A DNA stretch of 64,000 bases from Cenococcum geophilum (GCA_050273025.1 CP158635.1:16988001-17052000), one strand, 5' to 3'; numbered from the stretch's first letter, positions 1 through 64,000 are shown. Program-made: numbers and translations. The notes: generated by a model from the letters alone, not told the origin.

Positions 1-1293
1 ATAAGTATTGCCAAGACATCCATGTCTAGCAAAATTATAGGATCGGACTCGGATTTCTTCGCCAACATGGTTGTGGACGCCATGCAGTCTGTCAAGTCTG
101 TCAACAACAAGAACGAAGTCAGATACCCTGTCAAGGCTGTGAATATCCTTAAAGCACATGGAAAGAGCGCCACGGAATCAATATTAGTCAAGGGCTATGC
201 ACTGAATTGCACCGTCGCCTCACAAGCCATGACTACGCGGGTTCCAGACGCTAAAATTGCTTGTTTAGACATAAATTTGCAGAAAGAACGGATGAAGTTG
301 GGTGTGCAGATTACAATCGACGATCCGCAACAGCTCGAGAAAATCCGCGAACGGGAAGCCGGTATTGTAGTCGAGCGTGTGGAGATGGTCCTCAAAGCAG
401 GTGCCAACGCTGTCTTTACAACCAAAGGAATTGACGAGCTATGCCTAAAGCTTTTTGTCGAGAAAGGTGCTATGGCCGTACGGAGGTGCAAGAAGGAGGA
501 TTTGCGCAGGATAGCAAAAGCGACAGGTGCCACACTTGTCTCCTCGCTCTCCGATCTCAATGGCGACGAGAAGTTTGAGCCGTCATTGCTAGGTCAAGCG
601 GAAGAGGTGGTACAGGAGCGTATCTCGGACGATGAATGTATTCTCGTTAAAGGCACGAAAGTACACTCTTCTGCCTCTATTATCTTGCGGGGTGCCAACG
701 ACTACTCCCTTGACGAGATGGAACGCTCCGTCCATGACTCTCTCTCCGCCGTGAAACGAACCCTTGAAAGTGGACGCATAGTGCCCGGTGGTGGTGCCGT
801 TGAAACTGCGCTACACATCTACCTAGAAGAGTGGGCAACCTCTGTAGTAAGTTGACTCCCTGTAATCCCTTAAATGCCAGGCTCTAAATCAAACAAGGGT
901 TCTCGCGAACAACTCGCCATCGGCGCTTTCGCCCAATCCCTCCTATCCATCCCGAAAACGCTCGCCGTCAACGCCGCCAAGGACTCGTCCGAGCTAGTTG
1001 CGCAGCTACGCTCCCGACATGCACTCAGCCAGCGCACAGCCGACGATCCAGCCGCAACAACAGACCAAAAAGCGCTTGCCCGCTCTAAGAACTACAAGAA
1101 CTACGGACTAGACCTCGTGAACGGGAAGGTCGTTGACGAGATCAAGGCGGGCGTACTAGAGCCATCTATGAGCAAGGTGAAGCAGCTGAAGAGCGCGGTT
1201 GAGGCATGTGTCGCTATTATGCGAATTGATACACTGATTAAGCTGGATCCGGAGGAGAGGGGAAATCCAGATGACGATGGGCATGGGCATTAG
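1..1293 (+). CDS. CCT1: T-complex protein 1 subunit alpha (CCT chaperonin), 5'-partial; intron 847-897
   Basis: Motifs [62 protein letters not shown]...AAG intron joins ORFs 22-855 and 874-1293. Confidence 0.95.
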
Positions 1294-1760
1294 TGGGACA
1301 TAGTAAGAGGATATGAAAAAGTTATGAAAGGTAAAAGAACCGAGAGCCTGGTTTTGGTTTGTAATTCTAGAGCTCGGTTCTATGAGTATTCTACGTAAGA
1401 TATTCTAGTCGCATGACGAGCTATAGAATACAAGAGAGTGCATGAAGTTTTTGTCGCCCTCTCGCGTTGAAGTGATCACATATTAGTCATAGCCGTAGCC
1501 TGTCCCTGAGCCTGCCGGGGAGGACATGGAGACAAAAAGATGTGCCTTGGAGTGTAAAGCGTCTCCCTCTCAAAAATTCCAAATGCCACGTAATGAAGTG
1601 CGGCCTGAATATATGCAGCCCTGAACACGGGATGATACCGACAACGCCGTTTGAAAACGCCGTACTCCCCTGACGGCCTTGCCATGTCCACGCCACCTAC
1701 ATTTCCCACTCATGATTGCATTGCCTCACATCTTTAAAGGAGCATGACCGTCACCTGGTA

Positions 1761-4700
1761 CTACTCTCCCCTTAATTGTGCTCTCAGTCCAACAACCTCC
1801 CTCTTAAGCCGCCCATTCTCCTTCCGAAGTCTGCCCAGCTCCTCTTGCTGCTCTTTCATTTTTCTCTGCATCTCCTCTTCTCCCTGACCTTTCTTAACTC
1901 CTTTCAATACTTTGGCTAGCTCTTCGTTAAATTTCGCATACAAAGCCTCATTCTCAGCGTTCGCTTCCCGATACAATTCGTCTAGCTTCTTGACGCGGGA
2001 CTCGGAGACCTGAAGTGATGAGGTGAGATCAGAAGAAATAGATGAAGTGCGGGCGTTGATAATATCCAGAGAAGTACGCATACTAGTTTCGAGGGCTGCT
2101 ACACGTGCTTCGAGTTTGGTGGGTGATGCGGTGGTAGGTGGAGCCGAGGTTGCGGTGGTAAGACGTGGTGGTTTTGTAGAAGAAAGAGCAGCTAACTCAG
2201 TCCCTATAGCAGAGAGTTCAGCTTGCAATTCCCTCGATGCGGAATCAATTGCTCTTTGCTCGTTTTGGAGGCGCTCACGGAGCTTCTGGGGGCTTTGCAT
2301 GCGTAGCTTCTTTGGCGGTGATGCGGTAGTGCCCGGTTTCGTGGGCGAAACTGGGGCGGGTGGTATTTTTGTGGCGTTGCCAGAAGTGGGACGCTCGGAG
2401 AGGCCTCCGCTGCTGCTGGGCGTACTTCTTAGGGTCGGGATTCCAGATACTGAGTCGGTGCGTCGCTTGGAAGGACTGTGCGACGTGATGGTGACTTCGT
2501 CAGATTTAGCAGCCGCTGGGGTTGCCTTTAGAGTAGGGCGGTTGAGGGTATGCCGATCGAGTGCATTGGCTGGAGAATTTTCTTTGCGCATCGGTGATCC
2601 GAGACGGGTAGGTGTTGGGATATGTGTCGGTTTCGTAGGCGATGGAGTACGAGGGGAAGCGCTACTTTGCCGTGTACCACGTTGACCGGAGTCGAGTCTA
2701 CGTGGTGTCTGTGGAGACCACGTAGGGGTATTGTTAGCAGATGCTTGTAAAACCTTCAGGTCGGATAGCGAACTACGTCGCTTCTTTCTAGGAGGTCCTG
2801 AAGCAGGTACCTCTCCAATAGTCCCAAGACCTGCGCCTACGAAAGGACGGCCAGAATGTCCCTCTCCATTCTCGAACGAAAAGGCTCCAAGCACTGTGGG
2901 TCGGTCGCGGGATACTGGCCGTTTGGGTGAGATTCGGATGTTGGCGTCAGTGGAATTGGATCGGCCTATTGAAGCCGCTTTGGATAAACTCGGTGGCTGA
3001 CTCTCCCCCCCATGGCTGCTTTTGCTCAATGTACGCCAAAGTGATCCGACCTTAGATTCGTGTTCGGACTTGCTATTTTCTCTGCTCAGCGTCCCAAAGC
3101 CGAAACGTTTTCTCAAGGACGAAGCATTCGAGCTCAATGAACCTGTGTTAGCAGCACGTGCTCGCGTATCAGAATTCATTGAGCCATAGTTAGGCGTAGC
3201 AAGTCCACTAGATGCCTGCCCACCAAATAGAGAGTCGGTATCCTCAATAAAGCGATCGAGCAAGGAGATGAAATCGATGGGGTTGCCTTCAGGAACTAGG
3301 ACCTCTGCAAAAGCGGCTGTTAATATGCCACGATCTCCGTCATTGCCAGTCCCGTCGAGCAAGTCGTCAAGCAGCTTTATGATCGCTTGCAATGAGCGTT
3401 GATTTTGGGGCGTCATGTCGTTGTAGGTCAATCGAAAGAACTCCTCAAACTCGCCAGGGTAAAGGCTGTCTGATTTCGATTGCATCGAATTCAAAGTGGA
3501 CTGGGAGACCACTGGGCCCATTTTCTGTTTCCAAGCAACCTTCAGGAACTTCTCGAACGCAGCAAACAGTATGTCCACGGGTGCTTGCGCCGCCACTTGA
3601 TGATTATTTGGGTCTTCTAAAAGAGAGTTGTATAGTTCATTGATGACGAGTTCATCAGCACCAGCTCTTGCGCGTATGGTTCTTCCCACTATATTTCCCT
3701 TCCTGGCATGCAATGCCAAAATATATGTCGCAAACGTCTCTTCCAGCTTAAACAAGGGGTCATGCATCATATCAGCGGCATTATTAAAGCCCACTGTCCT
3801 TCCAGAAGAAGTGGGTCGGGACGACTCTCCATCTCGGCTCTGCGTCCTTGCGGGGGTAGGCATCATTCGGGGAATCTCGCCAAGTGATGGCTGTTGTGAA
3901 CGATGTAGTTTTCGACTGCCGCCGGGCTCTTTGGCAACACTGCCGCCAAATAGGTTGGATAACATCTTGACCGGTGATTGAGGGCGAAATGCGCGCTGTT
4001 GAGGATTCTCTTCTTCACCGCCTTCAACTTGAAGCTTTAGGGATTTAAGAGTATGCAGATTCCGGAGTAGAAGCGCCGTAGCTAAGGCCGGATTCTTGAT
4101 GTTGTTGTGCATCTGAAGAAAGTTGCTTACTAGAAATTATCAATCTCAGCCCTTCTCAATGCTCGCATATTATATCTGGGGGTGGAGGCAGCTGCTTCCG
4201 TTATATGGTAACTTGGGTTTTTTTTCGATATATCTCTTACGAAACATACCGACCCATAATTTTTACACTGACATTGAGTGACGATGGGAGGGAAACAAAT
4301 TGAAAACATTGTACTCACGTCGCTTAGTTAAAACAGGTAGGAACTCAGTGGTCATCAGACGGTCGCGAGTTGCGAAGTTATTTGAGCCTGCAATCTCCAA
4401 AAGGTAGAATTTTTCGTCTAACTTCGAAATGATGACAGATGCTTCAACACCTTCCTGCCTAACACTAATCTCCTTTGAACCGCTAGATGGATCAATGACC
4501 ACTCTGATCATGGCTGGTTCTCTGCGGCCTTCGATTTGCTGACCTTCAATTTCCTCAAAGATCGCTGAGAACAAACTGAGGTCACCAGAAACGCTGCGAA
4601 CTTCCCATGTGTGATTTTCGCGCTCAGTCTCCGAGAATCTTCCCTCCACTCTAGCTTTAACTACTTCTTCTACCAGTCTATTGACTTTCCCTTCGTAAGA

Positions 4701-6539
4701 CCCTGTTAAGTAGAACATTCGAAAGCCGACATTGTTGCTTGGACGATCATGACTTCGGGGTCTTCCGGCATGGCTTGCTGGCATATTCGAGGAGGTAAGC
4801 TGAAGAATATTGCCACCCGAGTGTTCACTGAGGAACACATTACTGAGCTGCGACTGCTGATGAAATATGATCTCTGAAGATCCGGCCAATGTTTCTGCAA
4901 CCTTCGGGTTATCGAGTTCGGCGAGAATACTCCGTGCAGAAACGCTGCTTCCTGCAGGTTTGTGGAGTATGACAATGTGGCTAGTAAAAAGTAAGAGAGT
5001 TCCAGATGTCGATCCAGGACCATGTAACTCTGCATGGTAGGGTGGTGAGAGTTCGACCACATCTATAGCAGTAATGAAGCGCCCTTGTGGTTGGAATGTA
5101 AGCGGCCAAGAGAAAACAAGTTTTCGAAGGCGATCAACCACTTTGATCTGCTGGGCCGAAGAGTCCCTAGAACAGATTTCCGAAATAATATCCCTAGCCT
5201 TGAGAAATAACCTCAAAGCAGGATGCCTGACAGGGAGTTGCTTGACAATATTGTCGATATACAGATTGTATCGTGGAAGACGTTGCACGGGTTCAATAAG
5301 CATGGACATTAGCCTCTGCTCTCCTGTCTCATGTACTCGCTTGGAGAAGCTCGAACCCGTCTCCTTCATGAAGACCTTGAGGAACTGCGAGAATTCAGCG
5401 TGAGCTTGAATATAGCTAGTGTAGCAGTCGCCAAATTTTGGGAACCATTCCACCAGGCTCTTAGCTAATGCAAGTGCGCCAGTAACGTCAGGCGAATCTT
5501 TTTGCCCACGCGGTGGAGCAATAAAAGTGTCATCAGTAGATGATTCAATGTCATTGATTGCATCGTTCTCCGTCTCTTCCAAAATGACCCTTATAGCCTC
5601 CATGAAACTGGCATTAACTTCGAGGATTTGATCAAGGCTTGGAGGGAAAAGACCTTTGAGAGCTTGCTCACTTGGGCTTGGGCTCCCATTGCTCTTGGTT
5701 CTTGCCTTCTGACGGAAATCTGCTGCAACGCTGTGTATCAAGTCGTATATTTTGCTGACATAGCTCTCTTCGGTATCCAGGAGCTCACACATCTCCCGTC
5801 TGAGATTCTCCTTTTGCTTTCTTGAGAACGCCTGAGTTCGGTTGAGAGCTGTGGGTTTCGAGGGTGCTCGGCGGAGCTTCGAAGTAGGGAGGAAAGCAGT
5901 CTCTCCAAATAATTTGACCACCGGCGCATACTGTCCGTACCTCTGATTGAGAAGATCGTCTCCGGACTCGTCAAACTGTGTCGACTCCCGAGGATTATCT
6001 AGTTTCCTGATAGATCCAGGAGGCAGCACCACATCCAAATCTAGCCATGACAACGTCTGCTCAGCCAAAGATTGCTTTACGTCCCGAATGATCTCTTCAA
6101 CATTTTCAACCCTAACCATGCGACTAGCAAGGATAGCAGCGTGAGACTCGGTGAAGAGCCCGGGAGCGGAGGGCAGTTTTCCCAGCGAATTACATTGCTC
6201 ATCCCAAATGTTCCTGACACTCACAGGTAGCTCCGCAAAGTATTTGTAAAGACTGAATGCGAGTCCTCGACATATCTCATCTCCCTGTTCTTCTCGTGGA
6301 AGGCAATTGACAGCGTCGTAGAAGGATGCGCTCGGTGATATAGTAAGCCGGGGGAAAGAGGTCAGGCCAGCTGGTGAGAAGACATGAGCTTGAATCCGGG
6401 AATGCGTAGCAACCGTAGTAGTCGCGGAAGGACCGTAGAAGACGAGTATTGGGGAGTCCGAGAGAAGTTCATCGGTGGTGTAGAACAAGGACAGATCATC
6501 CGGTGACAAGGCCGGTGGTGCAGGATTGATTGTGACCAT
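1761..6539 (-). CDS. BUD3: Bud3-like Rho guanine nucleotide exchange factor (DH-PH, C-terminal coiled coil), ~1529 aa; intron 4130-4318
   Basis: DH motifs ELLDTEESYV and LIEPVQRLPRYNL; GTGAGT...CTAG intron joins the 761-aa and 783-aa ORFs in frame (KR|LSNFLQMHNN); spliced length 4590 nt. RhoGEF call is firm, Bud3 orthology is from recalled architecture. Confidence 0.8.
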
Positions 6540-6998
6540 CTTAGCCAATTGCGCGTTGAATCAACCCACAGGCTCTGAAATTTTCTAAATCTCCGCTATA
6601 ACCCACCGAAACAACGCGACGAAGGGGTTGAAGGGCGCGCTGAGTCCATCCAAGTACGTGAGCGGGAGCGCGCGTCGACGATGTGAATTAAAAGTGAGGT
6701 AGCAGGTAAACAAGGCGGCCAGGAGACCTTGGCCCAAGCTGCAGGCACCAGAAGCAGCAAATTCCCAGGTGGGGCCCCCAGCTGCATGCCAGATTAAAAG
6801 GTGCGACTCTGGTTTGCCAGGATTCCCCCAGCGAATGGATATTTTTGGAACAACTTTTGGCTAGCTGGGCTGGGCCAGCTGCTCAAAGAGCACAAACGCG
6901 CTTTAGCGACGCGTTTCTCGGAAGGTTTACAAGGCTCGCCGCAGATCATCAACCCCCGCCCACCTTCTACTACGCTCATTGCATCAATTCTTCTCGAC

Positions 6999-8193
6999 AT
7001 GGCTACACAGGATGAAGGAGGCATTCCTTTCTCAATCTCTCAGGAGCAGCAACAATTTCGTCTACTTGAGCTTCCTCCCGCTTTGCTTGACCTCATAGCG
7101 TCTCCGAACCCTCCAGTGTAAACACCACCGCCCCTCCCCCCCTCCGCCTCAGCTAGATACCAGGATCTAACCTGCATAGACTATCCATAAAATCACAAGC
7201 GGTGTCCACCCCGTCCAGTAATCCCAGCTCCAAGCCAGCGTATGCCGTGCTCTGCACCTCGAACAAAACCTTCCAATTACGCCAGGTCCAAACCTCCAAT
7301 TCGGTTTTCGTCACGCAACCCATTTCTGAACCCCAGGGCAACGATATACCTCTACCAGGTCTCGTTATTATAGCAACATGCACAGCAACACTAGAGCTGC
7401 ATCCCGTCTGCGGCTCTGCAATTCCGTACCTTAGAACGGTGCTACCGGTGTACGATACTAGCGAAGATACGGTTGATGCGGGCAACGCACAGAATAAATT
7501 ACAAATCTTCTCAAACATACCACTCTCAGACGATGAATGTGAAGCTGGTTGGCGGGAACTGGTTGCTTTTGAACTAGCTGGCAGCTCTTACAGGCCTACC
7601 GCAAAGACCCTGCTCCAGATTTGGCGGTCAATAAATGCAGCTGCCTCAGCAGAGGGGATCAATCTAGAATCACAATTTCTAACGGATGATCTTCACAAAG
7701 CAATAGAGGATGAAGGATATCCACCGATTCTGTTGACTTCGCTCCTAAGTAGACTAGTAGCTGAGGATGAGAATTCCAGCGGCGCTTGTGAGTTACTCTT
7801 ACTTGTGGTGCAGCTGCTTATATGCTAACCTTGCCTAGGGACATGCCTTGACGCCAAGAAGTGTGTTCAGTGGGTAGGCAGAATGGTATTGGAAGTAAGG
7901 GCAGGTGACTCTGGGCTTCTTACAGCATACTTCCTCGACGCATGGAGAGACTGCCTGCCGGAGGCATGGCGGCAAGAAGCAGAACTCGAGGCAATCCATG
8001 TGCGTCCCCCGGCTAATTCAATGAAAGTGAAAAGGCTAACAATTTGGAGGATTCATATATTCTCCCTACATCTACGACCATTGCTTTCAAAGGAGGCTTA
8101 GAAAGCAGTGAAAAGGGGCCAAGTGAACCAAGCGCAAAGGCCGGGTCATCTCGTAAATGGCACGAAAGATTTGCGAGAGCAAGACGACATTGA
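6999..8193 (+). CDS. DCC1: Sister chromatid cohesion protein Dcc1 (Ctf18-RFC subunit), multi-exon
   Basis: FRLLELPP, AVLCTSNKTFQLRQVQTSNSVF, W.D.LPE.W and C-terminal KWHERF; ATG 6999, TGA 8191-8193; about three short introns. Confidence 0.88.
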
Positions 8194-8365
8194 ATGCAAC
8201 CCAAAAAATTAAATCGCCTGTAGATGCATACCTAAGAATATGCGAGATCTACCTACGTCAACCTCTAAAGTCACGTCTCCCGACCATGCCAATCCCAGAG
8301 TGTTATTTTAGCAAACCAAAATCCAGTATACCTGCAACGCCATCTCGCTCTCCTCTACCACTTCA

Positions 8366-8990
8366 CTAAAAAGGCATCCACTTCATCTCCTCCACGCTCC
8401 AAAACTTCCTCATATTCTCCGCACCTAACTCCTTCACCTCCGCATCTAAATGATTCCACAGAACCTCCCCGAACCCATCCATCACCTCCTTCAGCTCATC
8501 CAGCCTCAGCTCGCGCTCCCCAGTCCTACATTCCTCAAGATAATCCCGCAGCTTCTCCAGCCCCTCGTGGATCTCCTTGTGCTGCGTCAGCAGCTGCAGC
8601 TCCTTGCGGAACGCCGGCATCTTGCGCGCCAGCACAGGGAAGATGTGCGCCTCCTCGATGCCGTGGTGCGTCTCCAGGTGCGAGCAGAAGTCTAACCCCG
8701 TGCTGAGGAATTGGCGCAGTGAGAGGTGCACGGGGCGCCGTGAGGTCGTGCAGGCCGTATAAAGCGTGTTCCAGGTCGCGCGGAACATGTTGTGCTGGGG
8801 AGAGCGTCAGTTGAAGGAACTTTGGAGGGGGAGGGTGGCGGGGGTTAACGTAGTAGTCCATGTGCTCCGCCATGCGGTTGTAGATGCGGAACTCGGAGGG
8901 GGAGAGTTTGGGGAGCTTTTCCTCTGCCGCAGGAGCTTCTTGCGCAGGCTGAGCTGCTGCAGGAGGCTGTTGGGACTCTGCGTCCGCCAT
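8366..8990 (-). CDS. Hemerythrin/HHE cation-binding domain protein; intron 8795-8849
   Basis: H..FR, HL..HH.IEE..IFP.L, H..IH, HL..E iron-ligand pattern; spliced junction MDYY|HNMFR. Confidence 0.85.
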
Positions 8991-10586
8991 TGTAGAGTAG
9001 CTGGGATACTTTTTGAAGTCTGAGGCGGAGTGGTTCGCGGAGGTGTGCTTGGAGAAGCGGGAGGAATTGGCCGAAAACTCACGCGAGACAGCTTCCTTAA
9101 GATACTGCCAGGCTGCATGAGAATGAGCTGCGTGATCCTTAATGGGCTGGTGCCCAAGCTGTTCACATTCATATTCCTCGATTACCAAAATGGTTCAAAG
9201 AAAACCCCATGCCGGCGATCTGAGGGTCCGGGAGCCGGTAATGCGGATTACGCTTATAAATCGAGTGTGGACTTGGTATCACGGTGCTAAAAGATAACAT
9301 CGATTTTCTTCACGAATGCCTTCAAACAGCAGCAGATACGGTAATATTTTACGCGTGGCAGATTAGTAACTAGCTGACAGCCCGTTTTGATGTGCCTAAA
9401 TAGGGAGATGGTTATGAGGTAGTGTTGAACCGTGCAGAAAGGCCTCACTGTAGAAAGGCACCAAATTCCATAAGTTATTCATTTCGGTTTACACTTTCAT
9501 CGTTTGCAACGATTGAAAGAATATGTCATTATAGCTGCACTAAAGAAAAACTCCAGGGGAAACTAAATTGCAGCACGCATATCATTCTATCATTAATCAC
9601 ATTTCTTCTTTCCGTCTCCTGTCCCAGTCTCATTTGCAGTGTCCGAAGTTATTCTCAGTGTGGTCCATGGTTCCTCATGCGCAGTCTGGTTTAGCCAAGT
9701 CTCCATTCCGCATAATACCGTATTCTTCTTCTGGTCATACTTAGATGAGTTACCATCGGTCGGTGACGTGCCATTTGCACAGGAAGCGGTCGAGGACAGA
9801 GTCATGCGTTTGGCCTATTGCACAGTCATCTTAGCAAGGCTGGTGATGCAGTGGCGTGCAAAAGGAGAGGAAGACCTGTTCTTGTATGGCTTTGCTATTT
9901 GCCCTGTTAAACGTCGCTCTATTCCCTTGAGCACTCTCATCGTGGGAAGACCTCGGTATACTTGGCATGACCGGCGAACAGCAGAGCTGTCACTGTGGTT
10001 AACGGTGGCCATCATTAGCGTTCAGCTTTTCTATGAACTCACCTTGAAAAGGGTTTAGAAAGGGTGCCGGTACTCAGGACAACTCGAAGAAAACGTCGGG
10101 GGCTGGCTTGGGCTATGTTCATCATGGGCAAGAAGGAACTCTCACATTTATGTCTGCCAGCACCGTGGTCTTTGACTGTCGGTTGTCTTGCTGGTCTATT
10201 ACAGAAGCTGATAACCGGAATAATCTGCGAGGAACTTGTGTAAAACATTCTCATTTGACCACATGTCCGTCCAAGTTACGTATCCAAAGTGACTGGGGGC
10301 TATCATCGGCCCATTAAGGGCCTGCAGCAGTGCCATTTTGTCGAAAAACGCCTTATCTGCGAAGACATTCACGGCAATGTATCTCATCCAGTGCTCCTTC
10401 ATGCAAGAAACTTATGTCTTCGAAGATTACTCGCCAGTCAAGCGAGTGCAGGGGGTCGCCAGAGGGGCAGTCTCATGTACGGAACTTGTGCTGCAGGGAG
10501 GAAACTTGTGCGAGCGAATCGCAAGCGTCGCTTGTCTGATTTTGGGTGAGTAGCCTTCTCGCCCCAAGTGTCACCGGGCTGGTGAC

Positions 10587-10654
10587 GATGTAGTTGTCGC
10601 ATTGGCCCGTCGGATCTTTGGATGTAGTTATCGCATTGGCCCGTCGGATCTTTG
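10587..10654. repeat. 34-bp direct tandem duplication (2 copies, 1 mismatch)
   Basis: gatgtagttRtcgcattggcccgtcggatctttg at 10587-10620 and 10621-10654. Confidence 0.9.
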
Positions 10655-10757
10655 GCCTAGGCTGAGCGTTCTTCCAACGAACTCTGTCCTTACTCTCAAC
10701 TTCTAATCTTGCACCACCTATTCTACTCAACGGATTGTTCAGGATGGACAATACCCC

Positions 10758-11280
10758 ATGCAACCGCCTCCAGCGCCTCTGCTGCCACGAGCCCGATACC
10801 CAGAAACCGCTCAGGACTGGGAACCGCGCAAAGAGATGATCGCCAATCTATACCAGGGTATGGAGCTTCGTGAAGTTATGGAGATCATGAAAGATCAATA
10901 CAACTTCGCGCCAACGTACGTCGAGGAAGCGTACGCTAAAGGCTCGGCTCACATGTCCGATACCGCCGATAGGTTGCCTTACATGATTTCCTTTGCTACC
11001 ATTAAGTTATATGATTCGAAGAGTTCCTTAACAACTTACCCATAGGCTAAATCAATACAAGAAGCAGATCTCCAAGTGGGGCCTAGACAAGAAAGCGTAT
11101 CAAAGGTGTAGAGTACAAGGCCATAGTAAAAAAGAAAAGAAAACGAGAGCTAGAGGCATCCGGGAAAGTATCTTAGTTCATTCTTCACGGCGAAGAAGTA
11201 CCAGTCAAAGATTGCCCCTTTTGAGGAAAGAATGCAAAGATCTGGTAAGATTAATGAGGAAGGCACCCTGTCGGATGTTG
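10758..11280 (+). pseudogene. Clr5-domain gene remnant with frameshifts and a premature stop
   Basis: DWEPRKEMIANLY..MELREVMEIMKDQYNFAPT|LNQYKKQISKWGLDK is a Clr5 pattern (intron ~10916-11045); the expected continuation RIKGVEYKAIVKKKRKR...S*FILHGEEV lies in another frame with an in-frame TAG. Confidence 0.65.
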
Positions 11281-11689
11281 GTGAGCACAACCAATTTTCT
11301 AGATCGGGCATGGGCGTATGTAGTTGACTTCATCCACAGTAACACCTGCGAGTCTGGCATGCCTTACGCCCAAACCCACAACCCTCAATATCGCGGAACC
11401 CGCTAGCCATCCTACGAATGTGAACCCCCAATCATCCGATGAGTTGTGGTCCCCCATGCCGACCAGGAGATGGGACAAAACAGGATTCGTCACTAGCAAC
11501 ACTAGAGTTGCAGCCAAATCCAGTCATCCAAATCCTTCTCTCGCAATCCCCGACTAGTTCCTGTCCTTCGTCCAGCACAGAGAGTCTGTTACTCGTTGCG
11601 AATATCCCCAGCCTCTACAACAGTGATCTATTTGGATTGGCGTGACGTGGATCTGAGATCAAATCCACTCCACGTTCTCAATATTTGGA

Positions 11690-14003
11690 TAGTTTTATTT
11701 CTAAATAAATTTTCTTATCTTACCTTCACGTGCTATCGCGTGATATTATTACTAAGCTACTATACCGGTCTACTGACTACTACTCTAGGTCTAATTATTA
11801 CTACTTTAGGTATAGATCCGGCACTCCCAGCACTCCACGGCCTTAATCCACGCCACGCCGGCTGCAAAATCACCATCCACAGCCAATGCAGAGAGGCGCC
11901 AGCTGGCCGCTCCAAATAGGCGCCAATTCAAATAGATCACTGCTCTACAAAGCTGCCTTAAGGATGTGCTTCGAATATACGCTCAAGTAATTAACAACTA
12001 CTAAGATTAATGCAAACTTAATATATATAAGTAGAGATAGACGTCCTAGTGTTTGCGGTATCGAAATACGTAAGGATCTTTATTAATTGGCTTAAATCCT
12101 ATTGTTTTTAAATATTCCGTTAAGGTGTCGTACTATTAAAGGTGCCTATTTAAGGCTATATATCGCCTTTAGTAATAGGTAGACTAATATATAGTCCTTA
12201 TTTTTAAATCCCTTTAGCTATTGTATATATATATAGAGTACTTCCTTATAAAGCTATTTAGAAAAGTAACTTTTTAACTCCTCCGAACGATAGGGTGACC
12301 TTATATTAATACTAGTGATAATGTTAGGGCATGTTCGGTTGCAGCTCCATATTGTAACGGAAATGGAGCTCAAATATGAATATGAGGGTGTTGTTCGGTA
12401 AATCTGACGACTTTTGAATATAGAGCCCCTCCATATCGGTAAGCGCGTCAAATTTGCAAGCTATACTATATATAGTAGTTGTAATGAGGTTCTTGGCACC
12501 GTTTCAATATGGAGCTTCGAGCTCCAGTTCTATATTCCATATCAATCTGGAGCCCTTGCATACGCGTCAAAGTAACGACTTCTTATAATATGGCGACTCC
12601 AAACACCCTAATTGTGATACTGCTGTCGCATTTATATGCCTTATATAATACTGTTATTCTAACCTTCGTGATTACGATAAGCTTGTTTTTAAGGCGTCGC
12701 GGGCATTATTGTAGCTCTACTACAGCTCCTACGGGAGGCGGGCAAAGATGTAGGAAACGTTAATCGCAGAGAGGGCGTTGGCCGAGGAGGAGGCTCTATT
12801 GCTACACTAAAGTAGGGAGTCGCGATAGAGGCCTGGTGGCAGAGAGGGGCTCATTCGAATTGCTCACCGACGTTAATTACGAAGTTAAATATGGAGCCTT
12901 ATGAGCTGCAACCGAACAATCGACTCAATTACAGATTCAAATGAGCCACGGTGGTAGCCGCCACTAATTACAAAACGGGCGACACTAAAAGGCGCACGGA
13001 TTGAACAGATTATGATATGGAGGCGATTTGCAACCGAACGTGCCCTTTAGACAAGAGGGTAATAGGGGAGGCATGATTTAGGCACGATTTAGGGTGCCTG
13101 GACGAGGCCATATTGACCTCCCCTATATTAAGACTTTAATATCCCTTAACAGGTCAATTTGGGTCTTTAGCTTATCGATAAGGATTGACCAATTAGATTA
13201 GCTAGATTTGGTGCCGGTATTTAGGAATATAAGGCTATCATATGTGTTTGAGTCCTTCCAGCAATCTTTAATAGCCGGCTCTATAAATTCCTATATAAGT
13301 AAGTACTCCGAAGTACGCGTAGAGTTCCTGCCTACATATTGGCTACTATATACGTGGGTATTCTACTTCCTTATCTATCGGGTAGAGATCCGCGTGCTTA
13401 TTATTAGTAGAGGGGGGTACGTGGACATCTACAGGAGCTTCCTAAGATCGCGTGATAGCTTCGCTTGTTGTATATATTCTTATCCTTCGTGACTACTCCA
13501 CCTTATGGAGTCTTTACATCACCATATACCTGCGTCCCCGTGTGACACTTATTTATCTACTCTATAAGCTTATCTATAATCCCTTCCATAAAAGACAGTC
13601 TAAATAACTGAAAAGGTTTGTATATATCAACGTTAGAAGGGAGGTTTAGTAAGCCATAGTCGTCCTAATCGTCAATATAGAGAGGTTTAAATTCGGGCAA
13701 CGGCTAGGGTTTAGGGGGCTGTTTTCGCCGCCTTATTTAGGGGAACGTTATATTGAGTCTTCTAAACAAGGTTTACATTAATTCTAGCACGATTGGAAGG
13801 CATAGTGGCGGTGTAATTGATTGAATTCTATATAGATATACGCTTTGTTTTGAAAACGTTGTTCCGCACGGACCTTACTCTGAGAACCCTGACGTTAAGG
13901 GATACTAGATAGTAAATTAATATAAATTAAATTAGGCGCTAAAAAACCTCAAATTGAACAAATCGAAGGCTTTACATTTGTTTGATTTGTTTGTTGCCTA
14001 CTC
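11690..14003. mobile_element. Small AT-rich RIP-degenerated TE-remnant island
   Basis: TpA-rich and CpA/TpG-poor; no credible ORFs; orphan TE-like ends (TGTCAC LTR-like at 13547; ACGT|TA pogo/Fot1-like end at 13745-13750). Confidence 0.7.
12327..13045. mobile_element. PIF/Harbinger (Tourist-like) non-autonomous element/MITE, ~720 bp
   Basis: TIRs GGGCATGTTCGGTTGCA ... TGCAACCGAACGTGCCC; TTA on the left and (T)TTA on the right; internal extra TIR copy GAGCTGCAACCGAACA at 12903-12918; no transposase. Confidence 0.7.
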
Positions 14004-14337
14004 TGAACAGCAGTAGCGTGATTCCTAGCCATGGCTTTCAGAGCCTACTTTTTGCAGCCGGGATGCATTATTTTGCGAATGAGGCTCATTAAAAAATTTC
14101 GACACACTTTTCTCCAGCGACGTTGTATAAGCATGAATGATTGCACATGTGTATGCTAAATGTTGCTTGGCTGGGGCTTGCTTTTAGTCCGCCACGGAAA
14201 ATGCACAGACCAGCTTCACACACATCAACCTCACCCCGACCATCGATCCCATGAACGCAACTGTGACGCTATCTCAGCTGCCTTTCCGCGCTCAACCCTC
14301 TCACCGCCAGCTGTGCTTGTAGCACAATCCCTCAATC

Positions 14338-14686
14338 ATGTCCCTCAACTACTACATCAGTAGTAAGTTTAATTTCTCCAAGATGATGCGCCTTCCTGAC
14401 CTCGCTGCCTTTAGAAAAAGTCCTGGTCATAACAGCCGACGGTCGCACACTCACAGGAACACTGTTGTCTTGCGACCAGCTTACCAACCTCGTCCTAAGC
14501 CACACTATTGAGCGCGTTATACGCCCCGCGGATGATCCGGAGACCAGCTCAGAGGTTGAGCATGGATTATATCTGATACGAGGAGACAACGTAGTGGTGT
14601 GCGGTTTAGTAGATGAGGAGCTAGATGCAAGCATTGATTGGACCAATGTGAGAGGGAGCGTGATAGGGGGAACGAAGCACGTATGA
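14338..14686 (+). CDS. LSM8: U6 snRNA-associated Sm-like protein LSm8; intron 14363-14414
   Basis: MSLNYYIS|KKVLVITADGRTLTGTLLSCDQLTNLVL...GLYLIRGDNVVVCGLVDEELDASIDW. Confidence 0.92.
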
Positions 14687-15303
14687 TGCAAGGGACGTCT
14701 GGCTGGTTTATTGGCCTGGTTAGGACAACTGCAGGCAAGATAAGAATATAAATGAGATCATGAGCGAGAATAAGCCTCTCAGCTCAACACAACCAGACAT
14801 AACTGCGTAGAGATGGCTGCTAAGGGAGGAAGAGCGGCCTTCCTTCGCAGGCGGAAGACTAAGAAGGGAGGAAATCCTCCACGTTACTGCGCCTGCTGGG
14901 ATAATGTTGAAAAGTATGTCTCTTCAAGCAATATCCTTTGTTTACCCGAATAACAGTCTTCGTTCCCCTTGCAGAATTTCGGCTTCTCTACAAAAGCGTT
15001 ATGGCCCACTGAGAGACAGGTATATTACACCTGCTTCCGCAGGTCTATACGCGTCTCATGGAGGAAACCGTTGTCCTATTGGTTACAAGCGTATCGAACC
15101 ACTTCCCCAAGCTAGACGATTGGCTTTGAATAATGCCATCACTTGCATCGAGGTCATTCGTACGTTATCTTACTACGTCAATATGACAGTTTTATGCCTG
15201 CGGAGCTGCATTTACTCCATCCGTGACTGCCATAGCAGCTGCCCACACCAACGCCCAACAAATGCTAACACCATATCTATACCTGAGCTTCCTGGCACTC
15301 AGT

Positions 15304-16064
15304 CTACTGAATCTGATGCCCCATGCCCATCTTTGTCCCCACAATAGCCTTATGATCGGCTGGGTTGGCCGCCGCCTCAAACAACACGCTCACCGGCTCT
15401 TTGTTGAGCTTCATGTACGTGCCTTTGAAAGCTAAATAGCTCAGCCTCGTGACGTCTTCCTCGCCATCACTAAAATTATCCTCGAAAAACAACGCCAAGC
15501 ACCGAGTAGTGTTGAACAGTGCTCGACGAACGGGGAATTCTTGTACCTCCGATGTCTGCACGAGATCGAATTTCTGGGTTGGCGCGAGCTCAGTGGCGGT
15601 GCTGAAGTCAAGATCCGGCGCGTTGATAAAGACTTTGAGGGTCTTGGGGGCGGCGGGGGAGGGAGACGAGCGGAGGAGGATGCTGTGGAGGCGGACTTGG
15701 CCTGTGAAACTAGCGTTAAATATTAGTGGAGTTCCTGATCAGGATAATAAAGAGAAGTTTATATGTGAAGAAGTTGGAGAGCCAAGGCAGTGGCTCTAAG
15801 GACGACCTACGGCACGATCATCAGTATCTGCTCATCTGCAGCACTCTTGAGCTCCGGCTCGGGGTCCATCCGCTGCGCCCACGTCTTCTGGCATATTGCG
15901 CGCCCTGAGGCTGAATCTTCCTCATTCAGGGTGAGCAGGGCGCTGAAGTCGATTTGCTCGTAGAGGAGATTTTGCAGGGCGGGCGTGATGTCATCCGAGT
16001 GGTCATGAGCTTCGGCATGCTCGTGGTCGTGCCCACCGTGGCCGTGATCGTGATGATGGGACAT
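15304..16064 (-). CDS. PITH-domain protein (PITHD1/DUF1000-like); intron 15710-15810
   Basis: His-rich N-terminus, LYEQIDF...TLNE, SAADEQILMIVP|FTGQVRLHSIL, FINAPDLDF, EAAANPADH. Confidence 0.88.
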
Positions 16065-16513
16065 GATTCTGGATAGGAGACGATGGATCTAGATATCCGG
16101 GTTCGAGTATTTATTCTTCGCTGGGTGGACTGCTTGCTGTTCTGGACAGCTGAGGTATATCTCTCACATGATGTGCGGAGGTGGAAGAAGTTGGGAAGTG
16201 ACGATCTTGGGGCAAATAGAAACGAGGATGTCACGATTCTCCTCCTGATATCTAGGTATTTATTTCCTAAGCTAAGTCCAAGACTTGAGGTCACAATCAA
16301 ACGTATTCAGGAATATGACCGTAGCTACTTTGAAGTAATTGTTGAATATTCTGTCCTAAAAGTAAGTGCTAGCCGGACATATCAAATATGACAAGTCTCT
16401 TAAAGACTACAATGACCACCTGAAAATGGCAAATATCCTTCAATCAGCCCAAATGTAGTATAAAACGCCGTCGCTAGAATGCAGCAAACAATAACCCGGA
16501 AGGGCGAGGTATA

Positions 16514-17264
16514 TCACGCGAGCAGAGGTTGAGCAGCTTGCTCTTCAGCTTGTTCGCGAGCTCTTCTCCGAGCCCTTTCCCGCGGTGTATCCTCCTTGAC
16601 TTTCTGGCTTTCCTCCGGCATCTTGGTTGGTGCGTCTGGCAGCTTAACGCCGGAAACTTCTGCTTCCAGAGCATCTAATTCGTCCTCCACTTCATCCTCG
16701 TCCTGATTTGACATTCGCCCTCCAAGCATCTCACTTACCTCCTATTAACAGAATCAAATCAGTATAGGCCCAAAAAATTCAGCACGTATGCTCAAACATA
16801 CCCTCTGGTACGCTTGGGCTTCCTCTGACTCTCCCAAGAGTTTCTCCACGTTCTCTATACCACCCATCTCCCTATGTATTTCCTTCAGAACAGCAGTGCC
16901 CTGTTGCAGGCCAAACAGCACATCTTTCTGGACCAGTGCGAACTCGACATCGCTAGTTAGGATCTCGAGTTGCGCCAGTTGCGCGTCCGTCTTCACTAGG
17001 AGTGATTCTTGGTATTTCTTGCGCCGTAAAGCCAGGAGAGCTTTCTTCTTGTCATCTCTCTGGAGGCACTCTTTCGCGATTTCCTTTTCGCGGTCTGTAA
17101 TTACGGTGATCCTCTTCTGATATTGGTGCAGCTTGTCGCGCTGGTTCTTCATATCAAGGATAGCCCTGAAAGTCCCAATTTAGATATATGTCTGAATAAA
17201 TTTAAGTAATGCTAACTTACTTGTCTTGTGCTGAAATTTTCTGAGAGCTGCCCGAATTTCCCAT
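16514..17264 (-). CDS. VPS20: ESCRT-III subunit Vps20 (CHMP6); introns 17166-17220 and 16742-16801
   Basis: Myristoylation-type start MGNSGSS, QDK|AILDMKNQRDKLHQYQKRI, Snf7 fold, acidic tail with LPDAPT. Confidence 0.92.
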
Positions 17265-17463
17265 TTTGAGCTTCTGCTTGTCGCCATGAGAATCAATCGT
17301 GTGCCTTGGATAAGTTGACTAGTGTGACGCCGCCAAGCACATTATCGATGAGGGTAAGGCTTGGCAGGCATTTCTCGTTTGCCTATTTTCGTCTTAACAA
17401 TTTTGGCCATCTCATCCTTGGAGAAGAGCACTGCACCTTCGGCAACCGCTGTGAGTGGGAGAG

Positions 17464-19734
17464 ATGCCATCACGAGGAAGATTGACACTTCGTCAAGGCC
17501 TGGATAAAGAGGTCTATCAGGTTGTGCGAAAATATTTGGATGAACAGCCAGAAAGCGTTAAAAAGGTTAAGGTTTATACGGTATACGATTGGATCAAAAA
17601 TTCGAATTCAAGTCTGAAGAGGAAACCAAAAAACCTACTTGAAGATAGCATCGGGCGCGTACTCACGGTTCTTCAAGAAGATGCGAGTGAGGAAGAACTC
17701 GGATCTATAGAAGGAGATTTCGGAAGCGGTGAAGAGCAGCAAAAAGTGCCAGACTCATCGGATCTCATGAACAAGCACATCATAGGTTCTTGGGCGTCGT
17801 CCGGGACCTCAACTCCAGTGGTCAATGGCGAAAAACCAAAAAAACGAGACGGCCCTCGGCCCGTGAATGGAGAGCGGGAAAGCAAGAAGCAGAAGAGGGC
17901 TGATGGAAGAGAAGGAGAGAAGGCCACAAAGATTGATACAACGCCTCCAAATTACGTACGACTTGAGGATGTGGGTGGAGTTGATTCAATCAAACGGGAG
18001 CTGAAAGACCATCTGGTACTTCCGTTGCTGTGTCCTGAGGAATATGTGAAGCGCAAGATTCCAATACCCAGAGGAATTCTTTTGCATGGACCTCCCGGAT
18101 GTGGTAAAACCGTTATATCAAGAGCCTTTGCAGCAAAACTAGGTGTTCCATTCATCGAAATTCTTGGGCCTTCAGTAGTCTCGGGAATGTCTGGGGAGTC
18201 GGAAAAGCAGATTCGAGAGCATTTTGAAAAAGCAAAGGAGGTAGCACCATGCCTAATCTTTATCGATGAGATCGATGTCATTGCACCCAAGCGCGATACT
18301 GCTCAGAGTCAGATGGAAAAGAGGATTGTCGCACAATTACTGATTTCGATGGATGGGCTGGCTATGGAAGCAAACGACGGCAAACCTGTTATTGTTTTGG
18401 CTGCGACAAATCGACCCGATAGCTTGGACCCTGCTCTGCGGAGAGGTGGACGGTTTGATACAGAAATCAATATGGGAGTTCCGAATGAATCCATGAGAGA
18501 ACTCATCCTTCGAGCACAGACACGAGACACCCATATGGCTCCGGATGTGGATTTTGCAAAATTGGCGAAGATGACTGCTGGATTCGTCGGCGCGGACCTT
18601 AGAGATCTTGTGGGGAAGGCAGGAACATGGTCTATGGATCAGTATCGCGAAGCGCTAGAGAAACAATCGGTTGAAACGGAAACGGAAATGGAAATCGATG
18701 ATGCAGCGGGTTCGACGAAGCCTTCGGACATGGACCGGTCAATAAGTCGGCTAATCAACCGCGTTAGAGATAAAGACAGAGAACGGCCTATTGGGTTCGG
18801 AGACACGGCTATTACGATGGAGGCGTTCGAAGCGGTTCTCCCGGGTATTCAGCCATCATCCAAACGAGAAGGTTTTGCAACAGTTCCCGATACCACTTGG
18901 GCAGATGTGGGGGCTTTGGATTCTGTTAGGGACGAACTACAAACCGCCATCGTGGAGCCGATCAAGAACCCACAACGGTACAAGAAAGTAGGTATTTCAG
19001 CGCCGACAGGAGTACTTCTTTGGGGACCACCAGGATGCGGCAAGACCTTACTTGCCAAAGCTGTTGCAGCGGAGTCAAAGGCCAACTTTATCAGCGTCAA
19101 AGGACCAGAGCTCCTCAACAAGGTATGTTATATTCTCCTACCGCTCTTTTTAATTATTTCCACTAACCCAAATATGTAGTATGTTGGCGAGTCAGAACGC
19201 GCTGTGCGGCAGGTCTTCATGCGCGCACGTTCTTCCATCCCCTGCGTTATCTTCTTTGATGAATTGGATGCCTTGGTTCCTCGCCGAAACGAAGCGCTTT
19301 CCGAAGCATCTGCTCGAGTGGTCAATACTTTACTTACTGAGCTCGATGGCCTCAGCACTAGAGAAGGCATCTACCTCATCGCAGCTACCAATCGCCCAGA
19401 CATCATCGATGATGCAATGCTACGACCAGGCCGTCTAGAAACATTGCTCTACGTGGGACTTCCTGCAGCTGACGAGCGTGTGGAGATTCTAAGAGCGCTC
19501 ATCAAGAAGACACCCATCGACCCTGCGCTGGCTTTCATTGGTAGCGCATGCAATAATTTCAGTGGTGCGGATCTTGGCAGCCTCCTCCGCAAAGCGGGTC
19601 AACATGCTCTTAAACGTGGCTCGGATAACGTGGGACAGAGTGACTTTTTAGAAGCTATCAAACATGTGAAGCCAAGTGTGGGAGATTTAGCCAGGTACGA
19701 AAAGCTCAAGAAGAAATTCGCTACTGAGCTATAG
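17464..19734 (+). CDS. RIX7: Ribosome biogenesis AAA-ATPase Rix7/NVL; intron 19123-19179
   Basis: Two AAA modules (GILLHGPPGCGKT; GVLLWGPPGCGKT), VVSGMSGESEK, QPSSKREGFATVPDTTWADVGAL. Confidence 0.95.
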
Positions 19735-20134
19735 GCTTGGGAGGTGAGGTGAAATACCTTGTGGAGCCGAACCATGTCAAATGTACCATTCCTTCTTGGC
19801 TTTAGCTTTCATTTCATGTACTCATTGCTCTCTTTGTCACGGATTTAGCACTTTATGAGAGGAGCCACACCTCCCGGCGAGAACAATCCAGAATGTCCAA
19901 GTAAACTCCACCTGAATGATTTCATGTAATTGAACCTCATAGGAGGAGAGTTTGAAGCTTCCCAAGACTTCCAGTCCATTACCAATTCAGTCATCCTCCA
20001 AAATTCATTCTAATTCCTTATCCGAACAACCAACCGTGCCATTAAGAGATCTCAGCTCTCAGGTCTGACATAATCCTTCGTACTCTCATTCAGCAATAAT
20101 CAAACAAGTTTTCAATCTTGATCCAAGCCCGCAT

Positions 20135-20359
20135 TCAGGAGGACTTTTTCCCAGTTAACTGCACCGTATCTCCTCGTTTTCTGATACATTCGTAGCAGTT
20201 CCAACTCTGTTGGCTGTCTCTGAATTTGTCGGTAAAAAGGGCGCAAGCTTTAGCATTTTCGGGTTTCTGGCCCTCTTTCTCAATCTCCTTGCAGTACTCC
20301 CATCGCCAGAACCTAGTGTGATTGCATTGCCGGGATTTGTAATACCATTCAGTGCACAT
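20135..20359 (-). CDS. Small Cys-rich protein, 74 aa (MC...CxH...C...C...CxxC)
   Basis: ATG at 20359: MCTEWYYKSRQCNHTRFWRWEYC...AC...NCYEC; the pattern resembles small fungal Cys/His proteins. Confidence 0.55.
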   Translation of the reverse strand: MCTEWYYKSRQCNHTRFWRWEYCKEIEKEGQKPENAKACALFTDKFRDSQQSWNCYECIRKRGDTVQLTGKKSS

Positions 20360-20825
20360 GATATCGTACGTCGAAACCAGAGTTCTGGACAATCGGTGAG
20401 GTGAGTTTTAGACCACGCTATGGGGACTTTGAGGTGGAGAGGATGAACTCTACGGAGTCTGAGGAGTCTGGGGAGTCAGCGGAATCAGTGGAGTTGATTT
20501 TGTTGATCTGGCCAGCCGGTTCGGATTTGTTCCTATTCGGTTCGTCAGTTAGAGTAACTTACAGTGATTTGTTCTTACGTCTCCCTGGGAATGTGAAGGT
20601 ATGTATTAGTAATTACTCTGTTATCCTCTCCTCCGCTTCCTAACGCCTTTGTTCTTGTTCTTGTCCCCACCCTCGTCCTTGCTATCATCATCTTTGTCTT
20701 CCCCGTACTTATCCTTGCCACCCTTATCAACCCTGCTGTCTTCTCCCACCTGTTCCTGCTGCCCCTCTACGGACGACAACCTCTCCTGTTCCGCCTGCCT
20801 ACACAACTGTGCCTTCCTACAACTA

Positions 20826-21002
20826 CTATAGAAGTTCGAATGAGTACAGCTCAACCGGCGTGTCCCTGAACCCTACGCATCCCGGAGCCGGGATGCCGCG
20901 CTCGTGTTGGCTCCGATAGCAGTGCGGTATCCCGTCGCAGTACGGGTATCCGCGCGGGAGAAGATGCCTACAAGGGTATGGTGTAACGTATCGGATGCAC
21001 AT
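20826..21002 (-). CDS. Second small MC...CxH protein, 58 aa (below the ORF-track cutoff), possibly degenerate
   Basis: MCIRYVTPYPCRHLLPRGYPYCDGIPHCYRSQHERGIPAPGCVGFRDTPVELYSFELL*; AGCATG start context. Confidence 0.35.
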   Translation of the reverse strand: MCIRYVTPYPCRHLLPRGYPYCDGIPHCYRSQHERGIPAPGCVGFRDTPVELYSFELL

Positions 21003-21081
21003 GCTGTTGTTTCAGGCGGGGTATCTGTGGTTTGTATGTAATATTAATAAACCTGGGCTTTTTAGAGCTGGAATATTTGTG

Positions 21082-21150
21082 TGAGATAGAGATAGAGAGA
21101 GATAGAGAGAGAGAAAGAGAGATAGAGAGAGAGAAAGAGAGAGAGAGGAG
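21082..21150. repeat. Imperfect (GA)n microsatellite
   Basis: gagatagagatagagagagatagagagagagaaagagagatagagagagagaaagagagagagagg. Confidence 0.9.
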
Positions 21151-21624
21151 ATCACTCCCTCCTGTTAATCAATCATCAGTGTTGTATTCCACTGACGCCG
21201 TGCCCTCAATCTCCAGCCGACCCACCGCTCCTCCCAGCTCATTCCAGCATCCCTTCTGAGCCCCTGTCCTCTACACAAGCTACACCGCAAACCGAAACTC
21301 CTGACCGACCTTGCACCCTTTTTAGCATCGAGGCGCACACCTCACCCCAACAGACGATCAAGCATATAGCAAATGGCGACAGCGAAGCGGCCTGAAAGCC
21401 GGCACTAGCATTCTATGAATACATCTATCAAGAAACTACACTGCAGAACCGCCGAGGCCCGAAAAAGGGAGAAACAGTAAAGAAATAGTAATTCAAAGCC
21501 GATCCAAAAGGGTATTCCAGACACATTACACCACCCACCGCCACCACAGATACGGCGTATTGATATCAAGCCTTCACCCCTCCCCCCCCCTTCCCAGCCC
21601 CACCACACCCCAACCAAACCAGCC

Positions 21625-24018
21625 CTACCAACTCTCCCCCATCCCCACATACGCCCCCGCGTCAAGCGCCGGAACACTAAACCCATACCCATCCGTCCTG
21701 CCCTTGCGATCCTTCGGCGAGATCTCCACCCTCAACGTAACATCGAGGCCATACGCGCCACAAAGCCCCGTTGCGCTCAGCCCCCCCGCCGCGGGATGTC
21801 TCGTGCCGGCGCTCAGCTCCCCGCTATGCATCGGCTTGCGCGCGTTCGCCTTCGGGGCCAGCGGGGCGGAGGTAGGGGCGCCGTAGACGAGGCCCTGGGG
21901 CGCTTCGGTGGCGGTGGCGGTGGCGTCGCCGTTTGCAGTGGTGGTGGTGGTATCCGTGGGGGTAGGAGCGGGGGTAGAGGACGCGGCGGAGGAGGGGTCC
22001 GGATGCGACTCGGCGATGATGGCGTAGTTGCGGCTGGGCATCGTGGCGTGATTCTTGTCCGCCGTCTTGCGCTCGGCCTTGGGGCCATTCGGCGCACCTG
22101 CACCCGCACCCGCACCGTTCGCCTTCTCGCCAGTTCCACGGCCCGGGTCGCGGTCGAACAGCTCGAGCAGCGTCTCGTCGGTGTCGTGGTCGAGGTGGTG
22201 GATCTTGTTGCGGCGCGCTAGCAGGTTCGCGACGGCCTGCGGCGGCGGCTTGTTCGTGATGGCTGAGCTGATGATGTTGGGCATGTAGCGCCAGTCGCGC
22301 TCGGCGGGGATGCCGAGCTTTGGGTTTGAGTAGAAGCGCCCGATCGCCGCGAGGTGCACGTCGCCGCCCAGGATCGTGACGCGCACCGAGTGCTTCTTCG
22401 CCAGCGCTTGCAGCCTCAGGATCAGCTCTTTGCGCTCGTGCTTGTGCTGGTGCGCCGTGTAGTGGTCGTCCAGGTCATCGAGGAGGTCAACGTTGCCGTC
22501 GAAGTGGTTGAAGAAGCCACCCGCGAGGCCGAAGCGCTTGTTTAGGAAGCGGATCGGGCCGATGATTGGGGAGGTGAAGATGTTCTCGAGCCATTGGAGG
22601 CGCGGATACGCGATTGGGACGCCCAGAAGTAGGATGAGGTGCTTGATTTCCTTGTTGGCGGCGAACTCGGCTGTTAGCCGGTTGAATATCAAATCGTATG
22701 TCTCTGGGTAATTTATCTGATGCCGGGTGCGTTCTGTTCGCGCATCGATGCCGCAGAAAGCGACGTGAGCACCGAGTTGGCAGTAGAGACTGCGGCTACG
22801 CTCTTCAACATATGGCCCGGGCTTCAATCCAACGATAAATGATGGGTCTACGACGTCCTCGTTCATTACGAACGTACTTTGCATTTGGACTGGGTCAGCG
22901 GGGGTACCGTCGGCATCTGGGTTTACTGTCTTTGGTGCATCTGTAGTGAACGTGCTCTTTGGTGGGGGAGTGTGGTGTTGGAATAGAAGATAGTATTTAT
23001 GTGCCACGCCGCCAATGCCACGGAATACGGCACATCTCATAAAATGGTCCGTGTAAGAGCCGAATCCATCTATGATGTCGTGGTCATCCCAGATGTTCAG
23101 CTGTGGAATTTGTCCGTTCGCGCTGGAGAAGGGTTTTGCGCTATACCAACGCACGTAGTTGTCGAAATAGTATTCATCGCATTTGGTACGCAGGTCTTCA
23201 TTGAAAGGAAACTCTCGGCGTTTTTTAGGGTTCCCAATACCCGTCCAGGAGCGGAGCGGGCCCTCAACTCGCACGCCGTCATTATATATCTGGTCACCTC
23301 CGCCGATCATGACATGGAAAGGCTTCTGCTCGTGCATCCGAAGTACATCGTTCCAGAGAGCAGGGCCAGACCAGGCATCCACATCAGTACCCACGCTGAA
23401 GCCATTACATGAATGGAAAAGTATCCTCATGGACTGGGAAATAGACGGGACGACGAATACTTGTGTATCCTTCTTCTCCAGCTTCTCCGAAACATACGAT
23501 AGGTTCTTAACATGATATTCCCACTTGGCCTCAAATTTCTGAAAGGGTAAATCGATCTGGAATCGCCAGAAAGCCTTTTTTAGGTCCTCGTATAATTTCT
23601 CACCCTTGAAGGTCCTCGGCCTGGGACCGGAAAAGAGGCCTTTGCCGCCCTCGTCGGCTGCAACAGCACCAAGTGGTCGCAGAGCAAGCTCGGGACGTGT
23701 TTGGCCTGGCGTGGTGACAACCAATACGCTTCCATGCCAATTGGGTGTGCCTGAATTGCCTTTGCTCATCCGCTTATAATTCAACAGGGGTCCGCAAATG
23801 ACCTCGAGCTCTTTTGTGCTCATGACCTGTGGTCCGGTGCCAACACCATGTATTCCATTCTGCCCATTGTGCGCAACGACTCCTTGGGTGGCCTTTGGGT
23901 GGACTGCAGGGTCGGGGGATATGCTCAGATCTTGACCGCGGATTGGGATGTCGGTCATTGCAGCAACTGCGGCGCCGTTAGTTGTCTGATGGCCATGAGC
24001 ATCGCGCTGCTCAGACAT
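21625..24018 (-). CDS. PhoD-like (alkaline phosphatase D family) metallophosphoesterase-domain protein, 797 aa, intronless
   Basis: FHSCNGFS, GGGDQIYND, IWDDHDIIDGFGSY, D.RTER, GGDVH motifs. Confidence 0.85.
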   Translation of the reverse strand: MSEQRDAHGHQTTNGAAVAAMTDIPIRGQDLSISPDPAVHPKATQGVVAHNGQNGIHGVGTGPQVMSTKELEVICGPLLNYKRMSKGNSGTPNWHGSVLVVTTPGQTRPELALRPLGAVAADEGGKGLFSGPRPRTFKGEKLYEDLKKAFWRFQIDLPFQKFEAKWEYHVKNLSYVSEKLEKKDTQVFVVPSISQSMRILFHSCNGFSVGTDVDAWSGPALWNDVLRMHEQKPFHVMIGGGDQIYNDGVRVEGPLRSWTGIGNPKKRREFPFNEDLRTKCDEYYFDNYVRWYSAKPFSSANGQIPQLNIWDDHDIIDGFGSYTDHFMRCAVFRGIGGVAHKYYLLFQHHTPPPKSTFTTDAPKTVNPDADGTPADPVQMQSTFVMNEDVVDPSFIVGLKPGPYVEERSRSLYCQLGAHVAFCGIDARTERTRHQINYPETYDLIFNRLTAEFAANKEIKHLILLLGVPIAYPRLQWLENIFTSPIIGPIRFLNKRFGLAGGFFNHFDGNVDLLDDLDDHYTAHQHKHERKELILRLQALAKKHSVRVTILGGDVHLAAIGRFYSNPKLGIPAERDWRYMPNIISSAITNKPPPQAVANLLARRNKIHHLDHDTDETLLELFDRDPGRGTGEKANGAGAGAGAPNGPKAERKTADKNHATMPSRNYAIIAESHPDPSSAASSTPAPTPTDTTTTTANGDATATATEAPQGLVYGAPTSAPLAPKANARKPMHSGELSAGTRHPAAGGLSATGLCGAYGLDVTLRVEISPKDRKGRTDGYGFSVPALDAGAYVGMGESW

Positions 24019-25015
24019 GTCGCACTAATTATGCGAAAATTTGGTCGTTGACACGTCTACACTCGGGGTGTTCAAGACATTACCGGACGTAAAGGAGGAG
24101 CGGTGGCTGAGTCCGGGGAGCTGCGCCGCAAGGGAGAGTGGTGTTTACAGAGAGATGGGAAGCTTGAAAAGGAACGGCCCGTTGGCGGAAAAAAATTGTT
24201 GGAAATCAGAAAAGAGAAGCACGAAGGTTATTATGTCCTAGAGATGGAACAAATAAGCTAACAGATCATGCGGATGGATGGAATGGGCTTGAATGGGGTC
24301 TAAAGGAGCGTTGAAGTCTAAGTGGCTGTCGTTTCAGGATCTGGCAGGGGAGCTGAACAGCGACATGCGTCTGCCAAGAGGGCCAAGGGCCGCTAAGTGC
24401 TTAGATGGCATGATGATCGCCACAGTTTATTTCGCATTTGAATCACAGAGCGTAGGGGAGAGCAGGAGAGAGCACATCACCATTATTTGGTGTATGGCTC
24501 TTTTGGAGTTGGGACAACAAACACTAGGGGAATGGTTGTTCGTAAAGGAATTTATCATCAATCAGAGCGGGCCTTCATTGGCTGGGGCAGAAAATGCTAG
24601 GAACCCTTTGTTTTGCTGCGACATCATCTCTGGTCCAAGCTCCATCTCAGTGCCACCTCATGCCGATGCGCCTGGGTCCGATCTATTAGTGCCGTAAACA
24701 AGTGGCTGGTGCGAATATGTGGCGTTATCCTACGCGTCTATCCAAGTGTCCAGCCATCTTTGCATCGCCACTGAGGGCCACGGCTTCACCGACATTTCCA
24801 TCCACATCCCACCTAAATCCCCAGCTGAAACTCGAAACAGGAAACAGATTGCTGCTAGGCTATCAATTGGAATTGTCTAGATGCAATGTACAAACTTCTC
24901 GTGATCAATTTGTGCTCATATCTTGTAGATCATGGAGATATCCCCAAAACGCCGTCCAATGTTATGCTCCCCCAGATGCTGAAATGCGTGTCCCGATCCT
25001 AAAAGCCAGCAGCAA

Positions 25016-26115
25016 TCAAGCCTCTTCCCCATTCTCAGGCAGCACATCCTCCGCACTTAGCCCCATCTCCTGCGCCACCCTCCTCACAACACCCTTCAGC
25101 GCCTTACACGCGGGACTATCAGGATACGCATCCAAGAAGCTCTCCCCATAATCGCACGCCATGCCAATCCTAGGATCCAGCGGCACGGCACCGAGGAACG
25201 GGATGCCCTGTGTCTCCGCCAACTTCCTCGCACCGCCGGTACTGGCCCTAAAGATCTGACTCTCGTGCTTACACCCGGGACACACGAAGCCAGACATGTT
25301 CTCCACGATCCCTAGAATCCTGATGCCCGCCTTGCGGCAGAAATCCACCTCCTTCCGCACATCCAGCAGACTAACCTCTTGCGGCGTGGTAATCAGCACC
25401 GCGCCGTCAACCCCTGCCTCCTTCAAAAAGCCATTGACGCTCAGATGCTCATCGCTCGTCCCAGGCGGCGTGTCGACGACCAAGAAATCCAGCTCGCCCC
25501 ACTCCACATCCTTCAAAAACGTCTTGATGAGCCCGTTCTTCTTCGGCCCGCGCCAGATCACCGCGTCGTCCCGATTCGGCAGCATGAACTGCACGCTCAT
25601 GACCCCCAGATTGTCCGTCACCCACACGGGGCTCCACCCCCCGGCACTGACGTGGATCGTCTCCTCCTCAACCCCCATCATCTTCGGGATCGACGGCCCG
25701 CAGATATCCGTGTCCATGAGCCCGACCGTCGCCGCCGGGTTGCTGGCGAAGCCGTGCGCCAGCATCGTCGAGAACGTCGACTTGCCCACCCCGCCTTTGC
25801 CCGACAGCACGAGCAGTTTGCGCTTCACGCCCGCGAGCCGCGCCGTGATGAGCGGGATGTCCGGGTCCGGGCCTTTGGGCGCCGAGGCGCAGATTTGCTG
25901 GTTCGGGCACCCGGCGCACGCGTCGCCTTTACCGGCTTGGAGGGACTCGGGCCCGGGACAGTGCTCTAGAGTGAAAGTGTGAGTGTCGCGTAGCTAGATT
26001 GTAGAAAGGGTGGCAAAGGGTGCTGCGTACCTGGTTCTGGCGCCACCAGCTTCGGGGCAGCTTTGAGAGGCGCCTCGAAGTCGATCTGGGTAGATTCTTC
26101 CAGCGAGGGTGCCAT
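25016..26115 (-). CDS. NBP35: Cytosolic Fe-S cluster assembly factor Nbp35; intron 25966-26030
   Basis: N-terminal CPG..S..AG...AC.GCPNQ.IC cluster motif, [11 protein letters not shown]-loop, [21 protein letters not shown]. Confidence 0.95.
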
Positions 26116-26406
26116 GGTGTGAGAAGGTGTTGGTAGGTAGGAGGAAAAGAATTGCGAGAAAGTGGGAGGGATTGGGAAAGTGTCGTAATCGATATTGCAT
26201 AGGGCTGGAAGTCTTGGCGGATTTGCCCCTCCCCTTTTGTGAGCCCAGCGGAAGAACTAAACGCCATGAGACCCCCTCTAATTACTGTGACAGTTGAGTT
26301 TTTTATTTCATTCTATATCATGCAATTCTATTTATGTTCGTGAGTACCACATTATTTCGTGAAACTCATTTCCAATAACCTAAACCGACCATTATGTCTA
26401 GCCACT

Positions 26407-29400
26407 CTACTTTCGCAGTTTCATCATCACATATGGGATCTCTACATCCTCGCCTGTTTGATCCTCAGCAGTGATCTCGAAGATTACATTCTTCTGGTGG
26501 TCTGGAATTGGCTTCCTGCTGATAGTCTCAACGAGGTCGCTCAGCCTAATCAGTTGTTAGCGTCCTGGTAAAAATCAAACGAGCAAACGGCTACTTACTT
26601 GAGCGGGAGCCTGTCCTTCAATTTGGCCGCTGGGTAGAAACTGGCATAAAGCAAGCTAACCCCGGAGCTGATCATTTGGATATCCAAGCCCTTTGTCTTG
26701 AAATCCTCAACGAACTGCTTCAGAGTGACGTTTTCGACCTCGAATCGATCCCATAGCTTGTCAATCTCGACCTCGCCATCAACTCCCATATATTTACCCT
26801 TAGGGCTAGCAATAGGCTCGCTGAAGCCAAAGAACGGAAGCGCTAAGTTGACGAAGCCGTTTTTGTACTGCTCGATATCCTTCTTACCATCGATGATCTT
26901 GTATAGTTCGAGGTTGACAAGACCCGTCACCAGCGCAGTCGTAGTTGCGATAGCAGGAATGATCTTTCCGGCAATGAACTTGGTCTTGTGTCGATCAGCT
27001 TGTGCAATCTTGTAATTCTCAGCACGCAAGTTGCTGGCTGCCGTGATGAAGTCGATGTGGTGATTCGTGTCATCATCCTTCTCGAACTCCACAACCTCAA
27101 GCTTGAAACCAGCAAGGGACTTTGGCGGAGGGAGCGAACTGGCTACCTTCGATAGCTGCTCGTTATCATCCATGCCCGACTGCTGCGCGTTCGGGTCCGG
27201 GTCGCTATCACTAGCCTGGATCCTAACTCCGGGATCTGGCTTGAAGTCAGGAATAATCATATCATTAAGAACCTCTAGATAGCGCTCCTCAGTCACGCCC
27301 TTGGAGTTGATGTTGTAGTTGAATGCATGGAGATTTGCTGCCGCCTCAACGAAGGTGAAATGAGTAGGATTTGTTGGGTCGAACTTGAGTGGATCTGGCG
27401 CACGCTTCGGCCCGCTCCAGAAGGGCTGTCCACTGGACGTGGCAGAGTCCTTCGGGAAGTTGTATAGTAACTGCTGAATTGCATTGTTGTATTGCTTTTC
27501 GAATTGGTAGCGCGCCCAGGTGATGCAGTCATCAAATGTCAAAGGCTTCTCCGTAACCAGGAAGTCACGAAGAGTCTCCAGCGTTTGTTTTTCGTTTCCG
27601 GATTGTTTGAGCGCAGACTGGAGGTAGTTTGGTTGCGTCAAGTAGAGATTCACTACCTCTGGAGGTCCAACGAAGAATGAGTGGAACAAGTCTTTGGCCC
27701 AAGCAATGGTGTGTTCGATGCGATTGGGAAAGCTCCTGAGAGTGCACATAGGGAAAGACTGCTCTGGGGGATCTTGTGATGATGAGTAAGACTCGGTGAT
27801 ATTTGGTAGGACAACCTGGGTATTGCCCTTTGTGCCAAGGGTACCACTATCCAGCAGAGATTTCCGGAAGAAGACGCATCGTCGATCAACATATGTCCTA
27901 GCCTCGACATTGTCCAATGCATTGGTAACAGAGTCCAACTCTTCCCAAAAGTTTTCATTGAAGACGTGCTCAGTGTCCTGCCCAACTTTGTCTTGCAGTG
28001 TAAGAATCTTTCCTTTCAGGTCAGGGTTCATGGCCTGCACTGCCTCAGCAGCGCATTCGCTCTTCAACTTCCCGACGTCTTTTGGCCTGAAGAGGAACTG
28101 TCTGTTCAGATTGCTCTTTTCGATGTTGTCGTTATCCGTCACAGTAATCTTTCCATTTGGACCTGTGGCTAGGCCGATCATGGCCCAATTCTTCAACATC
28201 TCACACCCGATGGCACCAGCGCCGACCAGAAATTCCTTCATGCTAGAAATCTTTTCCTGGAAACCCTCCCCGAAGACTGCGATCTGGCCGTCATAGCGGG
28301 TGCCAAGCGGTTTGCAGGTCTCTTCGGAACGCTGAACCGACTCGGGCAAAGATTCAAGGGAGTCGAAGTAAAGCCACTGAACGATTGGGTGGAATTTGCC
28401 GGAAACGGATTTGAGAACCTCTTGTGCTGCCAAACCGCCGAAAAAGGCGGCCATAGGGGTGAGATCACCACGTGCTTGGTAACTGAGCTCTTTGATGAGC
28501 TTCTCGTCAAGCTCGACTTTCTCGTCACCTTGACTGGCAAGGCCTTCTGCAAGCTTCAAGACCTCAGCCGCATCGGATTCGTTGTGGGCTCTGGGAAGCT
28601 CTCCATCGTGTTGTTCGGCAAAAGCATGGAGAGCCTGGAATCCAACGTGTAACTGTTGGGGCCGATCAAACTTCGCAAAATCTGAGATGAGGAGCTCTGG
28701 CTTCGCCAACTGTTTGCTCAGAGGTTCAAAGTCGATGAACTTTGGCATCTTGACCTGTGTATAGAGACCACCGCGCTTATACTCGCCAAGGCCGGAAACG
28801 TCGCCTATGGAGAACGTGTACGGGCCCTTAACTTGGATTTTACGAGGTGCGCAATCGTTGAGACCTTCCATACCCTGAACTTCGGAGAAAGTCACATAAT
28901 CACCATCCTCCAACCCATGCCTAGTCTCGTCAAGCGCCGATACTAGACCATCAGAGTCAACATCAGCCACGATACCGCTAAGCACGTTCTCTCCCGTGGG
29001 ATCGCCGCAAGTAAAGTTCTTGCCAAAATCCGTGAAGATCGATCCAAACAACCCAAATGTATCTGCAATAACAACGAATGTACCATTTTCGTGACAGTAA
29101 TCTGCGATTTTGGCTTGGTCCTCCAGTGGCGTGTCAGTGAGCACCACAACCTGGAACTGCTTCAACTCGCTTAGGTTAGAGGTTAAATCCGCGGCGTGAT
29201 ATTCTCGAACAGGTGTGTATGGGTTCAGCTCCGACACTCGTGGTACTGTAACGCTTGCCCGGGGTTTTCCCACATCTTCAGGGTGTAAGAAAAACTGAGA
29301 AGAGAGGTCTGCGATAACTGTAGGTTTAGGGTCGAAGAGAGTAAGGGATTTAACGCCAGCGAGCGCGATGTTCTTGGCAATTTCAACACCGAGTCCGCGG

Positions 29401-29743
29401 AGTCCAGCAACAAGTATGTTGGAGGACCCCATTCGTTTCATCGCCTCATGCCCAAGCACATAGAGTTGCCTACTGTATAAAGATTCGTCGATTTCTCCGT
29501 CGGCGGCTCGGAGCTGCTCAGCGGCAGCAGCAGGGCTGTCGACCTGCATATTGATGTCCTGCGAATATTCTGTGAGTACTCGGAAAGTGGTTATAGTTAT
29601 TGAGTGTTGAGTAGAGAGCACAGAAGCATGCAGATAAGTGTGCGATTTGTGGAAGGCAGAGGACCGGAAAGCTGGGGTATATGTATACGTGCTGGGCAGT
29701 GAAGGAGCACAGCTCTGTTAGAGGGGAGGCAACATACTGTCAT
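26407..29743 (-). CDS. UBA1: Ubiquitin-activating enzyme E1; introns 29559-29737 and 26546-26598
   Basis: [33 protein letters not shown], catalytic [20 protein letters not shown]-terminal EDVEIPYV. Confidence 0.97.
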
Positions 29744-30919
29744 GGCTTTCTTGTGTGGACGACCGAGGTCCTCACCAGATAGCCTTCTTTTCCCCAGCTT
29801 GCCTACTTCCGCGGGATTCTAAAGAGGTATGAATCGTGGCAATGGAACAACTGACTGAGTAGTGGAAGGCTAACGTCGGAATGACGTCGAGAGAGCTATG
29901 AGAGCTTCAAACGATGTGGTAGGTGATATGGCAACCTTTGTACAGCACAAAGGCGAACGTTATGAAAGAATGAAGGTGGAGTGAAGCTGGAGGGTTAGCA
30001 GCGGAGAGTTTGAGATGGTGTTGCGCTGACTGATGAATGGAGCTCTCCCGAAACAACGCTAATGACATCCCACCTCTTGGCATCCTTGCACTGCCACCAG
30101 GAACACAGCAGCGAGAAGCTTCTGTGCCGGCTTTGCGTCGCTTCGTATTCGACAAAACCGGCCACCTTGTGCTTATTTCCATGTCTTACAGTCTTGTGAA
30201 TAGGCAAAATGACATCACCCAAGGATTAAAAATCTTGGAGATAATCGTGGGAGAAGATTGATCAAGCCACCCCAGTAGTGAGCGGAGCATGCTCTGGAAA
30301 TATGTGGCCTAGCTCTGCTTTGTGCAGTCGTCGTATTAGGCTCCGCCAGGAACGATTCCTCATAATTAGCTAGCAGAGGTCAAGGGTTGCTAATAGGTTA
30401 ATCTAATCCAAGCGTCAAAAGAGGCTTTCTCCACAGACTCACCGGCCAACCTCTCTCTTGGTCAGGTATGAGAAGAACGGGAGATTCCACCTAATGAGCC
30501 TTTCCGGTCATACACTGCTAAGGAAAATGCCTTGGAAGACGATGAGCAGATATGAAGGTCAACATTTAATGCCGCCAAATTCTGGGACCGGGATTGACAC
30601 AGGTTTTAAAGCTACTACAAGGCAACGCTAAATAATTTAAATCTCCGAATGCTCTAAATACGCCGAAAAGACACGCCTAATATGGTGGTTTTCGAGGCAT
30701 AGTGGCTTGGGGTGAAACTGCAGTCTGCACCACCGAGGGGATCAGGCCTGCAGGCTCCAGCATTATTCGCTCGCGTACCAACATCAACACTAGGCGGCCT
30801 TGCATCTCTTCGTGCGGTGGTCATGTGAGTCATTATTTAAGAATACTCTCTGCTCATGAGGATGCAGACATTCTTTGTGTTAATGTTATCACTGCCAATT
30901 GAGTTCCGAAAGTGCTAGA

Positions 30920-32900
30920 ATGGCGTCTGCTACCATTGTGGAAAACTCGGAGACTGCCTCTGTCAATCCAATTTCTTTTGCTTCCCAAGGCATGCAAGAT
31001 GCTCCATCAGAATTGCTCGAAACTGCAAGTCAGTGGGCCGAGAAAATAAAGAATAATCTATTACTCGTATCCGAAATCGCAGATATCCACAAAGCAATCA
31101 TCAATGGTACGATACACATAGACGAAAGCATCAACGACGCGCCTCGCCGCCGGTCTGCCGATCCAGAGAGAGCAACTCTGGCAAGTTTGATATCACAGCT
31201 TCTCTATCCTGCGCCCAATGACTCCCTGGCACCTTTAATCAGGTACGAAGAGAACATAGTACTACTACGCAAGCTGATACTACAGCAACGGAAACACGAA
31301 ATCGAAGCTGCTACCATCCGTAACACTAGCGATGGTTGGGAAGTACGCGTTCGTAAACAGGGCCTTTGGAATCCAGTTGACGATCCTCTATCGCTGTGTG
31401 GTGCTCCAGCCGTACCCATGCCCGTTAAGATTTCTGACCACGATTCACTGGAACCCTTCTTCGAACATCTCCGAACCGGAGGCACGCAACTACGGACGTC
31501 CACTGCGTGGGCGATGAAAGATGCCGTCGAGATTAATGAGCCGGGCTATGACACACAAACTCTTGAATTTCAAAAGGGAGTGGTATATGCCGACGGTCGT
31601 ATGGATTTGTGCAAGATGGTCCTTGGGCCCCTGAATATTGAAGACTTGGTAACAAGCTTGAAGAGCAACACATTCGTCAGGCATTTCCTACTTGGCAACA
31701 ACCTTATTGGCCCACATGGTGCTAAATGCATTGCGGATTTCCTGCAAGAATTTCCGAATAGAATGGACACTTGGTATCTTGCCGGCAATTGCATTGACAG
31801 CACAAGCTTCAAACTTTTAGTAGATCAATGGATCCGGTCCTCTGCTGTTACAAATATCTGGTTAAAGCGTAATCCCCTAGGGCCCTCGGCGGCTCAAGAC
31901 GTATTCCGTTTGATTACTCAAACCCCCAACCTTCGGACCTTGGACCTCGACCAAACTCAGCTAGGAGATGTTGGCGTTGCTGCACTTTTCTCCGCACTAG
32001 CTAACTACGTACCGGAAAACCCCTTAGCCTTTCGCATTTTATATCTGAATGCTTCTGGAATTGGAGAGAAGGCAGCCTCCGCAATTGGGGAATACTTGGC
32101 ATCGCCACACTGCACAATATCCTCACTCTATCTCACGAACAATCCTCTTGGCTCCAGCGGAGTGATTGCACTGGCATCCGGATTGAGAATGAATAAGTCC
32201 CTTCTCAGGCTTACGCTTGCCTCGGTCGGGATGGATGACCGTGGTGCAATTGCATTGTGTGGTAATCTCCTTGCTCACCAGACGCTCATGACGCTGGATA
32301 TTGGACAGAGCTTTGCTACAGAAGATCTCGGCATGCGGTATGAATTAATAAGTGAAACTCCTTGGCTAAAGCATTGTTCGGCTAATATTACATAGTTATA
32401 ATTGGATCACTGACCATAGCGTACCTCCGATCAAGGGCATGGCAGAGTCTCTCAGTAGCCTCAAGTATCTGAATCTCGGATATTGTGCTCTAAGCAACGC
32501 AGGGATGAACGCTCTCTTACATTCTGTATCTAACTCTGCTATGCTTTATTACGACGCAAAAACAGTCCATCTTCAAGAACGCGACGTCGTCTCTATCAAA
32601 GCTGGCCAAGAGCATAAAAGGACATTAAAACTAGTCCAAAAACAGCTCGCGGCAAATGTCAGGAAGCACTTTGGGGAAGAAATGGACTACAACACTTTTA
32701 ACAACGAAGAGAAACGGTGGATTGTCAATGATAAGAAGGATATAAGAAAAATTAACAGCGTTTACCGCAATCGTGATGCAAATATGGCACGACGAGGATT
32801 GAAGAAATTGGATAAATGGTGGGATGAAGGTGACGACACATTGAACCAGGTCACGGCCTCTGGGCTTTCTTGCTCCTACCGCAAGCGTATCGCTGTCTAG
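30920..32900 (+). CDS. RNI-like leucine-rich repeat protein; intron 32338-32395
   Basis: ~28-aa LRRs (HFLLGNNLIG, TWYLAGNCID, IWLKRNPLG, TLDLDQTQLG, LYLTNNPLG) after a DGRMDLCKMVLGP cap; spliced junction MR|YNWITD. Confidence 0.85.
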
Positions 32901-33210
32901 GCCAAAGAATGACCTGTTATTCGGTGCCATTCTCCTTTCCAGGCACTAGAAAAACTTTTTTTGTACGCCTGATTACACACTCAGTACACTCGGGTTTACC
33001 AGCACAATCAGAAGTATTTATTTAATTCATTCAATCCTTTCTCTTCTTCTCACGTTACAATTCAACTAGATGAAATATCAGACTTGCCTTTGCCCTTCGC
33101 CACATATGTATCTACTGATTCACCCAGACCAGGAGGTATTGTCAATTCAGGTTGGATTTAGCCTATTACCCTACCCTTGACCCTGTTTCAGATGTATTAT
33201 ATACCCCCTG

Positions 33211-33229
33211 CCCCCCCCCCCCCCCCCCC
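33211..33229. repeat. Poly-C tract (19 nt)
   Basis: Homopolymer run. Confidence 0.9.
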
Positions 33230-33579
33230 TATTGTCTGCACCTACACTATGTATATATAACCTCTTTTCTTCATAGATCAATCTTTACACGAGTTCTTCC
33301 TTTCTTACAATCGGTGCACGGACTACCGATCGACAGGTATACTCTGACACGAAGGCTATAATGCTGAGTGGTTCCTTCACCTTTCAAATTTTTTTTCACA
33401 TATCTGAAGGAGTATTCGTTTGGCTAAATTATCAGCGGTCTTCTTCTCACAGTTATTCCCTGAGCGGGCCACGTCGCCATAAAGACGCTAAATCGATAAA
33501 CTCTTAATATATGAAGACGCCCTCACGCCATTCTGTTGTTGCATGATAAAAATCACATTCTACCAACTCAATTTGACTA

Positions 33580-34530
33580 TATTCTATATAATTTGGTTTA
33601 TATCGTCTATAAATCCTAGGGCTACTATTTCTTAATTATTATTATATGTTTTTAGTAGCTTAGATATAAAGAATAGGAATAGGATTAGCAATAGGGGTGA
33701 TCCTTATAGGATACCTATAGGTATTAGTATTATTTCGCTTTTAAAGCCCTTAAATACTATTTTAGTAGTACGTCCTATTAAAATAGCTTAGGTAAACTTA
33801 ATTATCTAGTTTAGTAGGCCCTTCTTTCTTAGGATTTGTAGGAGTCTTTTATATAATATATAGTTAAAGGCTCTGCTTATATTTAGGCTTAGTATAAATA
33901 CTACGCAGCCTAGACGGGCTTACTACGCCGCTTAGATACTAGAGGTAATTAGGGAGAGAGCTAAAAGGGTTAATCGTTTCTTTCTTACGCCTATTTGCGT
34001 CTATAGTAATAGCCCTTACGCCTTTACGGCCTCTTATATACGTTCTATAACTATCTTTTCTAAAAGCTTTTCTAGCGTATTTTTAAGGGCGACTAGTTAG
34101 TAGCTCCCTAAAAGGGAGTAGTTCTTTTTATTTACTTTTTATAGGACAACTATTATTATTTCTTTATAGTATTTTAGTAGCGTGCCTTTATCGAGGTAGG
34201 TAGTTACGGTATTAGCTAAGAGTATTATTACAGCTTTTAATACAGCTTTAATTACCTTATTTAGGATGCTATCTAGTTTAGCTGCTTTACTAATAAGGAG
34301 TTTCTATATAGCATCTTTTATTTTCTTTATTAAAACTATTTAGCTTATCTCTAGAGGTAGGGGGTAGCCTTAACTGCTAATATCCTATAGGTCCGCTTAG
34401 TACGCGCCTAGAAAGAATCTCTTTACTAGTATTTTTGCTTTTTCCCCGTTATTGTTTATATATTAGTTTTGTTTTATTTAGCGGAGTGCGGATAAATAGG
34501 GGTCTCTTAGCGTTTCCCCTATGGCTCTTT
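33580..34530 (-). mobile_element. RIP-degenerated Tad1-like LINE reverse-transcriptase fragment
   Basis: Minus-strand LSLNISRAF (LSLDISGAF), GIL*GSPLLLILFLFFI (GIPQGSPLSPILF), GFIDD; truncated at both ends. Confidence 0.8.
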
Positions 34531-35496
34531 ACTAAAATAATATAATATTAAGTTAGAGCAACTTATAAAGAAGTTTGACTTAGGCTTAATATTAGGCAAA
34601 ACCTAAGTAGATAGTTATATAGCTGCGAGGCATAGGAAACTTATGTGCGACTCGCCTATAAGGCACGTGCGCTATATATACTTAGGAAAACCCCTTCCTT
34701 ACCTCGTATATAGACTCCTCCTTTTTCCTTAAGGATTTGTCTATCTATATAATATACGCTATTGTTCTATTAATTAGACACCCTATCTATATTCTTACCT
34801 TATATTTAAATCCTTACTAATCCCCTTAAAAGGATAGCCGGTTTAATTTTTCTACGGTTTATAATACCTTTAAAGACAAGATTGACGCCTATACTCGATG
34901 GTAATACGCTTACGACACGACCGCAAAACGCCTTAGAATTCTAGTACTAGAAGTACACTAGCAGAATTTAAGCTACCTTCCTAATCTTAAGACGATTAGA
35001 TATCTGCTGTTACGGAGTAAGTATGTTAGCGACTTAGTTAATCGAGGCATGAGCACGGCAAGAGGGACACGCAAGCCTGTATAATTGGTAGTCTATAAAT
35101 AAAGATCCAAAGCTAGAGAAAGAAAAGGAGATAGAGGGTAGCGCCGCTCGACGTTATATACGATCCTCTAGTTATATAATAGCAACTGTCTAAAACTATA
35201 TAAAACTATCTACGACTATCTACGACTATCTATAACTGTTTGCCATAATCTACTAATATCTATTAGCTATAATCCACTAGTTTCCACTAGTGCCGTAACA
35301 TTACCCCCCCCTCTAAAAAAGCCTGCCCTTAGGCTTTATATGTCTATATTATGTCTATAGGGTATTCTTATCTTTATACTTAATAGGCAGCTTATTATCT
35401 TCACTATTCTAGCACTCTATTTACTTATTAAGGTACTTTAGGGGTCTGGGTTTATTAGGGTAATAACTATAAAATTCTTAAAGCTTATAGGAACTA

Positions 35497-35690
35497 TGTA
35501 AGCTTTGCAGTGTGTAGGAATTGAACGAGCAACTTTATTGTAAATCTATGGAAATCAAGTGGTATAAATACATGAGGAAGGTGTAAGAAATAAGATGAAA
35601 GGGGATACCAATGCGTAGCTAAAATAGGGTGATACGCAGTCGAGACAGGGTCGTGTTTTAGTAGGGTATTAGTACCGGTAGTCGGTTACA
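35497..35690. mobile_element. Solo LTR (194 bp) inserted in element A
   Basis: TGTAA...TTACA ends with 5-bp TSD AACTA (35492-35496 / 35691-35695). Confidence 0.85.
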
Positions 35691-36919
35691 AACTACCTAT
35701 AAAGTTCTATATAGGGTACTAAGTGGGGTTTAGGTTATACCCTTTCCAACTAATATAATATTTTAATGTTCCCCTTATAAGCTTACAGGCTAGTATTTCT
35801 TTAATTTCCTATTTATTATCGCCATTAACTTAAATTAGTAGGGGAGGTTTATTTTTTTTAATCTAGGTAATAGGTTATTTACGGCTTTCTATAGTTTATT
35901 TAGAGAGAAAATAGGGTAAACTTTAATTAAATTTAGGAGCTTTACTTTATACGCATTGGCTATCTTCTTAAAAACCTTATATAGTCCTACTATCTAATAG
36001 TCTAGCTTACGGCTAGGTCGTTTTGTTTTTTAATTCTTTATTATAACCTAGACCATATCTCCTACGGCAAAGTTAGGCTCTCGCCTATGCTTATTCGCCT
36101 ATTATTATATTAATTTCTAGGCCTTTTCTAGACTTATATAGGCTACCATCTAGGCTTTCTCTAAGCGCTTAGCATACTACCGTGCTTCCTTATAAGATGG
36201 TTTTTTGCGTATAGTCTAGGGTCCTTCTAGTCTTTCCCAGTTAAAGCTTATATAGGGTAAATAACCCATTTCTAGTTAAATAGGGGCAAATCCTATGGAG
36301 TTATAAGATAGGGTTACTTAGGCATAGTCTATTAGGGGTAGTAGTTTAGCTTAATTATCTTAGAAGTAGTTAATAAAGGGCCGAAGTCTCTAATCTAAGT
36401 ATTAATTTATAATTTCCGTCTAACTATCTATCTAGGGGTAATATGCGGTAGAAAGCTTTAGCTTAATACCTAAAATCTAGGTAAACTTATTCTAGAATAC
36501 TAATATAAATTACGGCTTATAATTAGATATAATAGTTGTCGGGAATAAGGCAAGTTGCCGTCGCATGAAGTATATTGCCGTCACGTGTCGACGTGGCCCT
36601 AGCGTGGTGAGGAACCTTAAGTTCCTCACCCCTTTCCTTATTCCTATTAATAAGAATTAACCAACATCACTGTAACCCTACTTGAGTAGTCGTTATTAGT
36701 GAGTCACCCTATATTTCTAATACTGATTAGTGGTTAAATACACAGTTAACTATAGAGCAGCTAGGTTTTTAAATAGAAGAGATAGTCTCGTGTAGGGGTG
36801 CTATATGCGCTTATATGGAATGGATCCCGGCAATACTGTACTACCTTAGACTTGCGGAAAACTAGTAACAGAAGTGTTACTAAGTACTAGGAGATACTAA
36901 GTTGCGTCTATTATACAGA

Positions 36920-37105
36920 ACAACCACATTTACAAAGATTTAGTCGAGTACTTTAGGTTAGAAGTGTTACTAAACCTACGGTCCTAAAATTAACGTCTAA
37001 AACGCGTTAAACAACTACACATACGAAGATTTGGTCGAGTACTTTAGGTTAAAAGTGTTACTAAACCTACGGTCCTAAAGTTAACATCTAAAACGCGTTA
37101 ACAAC
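36920..37105. repeat. ~91-bp tandem repeat (2 copies) in the 5' leader of Copia B
   Basis: acaac...agatttRgtcgagtactttaggttaRaagtgttactaaacctacggtcctaaa...aaaacgcgtta repeated at 36920 and 37011. Confidence 0.85.
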
Positions 37106-39004
37106 ATCTTAATTACCTACCTTTTAATAGTAAACCTACAAGATTCTATAAAGCTAAAAACCCTACCTACCTTTAATGTACGACACCCCGTCGATTCTAT
37201 ACCTACTATGGCGTTAACCTACCTAAAGAAGTACGAGAAAAGTATTAACCCGGAGACATAGGATATAGACATTAACCCTATAAACGCTAAGGAACAGGAC
37301 CTAAACGAATTCTTAGTATACCGTATAGTATACTATATAGACAGCGAATATAATAATACCGAGCTATAGTGTTATATAAAGGAGGACTTTATTAGATGGA
37401 TAAAGGAAATATAGGCTCTTATAAAGAAGGATATTATATAAGACTTCCGTAACTTCCTTTAGGAGAATAGAGTATTTGTCCCTATAGATAGGGGTATTAT
37501 TAGAGACAATATCTAGGAGCAAGTTATTAACGCAAAAGAAAAGCATAAATGGACTCTATAAGAGGTTAAGCACCAACTACGTACTAAGAGGAAGCTTAAC
37601 TTATAATGGAATTTAAATAATATGCTAATAGAGACGCGCTCTAATTCCATTGCTCCAGGTATAAGTTCTTACATTCTATATCTATCGCTTCCACCTCTAT
37701 CTCCAGCTCTCTAGGATCTACTAATTTAACTAGTAATATTAACTACTACCCCTTAAGAGTAAGCGCAAGATCCCCTTACTTTGCGATTTAATAACCTTTA
37801 AACTCTACTATAGGAAGATTAGGTACTACGCCATGTTCTACTAAGCCCTATATCTCCACTGCAGCCTATAAAGTAATCCCTACCTTAATCTTTAATGCAA
37901 TTTTAACGTGGTCTAATACTACTTAGAGGCACCTTAAAAATGCTTATAGAGCTTACGAAGCTCTATACGGACTAAGAGAAGAAGTTTAGTAGGGAACTGT
38001 ATAACATCCTTAATTCAAAGCTATATATCTTCTATAACTGTTGCTAGAAGGTTAAACTAGAACCTAACTAATATTATAACGCCTATTCCGTTATACTTAA
38101 GGGCCGCGCTAGTACCTTCTATTATAATTATTTGGTAGGAAAAGGATATAATTTTAACCGAATAATATATAAGATAAGATGCCACTTTAAAATAGAAGAG
38201 AATAAGTAGCAATATATATTGGAGTAGAGAGAGACTACCTTCCTAAGAATTATTGCTATAAACCTAGGTGTCTCTCGGCTTAATTATCTTTAAAAGCTCT
38301 TTAATTAACTTTAGATAATTTAGCGTGGTTTATCCGAATTATATTAAGAGGACCTTAGCCTTCGCGATTAAGTTATTAGCGTATACCGAGGTATTAAAGA
38401 ATATAATCTTGCTCTCTTTAACCCTATAAGTACTTATAAAGAAGTATATACTTAATTAAGATCCTCTATTAGCACCGCTCTACGCTCTTAAGAAGTATAG
38501 CAATTTAACGCCCAACTCTAACCTACCTTAATCGACCTAGCTGACTAATATGATTATAACTGGACTAATTAAACATATAGTAGACGTAGTAGGGGATATG
38601 GTAAAGGGTACGATTAATGTCGACTATAAGGCAATTATAGAGGTTCTTATGGAGGTTTACTTCGGAGCGATTATTAGAAGAAGTGCTATATTTATAAGAA
38701 GCTAAATTACTAGTTAACTAGACACCCTCTTAATAAACGAAAGGAGGTATATAATAGGTTTCGCTAGAGTATATAAAACGTTAGAAACTAAGAGGTTATT
38801 ATAGCCTATTTCTAAAACTTTCTGGTTTAATATAAAGGCGAAGAAGATCTTAAGGGTAAGGTTAACGAGGCCAAATAGCTTCTTATAGATATGGAAATTA
38901 AGGACTACTCTCCTAACTAATACTTTACTAAGTATGGTGAGGTAAATGGCATATAAACCATCGCTATCCTTAATAACTAATCTACGCTCCATTCTATTAT
39001 AAAG

Positions 39005-42000
39005 TGTCACGGAACCCCACCGCAGGGGCCTCCATAGGAGAGCCCCGTGCTCTCGCGTACACCTCGCGTACAGCTTATGTCAGCTACGCGTAGGTATATC
39101 ACCTCCTTACGCCCTCGACCCTTACGATCGATCGCGCAACGTCTTATAGACTCCTCAAATATATACGTCTTGTAGCCACTGCCCCGTCCCATGACATTAC
39201 GTTGCGCCTTTTTACCACTGACACCCAGCCTACGACCAATTCTACGTCTCTATAATACTATAGGCGCTGCCAGAAGCAGCGTGCCTATAAGTTACCTCAC
39301 TTTATACTTCTAAGGAACCTATAATAGTAAGACGATATTCCTTACTAGCCACTATATTAAACCTAAAGAATAATCTAATACCTATACTTAACCTACGACG
39401 CCAATCAATCCTAGGAGAATTTGATTTATTAGCCCTAGCCTTAACCCCTAAGGAGATAGATACTGATAATATTTTATCTTTTATTAATTATATAACTACA
39501 AACAAGTAAGCAAAAGGGCTATTACCCATTAAAATCGAAATATAAGACGCCGAGATATTTATAAAAATAGTAGCATAAAAACCTAATAAATACTACCGCC
39601 TTCTATAGAACTACTACCTAAAGCTTATACAAGCCAAGATGTGTGCTGCCTAAGATCGCGATATTATCTAAGACCTATAAGCTCGCGAGGCGCTTACTAA
39701 TAACACGCGTTAAGAAACCGAAGATGACCTCTATATATCTAAACGCGACGTCTAACAGTTAAAGAAGGCTAAAATCGTACTTATTGCTACGGTTACTAAA
39801 AGAAAAGGCATAATTAAATACCTATAATCTTAGCTTAACAAGCACATTTATAATAACGCTAGATACCTCTCTACTATATATAACACCACTTAAGTCTCTA
39901 CGCCCCTAGCAACTTTACCTACTTAACGCTTAATAAAGGGTTAGTGCCGAGCAGTCTTACCTAACGGGAACCCTTACTAAAGCGATAACAAAAGCTATAA
40001 TAACTAAACCTAAGCTACTACTGTAGGGTTTAATGTATATTACCTTAATCCCCTAGTTTTCTAGGGAGACCGTAAAGAATATAGCTACTAAAAGATATAA
40101 ATCCGCAAGAAACTAACTTAGAGCGCCTACCTTTTTCCTATAGAAGATACTAAGATTAGCTATATTATCGGGCGAATAAAGGGTATACTATTTAATAGAC
40201 TCTTCGCCTAATGGGAGACTAATAGCCCCTGGAAGTGGCAGTCCCACTAAAAAGTCCTTAACGATCTTAACCTAATATACCATGACTATAACCTACTAGC
40301 CACTAACTAAGCTAAACTACGTGCCTTAAAGATAAGCCCTACTAAATTATTTAACGAGTTTTATATTAAATTTTAGGAATATACTAGAGCCCTTATCTAA
40401 GACGATACTAAAGACTAAAAAGATCTCCTTAAAAAAGTTACTTATTGCCTTAGTTACGCAGCCGCCAGCCACAACTATAATAATGTTTATAATATGGTAG
40501 CAGCTATATAGAAGATTAAACGACGACTAAATTAGATTACTACTGTAAACCCTTACCCAAAGATCTCCCTATAGAAGCCCTCCGGACTTACTAAACTACT
40601 AACGCCTACTACCCTAAGCAATACTACTGGTCCTAATATTAACCTTTCTATACTAACCTTCCCGTAAAAGCTACTAGATAGAGAATATAAGCTACTCTAA
40701 AAGCTAAAGTGTTGCTATAGATGTTGTTAAGAAGGCTATTATAGCTATAGCCCAAACTGCCTAATAGTTAGGTTTAGTAGCTGCCGCCTAATACCTAACC
40801 TAGTACCTTAAATACCAAATATATTATTATATACCACTACTATATAAGACGAAGACGTAGTAATAGCGGTAGAGTTAGATACGGAAATAGAAAATACTAA
40901 GTCCTAGCCCTAAGTCGTAGGTTAGGACGCCCTAATAATAAGGGGATCTATATATTGGCCTACTTAATAGATAACTTAGTAAAAATAAATGGACGGAAAC
41001 AGATAGTTTTACCCATAATAGGAACTACTGCTAAAAAATAATATAAAAGCCGTTCTATAATTAATTACAGAGCTACTAATAAATTTATAGATATTTAATT
41101 TATACGTACTTATAACCTACCTACCTTACCCCTTACCAAAGCCCGCGCCCTATAACTCGCCGACGGTAGTTATACCGTATAGAAGATTACCTATATAGTA
41201 TAACTCTACCTAGATATAAATAGGCACTAGGAAGAACTCTGGGCCTATATTACACCACTTACTAACTACCCTATTATCCTTAGAATAAACTAGCTTAAAT
41301 AATACAACCCCGCCATTAACTAGAAAAAGAGAGAAGTAACCTTTAACTCTAAATACTGTAGAGAGACCTACTTAGGATATAGCCTAGCCGCCTCTATCTA
41401 CTCCCCAGGATACTAACCTAAGGAACCCCTTATTACCCTACCTATAACTAACTACTACTATATAAGTGCCGCGGCCTTCTACCACATAGCACATAGAAAA
41501 GGCTGGACCGTTACTGCAGCCTTCTAATTACGACTATATAAGCTTAATAAAGAACAGGACTATGTCCTCTATAGTAACAGGATAGATATAGTTAACCTCC
41601 TAGAAAATGATGCCCCCGTAGAACTCTACGGACTTTTACTTTTAGACTTTAAGAAGTTTATAAAGCTTAAAAAAGGACTTACTAATAAGGAACTCCGTAA
41701 GCTCCTCCCTAAGAGGTACTATAACTTTATTAACGTGTGCTTATAAAAGAGCGTAGATATACTCCCCCTACATTAACCTAATAACTATACCATTAATATT
41801 AAATAAGGAAAAACGCTACCCTATAAGAGACCCTACCTAATATTAAAAGACGAACTTCTAGTTGTTAAAAAGTATATCAACAAACACCTTAATAAAGGGT
41901 TTATTCGCCCCAGTATATCCCTAGTAGCCGCCCCTATCCTTCTTACTAAGAAGCTAGGAGGAGGTATTTAATTCTATATTAACTATAGAGGACTTAACGC

Positions 42001-45000
42001 TATTATAATTAAGAACTAATACCCTATACCGCTTATATATAAGACTTTTAAGCGGCTTAGTTAAGCTAAAATCTATACTAAGCTTAATATCATCGCCGCC
42101 TTTAACCGCCTTTAAATATAAGAAGGTAACAAATGAAAAACCGCATTCGCATTGCGCTTTAGCTAATTCAAATATACCGTTATGCCCTTTAGCGTATATA
42201 ACGGCCCAGGTAGCTTCTAAAGCTATATTAATAACGCCTTATAGGACTACCTTAATAACTTCTGCTCTGCGTACCTAGACGATATACTTATTTATAGCAA
42301 TAACCCTTTTAAGTATACTGAGCACGTTTAAAAGGTTTTACAGCGCCTTAGGGACGTAGGACTTTATATTAATTTAAAGAAGTGCGAATTCTTAGTTACA
42401 GAAGTAAAATACCTTAGACTAATTATTACTACTAAGGGTGTCTATATAGACCCTAAGAAGGTATATATAATTACTAAATAGTAAACCCCTAACTATATTA
42501 AAGACGTATAAGCTTTTCTCAGTTTTGCTAACTTCTATTAAAAATTTATATATAACTTCTTGGGTGTTATAGTATTACTTATAGCAATAATGTGAATAAA
42601 GGGCCTTTTTGTGAAAGGAAGAAAAATATATCTATGTTTTATCTAAACGCCTAAATGTAAGAAGGCGTTCTAAGACCTTAAAGATGCTTTTACTAAAGTA
42701 CCTATCCTAGCTCACTTTATACCAGGACGATAACTCTATCTTAAAACTAACTCCTTAAACCATGTTAACGTAGGTGTTTTTTCCTAGATAGGTAATGACG
42801 GTCTCCTCTACCTAGTTATATTCTATTTATCTAAGCTTATACTATAAGAATATAACTATAAGATTTATAATAAGGAACTTCTCGCGATTATATAAGCGTT
42901 TAAGGAATTTTAACTGGAACTCTCCTTAGCAGAACCTAACTAGCTAACTAAAGTCCTTACGGATTATCGCAACCTTAAGTACTTTATAACTATGAAATAG
43001 CTAAACCGACGCTAAGCACGCTGGAACGAGTTCCTCTCTAATTTTAACTTTAAAATTATATATAGGCTAGGAGTATAAGGTACTAAGCCTAATAGCCTAA
43101 TACGCCGCTTATAAGACCTTCCTTAGTTTAAAGATAACCCCTATAACTAGTTCCAATAATAAATAATCCTAAAAGCACGGAATTTGGCCCTAGGTATGCT
43201 ACCTATAATAGAGCTAACTATACCTTAGCTCTATACCACAGAACTAGAATTACCTCCTAAAATTAATAAGCTTATTACTATGGCATATAACACCTCTATT
43301 AACCTATTACTATATTAACTTATTACCGCAAAGACCGCTAGCGCCCGTACGCTACCGACTAAACTCTAAAGCTTAGGCTAGATTAATATAGCAGCCTTAG
43401 AAGTAAAAGAAAACAGGCTCTATTATAGAGGCCGTCTATTTATCCCTAACTTAGAAAATCTATAACGGCAACTAATTTAAATAGCCCATAACCTCCAATT
43501 AAGCGGCTACCTAGGCAGAGGAGGAACCTATAAGCTTCTTAGCCGATACTACTTCTGGCCTAAAATAATAGACTTAGTTAAACGCTTTATAGGCGCCTAC
43601 TACAGTTATAAGCGCGTTAAGGCCTTTAATATAAAGTACCAAGGATTACTGCACCCTCTACCAGTACCTATATGACGATGGGCAGATATCGCCATAGATT
43701 TCGTTGTTGACCTACTACCCTATAAGCGACATGGCCGTACCTATAAGAACATCCTTATAATAATATGCCGACTTATAAAAGAGCGCCACTATGTCCCAAC
43801 CGAAGGCGTAGCCGTTAGCGACGTTACTAACGCCTTCCTCTACGAAATTTACCGATTATATAGGTTACCTAACTCGATTACGTCCGACTAAGGTATATAG
43901 TTTGGCTCTAATATATAGAGACAAATCTGCTAACGCCTTGGCATCTCCGTTAAGATATCTATATCCTTTTACTATAAAACTACTAGGTAACCAGAAAACG
44001 CTAATGCTAGTATAAAAGCGTACCTATAATAGGTAGTCGCCTATAGTCAAGATAACTGGGTAGATTACCTCCTACTAGGTAAATTCGCAGCGAATAACTA
44101 CGTCTTAACTACTATAGGACTTACCCCGTTCTTCGCAAACAAGGGATATTACCCCCAATCCGGTATAGAACTACTAGAACCTATTAATAAGAAACTGCCA
44201 TATGGAAAACGCCTTAAGATACTACTTGCCGACTAGTATATAGACCGTATAAAAAATCTACTCAACTACTGTAAGGGAGAAATGGCCTAGGCTTAAGTAA
44301 AGTAGGCCTACTTCGCCGACTATTATAGAACGCCACCACTAGAGATGCGTGTTGGCGACTGGGTATAGCTAGATATACGCAATATCTTTACGCAGAGGCC
44401 TATAAAGTCACTTAATTATAAGAACCTCGGCCCCTACCTAATTAAACGAGTTATTAATAGGGGAGCCGTATACAAGCTAGAGCTCCTACCTGCCCTAGCC
44501 ACCCGTGGGATATAGCCTATATTTTACCTATAGCTACTACACCTTCACTAGCCTAACCCCTTACCGGGGCAGATATAGCCTAAACCCCTATTAGTACTAA
44601 TCCGAGACGAGAACGAAGACAAGAACCATAAGGAGTGGACCGTTAAACGAATTATCAACTCTAAATACTTTGGTAAAGGTAGAGGACGACAGCTCTACTA
44701 CAGAGCTATATACACAGGATTTGACATAGATTAGCCAAAATGGCAACTATAGGAAGACTTCGAAAATGTAAAGGATCTAATTAGCGACTTTTACTACGCG
44801 AACCTACAGAAACCGGGCCTAAGCAGAGATTTTATACCTAATCCTCTATGGGAGCCCTTATAGAGTTAAACCGTTATACATTACCACGTAGGGGTAAATT
44901 ACCGTTAGATTGCCGTTAGATTGCGGTAAAGTGCGATTACGTAACCGGAATATCGTTAAGATGTCTAGGAACTTTAACCGGCAGTTAAAGTTATCTAATT

Positions 45001-45348
45001 GGTTGGATTCTTAGATGCCAAGCCTTATTACATAACATTGTTTTAAGCCTTTAGCGATACCCCCTTTTCTTCTTTTCTATACCCTAAGTGTCCCTTTTAT
45101 ATATATATAGTAACCACAGCGTCGCCGGAGCTCCGCCTCTATAGGAGGGGGGGTAGTGTTACGGAACCCCACCGTAGGGGCCTCTATAGGAGAGCCCCGT
45201 GCTCTCGCGTACACCTCGCGTACAGCTTATGTCAGCTACGCGTAGGTATATCACCTCCTTACGCCCTCGACCCTTACGATCGATCGCGTAACGTCTTGTA
45301 GACTCCTTAAATACATACGTCTTGTAGCTACTGCCCCGTCCCGTGACA
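39005..45348 (+). mobile_element. Gypsy chromovirus C, full length (6.3 kb), nested in B; LTRs 39005-39196 and 45157-45348
   Basis: 192-bp LTR pair, TSD TAAAG, PPT GGAGGGGGGG; RT YLDDILIYS near 42270; RNase H, integrase, chromodomain EWTVKRIINSK near 44635; many RIP stops. Confidence 0.95.
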
Positions 45349-48300
45349 TAAAGTTAGATATCTTTAATAAGCCAAAGAAAAGTTCCGCGTTCTCCTTTAA
45401 CGATAGATACTTGGCGAACGTCTTCTATAGCATTATGCCAGATACTAGAGCCGTAGGAGTATTTATAGCAGGAGAGTCTTAAGTTTAAGCTCTTTAGTAG
45501 CTTAATAGCTCTGTTTAAATTAACTAATTAACAGCAGGCTAATATACAATTCGCTTTAGCAAGGATACTATAATCTTTTTTAGCACAATTAAGGTCCAAA
45601 CCCCGTTAGGATATATTACTTTCTACATTATCCCCATAAACACCCCATTCCTATTCTACATCTAAGATATAAATAAATTAGGTGTTAAGCTTGATAACCT
45701 TAAGAATATACTTATCTAGGGAGATAATTAGGTGCCCGTTATACGTAAGTAGGGTCACCCTTAGTTGCTCCTTTAATAGCTAAAAAGGAGCATTACTTAG
45801 AGCTACCTAACTAAGTTAGAGTTACATTAACTACACCATTATTTTAGCCACCCATCTATTTACTAATTACTTAGGGTCCTTTAGCGAGCAGGTTATAAAG
45901 TTAAGGTTAAGGTAATTAAATATCTTATAAAGTACTGCTACCACTACTAAATAAACCAGAAGTCCCCTGGCCGATTTAAGTTTACTTTTAAAGATAACTA
46001 TAACTTTAACTTCTATATTATTATAGATGTTATATATCTTAGCGGTAAGCCAGTACTCTAAGTTATTAACTTCTTAACCTCCTTCTAAGCTATACGCTTT
46101 TTAAAAGATATATTAGCTAGGAACGCATAGAATACTCTTTAATTATGCTAGATTAATATCTACCTAGGACCCCCTAATTAAATTGTTTATAATATAAAAA
46201 AGAACTTTTTATTTATGGAGTTTTAATAATAGGTAAAGGTAATAACAATTAAGGTTAAGGAAGTCCCCGTTAAGGCATATAATAGTATTAGAAAAGTAGA
46301 ACGATATTATACGCTATTACGCCGCGTATATAAGATTATTTCTTTAGAACTAGAGGGTGCTAGCGAAGAGCTTATCCTATAGATAGCTGTTAAGGCTGTT
46401 AATAATACCGCTGGCCCAGATAGGCTTGTACCTATATTACTAGTCTTTAGCGCCTACCCTTAAATAACTAACGATTCTCTACTATCTCCCTCTATTGCGT
46501 AATAAGCTAAGGCTATTTATAAGGTAATAAAGGAGGTGCGATATTTCTACGCCACGCGCTAGGTTAACGATGTACTAGGAATAAGAAATGGCCTAAATAC
46601 CTTAACTACACTTAATCTGCCACTCTAATTAAAGGTACGCGTATGGTGTAAAAAGGGAGGATAGTTAGGCCCACATAAACTTATTATAATTAATAGTTAA
46701 ACTTATACTCTTTAGATGCCCTATAGACCTACTTAATTCCACTTAACCGTTATTAAGCCCTACTATAGGGATAATAGCTTCGAGCCTTTATAGGATGCCT
46801 TAGAGGATACCCTAAAGGAGAACTATAATTAATATACTTTAGAAGGCGAAGGCAATTCTAATATAATTGTAGTAGACGTACTGCAACTATAACGCGGTAG
46901 AGGTCGCCTAAAGGGATTATAAAATTGCCAATATCTTGTTAATTTTAAAGAGCAATTTGTTACCGCTATTAAGAATAAAGATAAACTATTAATGGCCTTT
47001 ATAATAGCTAAAGAGAAGGCTAACTTTAAACTCGCAAAATAGCTCTAAAAGGAAGGCCGTATTATAACTCTAGGAGCTCCTTTCTAAGCATCTAATAAGT
47101 AGGAGATCGACAGTCTTATTATAAAAGGAGTCTTTAAATTTAAGAAATATAACCCTACTAAGTTCGATAGAGTCCGTATATTTAAGTTAAGAATAGTTAA
47201 TAAGATTAAAGGTAAAGCTACTAATACCCTATTTAAGAAGTTAAGGCTAGTTATTTAAGGTTATAATAATAATAGTAAGGAAGTAATCCTTACGCAATCC
47301 CCTATAATTTAACGAGCTAGTTAATAAGTTATTATTACGCTAGCTTCCTTCTTAATAAAGAATGGGATAGCGGTTTACCTATAAGATATTACTTAGGCCT
47401 ATACCCAATTAGAGACGCGCCTTTAGCACTTAATACTAGCATACCTTCTAGAGTAAATTTGCCACTAATATTCTAAGGATATAATTATAGTTATACTTAA
47501 GCCATTATATAGAATTGCAGAGGTAGGAACTTATTAGTGGGCTACCTATATCAAGCACCACAAGGAGAAGCTTTTAATAACTACTTCCATATTTAATCCC
47601 TACTTCCTTATTATAACTACGGGAACTCCATTTAGAATTATTAGCATATAAATAGACAATATAATCATCTTAGGAGATAACTAATTCTTAGCTCTTAAAG
47701 AAGATAAGCTAGTAAAGGCAAACCTTATAGCAAAGCTAAAGGAAAGACTTAACTTAGCAATACTATTACTCTTTAATAGATATATCCTCTCCCTAAATAA
47801 GGGCTCCATTACTCTACGCCAGAAGGGTTAAGGTAAGAAAATCAATATTATTAATATTAATTCTCTAAAGTAAGGATACGTGGAGTAACGCGCTCGCGGA
47901 GCTTATATAGCTTTTATCTATTAACCTAAGGCTTCCTTTAATCTCTCTATTGCCGCTTAATACTAGGAACTAACTAAGGATAATATTCTTGCCCTAAATA
48001 AGCGTCTTTTCTAGCAAATAAACTATCTTAATAGGGGATTACTTTACGTGCCTATTAACCTTCCTACCGCTAAGCTCTTTGTATTTATTAATAGATTATT
48101 TATAAATAATAAAGATTTTAGCTCCTAGCTAGGATATAAAATTATTATCGCAAATAAATCTATTAGAGAGAATAACTTTATAATCCACGGCAACCTTATC
48201 TATTAAAGCTTAACTAAAAGTAAGCGCGTTACTTAAAGCGTTTTAGCGTTAGAGATATATAGAATAGTCAGCGGAGTTAATATAGCAATTGCAATTGGAA

Positions 48301-48640
48301 CTACCCTTAAGATAATTACAGACCGGTTTAAACTTCCCGCTATCCCTATAATCGTATACACCGACTTATATTCCCTCTATAAGTATTTAGTTAAGCTTAG
48401 TACTATAAAGGAGAAGCGTCTTATAATCAATATTATAGCACTTCGGCAGTCCTACGAGCGTTAAAAACTCTTTAAGATCCGATAAATTAATGGCCAAAAT
48501 AACCCAGCAGATGCGATAATAAAGGTAAACCCAAATAAGGCACTAGAGACGTTTATTAATATAAATACTCTACGTACGTTAGGAAAACGGGGGGTGGCGC
48601 ACGAAATTTAGTTTCGCTAAAAGTGTTTTTGGGGCCCGGG

Positions 48641-48763
48641 GCTAGCTCTCCGCTATATTAGCTAACCCCCTAGAGCTCTACGCTAGCTTTCCGCCATATT
48701 AGCTAACCCCCTAGAGCTCTACGCCAGCTTTCTGCCATATTAGCTAGGCCCTAGAGCTATACG
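48641..48763. repeat. ~41-bp subterminal tandem repeat x3 in element D
   Basis: gctagctttccgccatattagctaaccccctagagctctac units. Confidence 0.85.
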
Positions 48764-49077
48764 CTAGCATTATGCTAGCTTATAGCTATAAAATAAACAT
48801 TATTACTATTATTGCGTTTATTGCTATTAGGGTATTAAAATCCTAAAGGCCTCCTAGTAGGCTCCTAGCAGGCTTCCTAGTAGGCTCCTAGTAGGACTTT
48901 AATTTTCCTAGTTATCTTAATCGCCCTGACAGCGGCCCACAGTGCTATCAGGTCCCCACTATATTCCCAGCAGCCTCTACATATCTTTACATACCCCTTA
49001 TATACCTAAATACCACTTATTTTTTACCCTTTCTTCCATCCTCTCTACCTAGGGAGGCACTACAACGGCAGCTAGCA

Positions 49078-49630
49078 GATGACTGTGGCCAGAACCAGAC
49101 GACCGTCGCCAGAACTAGATGACTGTCATCAGGACGACCGTCATCAGGACCAGACGACCGTCGTCAGGACCAGACAACCGTCGTCAGGACCAGACGACCG
49201 TCGCCAGAACTAGACGACCGTCGCCAGAATTAGACGACCGTCGCCAGAACTAGACGGCCGTTATCAGGACGACCGTCATCAGGACCAGACGACCGTTGCC
49301 AGAACTAGACGACCGTCATCAGGACGACCGTCATCAGGACGACCGTCATCAGGACGACCGTCATCAGGACCAGACGATCGTCGCCAGAACTAGACGACCG
49401 TCATCAGAACCAGACGACTGTCATCAGGACGACCGTCATCAGGACCAGACGACCGTCGCCAGAACTAGACGACCGTCGTCAGAACCAGACGACTGTCATC
49501 AGGACGACCGTCATCAGGACCAGACGACCGTCGCCAGAACTAGACGACCGTCGTCAGAACCAGACGACTGTCATCAGGACGACCGTCATCAGGACCAGAC
49601 GACCGTCGCCAGAACTAGACGACGATCGTT
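49078..49630. repeat. GC-rich minisatellite of 15/20-nt units with a palindromic core GACGAC-C-GTCRYC and a 75-nt higher-order unit
   Basis: Units gacgaccgtcatcag / gacgaccgtcgccagaacta / gacgaccgtcatcaggacca. Confidence 0.92.
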
Positions 49631-49749
49631 CGAACAACCAGTCAGCAACACCACGAACGACTTAATCGATCGATCGAATCGAACCAGAGCCTCGATATCA
49701 GCCCGCTACCGAATCAAATCGAATTAGATACCATAGACAGATATAGACG

Positions 49750-49932
49750 GTAGGCACAGACAGGTAGGCATATACAGGTAGGCACAGATAGGTATAGGCA
49801 GGCAGGTAGGCAGGCAGGTAGGCAGGCAGGCAGGCAGGTAGACAGGCAGGTAGGCAGGCAGGTAGGCAGGCAGGTAGGCAGGCAGGCAGGCAGGTAAGCA
49901 AGCAGGTAAGTAGGCAGGCAGACAGGTAGGCG
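49750..49932. repeat. (AGGC/AGGT)n tetranucleotide microsatellite
   Basis: aggcaggcaggtaggc array; source of the spurious LPAC-repeat ORFs. Confidence 0.9.
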
Positions 49933-50159
49933 GGTGCTAGGCCTAGTTAGGAAATTAGTACACGGCCGGTGGATCGTCAGGAATATCGCCAATTGACGAT
50001 TTGGAGCCTCTGCAAGAGGCTTCCCACTTATTTTAATTAATTGCTTAATAACCAAATTTAAAAATTTAAAACCTATTATTATTCCAATATAAATATTGCA
50101 GTTATAGAAAATATTATAACTATTATAGTAAAAAGATATATTATAATTTTTAAAATTAA

Positions 50160-50240
50160 TATTATTAATATTACTAATGTTGCTAATATTGCTAATGTTG
50201 CTAATGTTGCTAATGTTGCTAATATTGCTAATGTTGCTGA
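50160..50240. repeat. (TTGCTAATG)n 9-bp repeat with a RIP gradient
   Basis: ttattaata > ttactaatg > ttgctaatg units. Confidence 0.85.
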
Positions 50241-52877
50241 TGGGGCCCGGGGCTAGCGTAAAGAAGTGTACATAAGCAGATCAGCGGATCTAGCTAAAAT
50301 GACCCCGGGCCAGCCCCGGGCCAGCCCCTGGCTAGCCCCTACCACTCTCCCGTTTTCCTAACGTATATAAGTTAAAGGTTAGGTTAAGAGGGAAATTTAA
50401 AAAAGTTAAAATCTTATAGAACTTTAACCGCCGGTTAAAGTTATCTAATTGGTTAGATCCTTGCCAAGAGCGCCGCGCCTAATCAATTTAGGTGGCGGTA
50501 TAGACTTCTACCAACTAATTAGGATTTTCCATACCCGGCATAGAAAATCGCCATTAGCTCGCTTACTACTAGCGTCTTAGCGGCCTACCTGTCTTCGCGT
50601 TATCCACCAAATTCTACCAACTGCCGCATTATCGTATATCGTCTGGTTTTGTTATATACTGTCTGTTTGTATATATATATATAGCAACCACAAAAAGAAG
50701 AGTTGCCAGTGTCGGGAATAAGGCAAGTTGCCGTCGCATGAAGCATATTGCCGTCACGTGTCGACGTGGCCCTAGCGTGGTGAGGAACCTTAAGTTCCTC
50801 ACCCCTTTCCTCATTCCTATCAATAAGAATCAACCAACATCACTGTAACCCTACTCGAGTAGTCGTTATTGGTGAGTCACCCTGTGTTTCCAACAATAGT
50901 ATTTAATAGTCCGTAAATTTAGTAAATATAGTGGATATATAGTTAGGCCGCTTCTTTAGCATTAATATTCTTATAATATAGGATTAAAAACAGGCGCTTA
51001 CTAAAGCGGTTAACTAGAATTATAACTATATTATATCCGTTATAGTCTATAGGTAGCTTATAAAAGTCTATAAAGATATATTATTAGGGGCGTTCTAGTA
51101 TTAGGAGTGGTTTTAATAGTCCTAGGGTCTTATCTTATAGGATTATAGATCTATAGCAGCTATTACAGTTCCATATATAACGGTTAATATCTATAACTAT
51201 TCTAGGCTAGTAGTAGCGGTTACTAATAATCTTATAGGTCTTATTTTTTCTAGGGTAGGCCGTAGAGACCTAGGTATAAGCTTTAGCAATAAGCTAAGTC
51301 CGTAAGTTCTATTTCTTAGCTACTACTAGCCGTTCCTAATACTTAAGTAGTCCGTTTTTAAGGGACTATAGACTAGTAACGTTCTTTACCTTTTTACGGT
51401 ACTTTTATAGAGAGGGGGTTGTTTAGTTAGCCTATAGTAGTTTATTAATAAGGTTAAATTTAAAAGAGTTAATAGGATATATCTTGGCGCCTAAGGAGTT
51501 TATGCTTAGTTCTGCCTATATCTAAGGGTTAAGGTATTTTAGTTGTAGTAGCGTCTAGGTTTATAATAAGATCTTTATAGCCGTCTAGTTATTTAGGTTT
51601 TACTTACGCCTAATAAAAGCGTCCGCACGGTTTATAGCGCTTAGTCTATATATAATTAAGAAGTTAAACTAAGATAGGGTATCCGCCTAGCGTACCTACT
51701 AGGCTATAAGGGCCTTAGTTATTATAAAGTATTCTAGGGCCTTATAATCTAAAACTACCTTAATTAGCTTAGGGATCTCCTCTAGCTATATACGCCAGTG
51801 CTAAAAGCTAGAGATAATAGCTAGCATTTCTTTATTATAGATATAGTAGTTTAGCTTAGCATCTATTATAGTCTTCAAATAATATATAATAGGGTGCTAC
51901 TCTCCGTCTAGTTACTTTTAGAAAAAAACACTAGCTATTACGCTGTTTAAGGCATTAGTTTCTAGTATTAAAGGCCATTTTAGGTCAAAATAGGTAAGTA
52001 GGGGAGCCAATACTAGCTGTTTCTTAAGCTTATTAAAGGCCTGCCTATATATAGCGTTAAAGTAAAAGGGCTAGTCTTTTCTAGTAAGATAGTTAAAAGG
52101 CTAGGTAATTTTACTATAATTTTTAATAAAGCGTTAGTAGAAGTTACAAAAATATAAAAATAATTATACCCCCTTTATGGTCTATAGGGGTGCCTACTAG
52201 TTAATTATAGCTATCTTCTCTAGGTTAGTTTTAATTTTATTTATACTAATAATAAAACCTAAGTACTTTATACGCTTAATACTAAACTCTAACTTTTTAA
52301 TATTAACCTAGAGGCTAGCCTTATAGAGCCGTTATAGGACTTTATAGACGTACTCCTTATATTTTAGCTCGTTCTTAGAGTAAATTATAATATTATCTAA
52401 ATAGGCCGTATAGAAGTCGTTAAGATAGTTAAAGAGTATATTATTTATATACTGCTAGTATATAGCTAGTCCATTAGTTAGTCTAAAAGAGAGTACCTTA
52501 TATTTATACGTTCCGTAATAGGTTTAAAATATAATAAAAAATTTAGACCTAGGGTTTATCCTAATTTAGTAAAAGGCCTAGCGGATATTAAGCTTTGTAA
52601 AGACCTTAGCTCTACTTATTTGGGCCAGAGTCTTATTAAATAGGGGTAGCGGGTAGCGGTCCTTACGGGTTATATTATTTAGCTTATAGTAGTTAATATA
52701 GAAGCAGAGTCCTCTATTTAGCTTTTTAATAAAGAGAATAGGCGAGGTAAAAGGGGCTTAGCTAGGCTTAATAAAGCCCTTATTTAGGTTATTAATAAGA
52801 TACTACTTTATAGCCTATAATTTAGTAATAAACTGCTTGTAAAGGGGGCTAAAGCTAAAGGTATTTTCCTTACCCTG

Positions 52878-55800
52878 TGTAACGGGACTAGCCCAGTTAT
52901 AGTAGGAATGTCTCGGTAAAACACTCAACAGATAAATTCCGACGCTTTAACCAAAATCTGCTAGATTAATCGAATTACCGAAGTCTGTTAAAGACCGCGT
53001 GCGTATATGTGCACGCATCGACCACCAAGCCCCTAACTATTTAATTATATAATTCTCTTATTATTCCTTTCTCTTCTTTACGTAATGTCTTGTTCTTAGC
53101 AAGAGCTATATACCCTTAGATTTAGATAGAATTTATATTATTCCTTTAAATCTTCCCTAAAGTCTCTCCGCGCCCTTATATTACATTACGTCTATATTAA
53201 TACCCTTAAAATAGTAAACAAACTTAAATCCGCTATATTAACCATTATAGCCCTAGTTAGGGAATAAATAACTACAATATAACAGTCCTTTATAAATGCT
53301 TTAGCCTAGTAATAAACTATACTAAAAGCTTAGTATTAGCAATTAATTAAAGCAATATATAAAGAACTCTATAACGCCAAAGTACTCGCGTTAGAGACCC
53401 TAATAGTAACACCTATAAACGAAATTAAAATAACTATATATAAACTTGACCTATTAAATATAAACCCTAAACTAGTAATAGTAGCTTAACCTATACCTAT
53501 AACAAACCTAATACCTACTACGAAATCTAAAAAGCTCCCTAACCCTCTAATATTTAATAGAAATTAAAATAACCTATATCCCTTTATAACTAAGCTCCGT
53601 CTTAAACTTTTAATAAACTATAACTAATACCCTACTAAAGCTAGTAAGATTAGCTATGGAATATCTTATTTAAATAAAGACGCTATATAAACTATAGACC
53701 CATTCTTCTATAATAGCACCTTTATTAATTTTAAAATCTTTATCTCTCTACTAGAACGAATATATAATAACGCCAGCCGCGAATATATAGCTATTACTAA
53801 ACTTAAAAACCTATAATAACGGAACCGAGACTTTACTAGCTTCTTTTCTGAATTTTTAGGCCTTATTAGTAAACTGAATTAGAATAAAGCCACTAAAGTT
53901 ACTGCTCTTTGCCGAGCTATTTTAGATAAAATTAGAGTATAGTTAATAGATAAAGAACTACTAAAGAACTTACCTAAATTTGCTATAATATATTAATAAA
54001 TTAATAAGGACCTTTAATATAATAAATAGACTTATTCCCTAAAGCAAACTATACCTTATGTTTAAAACTTTATAAAACTAGTATATACCCTAAAGCGCGA
54101 TCCATTTCTAAAACCTAAAAGCCCTATATATAACCCTATAGACCTTAATACCCTTAAAAACTAATAAATAAAGAACACGAGCTATAAATATTATTATTCA
54201 TTGCTTAACGTCCGATTTAGATCCCTATTAGGCCCACGCGGACTACTCCTTATATACATATAGGGAGAAAACTCTATTTAAGAAAACCCCGTAATCCATC
54301 TCCCCGCCTTTTAGGACTCGCCTATAAGGCGCCTATAAGGCGCCTATAAGTCACCTATAGTGCTCTACTACCTTACTTTTTAACCTCTTTAGGAACCACT
54401 GCTGCCATAACAAGCCTACGGACGCGCTAGTATTGCAAACTTTACTCTACCACTATAGAGTCATTAGGGGGCGCCCGTTACTCGCCCCCCCGCCCTCTAT
54501 TACTATTTCCTTTGCAACCCGGAACTAGTTTAGTATATTTTAGCTAATAAGCCACTAGGTAACCGCCTTAAGGCCTTTCTATATTAAGAGTAGTGTATTA
54601 TAGTTCTCTGTGCTAGCTACTAAGAGTATTACTTCTTAGTTGGTGCGTAAGGGGCATAATAGTATTACGTGTTTTGGTGTCTATCTTAGCCAGCTATATT
54701 CGTATCTTAGGCTACCTACTAGGACACCTACCCAGTAGAGCCAGTCTTTTAGTCCTATTATTCCTATTCTTAAGAGTGTTGCTATTATATTTTCTGCCTT
54801 TATTAGGCCTTCTTAGAGCCCTAGAGTGTTTACCCCCTATAGCATTAACTATGCTACGGCTTAGGTTCCTCTTGCCTTAGTTAGCCTCTATACCTTTAGC
54901 TCCCATACGCCTCTCTAGCGTTGGTCTAGCCAGTGTTATATTATAGTAGATAGTTTCCTAGTATTCTTTTATGCTCTACTTTTACTCCTTTCTCTCTCTT
55001 ACTATTGTCTTTACTAGCCTCTTACGCGTCTCCCTTCCTCCTCTATATGGGCCTGGGCCCTAAAGCAGCACTATTCTTCTTCTGCTTTCTTTACCTATTT
55101 CTCTAATATGTCTTCCCTACTTTAGGGTTGTTGGTTTGTTCTCCTATAGGGCGCCCTAGGGTCCCTCTATAGTTTATTTAGGCGTATCTTAATATACTTT
55201 ATAACATTAGAGTTGCGTTTATTTTACGCCCTTTATATTACAGCGGCTTTAATATATAGTTATAGGGGGGGAATATTGGCTTCCTTTTTAAGCAGTGCTA
55301 TAGCCGTTTGCTTATATCCGCCTGTTATACTCCAGAGGCAGGCTGTTTAGACCTTTTAGAGTAGTTTAAGGAGTAATTTAGGGGGGCCTTTCTTAGATTC
55401 TCTAATGGCCTAAATACGAGACCTATATGTTATAGTTGGCCGGATAACTGCTATATATAGTAGGCGTAACCTCTAGAAGCATAGACCCTATATAGAATTA
55501 ACAATCCTAGATAATATGATATACTATACTTAGCCCTTATGGGCCGCTTACGCCGCATATACGCTCTACTAAAGCTTGCTATCTACCCATACTCCTAATA
55601 CCCTTAGACCCTAAACTGGTTAACCCCTAAAGCCTTAGATGCGGATTATATACTAAAGATCTGCAAATTAGTTGCGTTTTCTTATAAAGTGGATTAGCTA
55701 GTATTTCTCTAGTAAGAATTAGACTCTATATTGTCTTACCTATTCTATATAGGTGTTATAAGCTTTCTCTAGTGTTCTACAATTTTTTATGGCTGTTGGC

Positions 55801-58800
55801 CCGTATATAATTAGGTTTGTATTATTAACGAAGCCTATCCCCTAGGTCGCCCCTTCCTTAAAGAAGTTAAGCAGGTTGCTTATAAAGAAAAGGAAGAGTA
55901 TAGGCGAGAGGGGTAATCCTTATGGTATTCCTGTTATAACTGCGATAGGGGGGCTTTGGTATCCGCTAAAGACTAGTAATATTTCTTTCTAATCTGTAAA
56001 CCCTTAAATAAATTGTATAATCTATTCTGGGAAGCCTTTTACCCTAAAAATATATAGGAGACGCTTATAGGGTACGTTATCGTAGGCGCCGCTAATATCT
56101 AGGCTAAGCATTAATACTATAAAGTCCCTTCGCATCGCCTATACGGATTTAATGGTGGTAGTAAGTAGCGTAAGTGCTAATAGTGTTAAGCGGTTCTTTC
56201 TTGCCCCTATTTGGCTTTATAGTAGTAGGTTATATTCCTTAGCTATATCTACTATATAGTCTGCTATTACCTTTTCTAAGATCTTACTAAGGGTGTTTTC
56301 TAAGGCAATAGGGCGGTAGCTTCCTAGGATTAAGTAATCTACTTTACTTTCTTTCCGTAGAATAACCGTCGTTATAGCTCTTCTAAGTCGCGGGTAGTAG
56401 CCTATAGTAAAGTATACCCTAGCTATATCTGTAAGCTAGGGTGCTATAAGTGGTCTATATATTTTTAAGGCCTTATTTAGAATCCCATCTAGTCCTAGTG
56501 CTATATTATTTAAAAGGCGGCTAATAGTTCTAGCTATTTTCTTTATTATTATATTGCTGTTGACCCTTAGGCGAGTCACTAGTATTTTACCTGTAATATT
56601 GCTGAGGTCTACTAGAGCTGGTTAGGGGAAGAACCTTTCTATAAGGATCTTTACCTTCTTATCGTTGTTATTAGTGGCCTGTAATTCCCCTACTCTTTAT
56701 AGGGGTGGTAGGTATAGGTCTTCTGCTAGGCGCCCTACCTTTTTCTTTACCTATTTTGCTATAACCCAAAGGCCCTTATTATAGGGGAGGCTTAAGTTAA
56801 AAGTATGCTCGTTTATAAACCGTCTCTAGTTATTCCTTACTTCTTTCTTTAGGGTATTCTTTAACTAGTTTCTCGTATCTTTATATTATCTCTTATCTTT
56901 AGGGTTGTAGCTACTTATATATTTCCTTCTTACTTATTATTAGCTAGTAATAAGAACTATATATTATATGGACTATACGTGTCGCGTATAGGGGCCCGGT
57001 TTCAAGACTGGGCAGTGCTCTTTTAGCCTATTTTTAATCGCTGCCTAGATCCTTTCTAGTCTTTAGTTAATTTCCTTAGGGGTGGCTAATAAGCCTTACT
57101 TGTTTGGAATTAGGTGGATTTCTTTTAGGTCTTAGAGTTATTGTTTAACTATATTAAGGAAACTGTCTATCTTAAGCTTCCTTATTGCGTATCTTTTACT
57201 ACTTAATTGCGCCTTAATATCCAAATCTAGCTATATCTAGATGGGGATATAGTCTAAGGCGAGTGCCTATTCTTCTTTAGGGTTATACTTTTCGAGTCTC
57301 TAATATAGGCCTTCGTCCATAAATATAAGGTTAATTATACTTCTAGAGGTTCCTTATTACTATATAGTTGCTCTTAGGGGGGTAGCTAACTTAAGGCCCT
57401 AGGTGTTTATAGCTCTTAGTAGGCACTCTACCTATTAATTAGCAGCAACATAGATACCCCCCTACCGCGGGTGGTAGAGGTTTATGTCTCCTAGTAGGAT
57501 AAACTCTATGCCTTTGGTTTCTAGCAAGCTTATTACTAATATAATATTCTCTGTTTATAGGACCCCTTTAACCCTAAGGTTATATATATTAATAATTTAT
57601 ACCGGTCCCCTATATATCTGGATTGTTATAACTGCAATATCTAGGTTAACTGCCTGCTATAACTATAAGGATAGGCTAATAGCCTTGCTAATTATAAAGT
57701 ATACGCGTGTAGCTGCTTTTAGTTTATATAGGAGCTAAAATTCTTAGGGGCAGTATATTAATTATGTGTAGGTATTATAGTACGGCTCTTATATAGCAAG
57801 GATATAGTGTTTCTCTAGGTCTAGACTATCTAGTAAAGGCCTTATAAAACGGTGGTTTGTGTTGCCGCAGTTATACTATATAATAGATAGGTGGTGGACC
57901 CCTAGCAAGGGTCCTTTACCTCTCCTTTATTCCTTACTTCTTCTATTTCTACTTTCTCTAAGATATTTAGAACTTCTATCTCTTATGTCTATACCCTAGT
58001 TACTACTTATTTTATATAGAGCTTTCCATTCCCGTATCTTATGTTCCTACTAGCGCTTCTATATTTAAATCTATTATTATCTCCGGTTCCTTCCCTGTTC
58101 TTACTAGCTAGCTATATGCCCTTTATAGGTCGGCTGTAAATATTATATTTGCCGCGTTAAATCTAATTCTTAATTGTCCTGGTCTTAAGCTTGCTATAGC
58201 TATCTATAGGGGTCTTCCTATAGGGCGTCCTTTTCCTTATATCCCCTATAACCCTTATATCCCTATACAGTCTAGTAATATCGCACGGCGCCGCTTCTGG
58301 CCCGTTAAGGCTTAGGATAGCTAGCCTAGCCCCCCAGTACTAAAGGTAGGAAACGCTGGAAAGGCACCTACGTCCCCCTAGCTTATCGCCTATTGTTTTT
58401 ATTCGTATAACCTAGCGTACAGTTATTCCCGTAGCTATTAAGCCCTTACCTTCTATCTCCTATATTTAATACAGTCTTCTCTCTTTTACGCCTTATATAT
58501 GCTTTAGTGGCAGTTTACGCATTTTATTTAGTCTTAATTTAAGCAGTATCTTATATCGTGGGGGCCTATACAGTAGCCGTAGCACACCTATACTACGCAT
58601 GTGGATTAGGTGTGTCCCCATTATACGCAGCAGTAGCATCATTTTAGGCATAGTCTGTGGTTATAGAGCCTTACGTTATATATAAGGCCATTTATAATTA
58701 TTCCTTTTTAGATAAGGAGTTTTTATATTCCTAGTATATGTGTACTAACAATAAGGGAGCCATGCGTTTAACCAGCGTCTCCCTAGCAAGTCTTTAGTAA

Positions 58801-61800
58801 CCCTTATATCCTCTTATTATTCTTATTATTTACTTAGTTTACATTTTCCTATTAAAGCCATTAGATTTAGGTAATCTTAAGGCCTAGTATAAGGCGTTCT
58901 ATATATTTTACTATCTTTTATATAGTTGCTGTGTTATCTACCTAGCATCCCTTTTCTACTCTAAGGCTTATAGAAACTGCTAGGACTTTAACTAGATAGT
59001 CTTTACAGAGCACTTTTATACTAATACGTTCTCCTAGCCTGTCCCCTACCCTTACGGCTCGTTCCTTTACCTATTAGTCCTTTAGGGTAACTCTAATATC
59101 TCCGCTCCTAAGGTATTAGACTATAACTGCGTTATAGACCTCTTTACGAATCTCTATAAGAACTTCTATTTTTAATTATCTCCTAAGCCCCTTTACTTTT
59201 TCTATATTTAGTTATATTATAATTATATATCCGGTTATTATCTTAAGGGGGGTAGGTTCCCTATAGTATAGAAGCGCGGCTATGGCGGCCTAGGTGCGGT
59301 TCGCTAGTAAGGGGGGGTTTTATTTATTTTTAATTTTGCTTAGCTATTAAAGGATTTAATTAAGGGTTTGCTAAAGGGGCGCTTAAGGTTCGCTAGACTA
59401 GCGGAGCCATTTTACTAGCTGTATTAGTTCGTTATAGCTAATAGTTACTCCCCTATAATTCTAGATACTAAATACGTCTAGTAGGCTTTATATTTTGTCA
59501 GATGCCTTCTTAATAGAGGTGTTTACGCTTTATAGTGTGGTATTCGCCCGTCTTTATTGTGGAGGGCTGTTATTAGGCGTAGATCTAGCGGTTGCGCGCG
59601 AGTACGAGCCACCGTCGGTCGACGTGTGCCTCCCCTGCGATGTATATATCTCGGGGGGATTCTCTAGGTGTTTTTCAGGGTTCTTTTTGGTTGTTTTTGG
59701 TCTTTTTGGGCCGGGTGCAGCAAGAGCTCCAAATCCTGTATTTTGAGGTGCTGTAATTATACAATAACTTTAATAGAAATAATAATCATTATATCTAAAA
59801 GGTTTATTATTATTTATTCTTGCTTAATGTCTAATCACGAGCTATAAATAGAGAATGTTTTAGATATAGAAAAAAGTAATATATTTAAAGAGATTGCCAA
59901 ACTTACCCTTTTAAAAAGGTCTGCCGTAGCTCCTCTTAGTCCTTAAGTCGTACTTATTCTATAAATTATACTCGGTTGCTATAAAGCATCTTACTTTTAG
60001 TTAACTCGGAAAATGAATTATTCTAGGGCTAAGTCGTGCCTTAGGATAAGAAGTGGAAGAGTATAAGTGTTTAGGCTCTTTTAGCGCTAATATATAACAT
60101 AACTCCCTTAATATACTTAGTGAAATTTAAATACTTAAAAAATAGAAGAAAGTATAAATCCTTATAGACAGCGGAGCCATTAGTATAGGCTTATTAATAT
60201 AAACTATATAAAAACTTAATACTTAAATTTAAAGAAACTTAATAAGCCCTAAGGCTTATAAGGCTTTAATGGCAAGCCTTTAATATACGGCGAATTAACG
60301 TACTACGCTTTTATAAAGATATAGATAGGTAAATACCTTAAATACGTTTCTCTATTTATAATACCCTTAAAGTATTATAAGGTAATACTTAGATACGGAT
60401 AGCTAAAATAATATAACCCTTTAATTAGCTGGGTTAAAGAAATACTAAAATTCTATATAACCTACTGCCGAAGTTATTACTTAAAATACTACTTGCCCTA
60501 TAAACATATATATAACTATTTAAATTTAATATAATATAAATTACCCTTACTATAAACCTCGAACTAATATAATAAAGTTATAACTATTAATCGCGGTAAA
60601 GAATGCGAAGATAATATATTAAAACCTCTTAAAATTTATATAATATAAGCCGCACCCTTTTATTTATTAGCAAGAAAATAAGACTATAAGATCTTTACTA
60701 TAACACTAGAAGATATTAAAAAGGCGTTAAAACTAAAGCAATATATTAACCCCTAACCTCTTATACCTAAAGAACATTATAATTTAATTAATACGTTTAA
60801 GAGACAATTTATAAACTAACTACCCCTATATTAAGATAAGCACGATTTTAAGATAGAACTTAAACCTGGTATAACGCCAAAGTTTAGCCTATTATACGGT
60901 ATATCGTAAGAAGAGCTACTTATAATATAATAATACCTTAAAGAGCACCTAAAGAAAGGATTTATTCGCCCTAGTTAATCACTATTCGCCTTACCTATAT
61001 TATTCGTTAAGAAACCTAAAGAAGGCTTAAGATTCTATATTAATTATTAAGCCCTAAATATAATTACGATTTAAAACTAATATCTAATTCCTCTACTTTA
61101 AGAAACGCTTAACTACTTAGTGAAAGTATAATACTTTATAAAGCTTAACGTAGTCGCTGCCTTTAATTAAATCCGTGTTCGCGAAGGAGATAAGAAGTAT
61201 ATAGCTTTCCGTATATAATAGGGACTTTTTAAATACCTAGTAATACTATTTAGCGTAAAAAATAGTCCTAGTACGTTTTAGTAATATATTAATAATACGC
61301 TTCGCGAATTCCTTAATATATTTATTACCGCGTATATTAATAATATCTTAATCTATTTATTTTTACTTTTTAAGTATCGGAAGTATATCTAAATGGTCTT
61401 TAAATGTTTATAAGACGCGGGCTTATAATATAATATTAAGAAATACAAGTTCTATACATCTGAAGTTATATACTTAGGCCTAATTATATCCCGCAACGGA
61501 ATTAAAATGGACCCTAAGAAAATTGCTATAATTATAAACTGGGAAAGTCCTAGTAGTATATAAGACATCTAAGGATTTCTAAAATTCGCAAATTTCTACC
61601 GTCGATTTATTAATTACTTCTTAAAAATTATTTAGCTATTAGTAAACTTAATAAGAAAGAATATAAGATTTAAATAGACTACTAAATATAAATAAGCTTT
61701 TAATGACCTAAAATATTGTTTTATAACTACTTTAATCCTTACCTACTTTAATTTAGACCTTAAATATATCGTTAAAATAGACTCGTCTAATTATATACTA

Positions 61801-63503
61801 AAAGGGGTGTTATCGCAGTATAATAAGAACGGCGAGCTGCGCCTAGTAGCCTTTCTCTCCCAGAAACTTACCCCTACTAAATTAAACTATAAGATATATA
61901 ATAAGGAACTACTTATAATTATTAAATACTTTAAATAATAGCGCCTAAAACTTAAAGGATTATTATTCCTAATACGCGTATTAACGGACTATAAAAACCT
62001 ATAGTACTTTATAACTATAAAGCAATTAATATAGCGCTAAATTCATTAGGGTAAATACCTTTTATAATTTAACTTTAAGATTATATACTAACCTAGCAAA
62101 CTTAACTAAAAGCCTAACTTATTAATATAATAATTATAGGACTTACCTGCAAATGCCTCTAATAAATAGATTATAAATTAATTATAAATTCTACTACCCC
62201 CTAAATGCTTTAAAAAACTACGCCCTATATTCCTAAATGCGGAGCTTAACAGGAATAAATTAGAAATTAATAAGTGGGATATAGAAATTAATAAATTAAT
62301 AAAATATAAATATAAGAACAACTCCTAGATAGTAGATATAATAAAAGTAATTTAAATAGGGAAACGGTAATATAAGGATATTATACTCACTAAATACAAA
62401 ATCCGCAATAATTGGTTATACTATTAATAGAAGATAGTAGTCCCAAATTCTAAACCCTTACGATTTAAGATACTCGAATTTATATACGATTCCCCTATAG
62501 TAGGGCATCCTAGCCATATAAAGACCTATAAGATTATTCAATAAGTATACTACTGGCCTATAATATATAACTATATATAAAAATACGTTTAAGCATATAG
62601 AATGTGCGTATATAGGAAGACCTCTTATATAAAGAAGTAAGGAGTACTTTAACCATTGCCAATTTTAATACAAAGATGGCAAGATATCTTAATTAACTTT
62701 ATAGTTAATCTACCTAACAGTAATAGATTTATAAATGTTATGGTAGTTATTAACCATTTTATAAAAATATAATATATAATTCCTATAGACTTAATCGATA
62801 TAATATTAGTAGCCAAATATTTTATTAAGTACGTCTTTAAACTATATAGACTTCTTAATTTAATAATATTTAACTGTAGAAGCCAGTTTGTTTTAGACTT
62901 TTAGTAAGCCCTATATAAATAATTAAGTATATAAACACAACTCTTAACTATATTTTATCTAGAGATAGATAGTTAAACCAAAATTATAAACATAATTATA
63001 GAATAATACCTATAAATATACTACTCCTACCTGCAAGATAACTAGGAGAAATGGCTACTATTAGCTAAGTTTACTAGAAATAATATAAGAAATAAATTAA
63101 TAGGTATAACGCCGTTTTATATAACCTATAGATAAAACCCTTAACTTAAATTTAAACCATAACCCAAAATTAATATAATAGGACCTATAATTAAGAGGAT
63201 TTAACTAATTAACGTATATAACTTTACTAATTAAATAAAGTAGTTAACGGAACTATTATAAAGTAAATTAGCGTACGCTTAAATAGTATAGGAATAGCAC
63301 GCAAATAAAGAACGAGCTCCCGCGTAGGACTTTAAGGAAGGTAATATAGTTTACCTAAATATACAAAATCTAAAGACTTAATAACCTTTAAAGAAACTAG
63401 ACTAGAAGTTTGCGGGTCCGTATTAAGTTAAGAAGAAACTAAGCCTATACGCTTATAAACTTAAACTACTAACTAAGATAAAAATATATCTAACGTTTTA
63501 TAT
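52878..63503 (+). mobile_element. Gypsy E inserted into the pol region of A; 5' LTR 52878-53185; interrupted by the LINE and by F; 3' end outside the window
   Basis: LTR TGTAAC...TTACA; gag Zn knuckle CFRY.KK..I.RDC split by the LINE; PR IDSGA ~60163; RT AYINNILIY ~61330; RNase H; integrase GPY motif ~63415. Confidence 0.88.
54191..59835 (-). mobile_element. Full-length Tad1-like LINE (5645 bp), RIP-inactivated, inserted in the gag of E
   Basis: 15-bp TSD CACGAGCTATAAATA (54176-54190 / 59836-59850); ORF1 with degenerate Zn knuckles ~58540-58660; ORF2 APE start (YNCGN...LAI*EPY ~57870-57780), RT YRPIALENTL, GIP*GLPLSPILF, GFVNNT; AATAATAA tail. Confidence 0.92.
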
Positions 63504-64000
63504 TGTAAGTGTATAATTACAGCACCTGTCGTACTAACCGCGTACTTACGCGCTCGGTACGCCGAGTACGCGTTTACGCGTTTGGTGCACCAACCACCCG
63601 CTTACGCGTCTAGTGCACTTCTAAAGCACTAACTAATCAGGGGGGAGGCGCATTAGTATATAGACTACGTAGTCTGCTTTATACAATCGACAGTCACTAC
63701 CGTCTAAATGAGCATACGATACTATACGTATTTCGTGCCCCTAGACACGACTCACTTGTACCATTAAATTGGTACAAATACTAATCAGTGAGCGCGCATA
63801 GATCAGCAATCACTCAACACCTCCCCCCGAGCGATACTCGACAGCGACCACCCGTTCATATCCTAGTACGACCTACTAAAAGGTCGGAAGTTGGGGATTA
63901 CGGACCTATTACTAACTCTGTATACTTATTTAAGTCTTAGTACGGTTTACCGGAAGTATAATAGACGCAAATACAGACCTATATAGGAACCCCCTACCCT
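63504..64000 (+). mobile_element. 5' LTR (~63504-63780) and leader of a second GalEa-like Copia (F) inserted in the integrase C-terminus of E
   Basis: TGTAAG start interrupts the IYLTFYI (IHPTFHI-like) motif; the LTR ends AATA (RIP of AACA) and is followed by CTAATCAGTG, matching the CTGATTAGTG after B's LTR. Confidence 0.7.

What the first reader, a model, noticed from the sequence alone, without database searches (positions are those of the whole stretch)
44969..50462. Same 44-bp hairpin + CCAAT module in the 3' UTRs of an unrelated Gypsy and Copia
Gypsy C 44969-45012 GAACTTTAACCGGCAGTTAAAGTTATCTAATTGGTTGGATTCTT matches Copia B 50419-50462 GAACTTTAACCGCCGGTTAAAGTTATCTAATTGGTTAGATCCTT at 40/44 positions, with unrelated flanks. 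In both it lies between the pol end and the PPT. It is a near-perfect inverted repeat (AACTTTAACCG-C-CGGTTAAAGTT) followed by a second palindrome containing ATTGG. A position-conserved cis module shared across retrotransposon superfamilies suggests a host-factor binding site (CCG/CGG triplets plus CCAAT), an RNA packaging/dimerisation hairpin, or module swapping by template switching. I know of no description of it.
Basis: partly seen in the sequence, partly recalled or inferred. Interest (0 to 1): 0.75.

Follow-up and report, generated by a model that had tools for sequence, protein, structure and literature searches.

The report
Shared non-coding cassette in fungal retrotransposons
The 44-base match is real and is the core of a conserved non-coding cassette that many unrelated Gypsy and Copia retrotransposon families of one fungus carry just before their 3' repeat and have swapped among themselves; what it does is still open.

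Summary
Window 44969-45012 and 50419-50462 match at 40/44 (self-BLAST E 6e-10), and none of 100 shuffles gave a hit. The carriers are a Ty3/Gypsy element nested inside a GalEa-type Ty1/Copia element, both RIP-degraded.

The match is not private to this window. The conserved unit, block 1, is about 70 nt. It occurs in at least 10 flank-defined LTR-retrotransposon families: 58 sites follow a Gypsy pol and 12 follow a Copia pol. Where LTR pairs were found, it lies 144-350 bp before the 3' LTR (19 of 19 in sense). One Gypsy family carries it inverted.

A second palindromic block has two CCAAT boxes, lies in either orientation, and in one family sits inside an LTR. A (TA)n box before the polypurine tract (PPT) is also shared.

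Three related Copia lineages show exchange. One lacks block 1. The other two hold different Gypsy-derived patches at the same spot, so the module was swapped at least twice.

Function is inferred only. I favour a DNA-level docking platform for host factors (about 0.4) over an RNA 3'-UTR hairpin element (0.3) and a neutral recombination hitchhiker (0.2). A MITE and a local conversion are rejected. I found no description in print.

The parts
36532..36536 (+). Copia B target-site duplication, left copy. The right copy is at 50896-50900.
   Evidence: The same 5 nt flank both LTR ends; read.
36537..36722 (+). Copia B 5' LTR (186 bp, TG..CA ends).
   Evidence: Direct repeat 36537-36720 = 50710-50893 at 95%. 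Ends read.
36723..36731 (+). Conserved Hairpin Site motif 1 of fungal GalEa Copia elements, with one C-to-T difference. It lies directly after the 5' LTR, where a primer-binding site would be.
   Evidence: Sequence. The motif is as given in PMC5445492 (passages read).
37922..39004 (+). Copia B polyprotein, N-terminal part. It is cut by the Gypsy C insertion.
   Evidence: tblastn of Copia homologues P0002 and P0004.
39005..39196 (+). Gypsy C 5' LTR (192 bp). The 5-bp target-site duplication is at 39000-39004 and 45349-45353.
   Evidence: Repeat 39003-39203 = 45155-45355 at 95%. Ends read. RNA reads break off at 45157 and 45348/45349.
39200..44900 (+). Gypsy C gag-pol, RIP-degraded, with many stop codons.
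   Evidence: Pfam RVT_1 3e-21, RT_RNaseH_2 1.5e-14, Integrase_H2C2 3.7e-7 and SH3_Tf2-1 (below cut-off), all in one frame read through stops.
44937..44944 (.). 8-bp ACGT-core palindrome (bZIP-site-like), 10 nt before block 1. It recurs at a variable distance in families F0, F1, F3, F6 and F8 and, RIP-altered, in F7.
   Evidence: family consensuses.
44955..45022 (+). Block 1 in Gypsy C. It comprises a 23-nt palindrome (44970-44992, one G-to-A RIP-type mismatch at 44983) and a 16-nt inverted repeat holding a reverse CCAAT box (44993-45008), plus conserved flanks.
   Evidence: In the DNA run X1, G replaces A at 44983 in 1.70 of 1.85 million depth units.
45098..45118 (+). Block 3 in Gypsy C: a (TA)n run followed by a short conserved box.
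45143..45156 (+). Gypsy C polypurine tract.
   Evidence: A purine run abutting the LTR start.
45157..45348 (+). Gypsy C 3' LTR.
45372..48575 (+). Copia B polyprotein, integrase-RT-RNase H part.
   Evidence: tblastn at 48-50% identity over about 1090 aa. There were 80 homologues, most carrying PF07727. Pfam itself finds nothing on the RIP-degraded frames.
48576..50362 (+). Repeat-rich stretch between the Copia B pol end and its 3' cassette. It is missing from the Copia relatives L017 and L044.
   Evidence: Tandem families D1, D2 and D9; alignment A3.
50363..50393 (+). Copia backbone box, shared with L017 and with the F3 Copias. The three lineages diverge right after it.
   Evidence: Alignment A3, with a run of invariant columns; A1.
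50394..50515 (+). Gypsy-F2-like patch inside Copia B, carrying block 1.
   Evidence: 87.7% identity to L032 over 122 bp and 86.9% to L119. Absent from L017.
50405..50469 (+). Block 1 in Copia B. It comprises the 23-nt perfect palindrome (50420-50442) and the inverted repeat with a reverse CCAAT box (50443-50458).
50515..50585 (.). Block 2 in Copia B: a roughly 43-nt palindrome flanked by RIP-altered CCAAT-type boxes, followed by a conserved tail.
   Evidence: The only block-2 site in the window.
50670..50692 (+). Block 3 in Copia B.
50692..50702 (+). Copia B polypurine tract.
50710..50895 (+). Copia B 3' LTR.

Best explanation
SHOWN. The 44-nt match is the core of a roughly 70-nt conserved non-coding block (block 1). 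Many LTR-retrotransposon families of one ascomycete lineage carry it, both Ty3/Gypsy and GalEa-type Ty1/Copia, between the pol stop and the polypurine tract. It belongs to a modular cassette: an ACGT-core palindrome, then block 1, then often block 2 (a long palindrome flanked by two CCAAT boxes, in either orientation), then in some families a (TA)n box. Spacing between these parts varies. The cassette is element-borne and has moved between families by patch-wise recombination. This includes at least two separate Gypsy-to-Copia captures at one spot. The patch edges lie at microhomologies, as template switching between co-packaged RNAs during reverse transcription would leave them.

INFERRED. 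The blocks act at the DNA level as an orientation-tolerant docking platform for host DNA-binding proteins, namely the CCAAT-binding complex plus dimeric factors on the dyads. That is, they are enhancer-like or U3-extension-like sequences that help the element to be transcribed or to stay accessible.

I put about 0.9 on the anatomy and the exchange, and about 0.4 on the DNA-level function. The confidence figure given is for the function.
For: Context: of 126 sites, 58 follow a Gypsy pol and 13 a Copia pol. One of those 13, L017, is a neighbouring element, so 12 count.

Position: in 19 of 19 sense elements with an LTR pair, the block lies 144-350 bp before the 3' LTR.

Families: 11 flank-defined families of two or more copies, plus singletons.

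Exchange: alignments A1, A2 and A3 and the 87.7% patch. The F3 Copia patch carries a remnant of a Gypsy polypurine tract and LTR start.

Pointers to the DNA level:
- The dyad symmetry runs through the centre of both palindromes, leaving no loop.
- Less-RIPed copies of block 2 have CCAAT boxes on both arms.
- The blocks keep their sequence while spacing and orientation vary. Block 2 lies in the same orientation at 35 sites and is inverted at 40. The whole cassette is inverted in family F4, which still reached 10 or more copies.
- Block 2 lies about 40 nt inside a 232-bp solo LTR, that is, in U3.
- RNAalifold finds nothing beyond the two local hairpins.
- Single-sequence fold z-scores are weak, -1.1 to -1.8.
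- Sirevirus LTRs have palindromic repeated motifs with a CGG-CCG core upstream of the TATA box, read by their authors as regulatory (PMC2829016, passages read).
Against: A cassette upstream of the PPT is not copied into the 5' LTR, so it does not sit upstream of the promoter that makes genomic RNA. A classical enhancer role therefore needs action from 5-6 kb downstream, or on the 3' LTR, or on circular or tandem forms.

Perfectly conserved 23-27-bp palindromes are longer than usual factor sites.

No binding, accessibility or reporter data exist.

The CCAAT box in block 1 departs from the usual flank preference (recalled). The apparent GATA site may be a RIP product, since 9 of about 11 block-1 sites found without the pattern have G there.

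Palindrome-preserving double changes, in the block 2 centre and at pair 6 of the block 1 stem, fit base pairing at least as well.

The search pattern itself fixed 30 of the core positions, so core invariance is partly by ascertainment. Only about 11 sites were found free of the pattern.

All loci come from a few metagenomes, probably one fungus.
Confidence: 0.4

Rival explanations
1. RNA-level element. The blocks work in the genomic RNA's 3' untranslated region as hairpins. Possible roles are an upstream enhancer of the 3' LTR poly(A) site, an export or stability element like retroviral transport elements, or palindromic contact sites for RNA dimerisation and co-packaging. The last role would also explain the exchange between families.
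For: The cassette always lies in the transcribed 3' end, whether before the PPT or inside U3. One RNA-level rule covers both placements, and a promoter rule does not.

Of 82 pol-linked sites, 73 are in sense.

Both hairpins are predicted in both window copies and in the family alignment.

Because the stems are palindromes, the inverted cases keep the same hairpins.

Palindrome-keeping double changes occur.

Contigs from runs guessed to be RNA carry block 1 of two families (records 9 and 14).
Against: Fold z-scores are only -1.1 to -1.8.

There is no covarying stem beyond the palindromes, and no Rfam match.

Pairing runs into the loop centre, which RNA hairpins do not need.

The non-palindromic conserved parts are inverted in F4 and, for block 2, at 40 of 75 sites.

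Quasipalindrome correction by template switching could create the double changes without selection (recalled mechanism).
Confidence: 0.3
2. Neutral hitchhiker. The cassette has no function for the element. The 3' untranslated region is the one place that tolerates foreign sequence. Stable palindromes make reverse transcriptase pause and switch templates, so these blocks are copied from family to family and homogenised.
For: The blocks show a mosaic pattern of presence, absence and inversion among families.

Patches are bounded by microhomology.

Some families or subfamilies do without block 2 (Gypsy C, F5, F7), without block 1 (L017, and the family with block 2 in its LTR), or without both (5 of 91 pol ends).

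Family F4 multiplied with the cassette inverted.
Against: The core stays nearly unchanged among Gypsy families whose pol proteins are only 26-44% identical to Gypsy C, while the adjoining spacers differ in sequence and length.

Two independent captures at the same Copia position were each followed by amplification or retention.

The blocks contain well-formed CCAAT boxes rather than arbitrary sequence.
Confidence: 0.2
3. A small independent mobile element (MITE-like) that inserted into many retrotransposons.
For: It consists of short palindromic units, occurs in both orientations, and is present in unrelated elements.
Against: No stand-alone copy was seen. Every site that could be placed lies in the 3' end of an LTR element. 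Of the 126 sites, the unplaced ones are short-flank loci, family F6 and two class-i loci.

There are no terminal inverted repeats or target duplications at the patch edges.

The blocks move separately, not as one unit.

The gene-rich half of the window has no copy.
Confidence: 0.03
4. A chance match, or a local gene conversion between the two nested elements of this window.
For: The two carriers are nested, only 5.4 kb apart.
Against: None of 100 shuffles gave a match, and the self-BLAST E-value is 6e-10.

More than 120 further copies exist elsewhere.

Copia B's block with its flanks resembles family F2 (87.7% over 122 bp). It resembles the nested Gypsy C only in the core.
Confidence: 0.02

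Closest known systems
Conserved non-coding motifs of plant Sireviruses (Bousios et al. 2010, PMC2829016; abstract and passages read)
   Same: Both have highly conserved palindromic motifs with a CGG/CCG core in otherwise divergent LTR retrotransposons. In both, conserved features cluster around the PPT / 3' LTR junction, some motif copies lie outside the LTR, and the authors read the motifs as cis-regulatory.
   Different: The Sirevirus motifs belong to one genus of one superfamily (Copia) in plants. They are high-copy arrays mainly inside the LTR upstream of the TATA box. Here a single-copy cassette is shared across two superfamilies in a fungus, mostly just outside the LTR. It has CCAAT boxes, and there is direct evidence of transfer between families.
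Conserved Hairpin Site of fungal GalEa Copia elements (Donnart et al. 2017, PMC5445492; abstract and passages read)
   Same: Both are short conserved palindromic hairpin-forming sequences in the non-coding part of ascomycete Copia elements. In both, extended versions are shared between families of one species. Copia B itself carries that site at 36723-36731.
   Different: The Conserved Hairpin Site lies directly after the 5' LTR, in place of a primer-binding site, and is specific to the GalEa clade. Block 1 lies at the other end of the element, has a different sequence, and also occurs in Gypsy elements.
Chimeric LTR retrotransposons made by template switching (Sabot and Schulman 2007, PMC1950507; abstract read)
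   Same: Both involve recombination during reverse transcription between different elements, giving daughter elements with foreign segments.
   Different: [quoted passage not shown] Here the products are 120-150-bp patches, exchanged across superfamilies and recurring at one position.
Retroviral and retrotransposon 3' RNA elements: constitutive transport element, upstream poly(A) enhancers, Ty1 5'-3' cyclisation and palindromic dimerisation sequences (recalled, not read here)
   Same: These are structured or palindromic cis-elements in the 3' untranslated region or U3 that use host machinery.
   Different: None is known to me to be shared between Gypsy and Copia elements. There is no sequence or Rfam similarity, and function here is untested.
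CCAAT/NF-Y site clusters in LTR enhancers, such as human ERV9/LTR12 (recalled, not read here)
   Same: CCAAT boxes carried by a retroelement as docking sites for a ubiquitous host factor.
   Different: Those lie in U3 as tandem repeats. Here the boxes flank long palindromes and mostly lie upstream of the PPT.

Membership tests
Ty3/Gypsy LTR retrotransposon (carrier 'Gypsy C') | Domain order RT - RNase H - integrase in one pol frame | tested here: met
   Pfam RVT_1, RT_RNaseH_2/RT_RNaseH and Integrase_H2C2 occur in that order in frame 39200+.
Ty3/Gypsy LTR retrotransposon (carrier 'Gypsy C') | Two LTRs with TG..CA ends, a target-site duplication, and a polypurine tract before the 3' LTR | tested here: met
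   The LTR pair is 95% identical. A 5-bp duplication lies at 39000-39004 and 45349-45353, and the PPT at 45143-45156.
Ty1/Copia, fungal GalEa clade (carrier 'Copia B') | Integrase upstream of a Copia-type RT (Pfam RVT_2) | tested here: met
   The RIP-degraded frames give no direct Pfam hit. However, 80 homologues were found, most carrying PF07727 and some PF00665 or PF13976. The tblastn alignment is colinear with full polyproteins.
Ty1/Copia, fungal GalEa clade (carrier 'Copia B') | No tRNA primer-binding site, and instead the Conserved Hairpin Site motif right after the 5' LTR; TGT..CA LTRs of about 235 bp; a 5-bp duplication (PMC5445492) | tested here: met
   Motif 1 is at 36723-36731 with one transition. 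The LTRs are 186 bp, and a 5-bp duplication is present. Motif 2 was not located. No phylogeny was made.
MITE / independent small mobile element | Terminal inverted repeats and a target-site duplication at constant ends; stand-alone copies | tested here: not met
   The patch edges are microhomologies without a duplication. No stand-alone copy was found among 126 sites. The blocks occur separately.
Sirevirus-type palindromic repeated motifs | Dyad-symmetric motif with a CGG-CCG core | tested here: met
   Block 1 is a 23-nt palindrome centred on CCG-N-CGG. The block 2 centre is of the same kind.
Sirevirus-type palindromic repeated motifs | Many tandem copies inside the LTR upstream of the TATA box, in plant Sireviruses | tested here: not met
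   There is one copy per element, mostly outside the LTR. Only block 2 lies inside one 232-bp LTR family. The host is a fungus, and both superfamilies are involved.
GalEa Conserved Hairpin Site | Position directly after the 5' LTR | tested here: not met
   Block 1 lies 144-350 bp before the 3' LTR.
Known structured RNA families (Rfam 15) | Covariance-model match | tested here: not met
   Nothing was found on either block at E up to 1 in window 33000-64000.
CCAAT-box / CCAAT-binding-complex site | CCAAT pentamer with the preferred flanks (flank preference recalled) | tested here: inconclusive
   The pentamers are present on both arms of block 2 in less-RIPed copies, and once in block 1. Motif presence alone does not show binding.
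CCAAT-box / CCAAT-binding-complex site | Binding by the complex and an effect on transcription | not testable with these tools
   This needs EMSA, DAP-seq, ChIP or reporter assays.

The most novel reading that the evidence does not exclude
In this fungus nearly every LTR-retrotransposon family, in both superfamilies, depends on the same roughly 70-nt block and its CCAAT-box partner to exploit one host factor. Lineages that lacked it, the GalEa Copias, acquired it repeatedly from Gypsy donors at the same position. That would make it a trans-superfamily, host-specific cis-element spread by recombination. It would be a new kind of shared dependency, and a direct handle on the host factor that licenses retrotransposition in a transposon-rich genome.
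Probability: 0.25. Interest if true: 0.85.

Novelty: new variant of a known kind. Interest (0 to 1): 0.6.

Why it matters
Conserved cis-elements of LTR retrotransposons are usually lineage-specific. Gypsy and Copia elements share proteins only at great evolutionary distance and share no non-coding sequence. Here one nearly invariant block occupies the same place in at least ten families of both superfamilies. Its acquisition can also be read directly from three related Copia lineages: one without it, and two with different Gypsy-derived patches.

That points to recombination between superfamilies, probably in shared particles. It also points to some common requirement or common tolerance at the 3' end.

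If the requirement is real, the blocks give a short, defined bait for finding the host factor by pull-down or DAP-seq. They would also be a marker for which elements can still be active in a genome otherwise blurred by RIP.

If the cassette is neutral, it is still a clear natural record of template switching between unrelated retroelements.

Tried and rejected
- **Whole genome:** none is held.
- **Rfam:** nothing on the blocks. There were two weak MIR6136 hits in the tandem repeats, at E 0.17 and far below the gathering score.
- **Pfam on Copia B frames:** nothing even at E 5. The question was settled by homologues instead.
- **Pfam upstream of block 1 in family F6 and class i (L013, L003, L005):** nothing. 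These sites stay unclassified. By eye, L003 has a Copia-type RNase H end about 2 kb upstream.
- **Single-linkage clustering of flanks:** it merged nearly all sites, because further blocks are shared. Clustering on upstream flanks only was used instead.
- **Test for 5'-3' RNA complementarity between leader and cassette, using duplexfold:** the first run timed out. The second gave long unspecific duplexes with no shuffle control. It is uninformative and was dropped.
- **RNA evidence:**
  - No RNA holder was listed.
  - In the one raw RNA run laid (X21, about 12% read), depth on the cassette was 0-0.7. Depth on the LTR was 15-57.
  - The LTR reads leave into other flanks at 45157 and into the leader at 45349.
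  - No start or end of molecules was seen near block 3 or the PPT.
  - This says nothing for or against a function.
  - Contigs of X22 and X23 that carry block 1 are only guessed to be RNA.
- **GATA-site reading of block 1:** dropped, because copies found without the pattern mostly have G at that position.
- **A-T variant of the block 2 centre as a third covarying pair:** rejected, because both changes are RIP-type transitions of the G-C variant.
- **Literature:** None gave a description of this cassette. Supplements of PMC5445492 were not opened and could hold extended motif lists.

Full report
**1. The observation**

The hairpin pattern, allowing up to three mismatches, hits only these two places in 64 kb. 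None of 100 dinucleotide shuffles gave any hit. A self-BLAST of the window reports 44969-45012 against 50419-50462 at 90.9% over 44 nt, E 5.9e-10. An ungapped extension reaches 58 nt at 83%.

**2. The carriers**

The window divides into a gene-like half (1-33 kb, about 50% G+C) and an AT-rich half (27-47% G+C) with a RIP-like bias.

Gypsy C spans 39005-45348:
- Its 192-bp LTRs are 95% alike.
- It has a 5-bp target duplication and a purine tract abutting the 3' LTR.
- One frame, read through many stops, gives Pfam RVT_1, RNase H and integrase hits in Gypsy order.

Gypsy C lies inside Copia B (36537-50895). Copia B has 186-bp LTRs that are 95% alike and its own 5-bp duplication. Pfam finds nothing on Copia B's frames. 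Its integrase-RT-RNase H stretch, however, finds 80 homologues, most with the Copia RT domain PF07727. Full-length homologues align colinearly on both sides of the Gypsy insertion, and the alignment ends at 48575.

Directly after the 5' LTR stands the first motif of the Conserved Hairpin Site, with one transition. That site replaces the primer-binding site in fungal GalEa Copia elements (PMC5445492, passages read). Both copies of the module lie between the pol end and the PPT.

**3. The module elsewhere**

Two of them (L042, L086) are AT-rich chance hits. Almost all the rest come from two assemblies, with a few from three others. They probably represent one fungus or close relatives.

After dropping those two loci and the duplicate L026, and adding the two window copies, 126 sites remain. 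The letters next to the pattern, which the pattern did not fix, are also conserved. The unit is therefore about 70 nt long; I call it block 1.

A profile search of the 860 kb held (loci plus window) finds 136 block-1 sites. About 11 of these fail the strict pattern. They differ mainly by RIP-type transitions, and nine have G where the pattern required A.

**4. Context of the sites**

Of the 126 sites:
- 58 have a Gypsy pol on the same strand ending within 2.2 kb upstream.
- 13 have a Copia pol. One of these, L017, belongs to a neighbouring element that ends in its own LTR, so 12 count.
- 20 have no such pol although at least 600 bp upstream are available.
- 35 have flanks too short to tell.

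Ten of the 20 belong to family F4 (treated in section 7, 'Orientation'). Most of the others fall by flank similarity into LTR-element families that are truncated or interrupted. Family F6 and the two class-i loci remain unclassified.

Upstream-flank clustering gives these families:

| Family | Type | Copies |
|---|---|---|
| F0 | Gypsy | 31 |
| F1 | Gypsy (includes Gypsy C) | 27 |
| F2 | Gypsy | 18 |
| F3 | Copia | 11 |
| F4 | Gypsy | 10 |
| F5 | Gypsy | 6 |
| F6, F7, F8 | — | 3 each |
| F9, F10 | — | 2 each |
| Singletons | include Copia B | 10 |

In the F3 Copias, pol ends only 38-47 bp before the block.

LTR pairs of 87-96% identity could be found in 17 loci and in both window elements. In all of these the block lies 144-350 bp before the 3' LTR. 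Two rows with 76% 'pairs' were dropped as spurious, and two loci are antisense.

Of 96 pol 3' ends in the held DNA, 5 are cut by a contig end. Of the remaining 91, 73 are followed by block 1 in sense, 9 by block 1 in antisense, 4 by block 2 only and 5 by neither. This tally is biased, because the loci were chosen by the block.

**5. A modular cassette**

Reading the sequences side by side and as RIP-corrected family consensuses shows further shared pieces.

- An 8-bp ACGT-core palindrome stands 8-20 nt upstream of block 1 in F0, F1, F3, F6 and F8 and, RIP-altered, in F7.
- Block 2 follows block 1 at a variable distance. It is a palindrome of about 43 nt with 13-nt arms. In less-RIPed copies a CCAAT box flanks it on each side, and a conserved tail follows.
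- A tolerant expression finds 95 block-2 sites.
- Of the 136 block-1 sites, 35 have block 2 in the same orientation, 40 have it inverted and 61 have none within 260 bp.
- Gypsy C lacks block 2. A sister subfamily (L046, L071) with the same PPT and LTR start has it.
- Copia B has block 2 at 50515-50585.
- Block 3, a (TA)n run with a short box just before the PPT, is shared by the Gypsy C lineage and the Copia B/F3 lineage.
- Eighteen block-2 sites have no block 1 nearby. Four of these are false hits inside pol.
- In one family, block 2 lies about 40 nt inside a 232-bp LTR. This LTR is seen as a solo copy inside an F1-type pol in L071, where the flanking matches overlap by about 5 nt. It is also seen in L066 and L004.

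**6. Exchange between families**

Three related Copias share a backbone box of about 31 nt just after pol and diverge right behind it (alignment A3).

- **L017** runs on into block 2 within about 28 nt and has no block 1.
- **Copia B** has 122 bp at that spot (50394-50515) that are 87.7% identical to the cassette of Gypsy family F2 (L032; 86.9% to L119). Both donor type and recipient type have the same 6 nt at the left edge and the same 4 nt at the right edge (alignment A1).
- **F3 Copias** have, at the same spot, a different patch of about 150 bp. It is nearly identical to Gypsy family F7 apart from transitions, and it ends in a remnant of that family's purine tract and LTR start (alignment A2).

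The direction Gypsy to Copia is inferred from that remnant and from L017. So block 1 entered this Copia lineage at least twice, from two Gypsy donors.

Copia B's block is not a copy of the nested Gypsy C, with which it shares only the core.

Within F1, the subfamily of L057 and L058 carries an F0-type stretch with inverted block 2 (output; LTR distance).

Patch-wise replacement at microhomologies is what template switching between co-packaged RNAs would give. Switching of this kind has been proposed for complex plant elements (PMC1950507, abstract read). DNA-level repair cannot be excluded.

**7. Orientation**

In family F4, homology among copies stops sharply about 390 bp on one side of the block. 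A 225-bp LTR lies there and again 6.4 kb away. RT and integrase lie on the opposite strand. Read in that element's own sense, a purine tract and the LTR start follow about 165 bp after the reverse complement of block 1.

The cassette therefore sits at the usual place but is inverted, and this family still reached at least ten copies.

**8. Function**

Nothing here tests function, so the following is inference.

*For a DNA-level role:*
- The dyads run through their centres.
- Block 2 has CCAAT boxes on both arms, and block 1 has one.
- The pieces keep their sequence while spacing and orientation vary.
- Block 2 can lie in U3.
- The alignment fold finds only the two local hairpins.
- Single-sequence z-scores are -1.1 to -1.8.
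- Plant Sireviruses have comparable CGG-CCG palindromes that their authors read as regulatory.

*Against a DNA-level role:*
- A cassette upstream of the PPT never reaches the 5' LTR.
- The palindromes are long for factor sites.

*For an RNA-level role:*
- All placements lie in the 3' end of the genomic RNA.
- 73 of 82 linked sites are in sense.
- Palindromes fold the same way in either orientation.
- Two palindrome-keeping double changes exist: a C-G versus G-C swap in the block 2 centre and one pair in the block 1 stem.

*For a neutral reading:*
- Presence and absence are mosaic, and some families lack the blocks.

*Against a neutral reading:*
- The core stays nearly constant among Gypsy families whose pol is only 26-44% identical to Gypsy C, while neighbouring spacers differ.
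- The lineage captured the block twice.

Part of the core's constancy is ascertainment, since the pattern fixed 30 positions.

I rank the readings as follows: DNA-level docking platform about 0.4, RNA element 0.3, neutral hitchhiker 0.2, MITE 0.03, and chance or local conversion 0.02.

**9. Expression**

No listed run is on record as RNA holding the stretch.

I laid one raw RNA run of a related strain label and two runs guessed to be RNA on 43000-45420. Depth on the LTR is 15-57, from copies less RIP-mutated than the window's. Depth on the cassette is 0-0.7. No clustered starts or ends occur near block 3 or the PPT.

In the DNA run X1, the bin holding block 1 has about 2.4 times the summed depth of its neighbours. 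This fits its presence in many families, although that measure is not a copy number.

**10. Novelty**

Three papers were read in part. Together they gave analogues but no description of this cassette or of any non-coding module shared between Gypsy and Copia elements. The supplements of the GalEa paper were not opened.

I class the finding as a new variant of a known kind: conserved cis-motifs of LTR retrotransposons, and chimeras made by recombination. Its scope so far is one fungal lineage.

Noticed in passing
window 48576-50362: A 1.8-kb repeat-rich stretch sits between the Copia B pol end and its cassette. It holds a 41-bp doublet (48641-48722), an array with 20/35-bp periodicity (49043-49710), a 12-bp GC-rich array (49763-49950) and AT-rich short repeats around 50150-50240. 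Similar arrays occur in L066 and L071. The stretch is absent from the Copia relatives L017 and L044.
   Followed up: partly
window 1-33000 versus 33000-64000: There is a sharp change from about 50% G+C (gene-like) to 27-47% G+C with nested, stop-riddled retrotransposons. This is a RIP-type compartment boundary.
   Followed up: no
window 51606-52928 (-) and 60688-63480 (+): Two further degraded Gypsy pol remnants, 35-39% identical to Gypsy C at the protein level. The second runs towards the window end, so its 3' cassette, if any, is not visible.
   Followed up: no
window 36919-37100: A 91-bp tandem duplication at 91% identity in the leader of Copia B.
   Followed up: no
window 45157-45348 (Gypsy C 3' LTR): RNA reads of run X21 cover the LTR at depth 15-57. 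They carry T-to-C and A-to-G differences relative to the window, so they come from less RIP-mutated copies. They run into other flanks upstream and into the leader downstream. An 11-nt deletion at 45249 appears in 39 of 67 reads. Reads of the opposite orientation cover 43081-43566.
   Followed up: partly
L071 about 5315-5546; also L066 1027-1259 and L004 7805-7942: A 232-bp solo LTR with TG..CA ends is inserted in an F1-type pol, with about 5 nt of overlap between the flanking matches. It carries block 2 about 40 nt from its 5' end.
   Followed up: partly
L070, -382 to +1631 relative to its block 1: A unit of about 1150 bp (LTR plus cassette) occurs twice in tandem in family F4, and a third LTR lies 4.1 kb on. 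This may be an unequal-recombination product.
   Followed up: no
window 36400-36536: The 137 bp just left of Copia B's 5' LTR are themselves a repeat, found at 82-85% identity in L078, L048, L059, L031 and L073. Copia B therefore inserted into yet another element.
   Followed up: no
window 49134-49225 and 49414-49515 (-): Weak Rfam matches to the plant microRNA family MIR6136 (29 bits against a gathering score of 99, E 0.17) fall in the tandem array. They are almost certainly chance.
   Followed up: no
leaders of Gypsy families F0 and F1 (for example window 39197 onward): Both families begin their leader, right after the 5' LTR, with the same roughly 10-nt ACGT-containing word where a primer-binding site is expected. 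It resembles the ACGT-core palindrome of the 3' cassette. I did not test whether this reflects self-priming or 5'-3' pairing.
   Followed up: no
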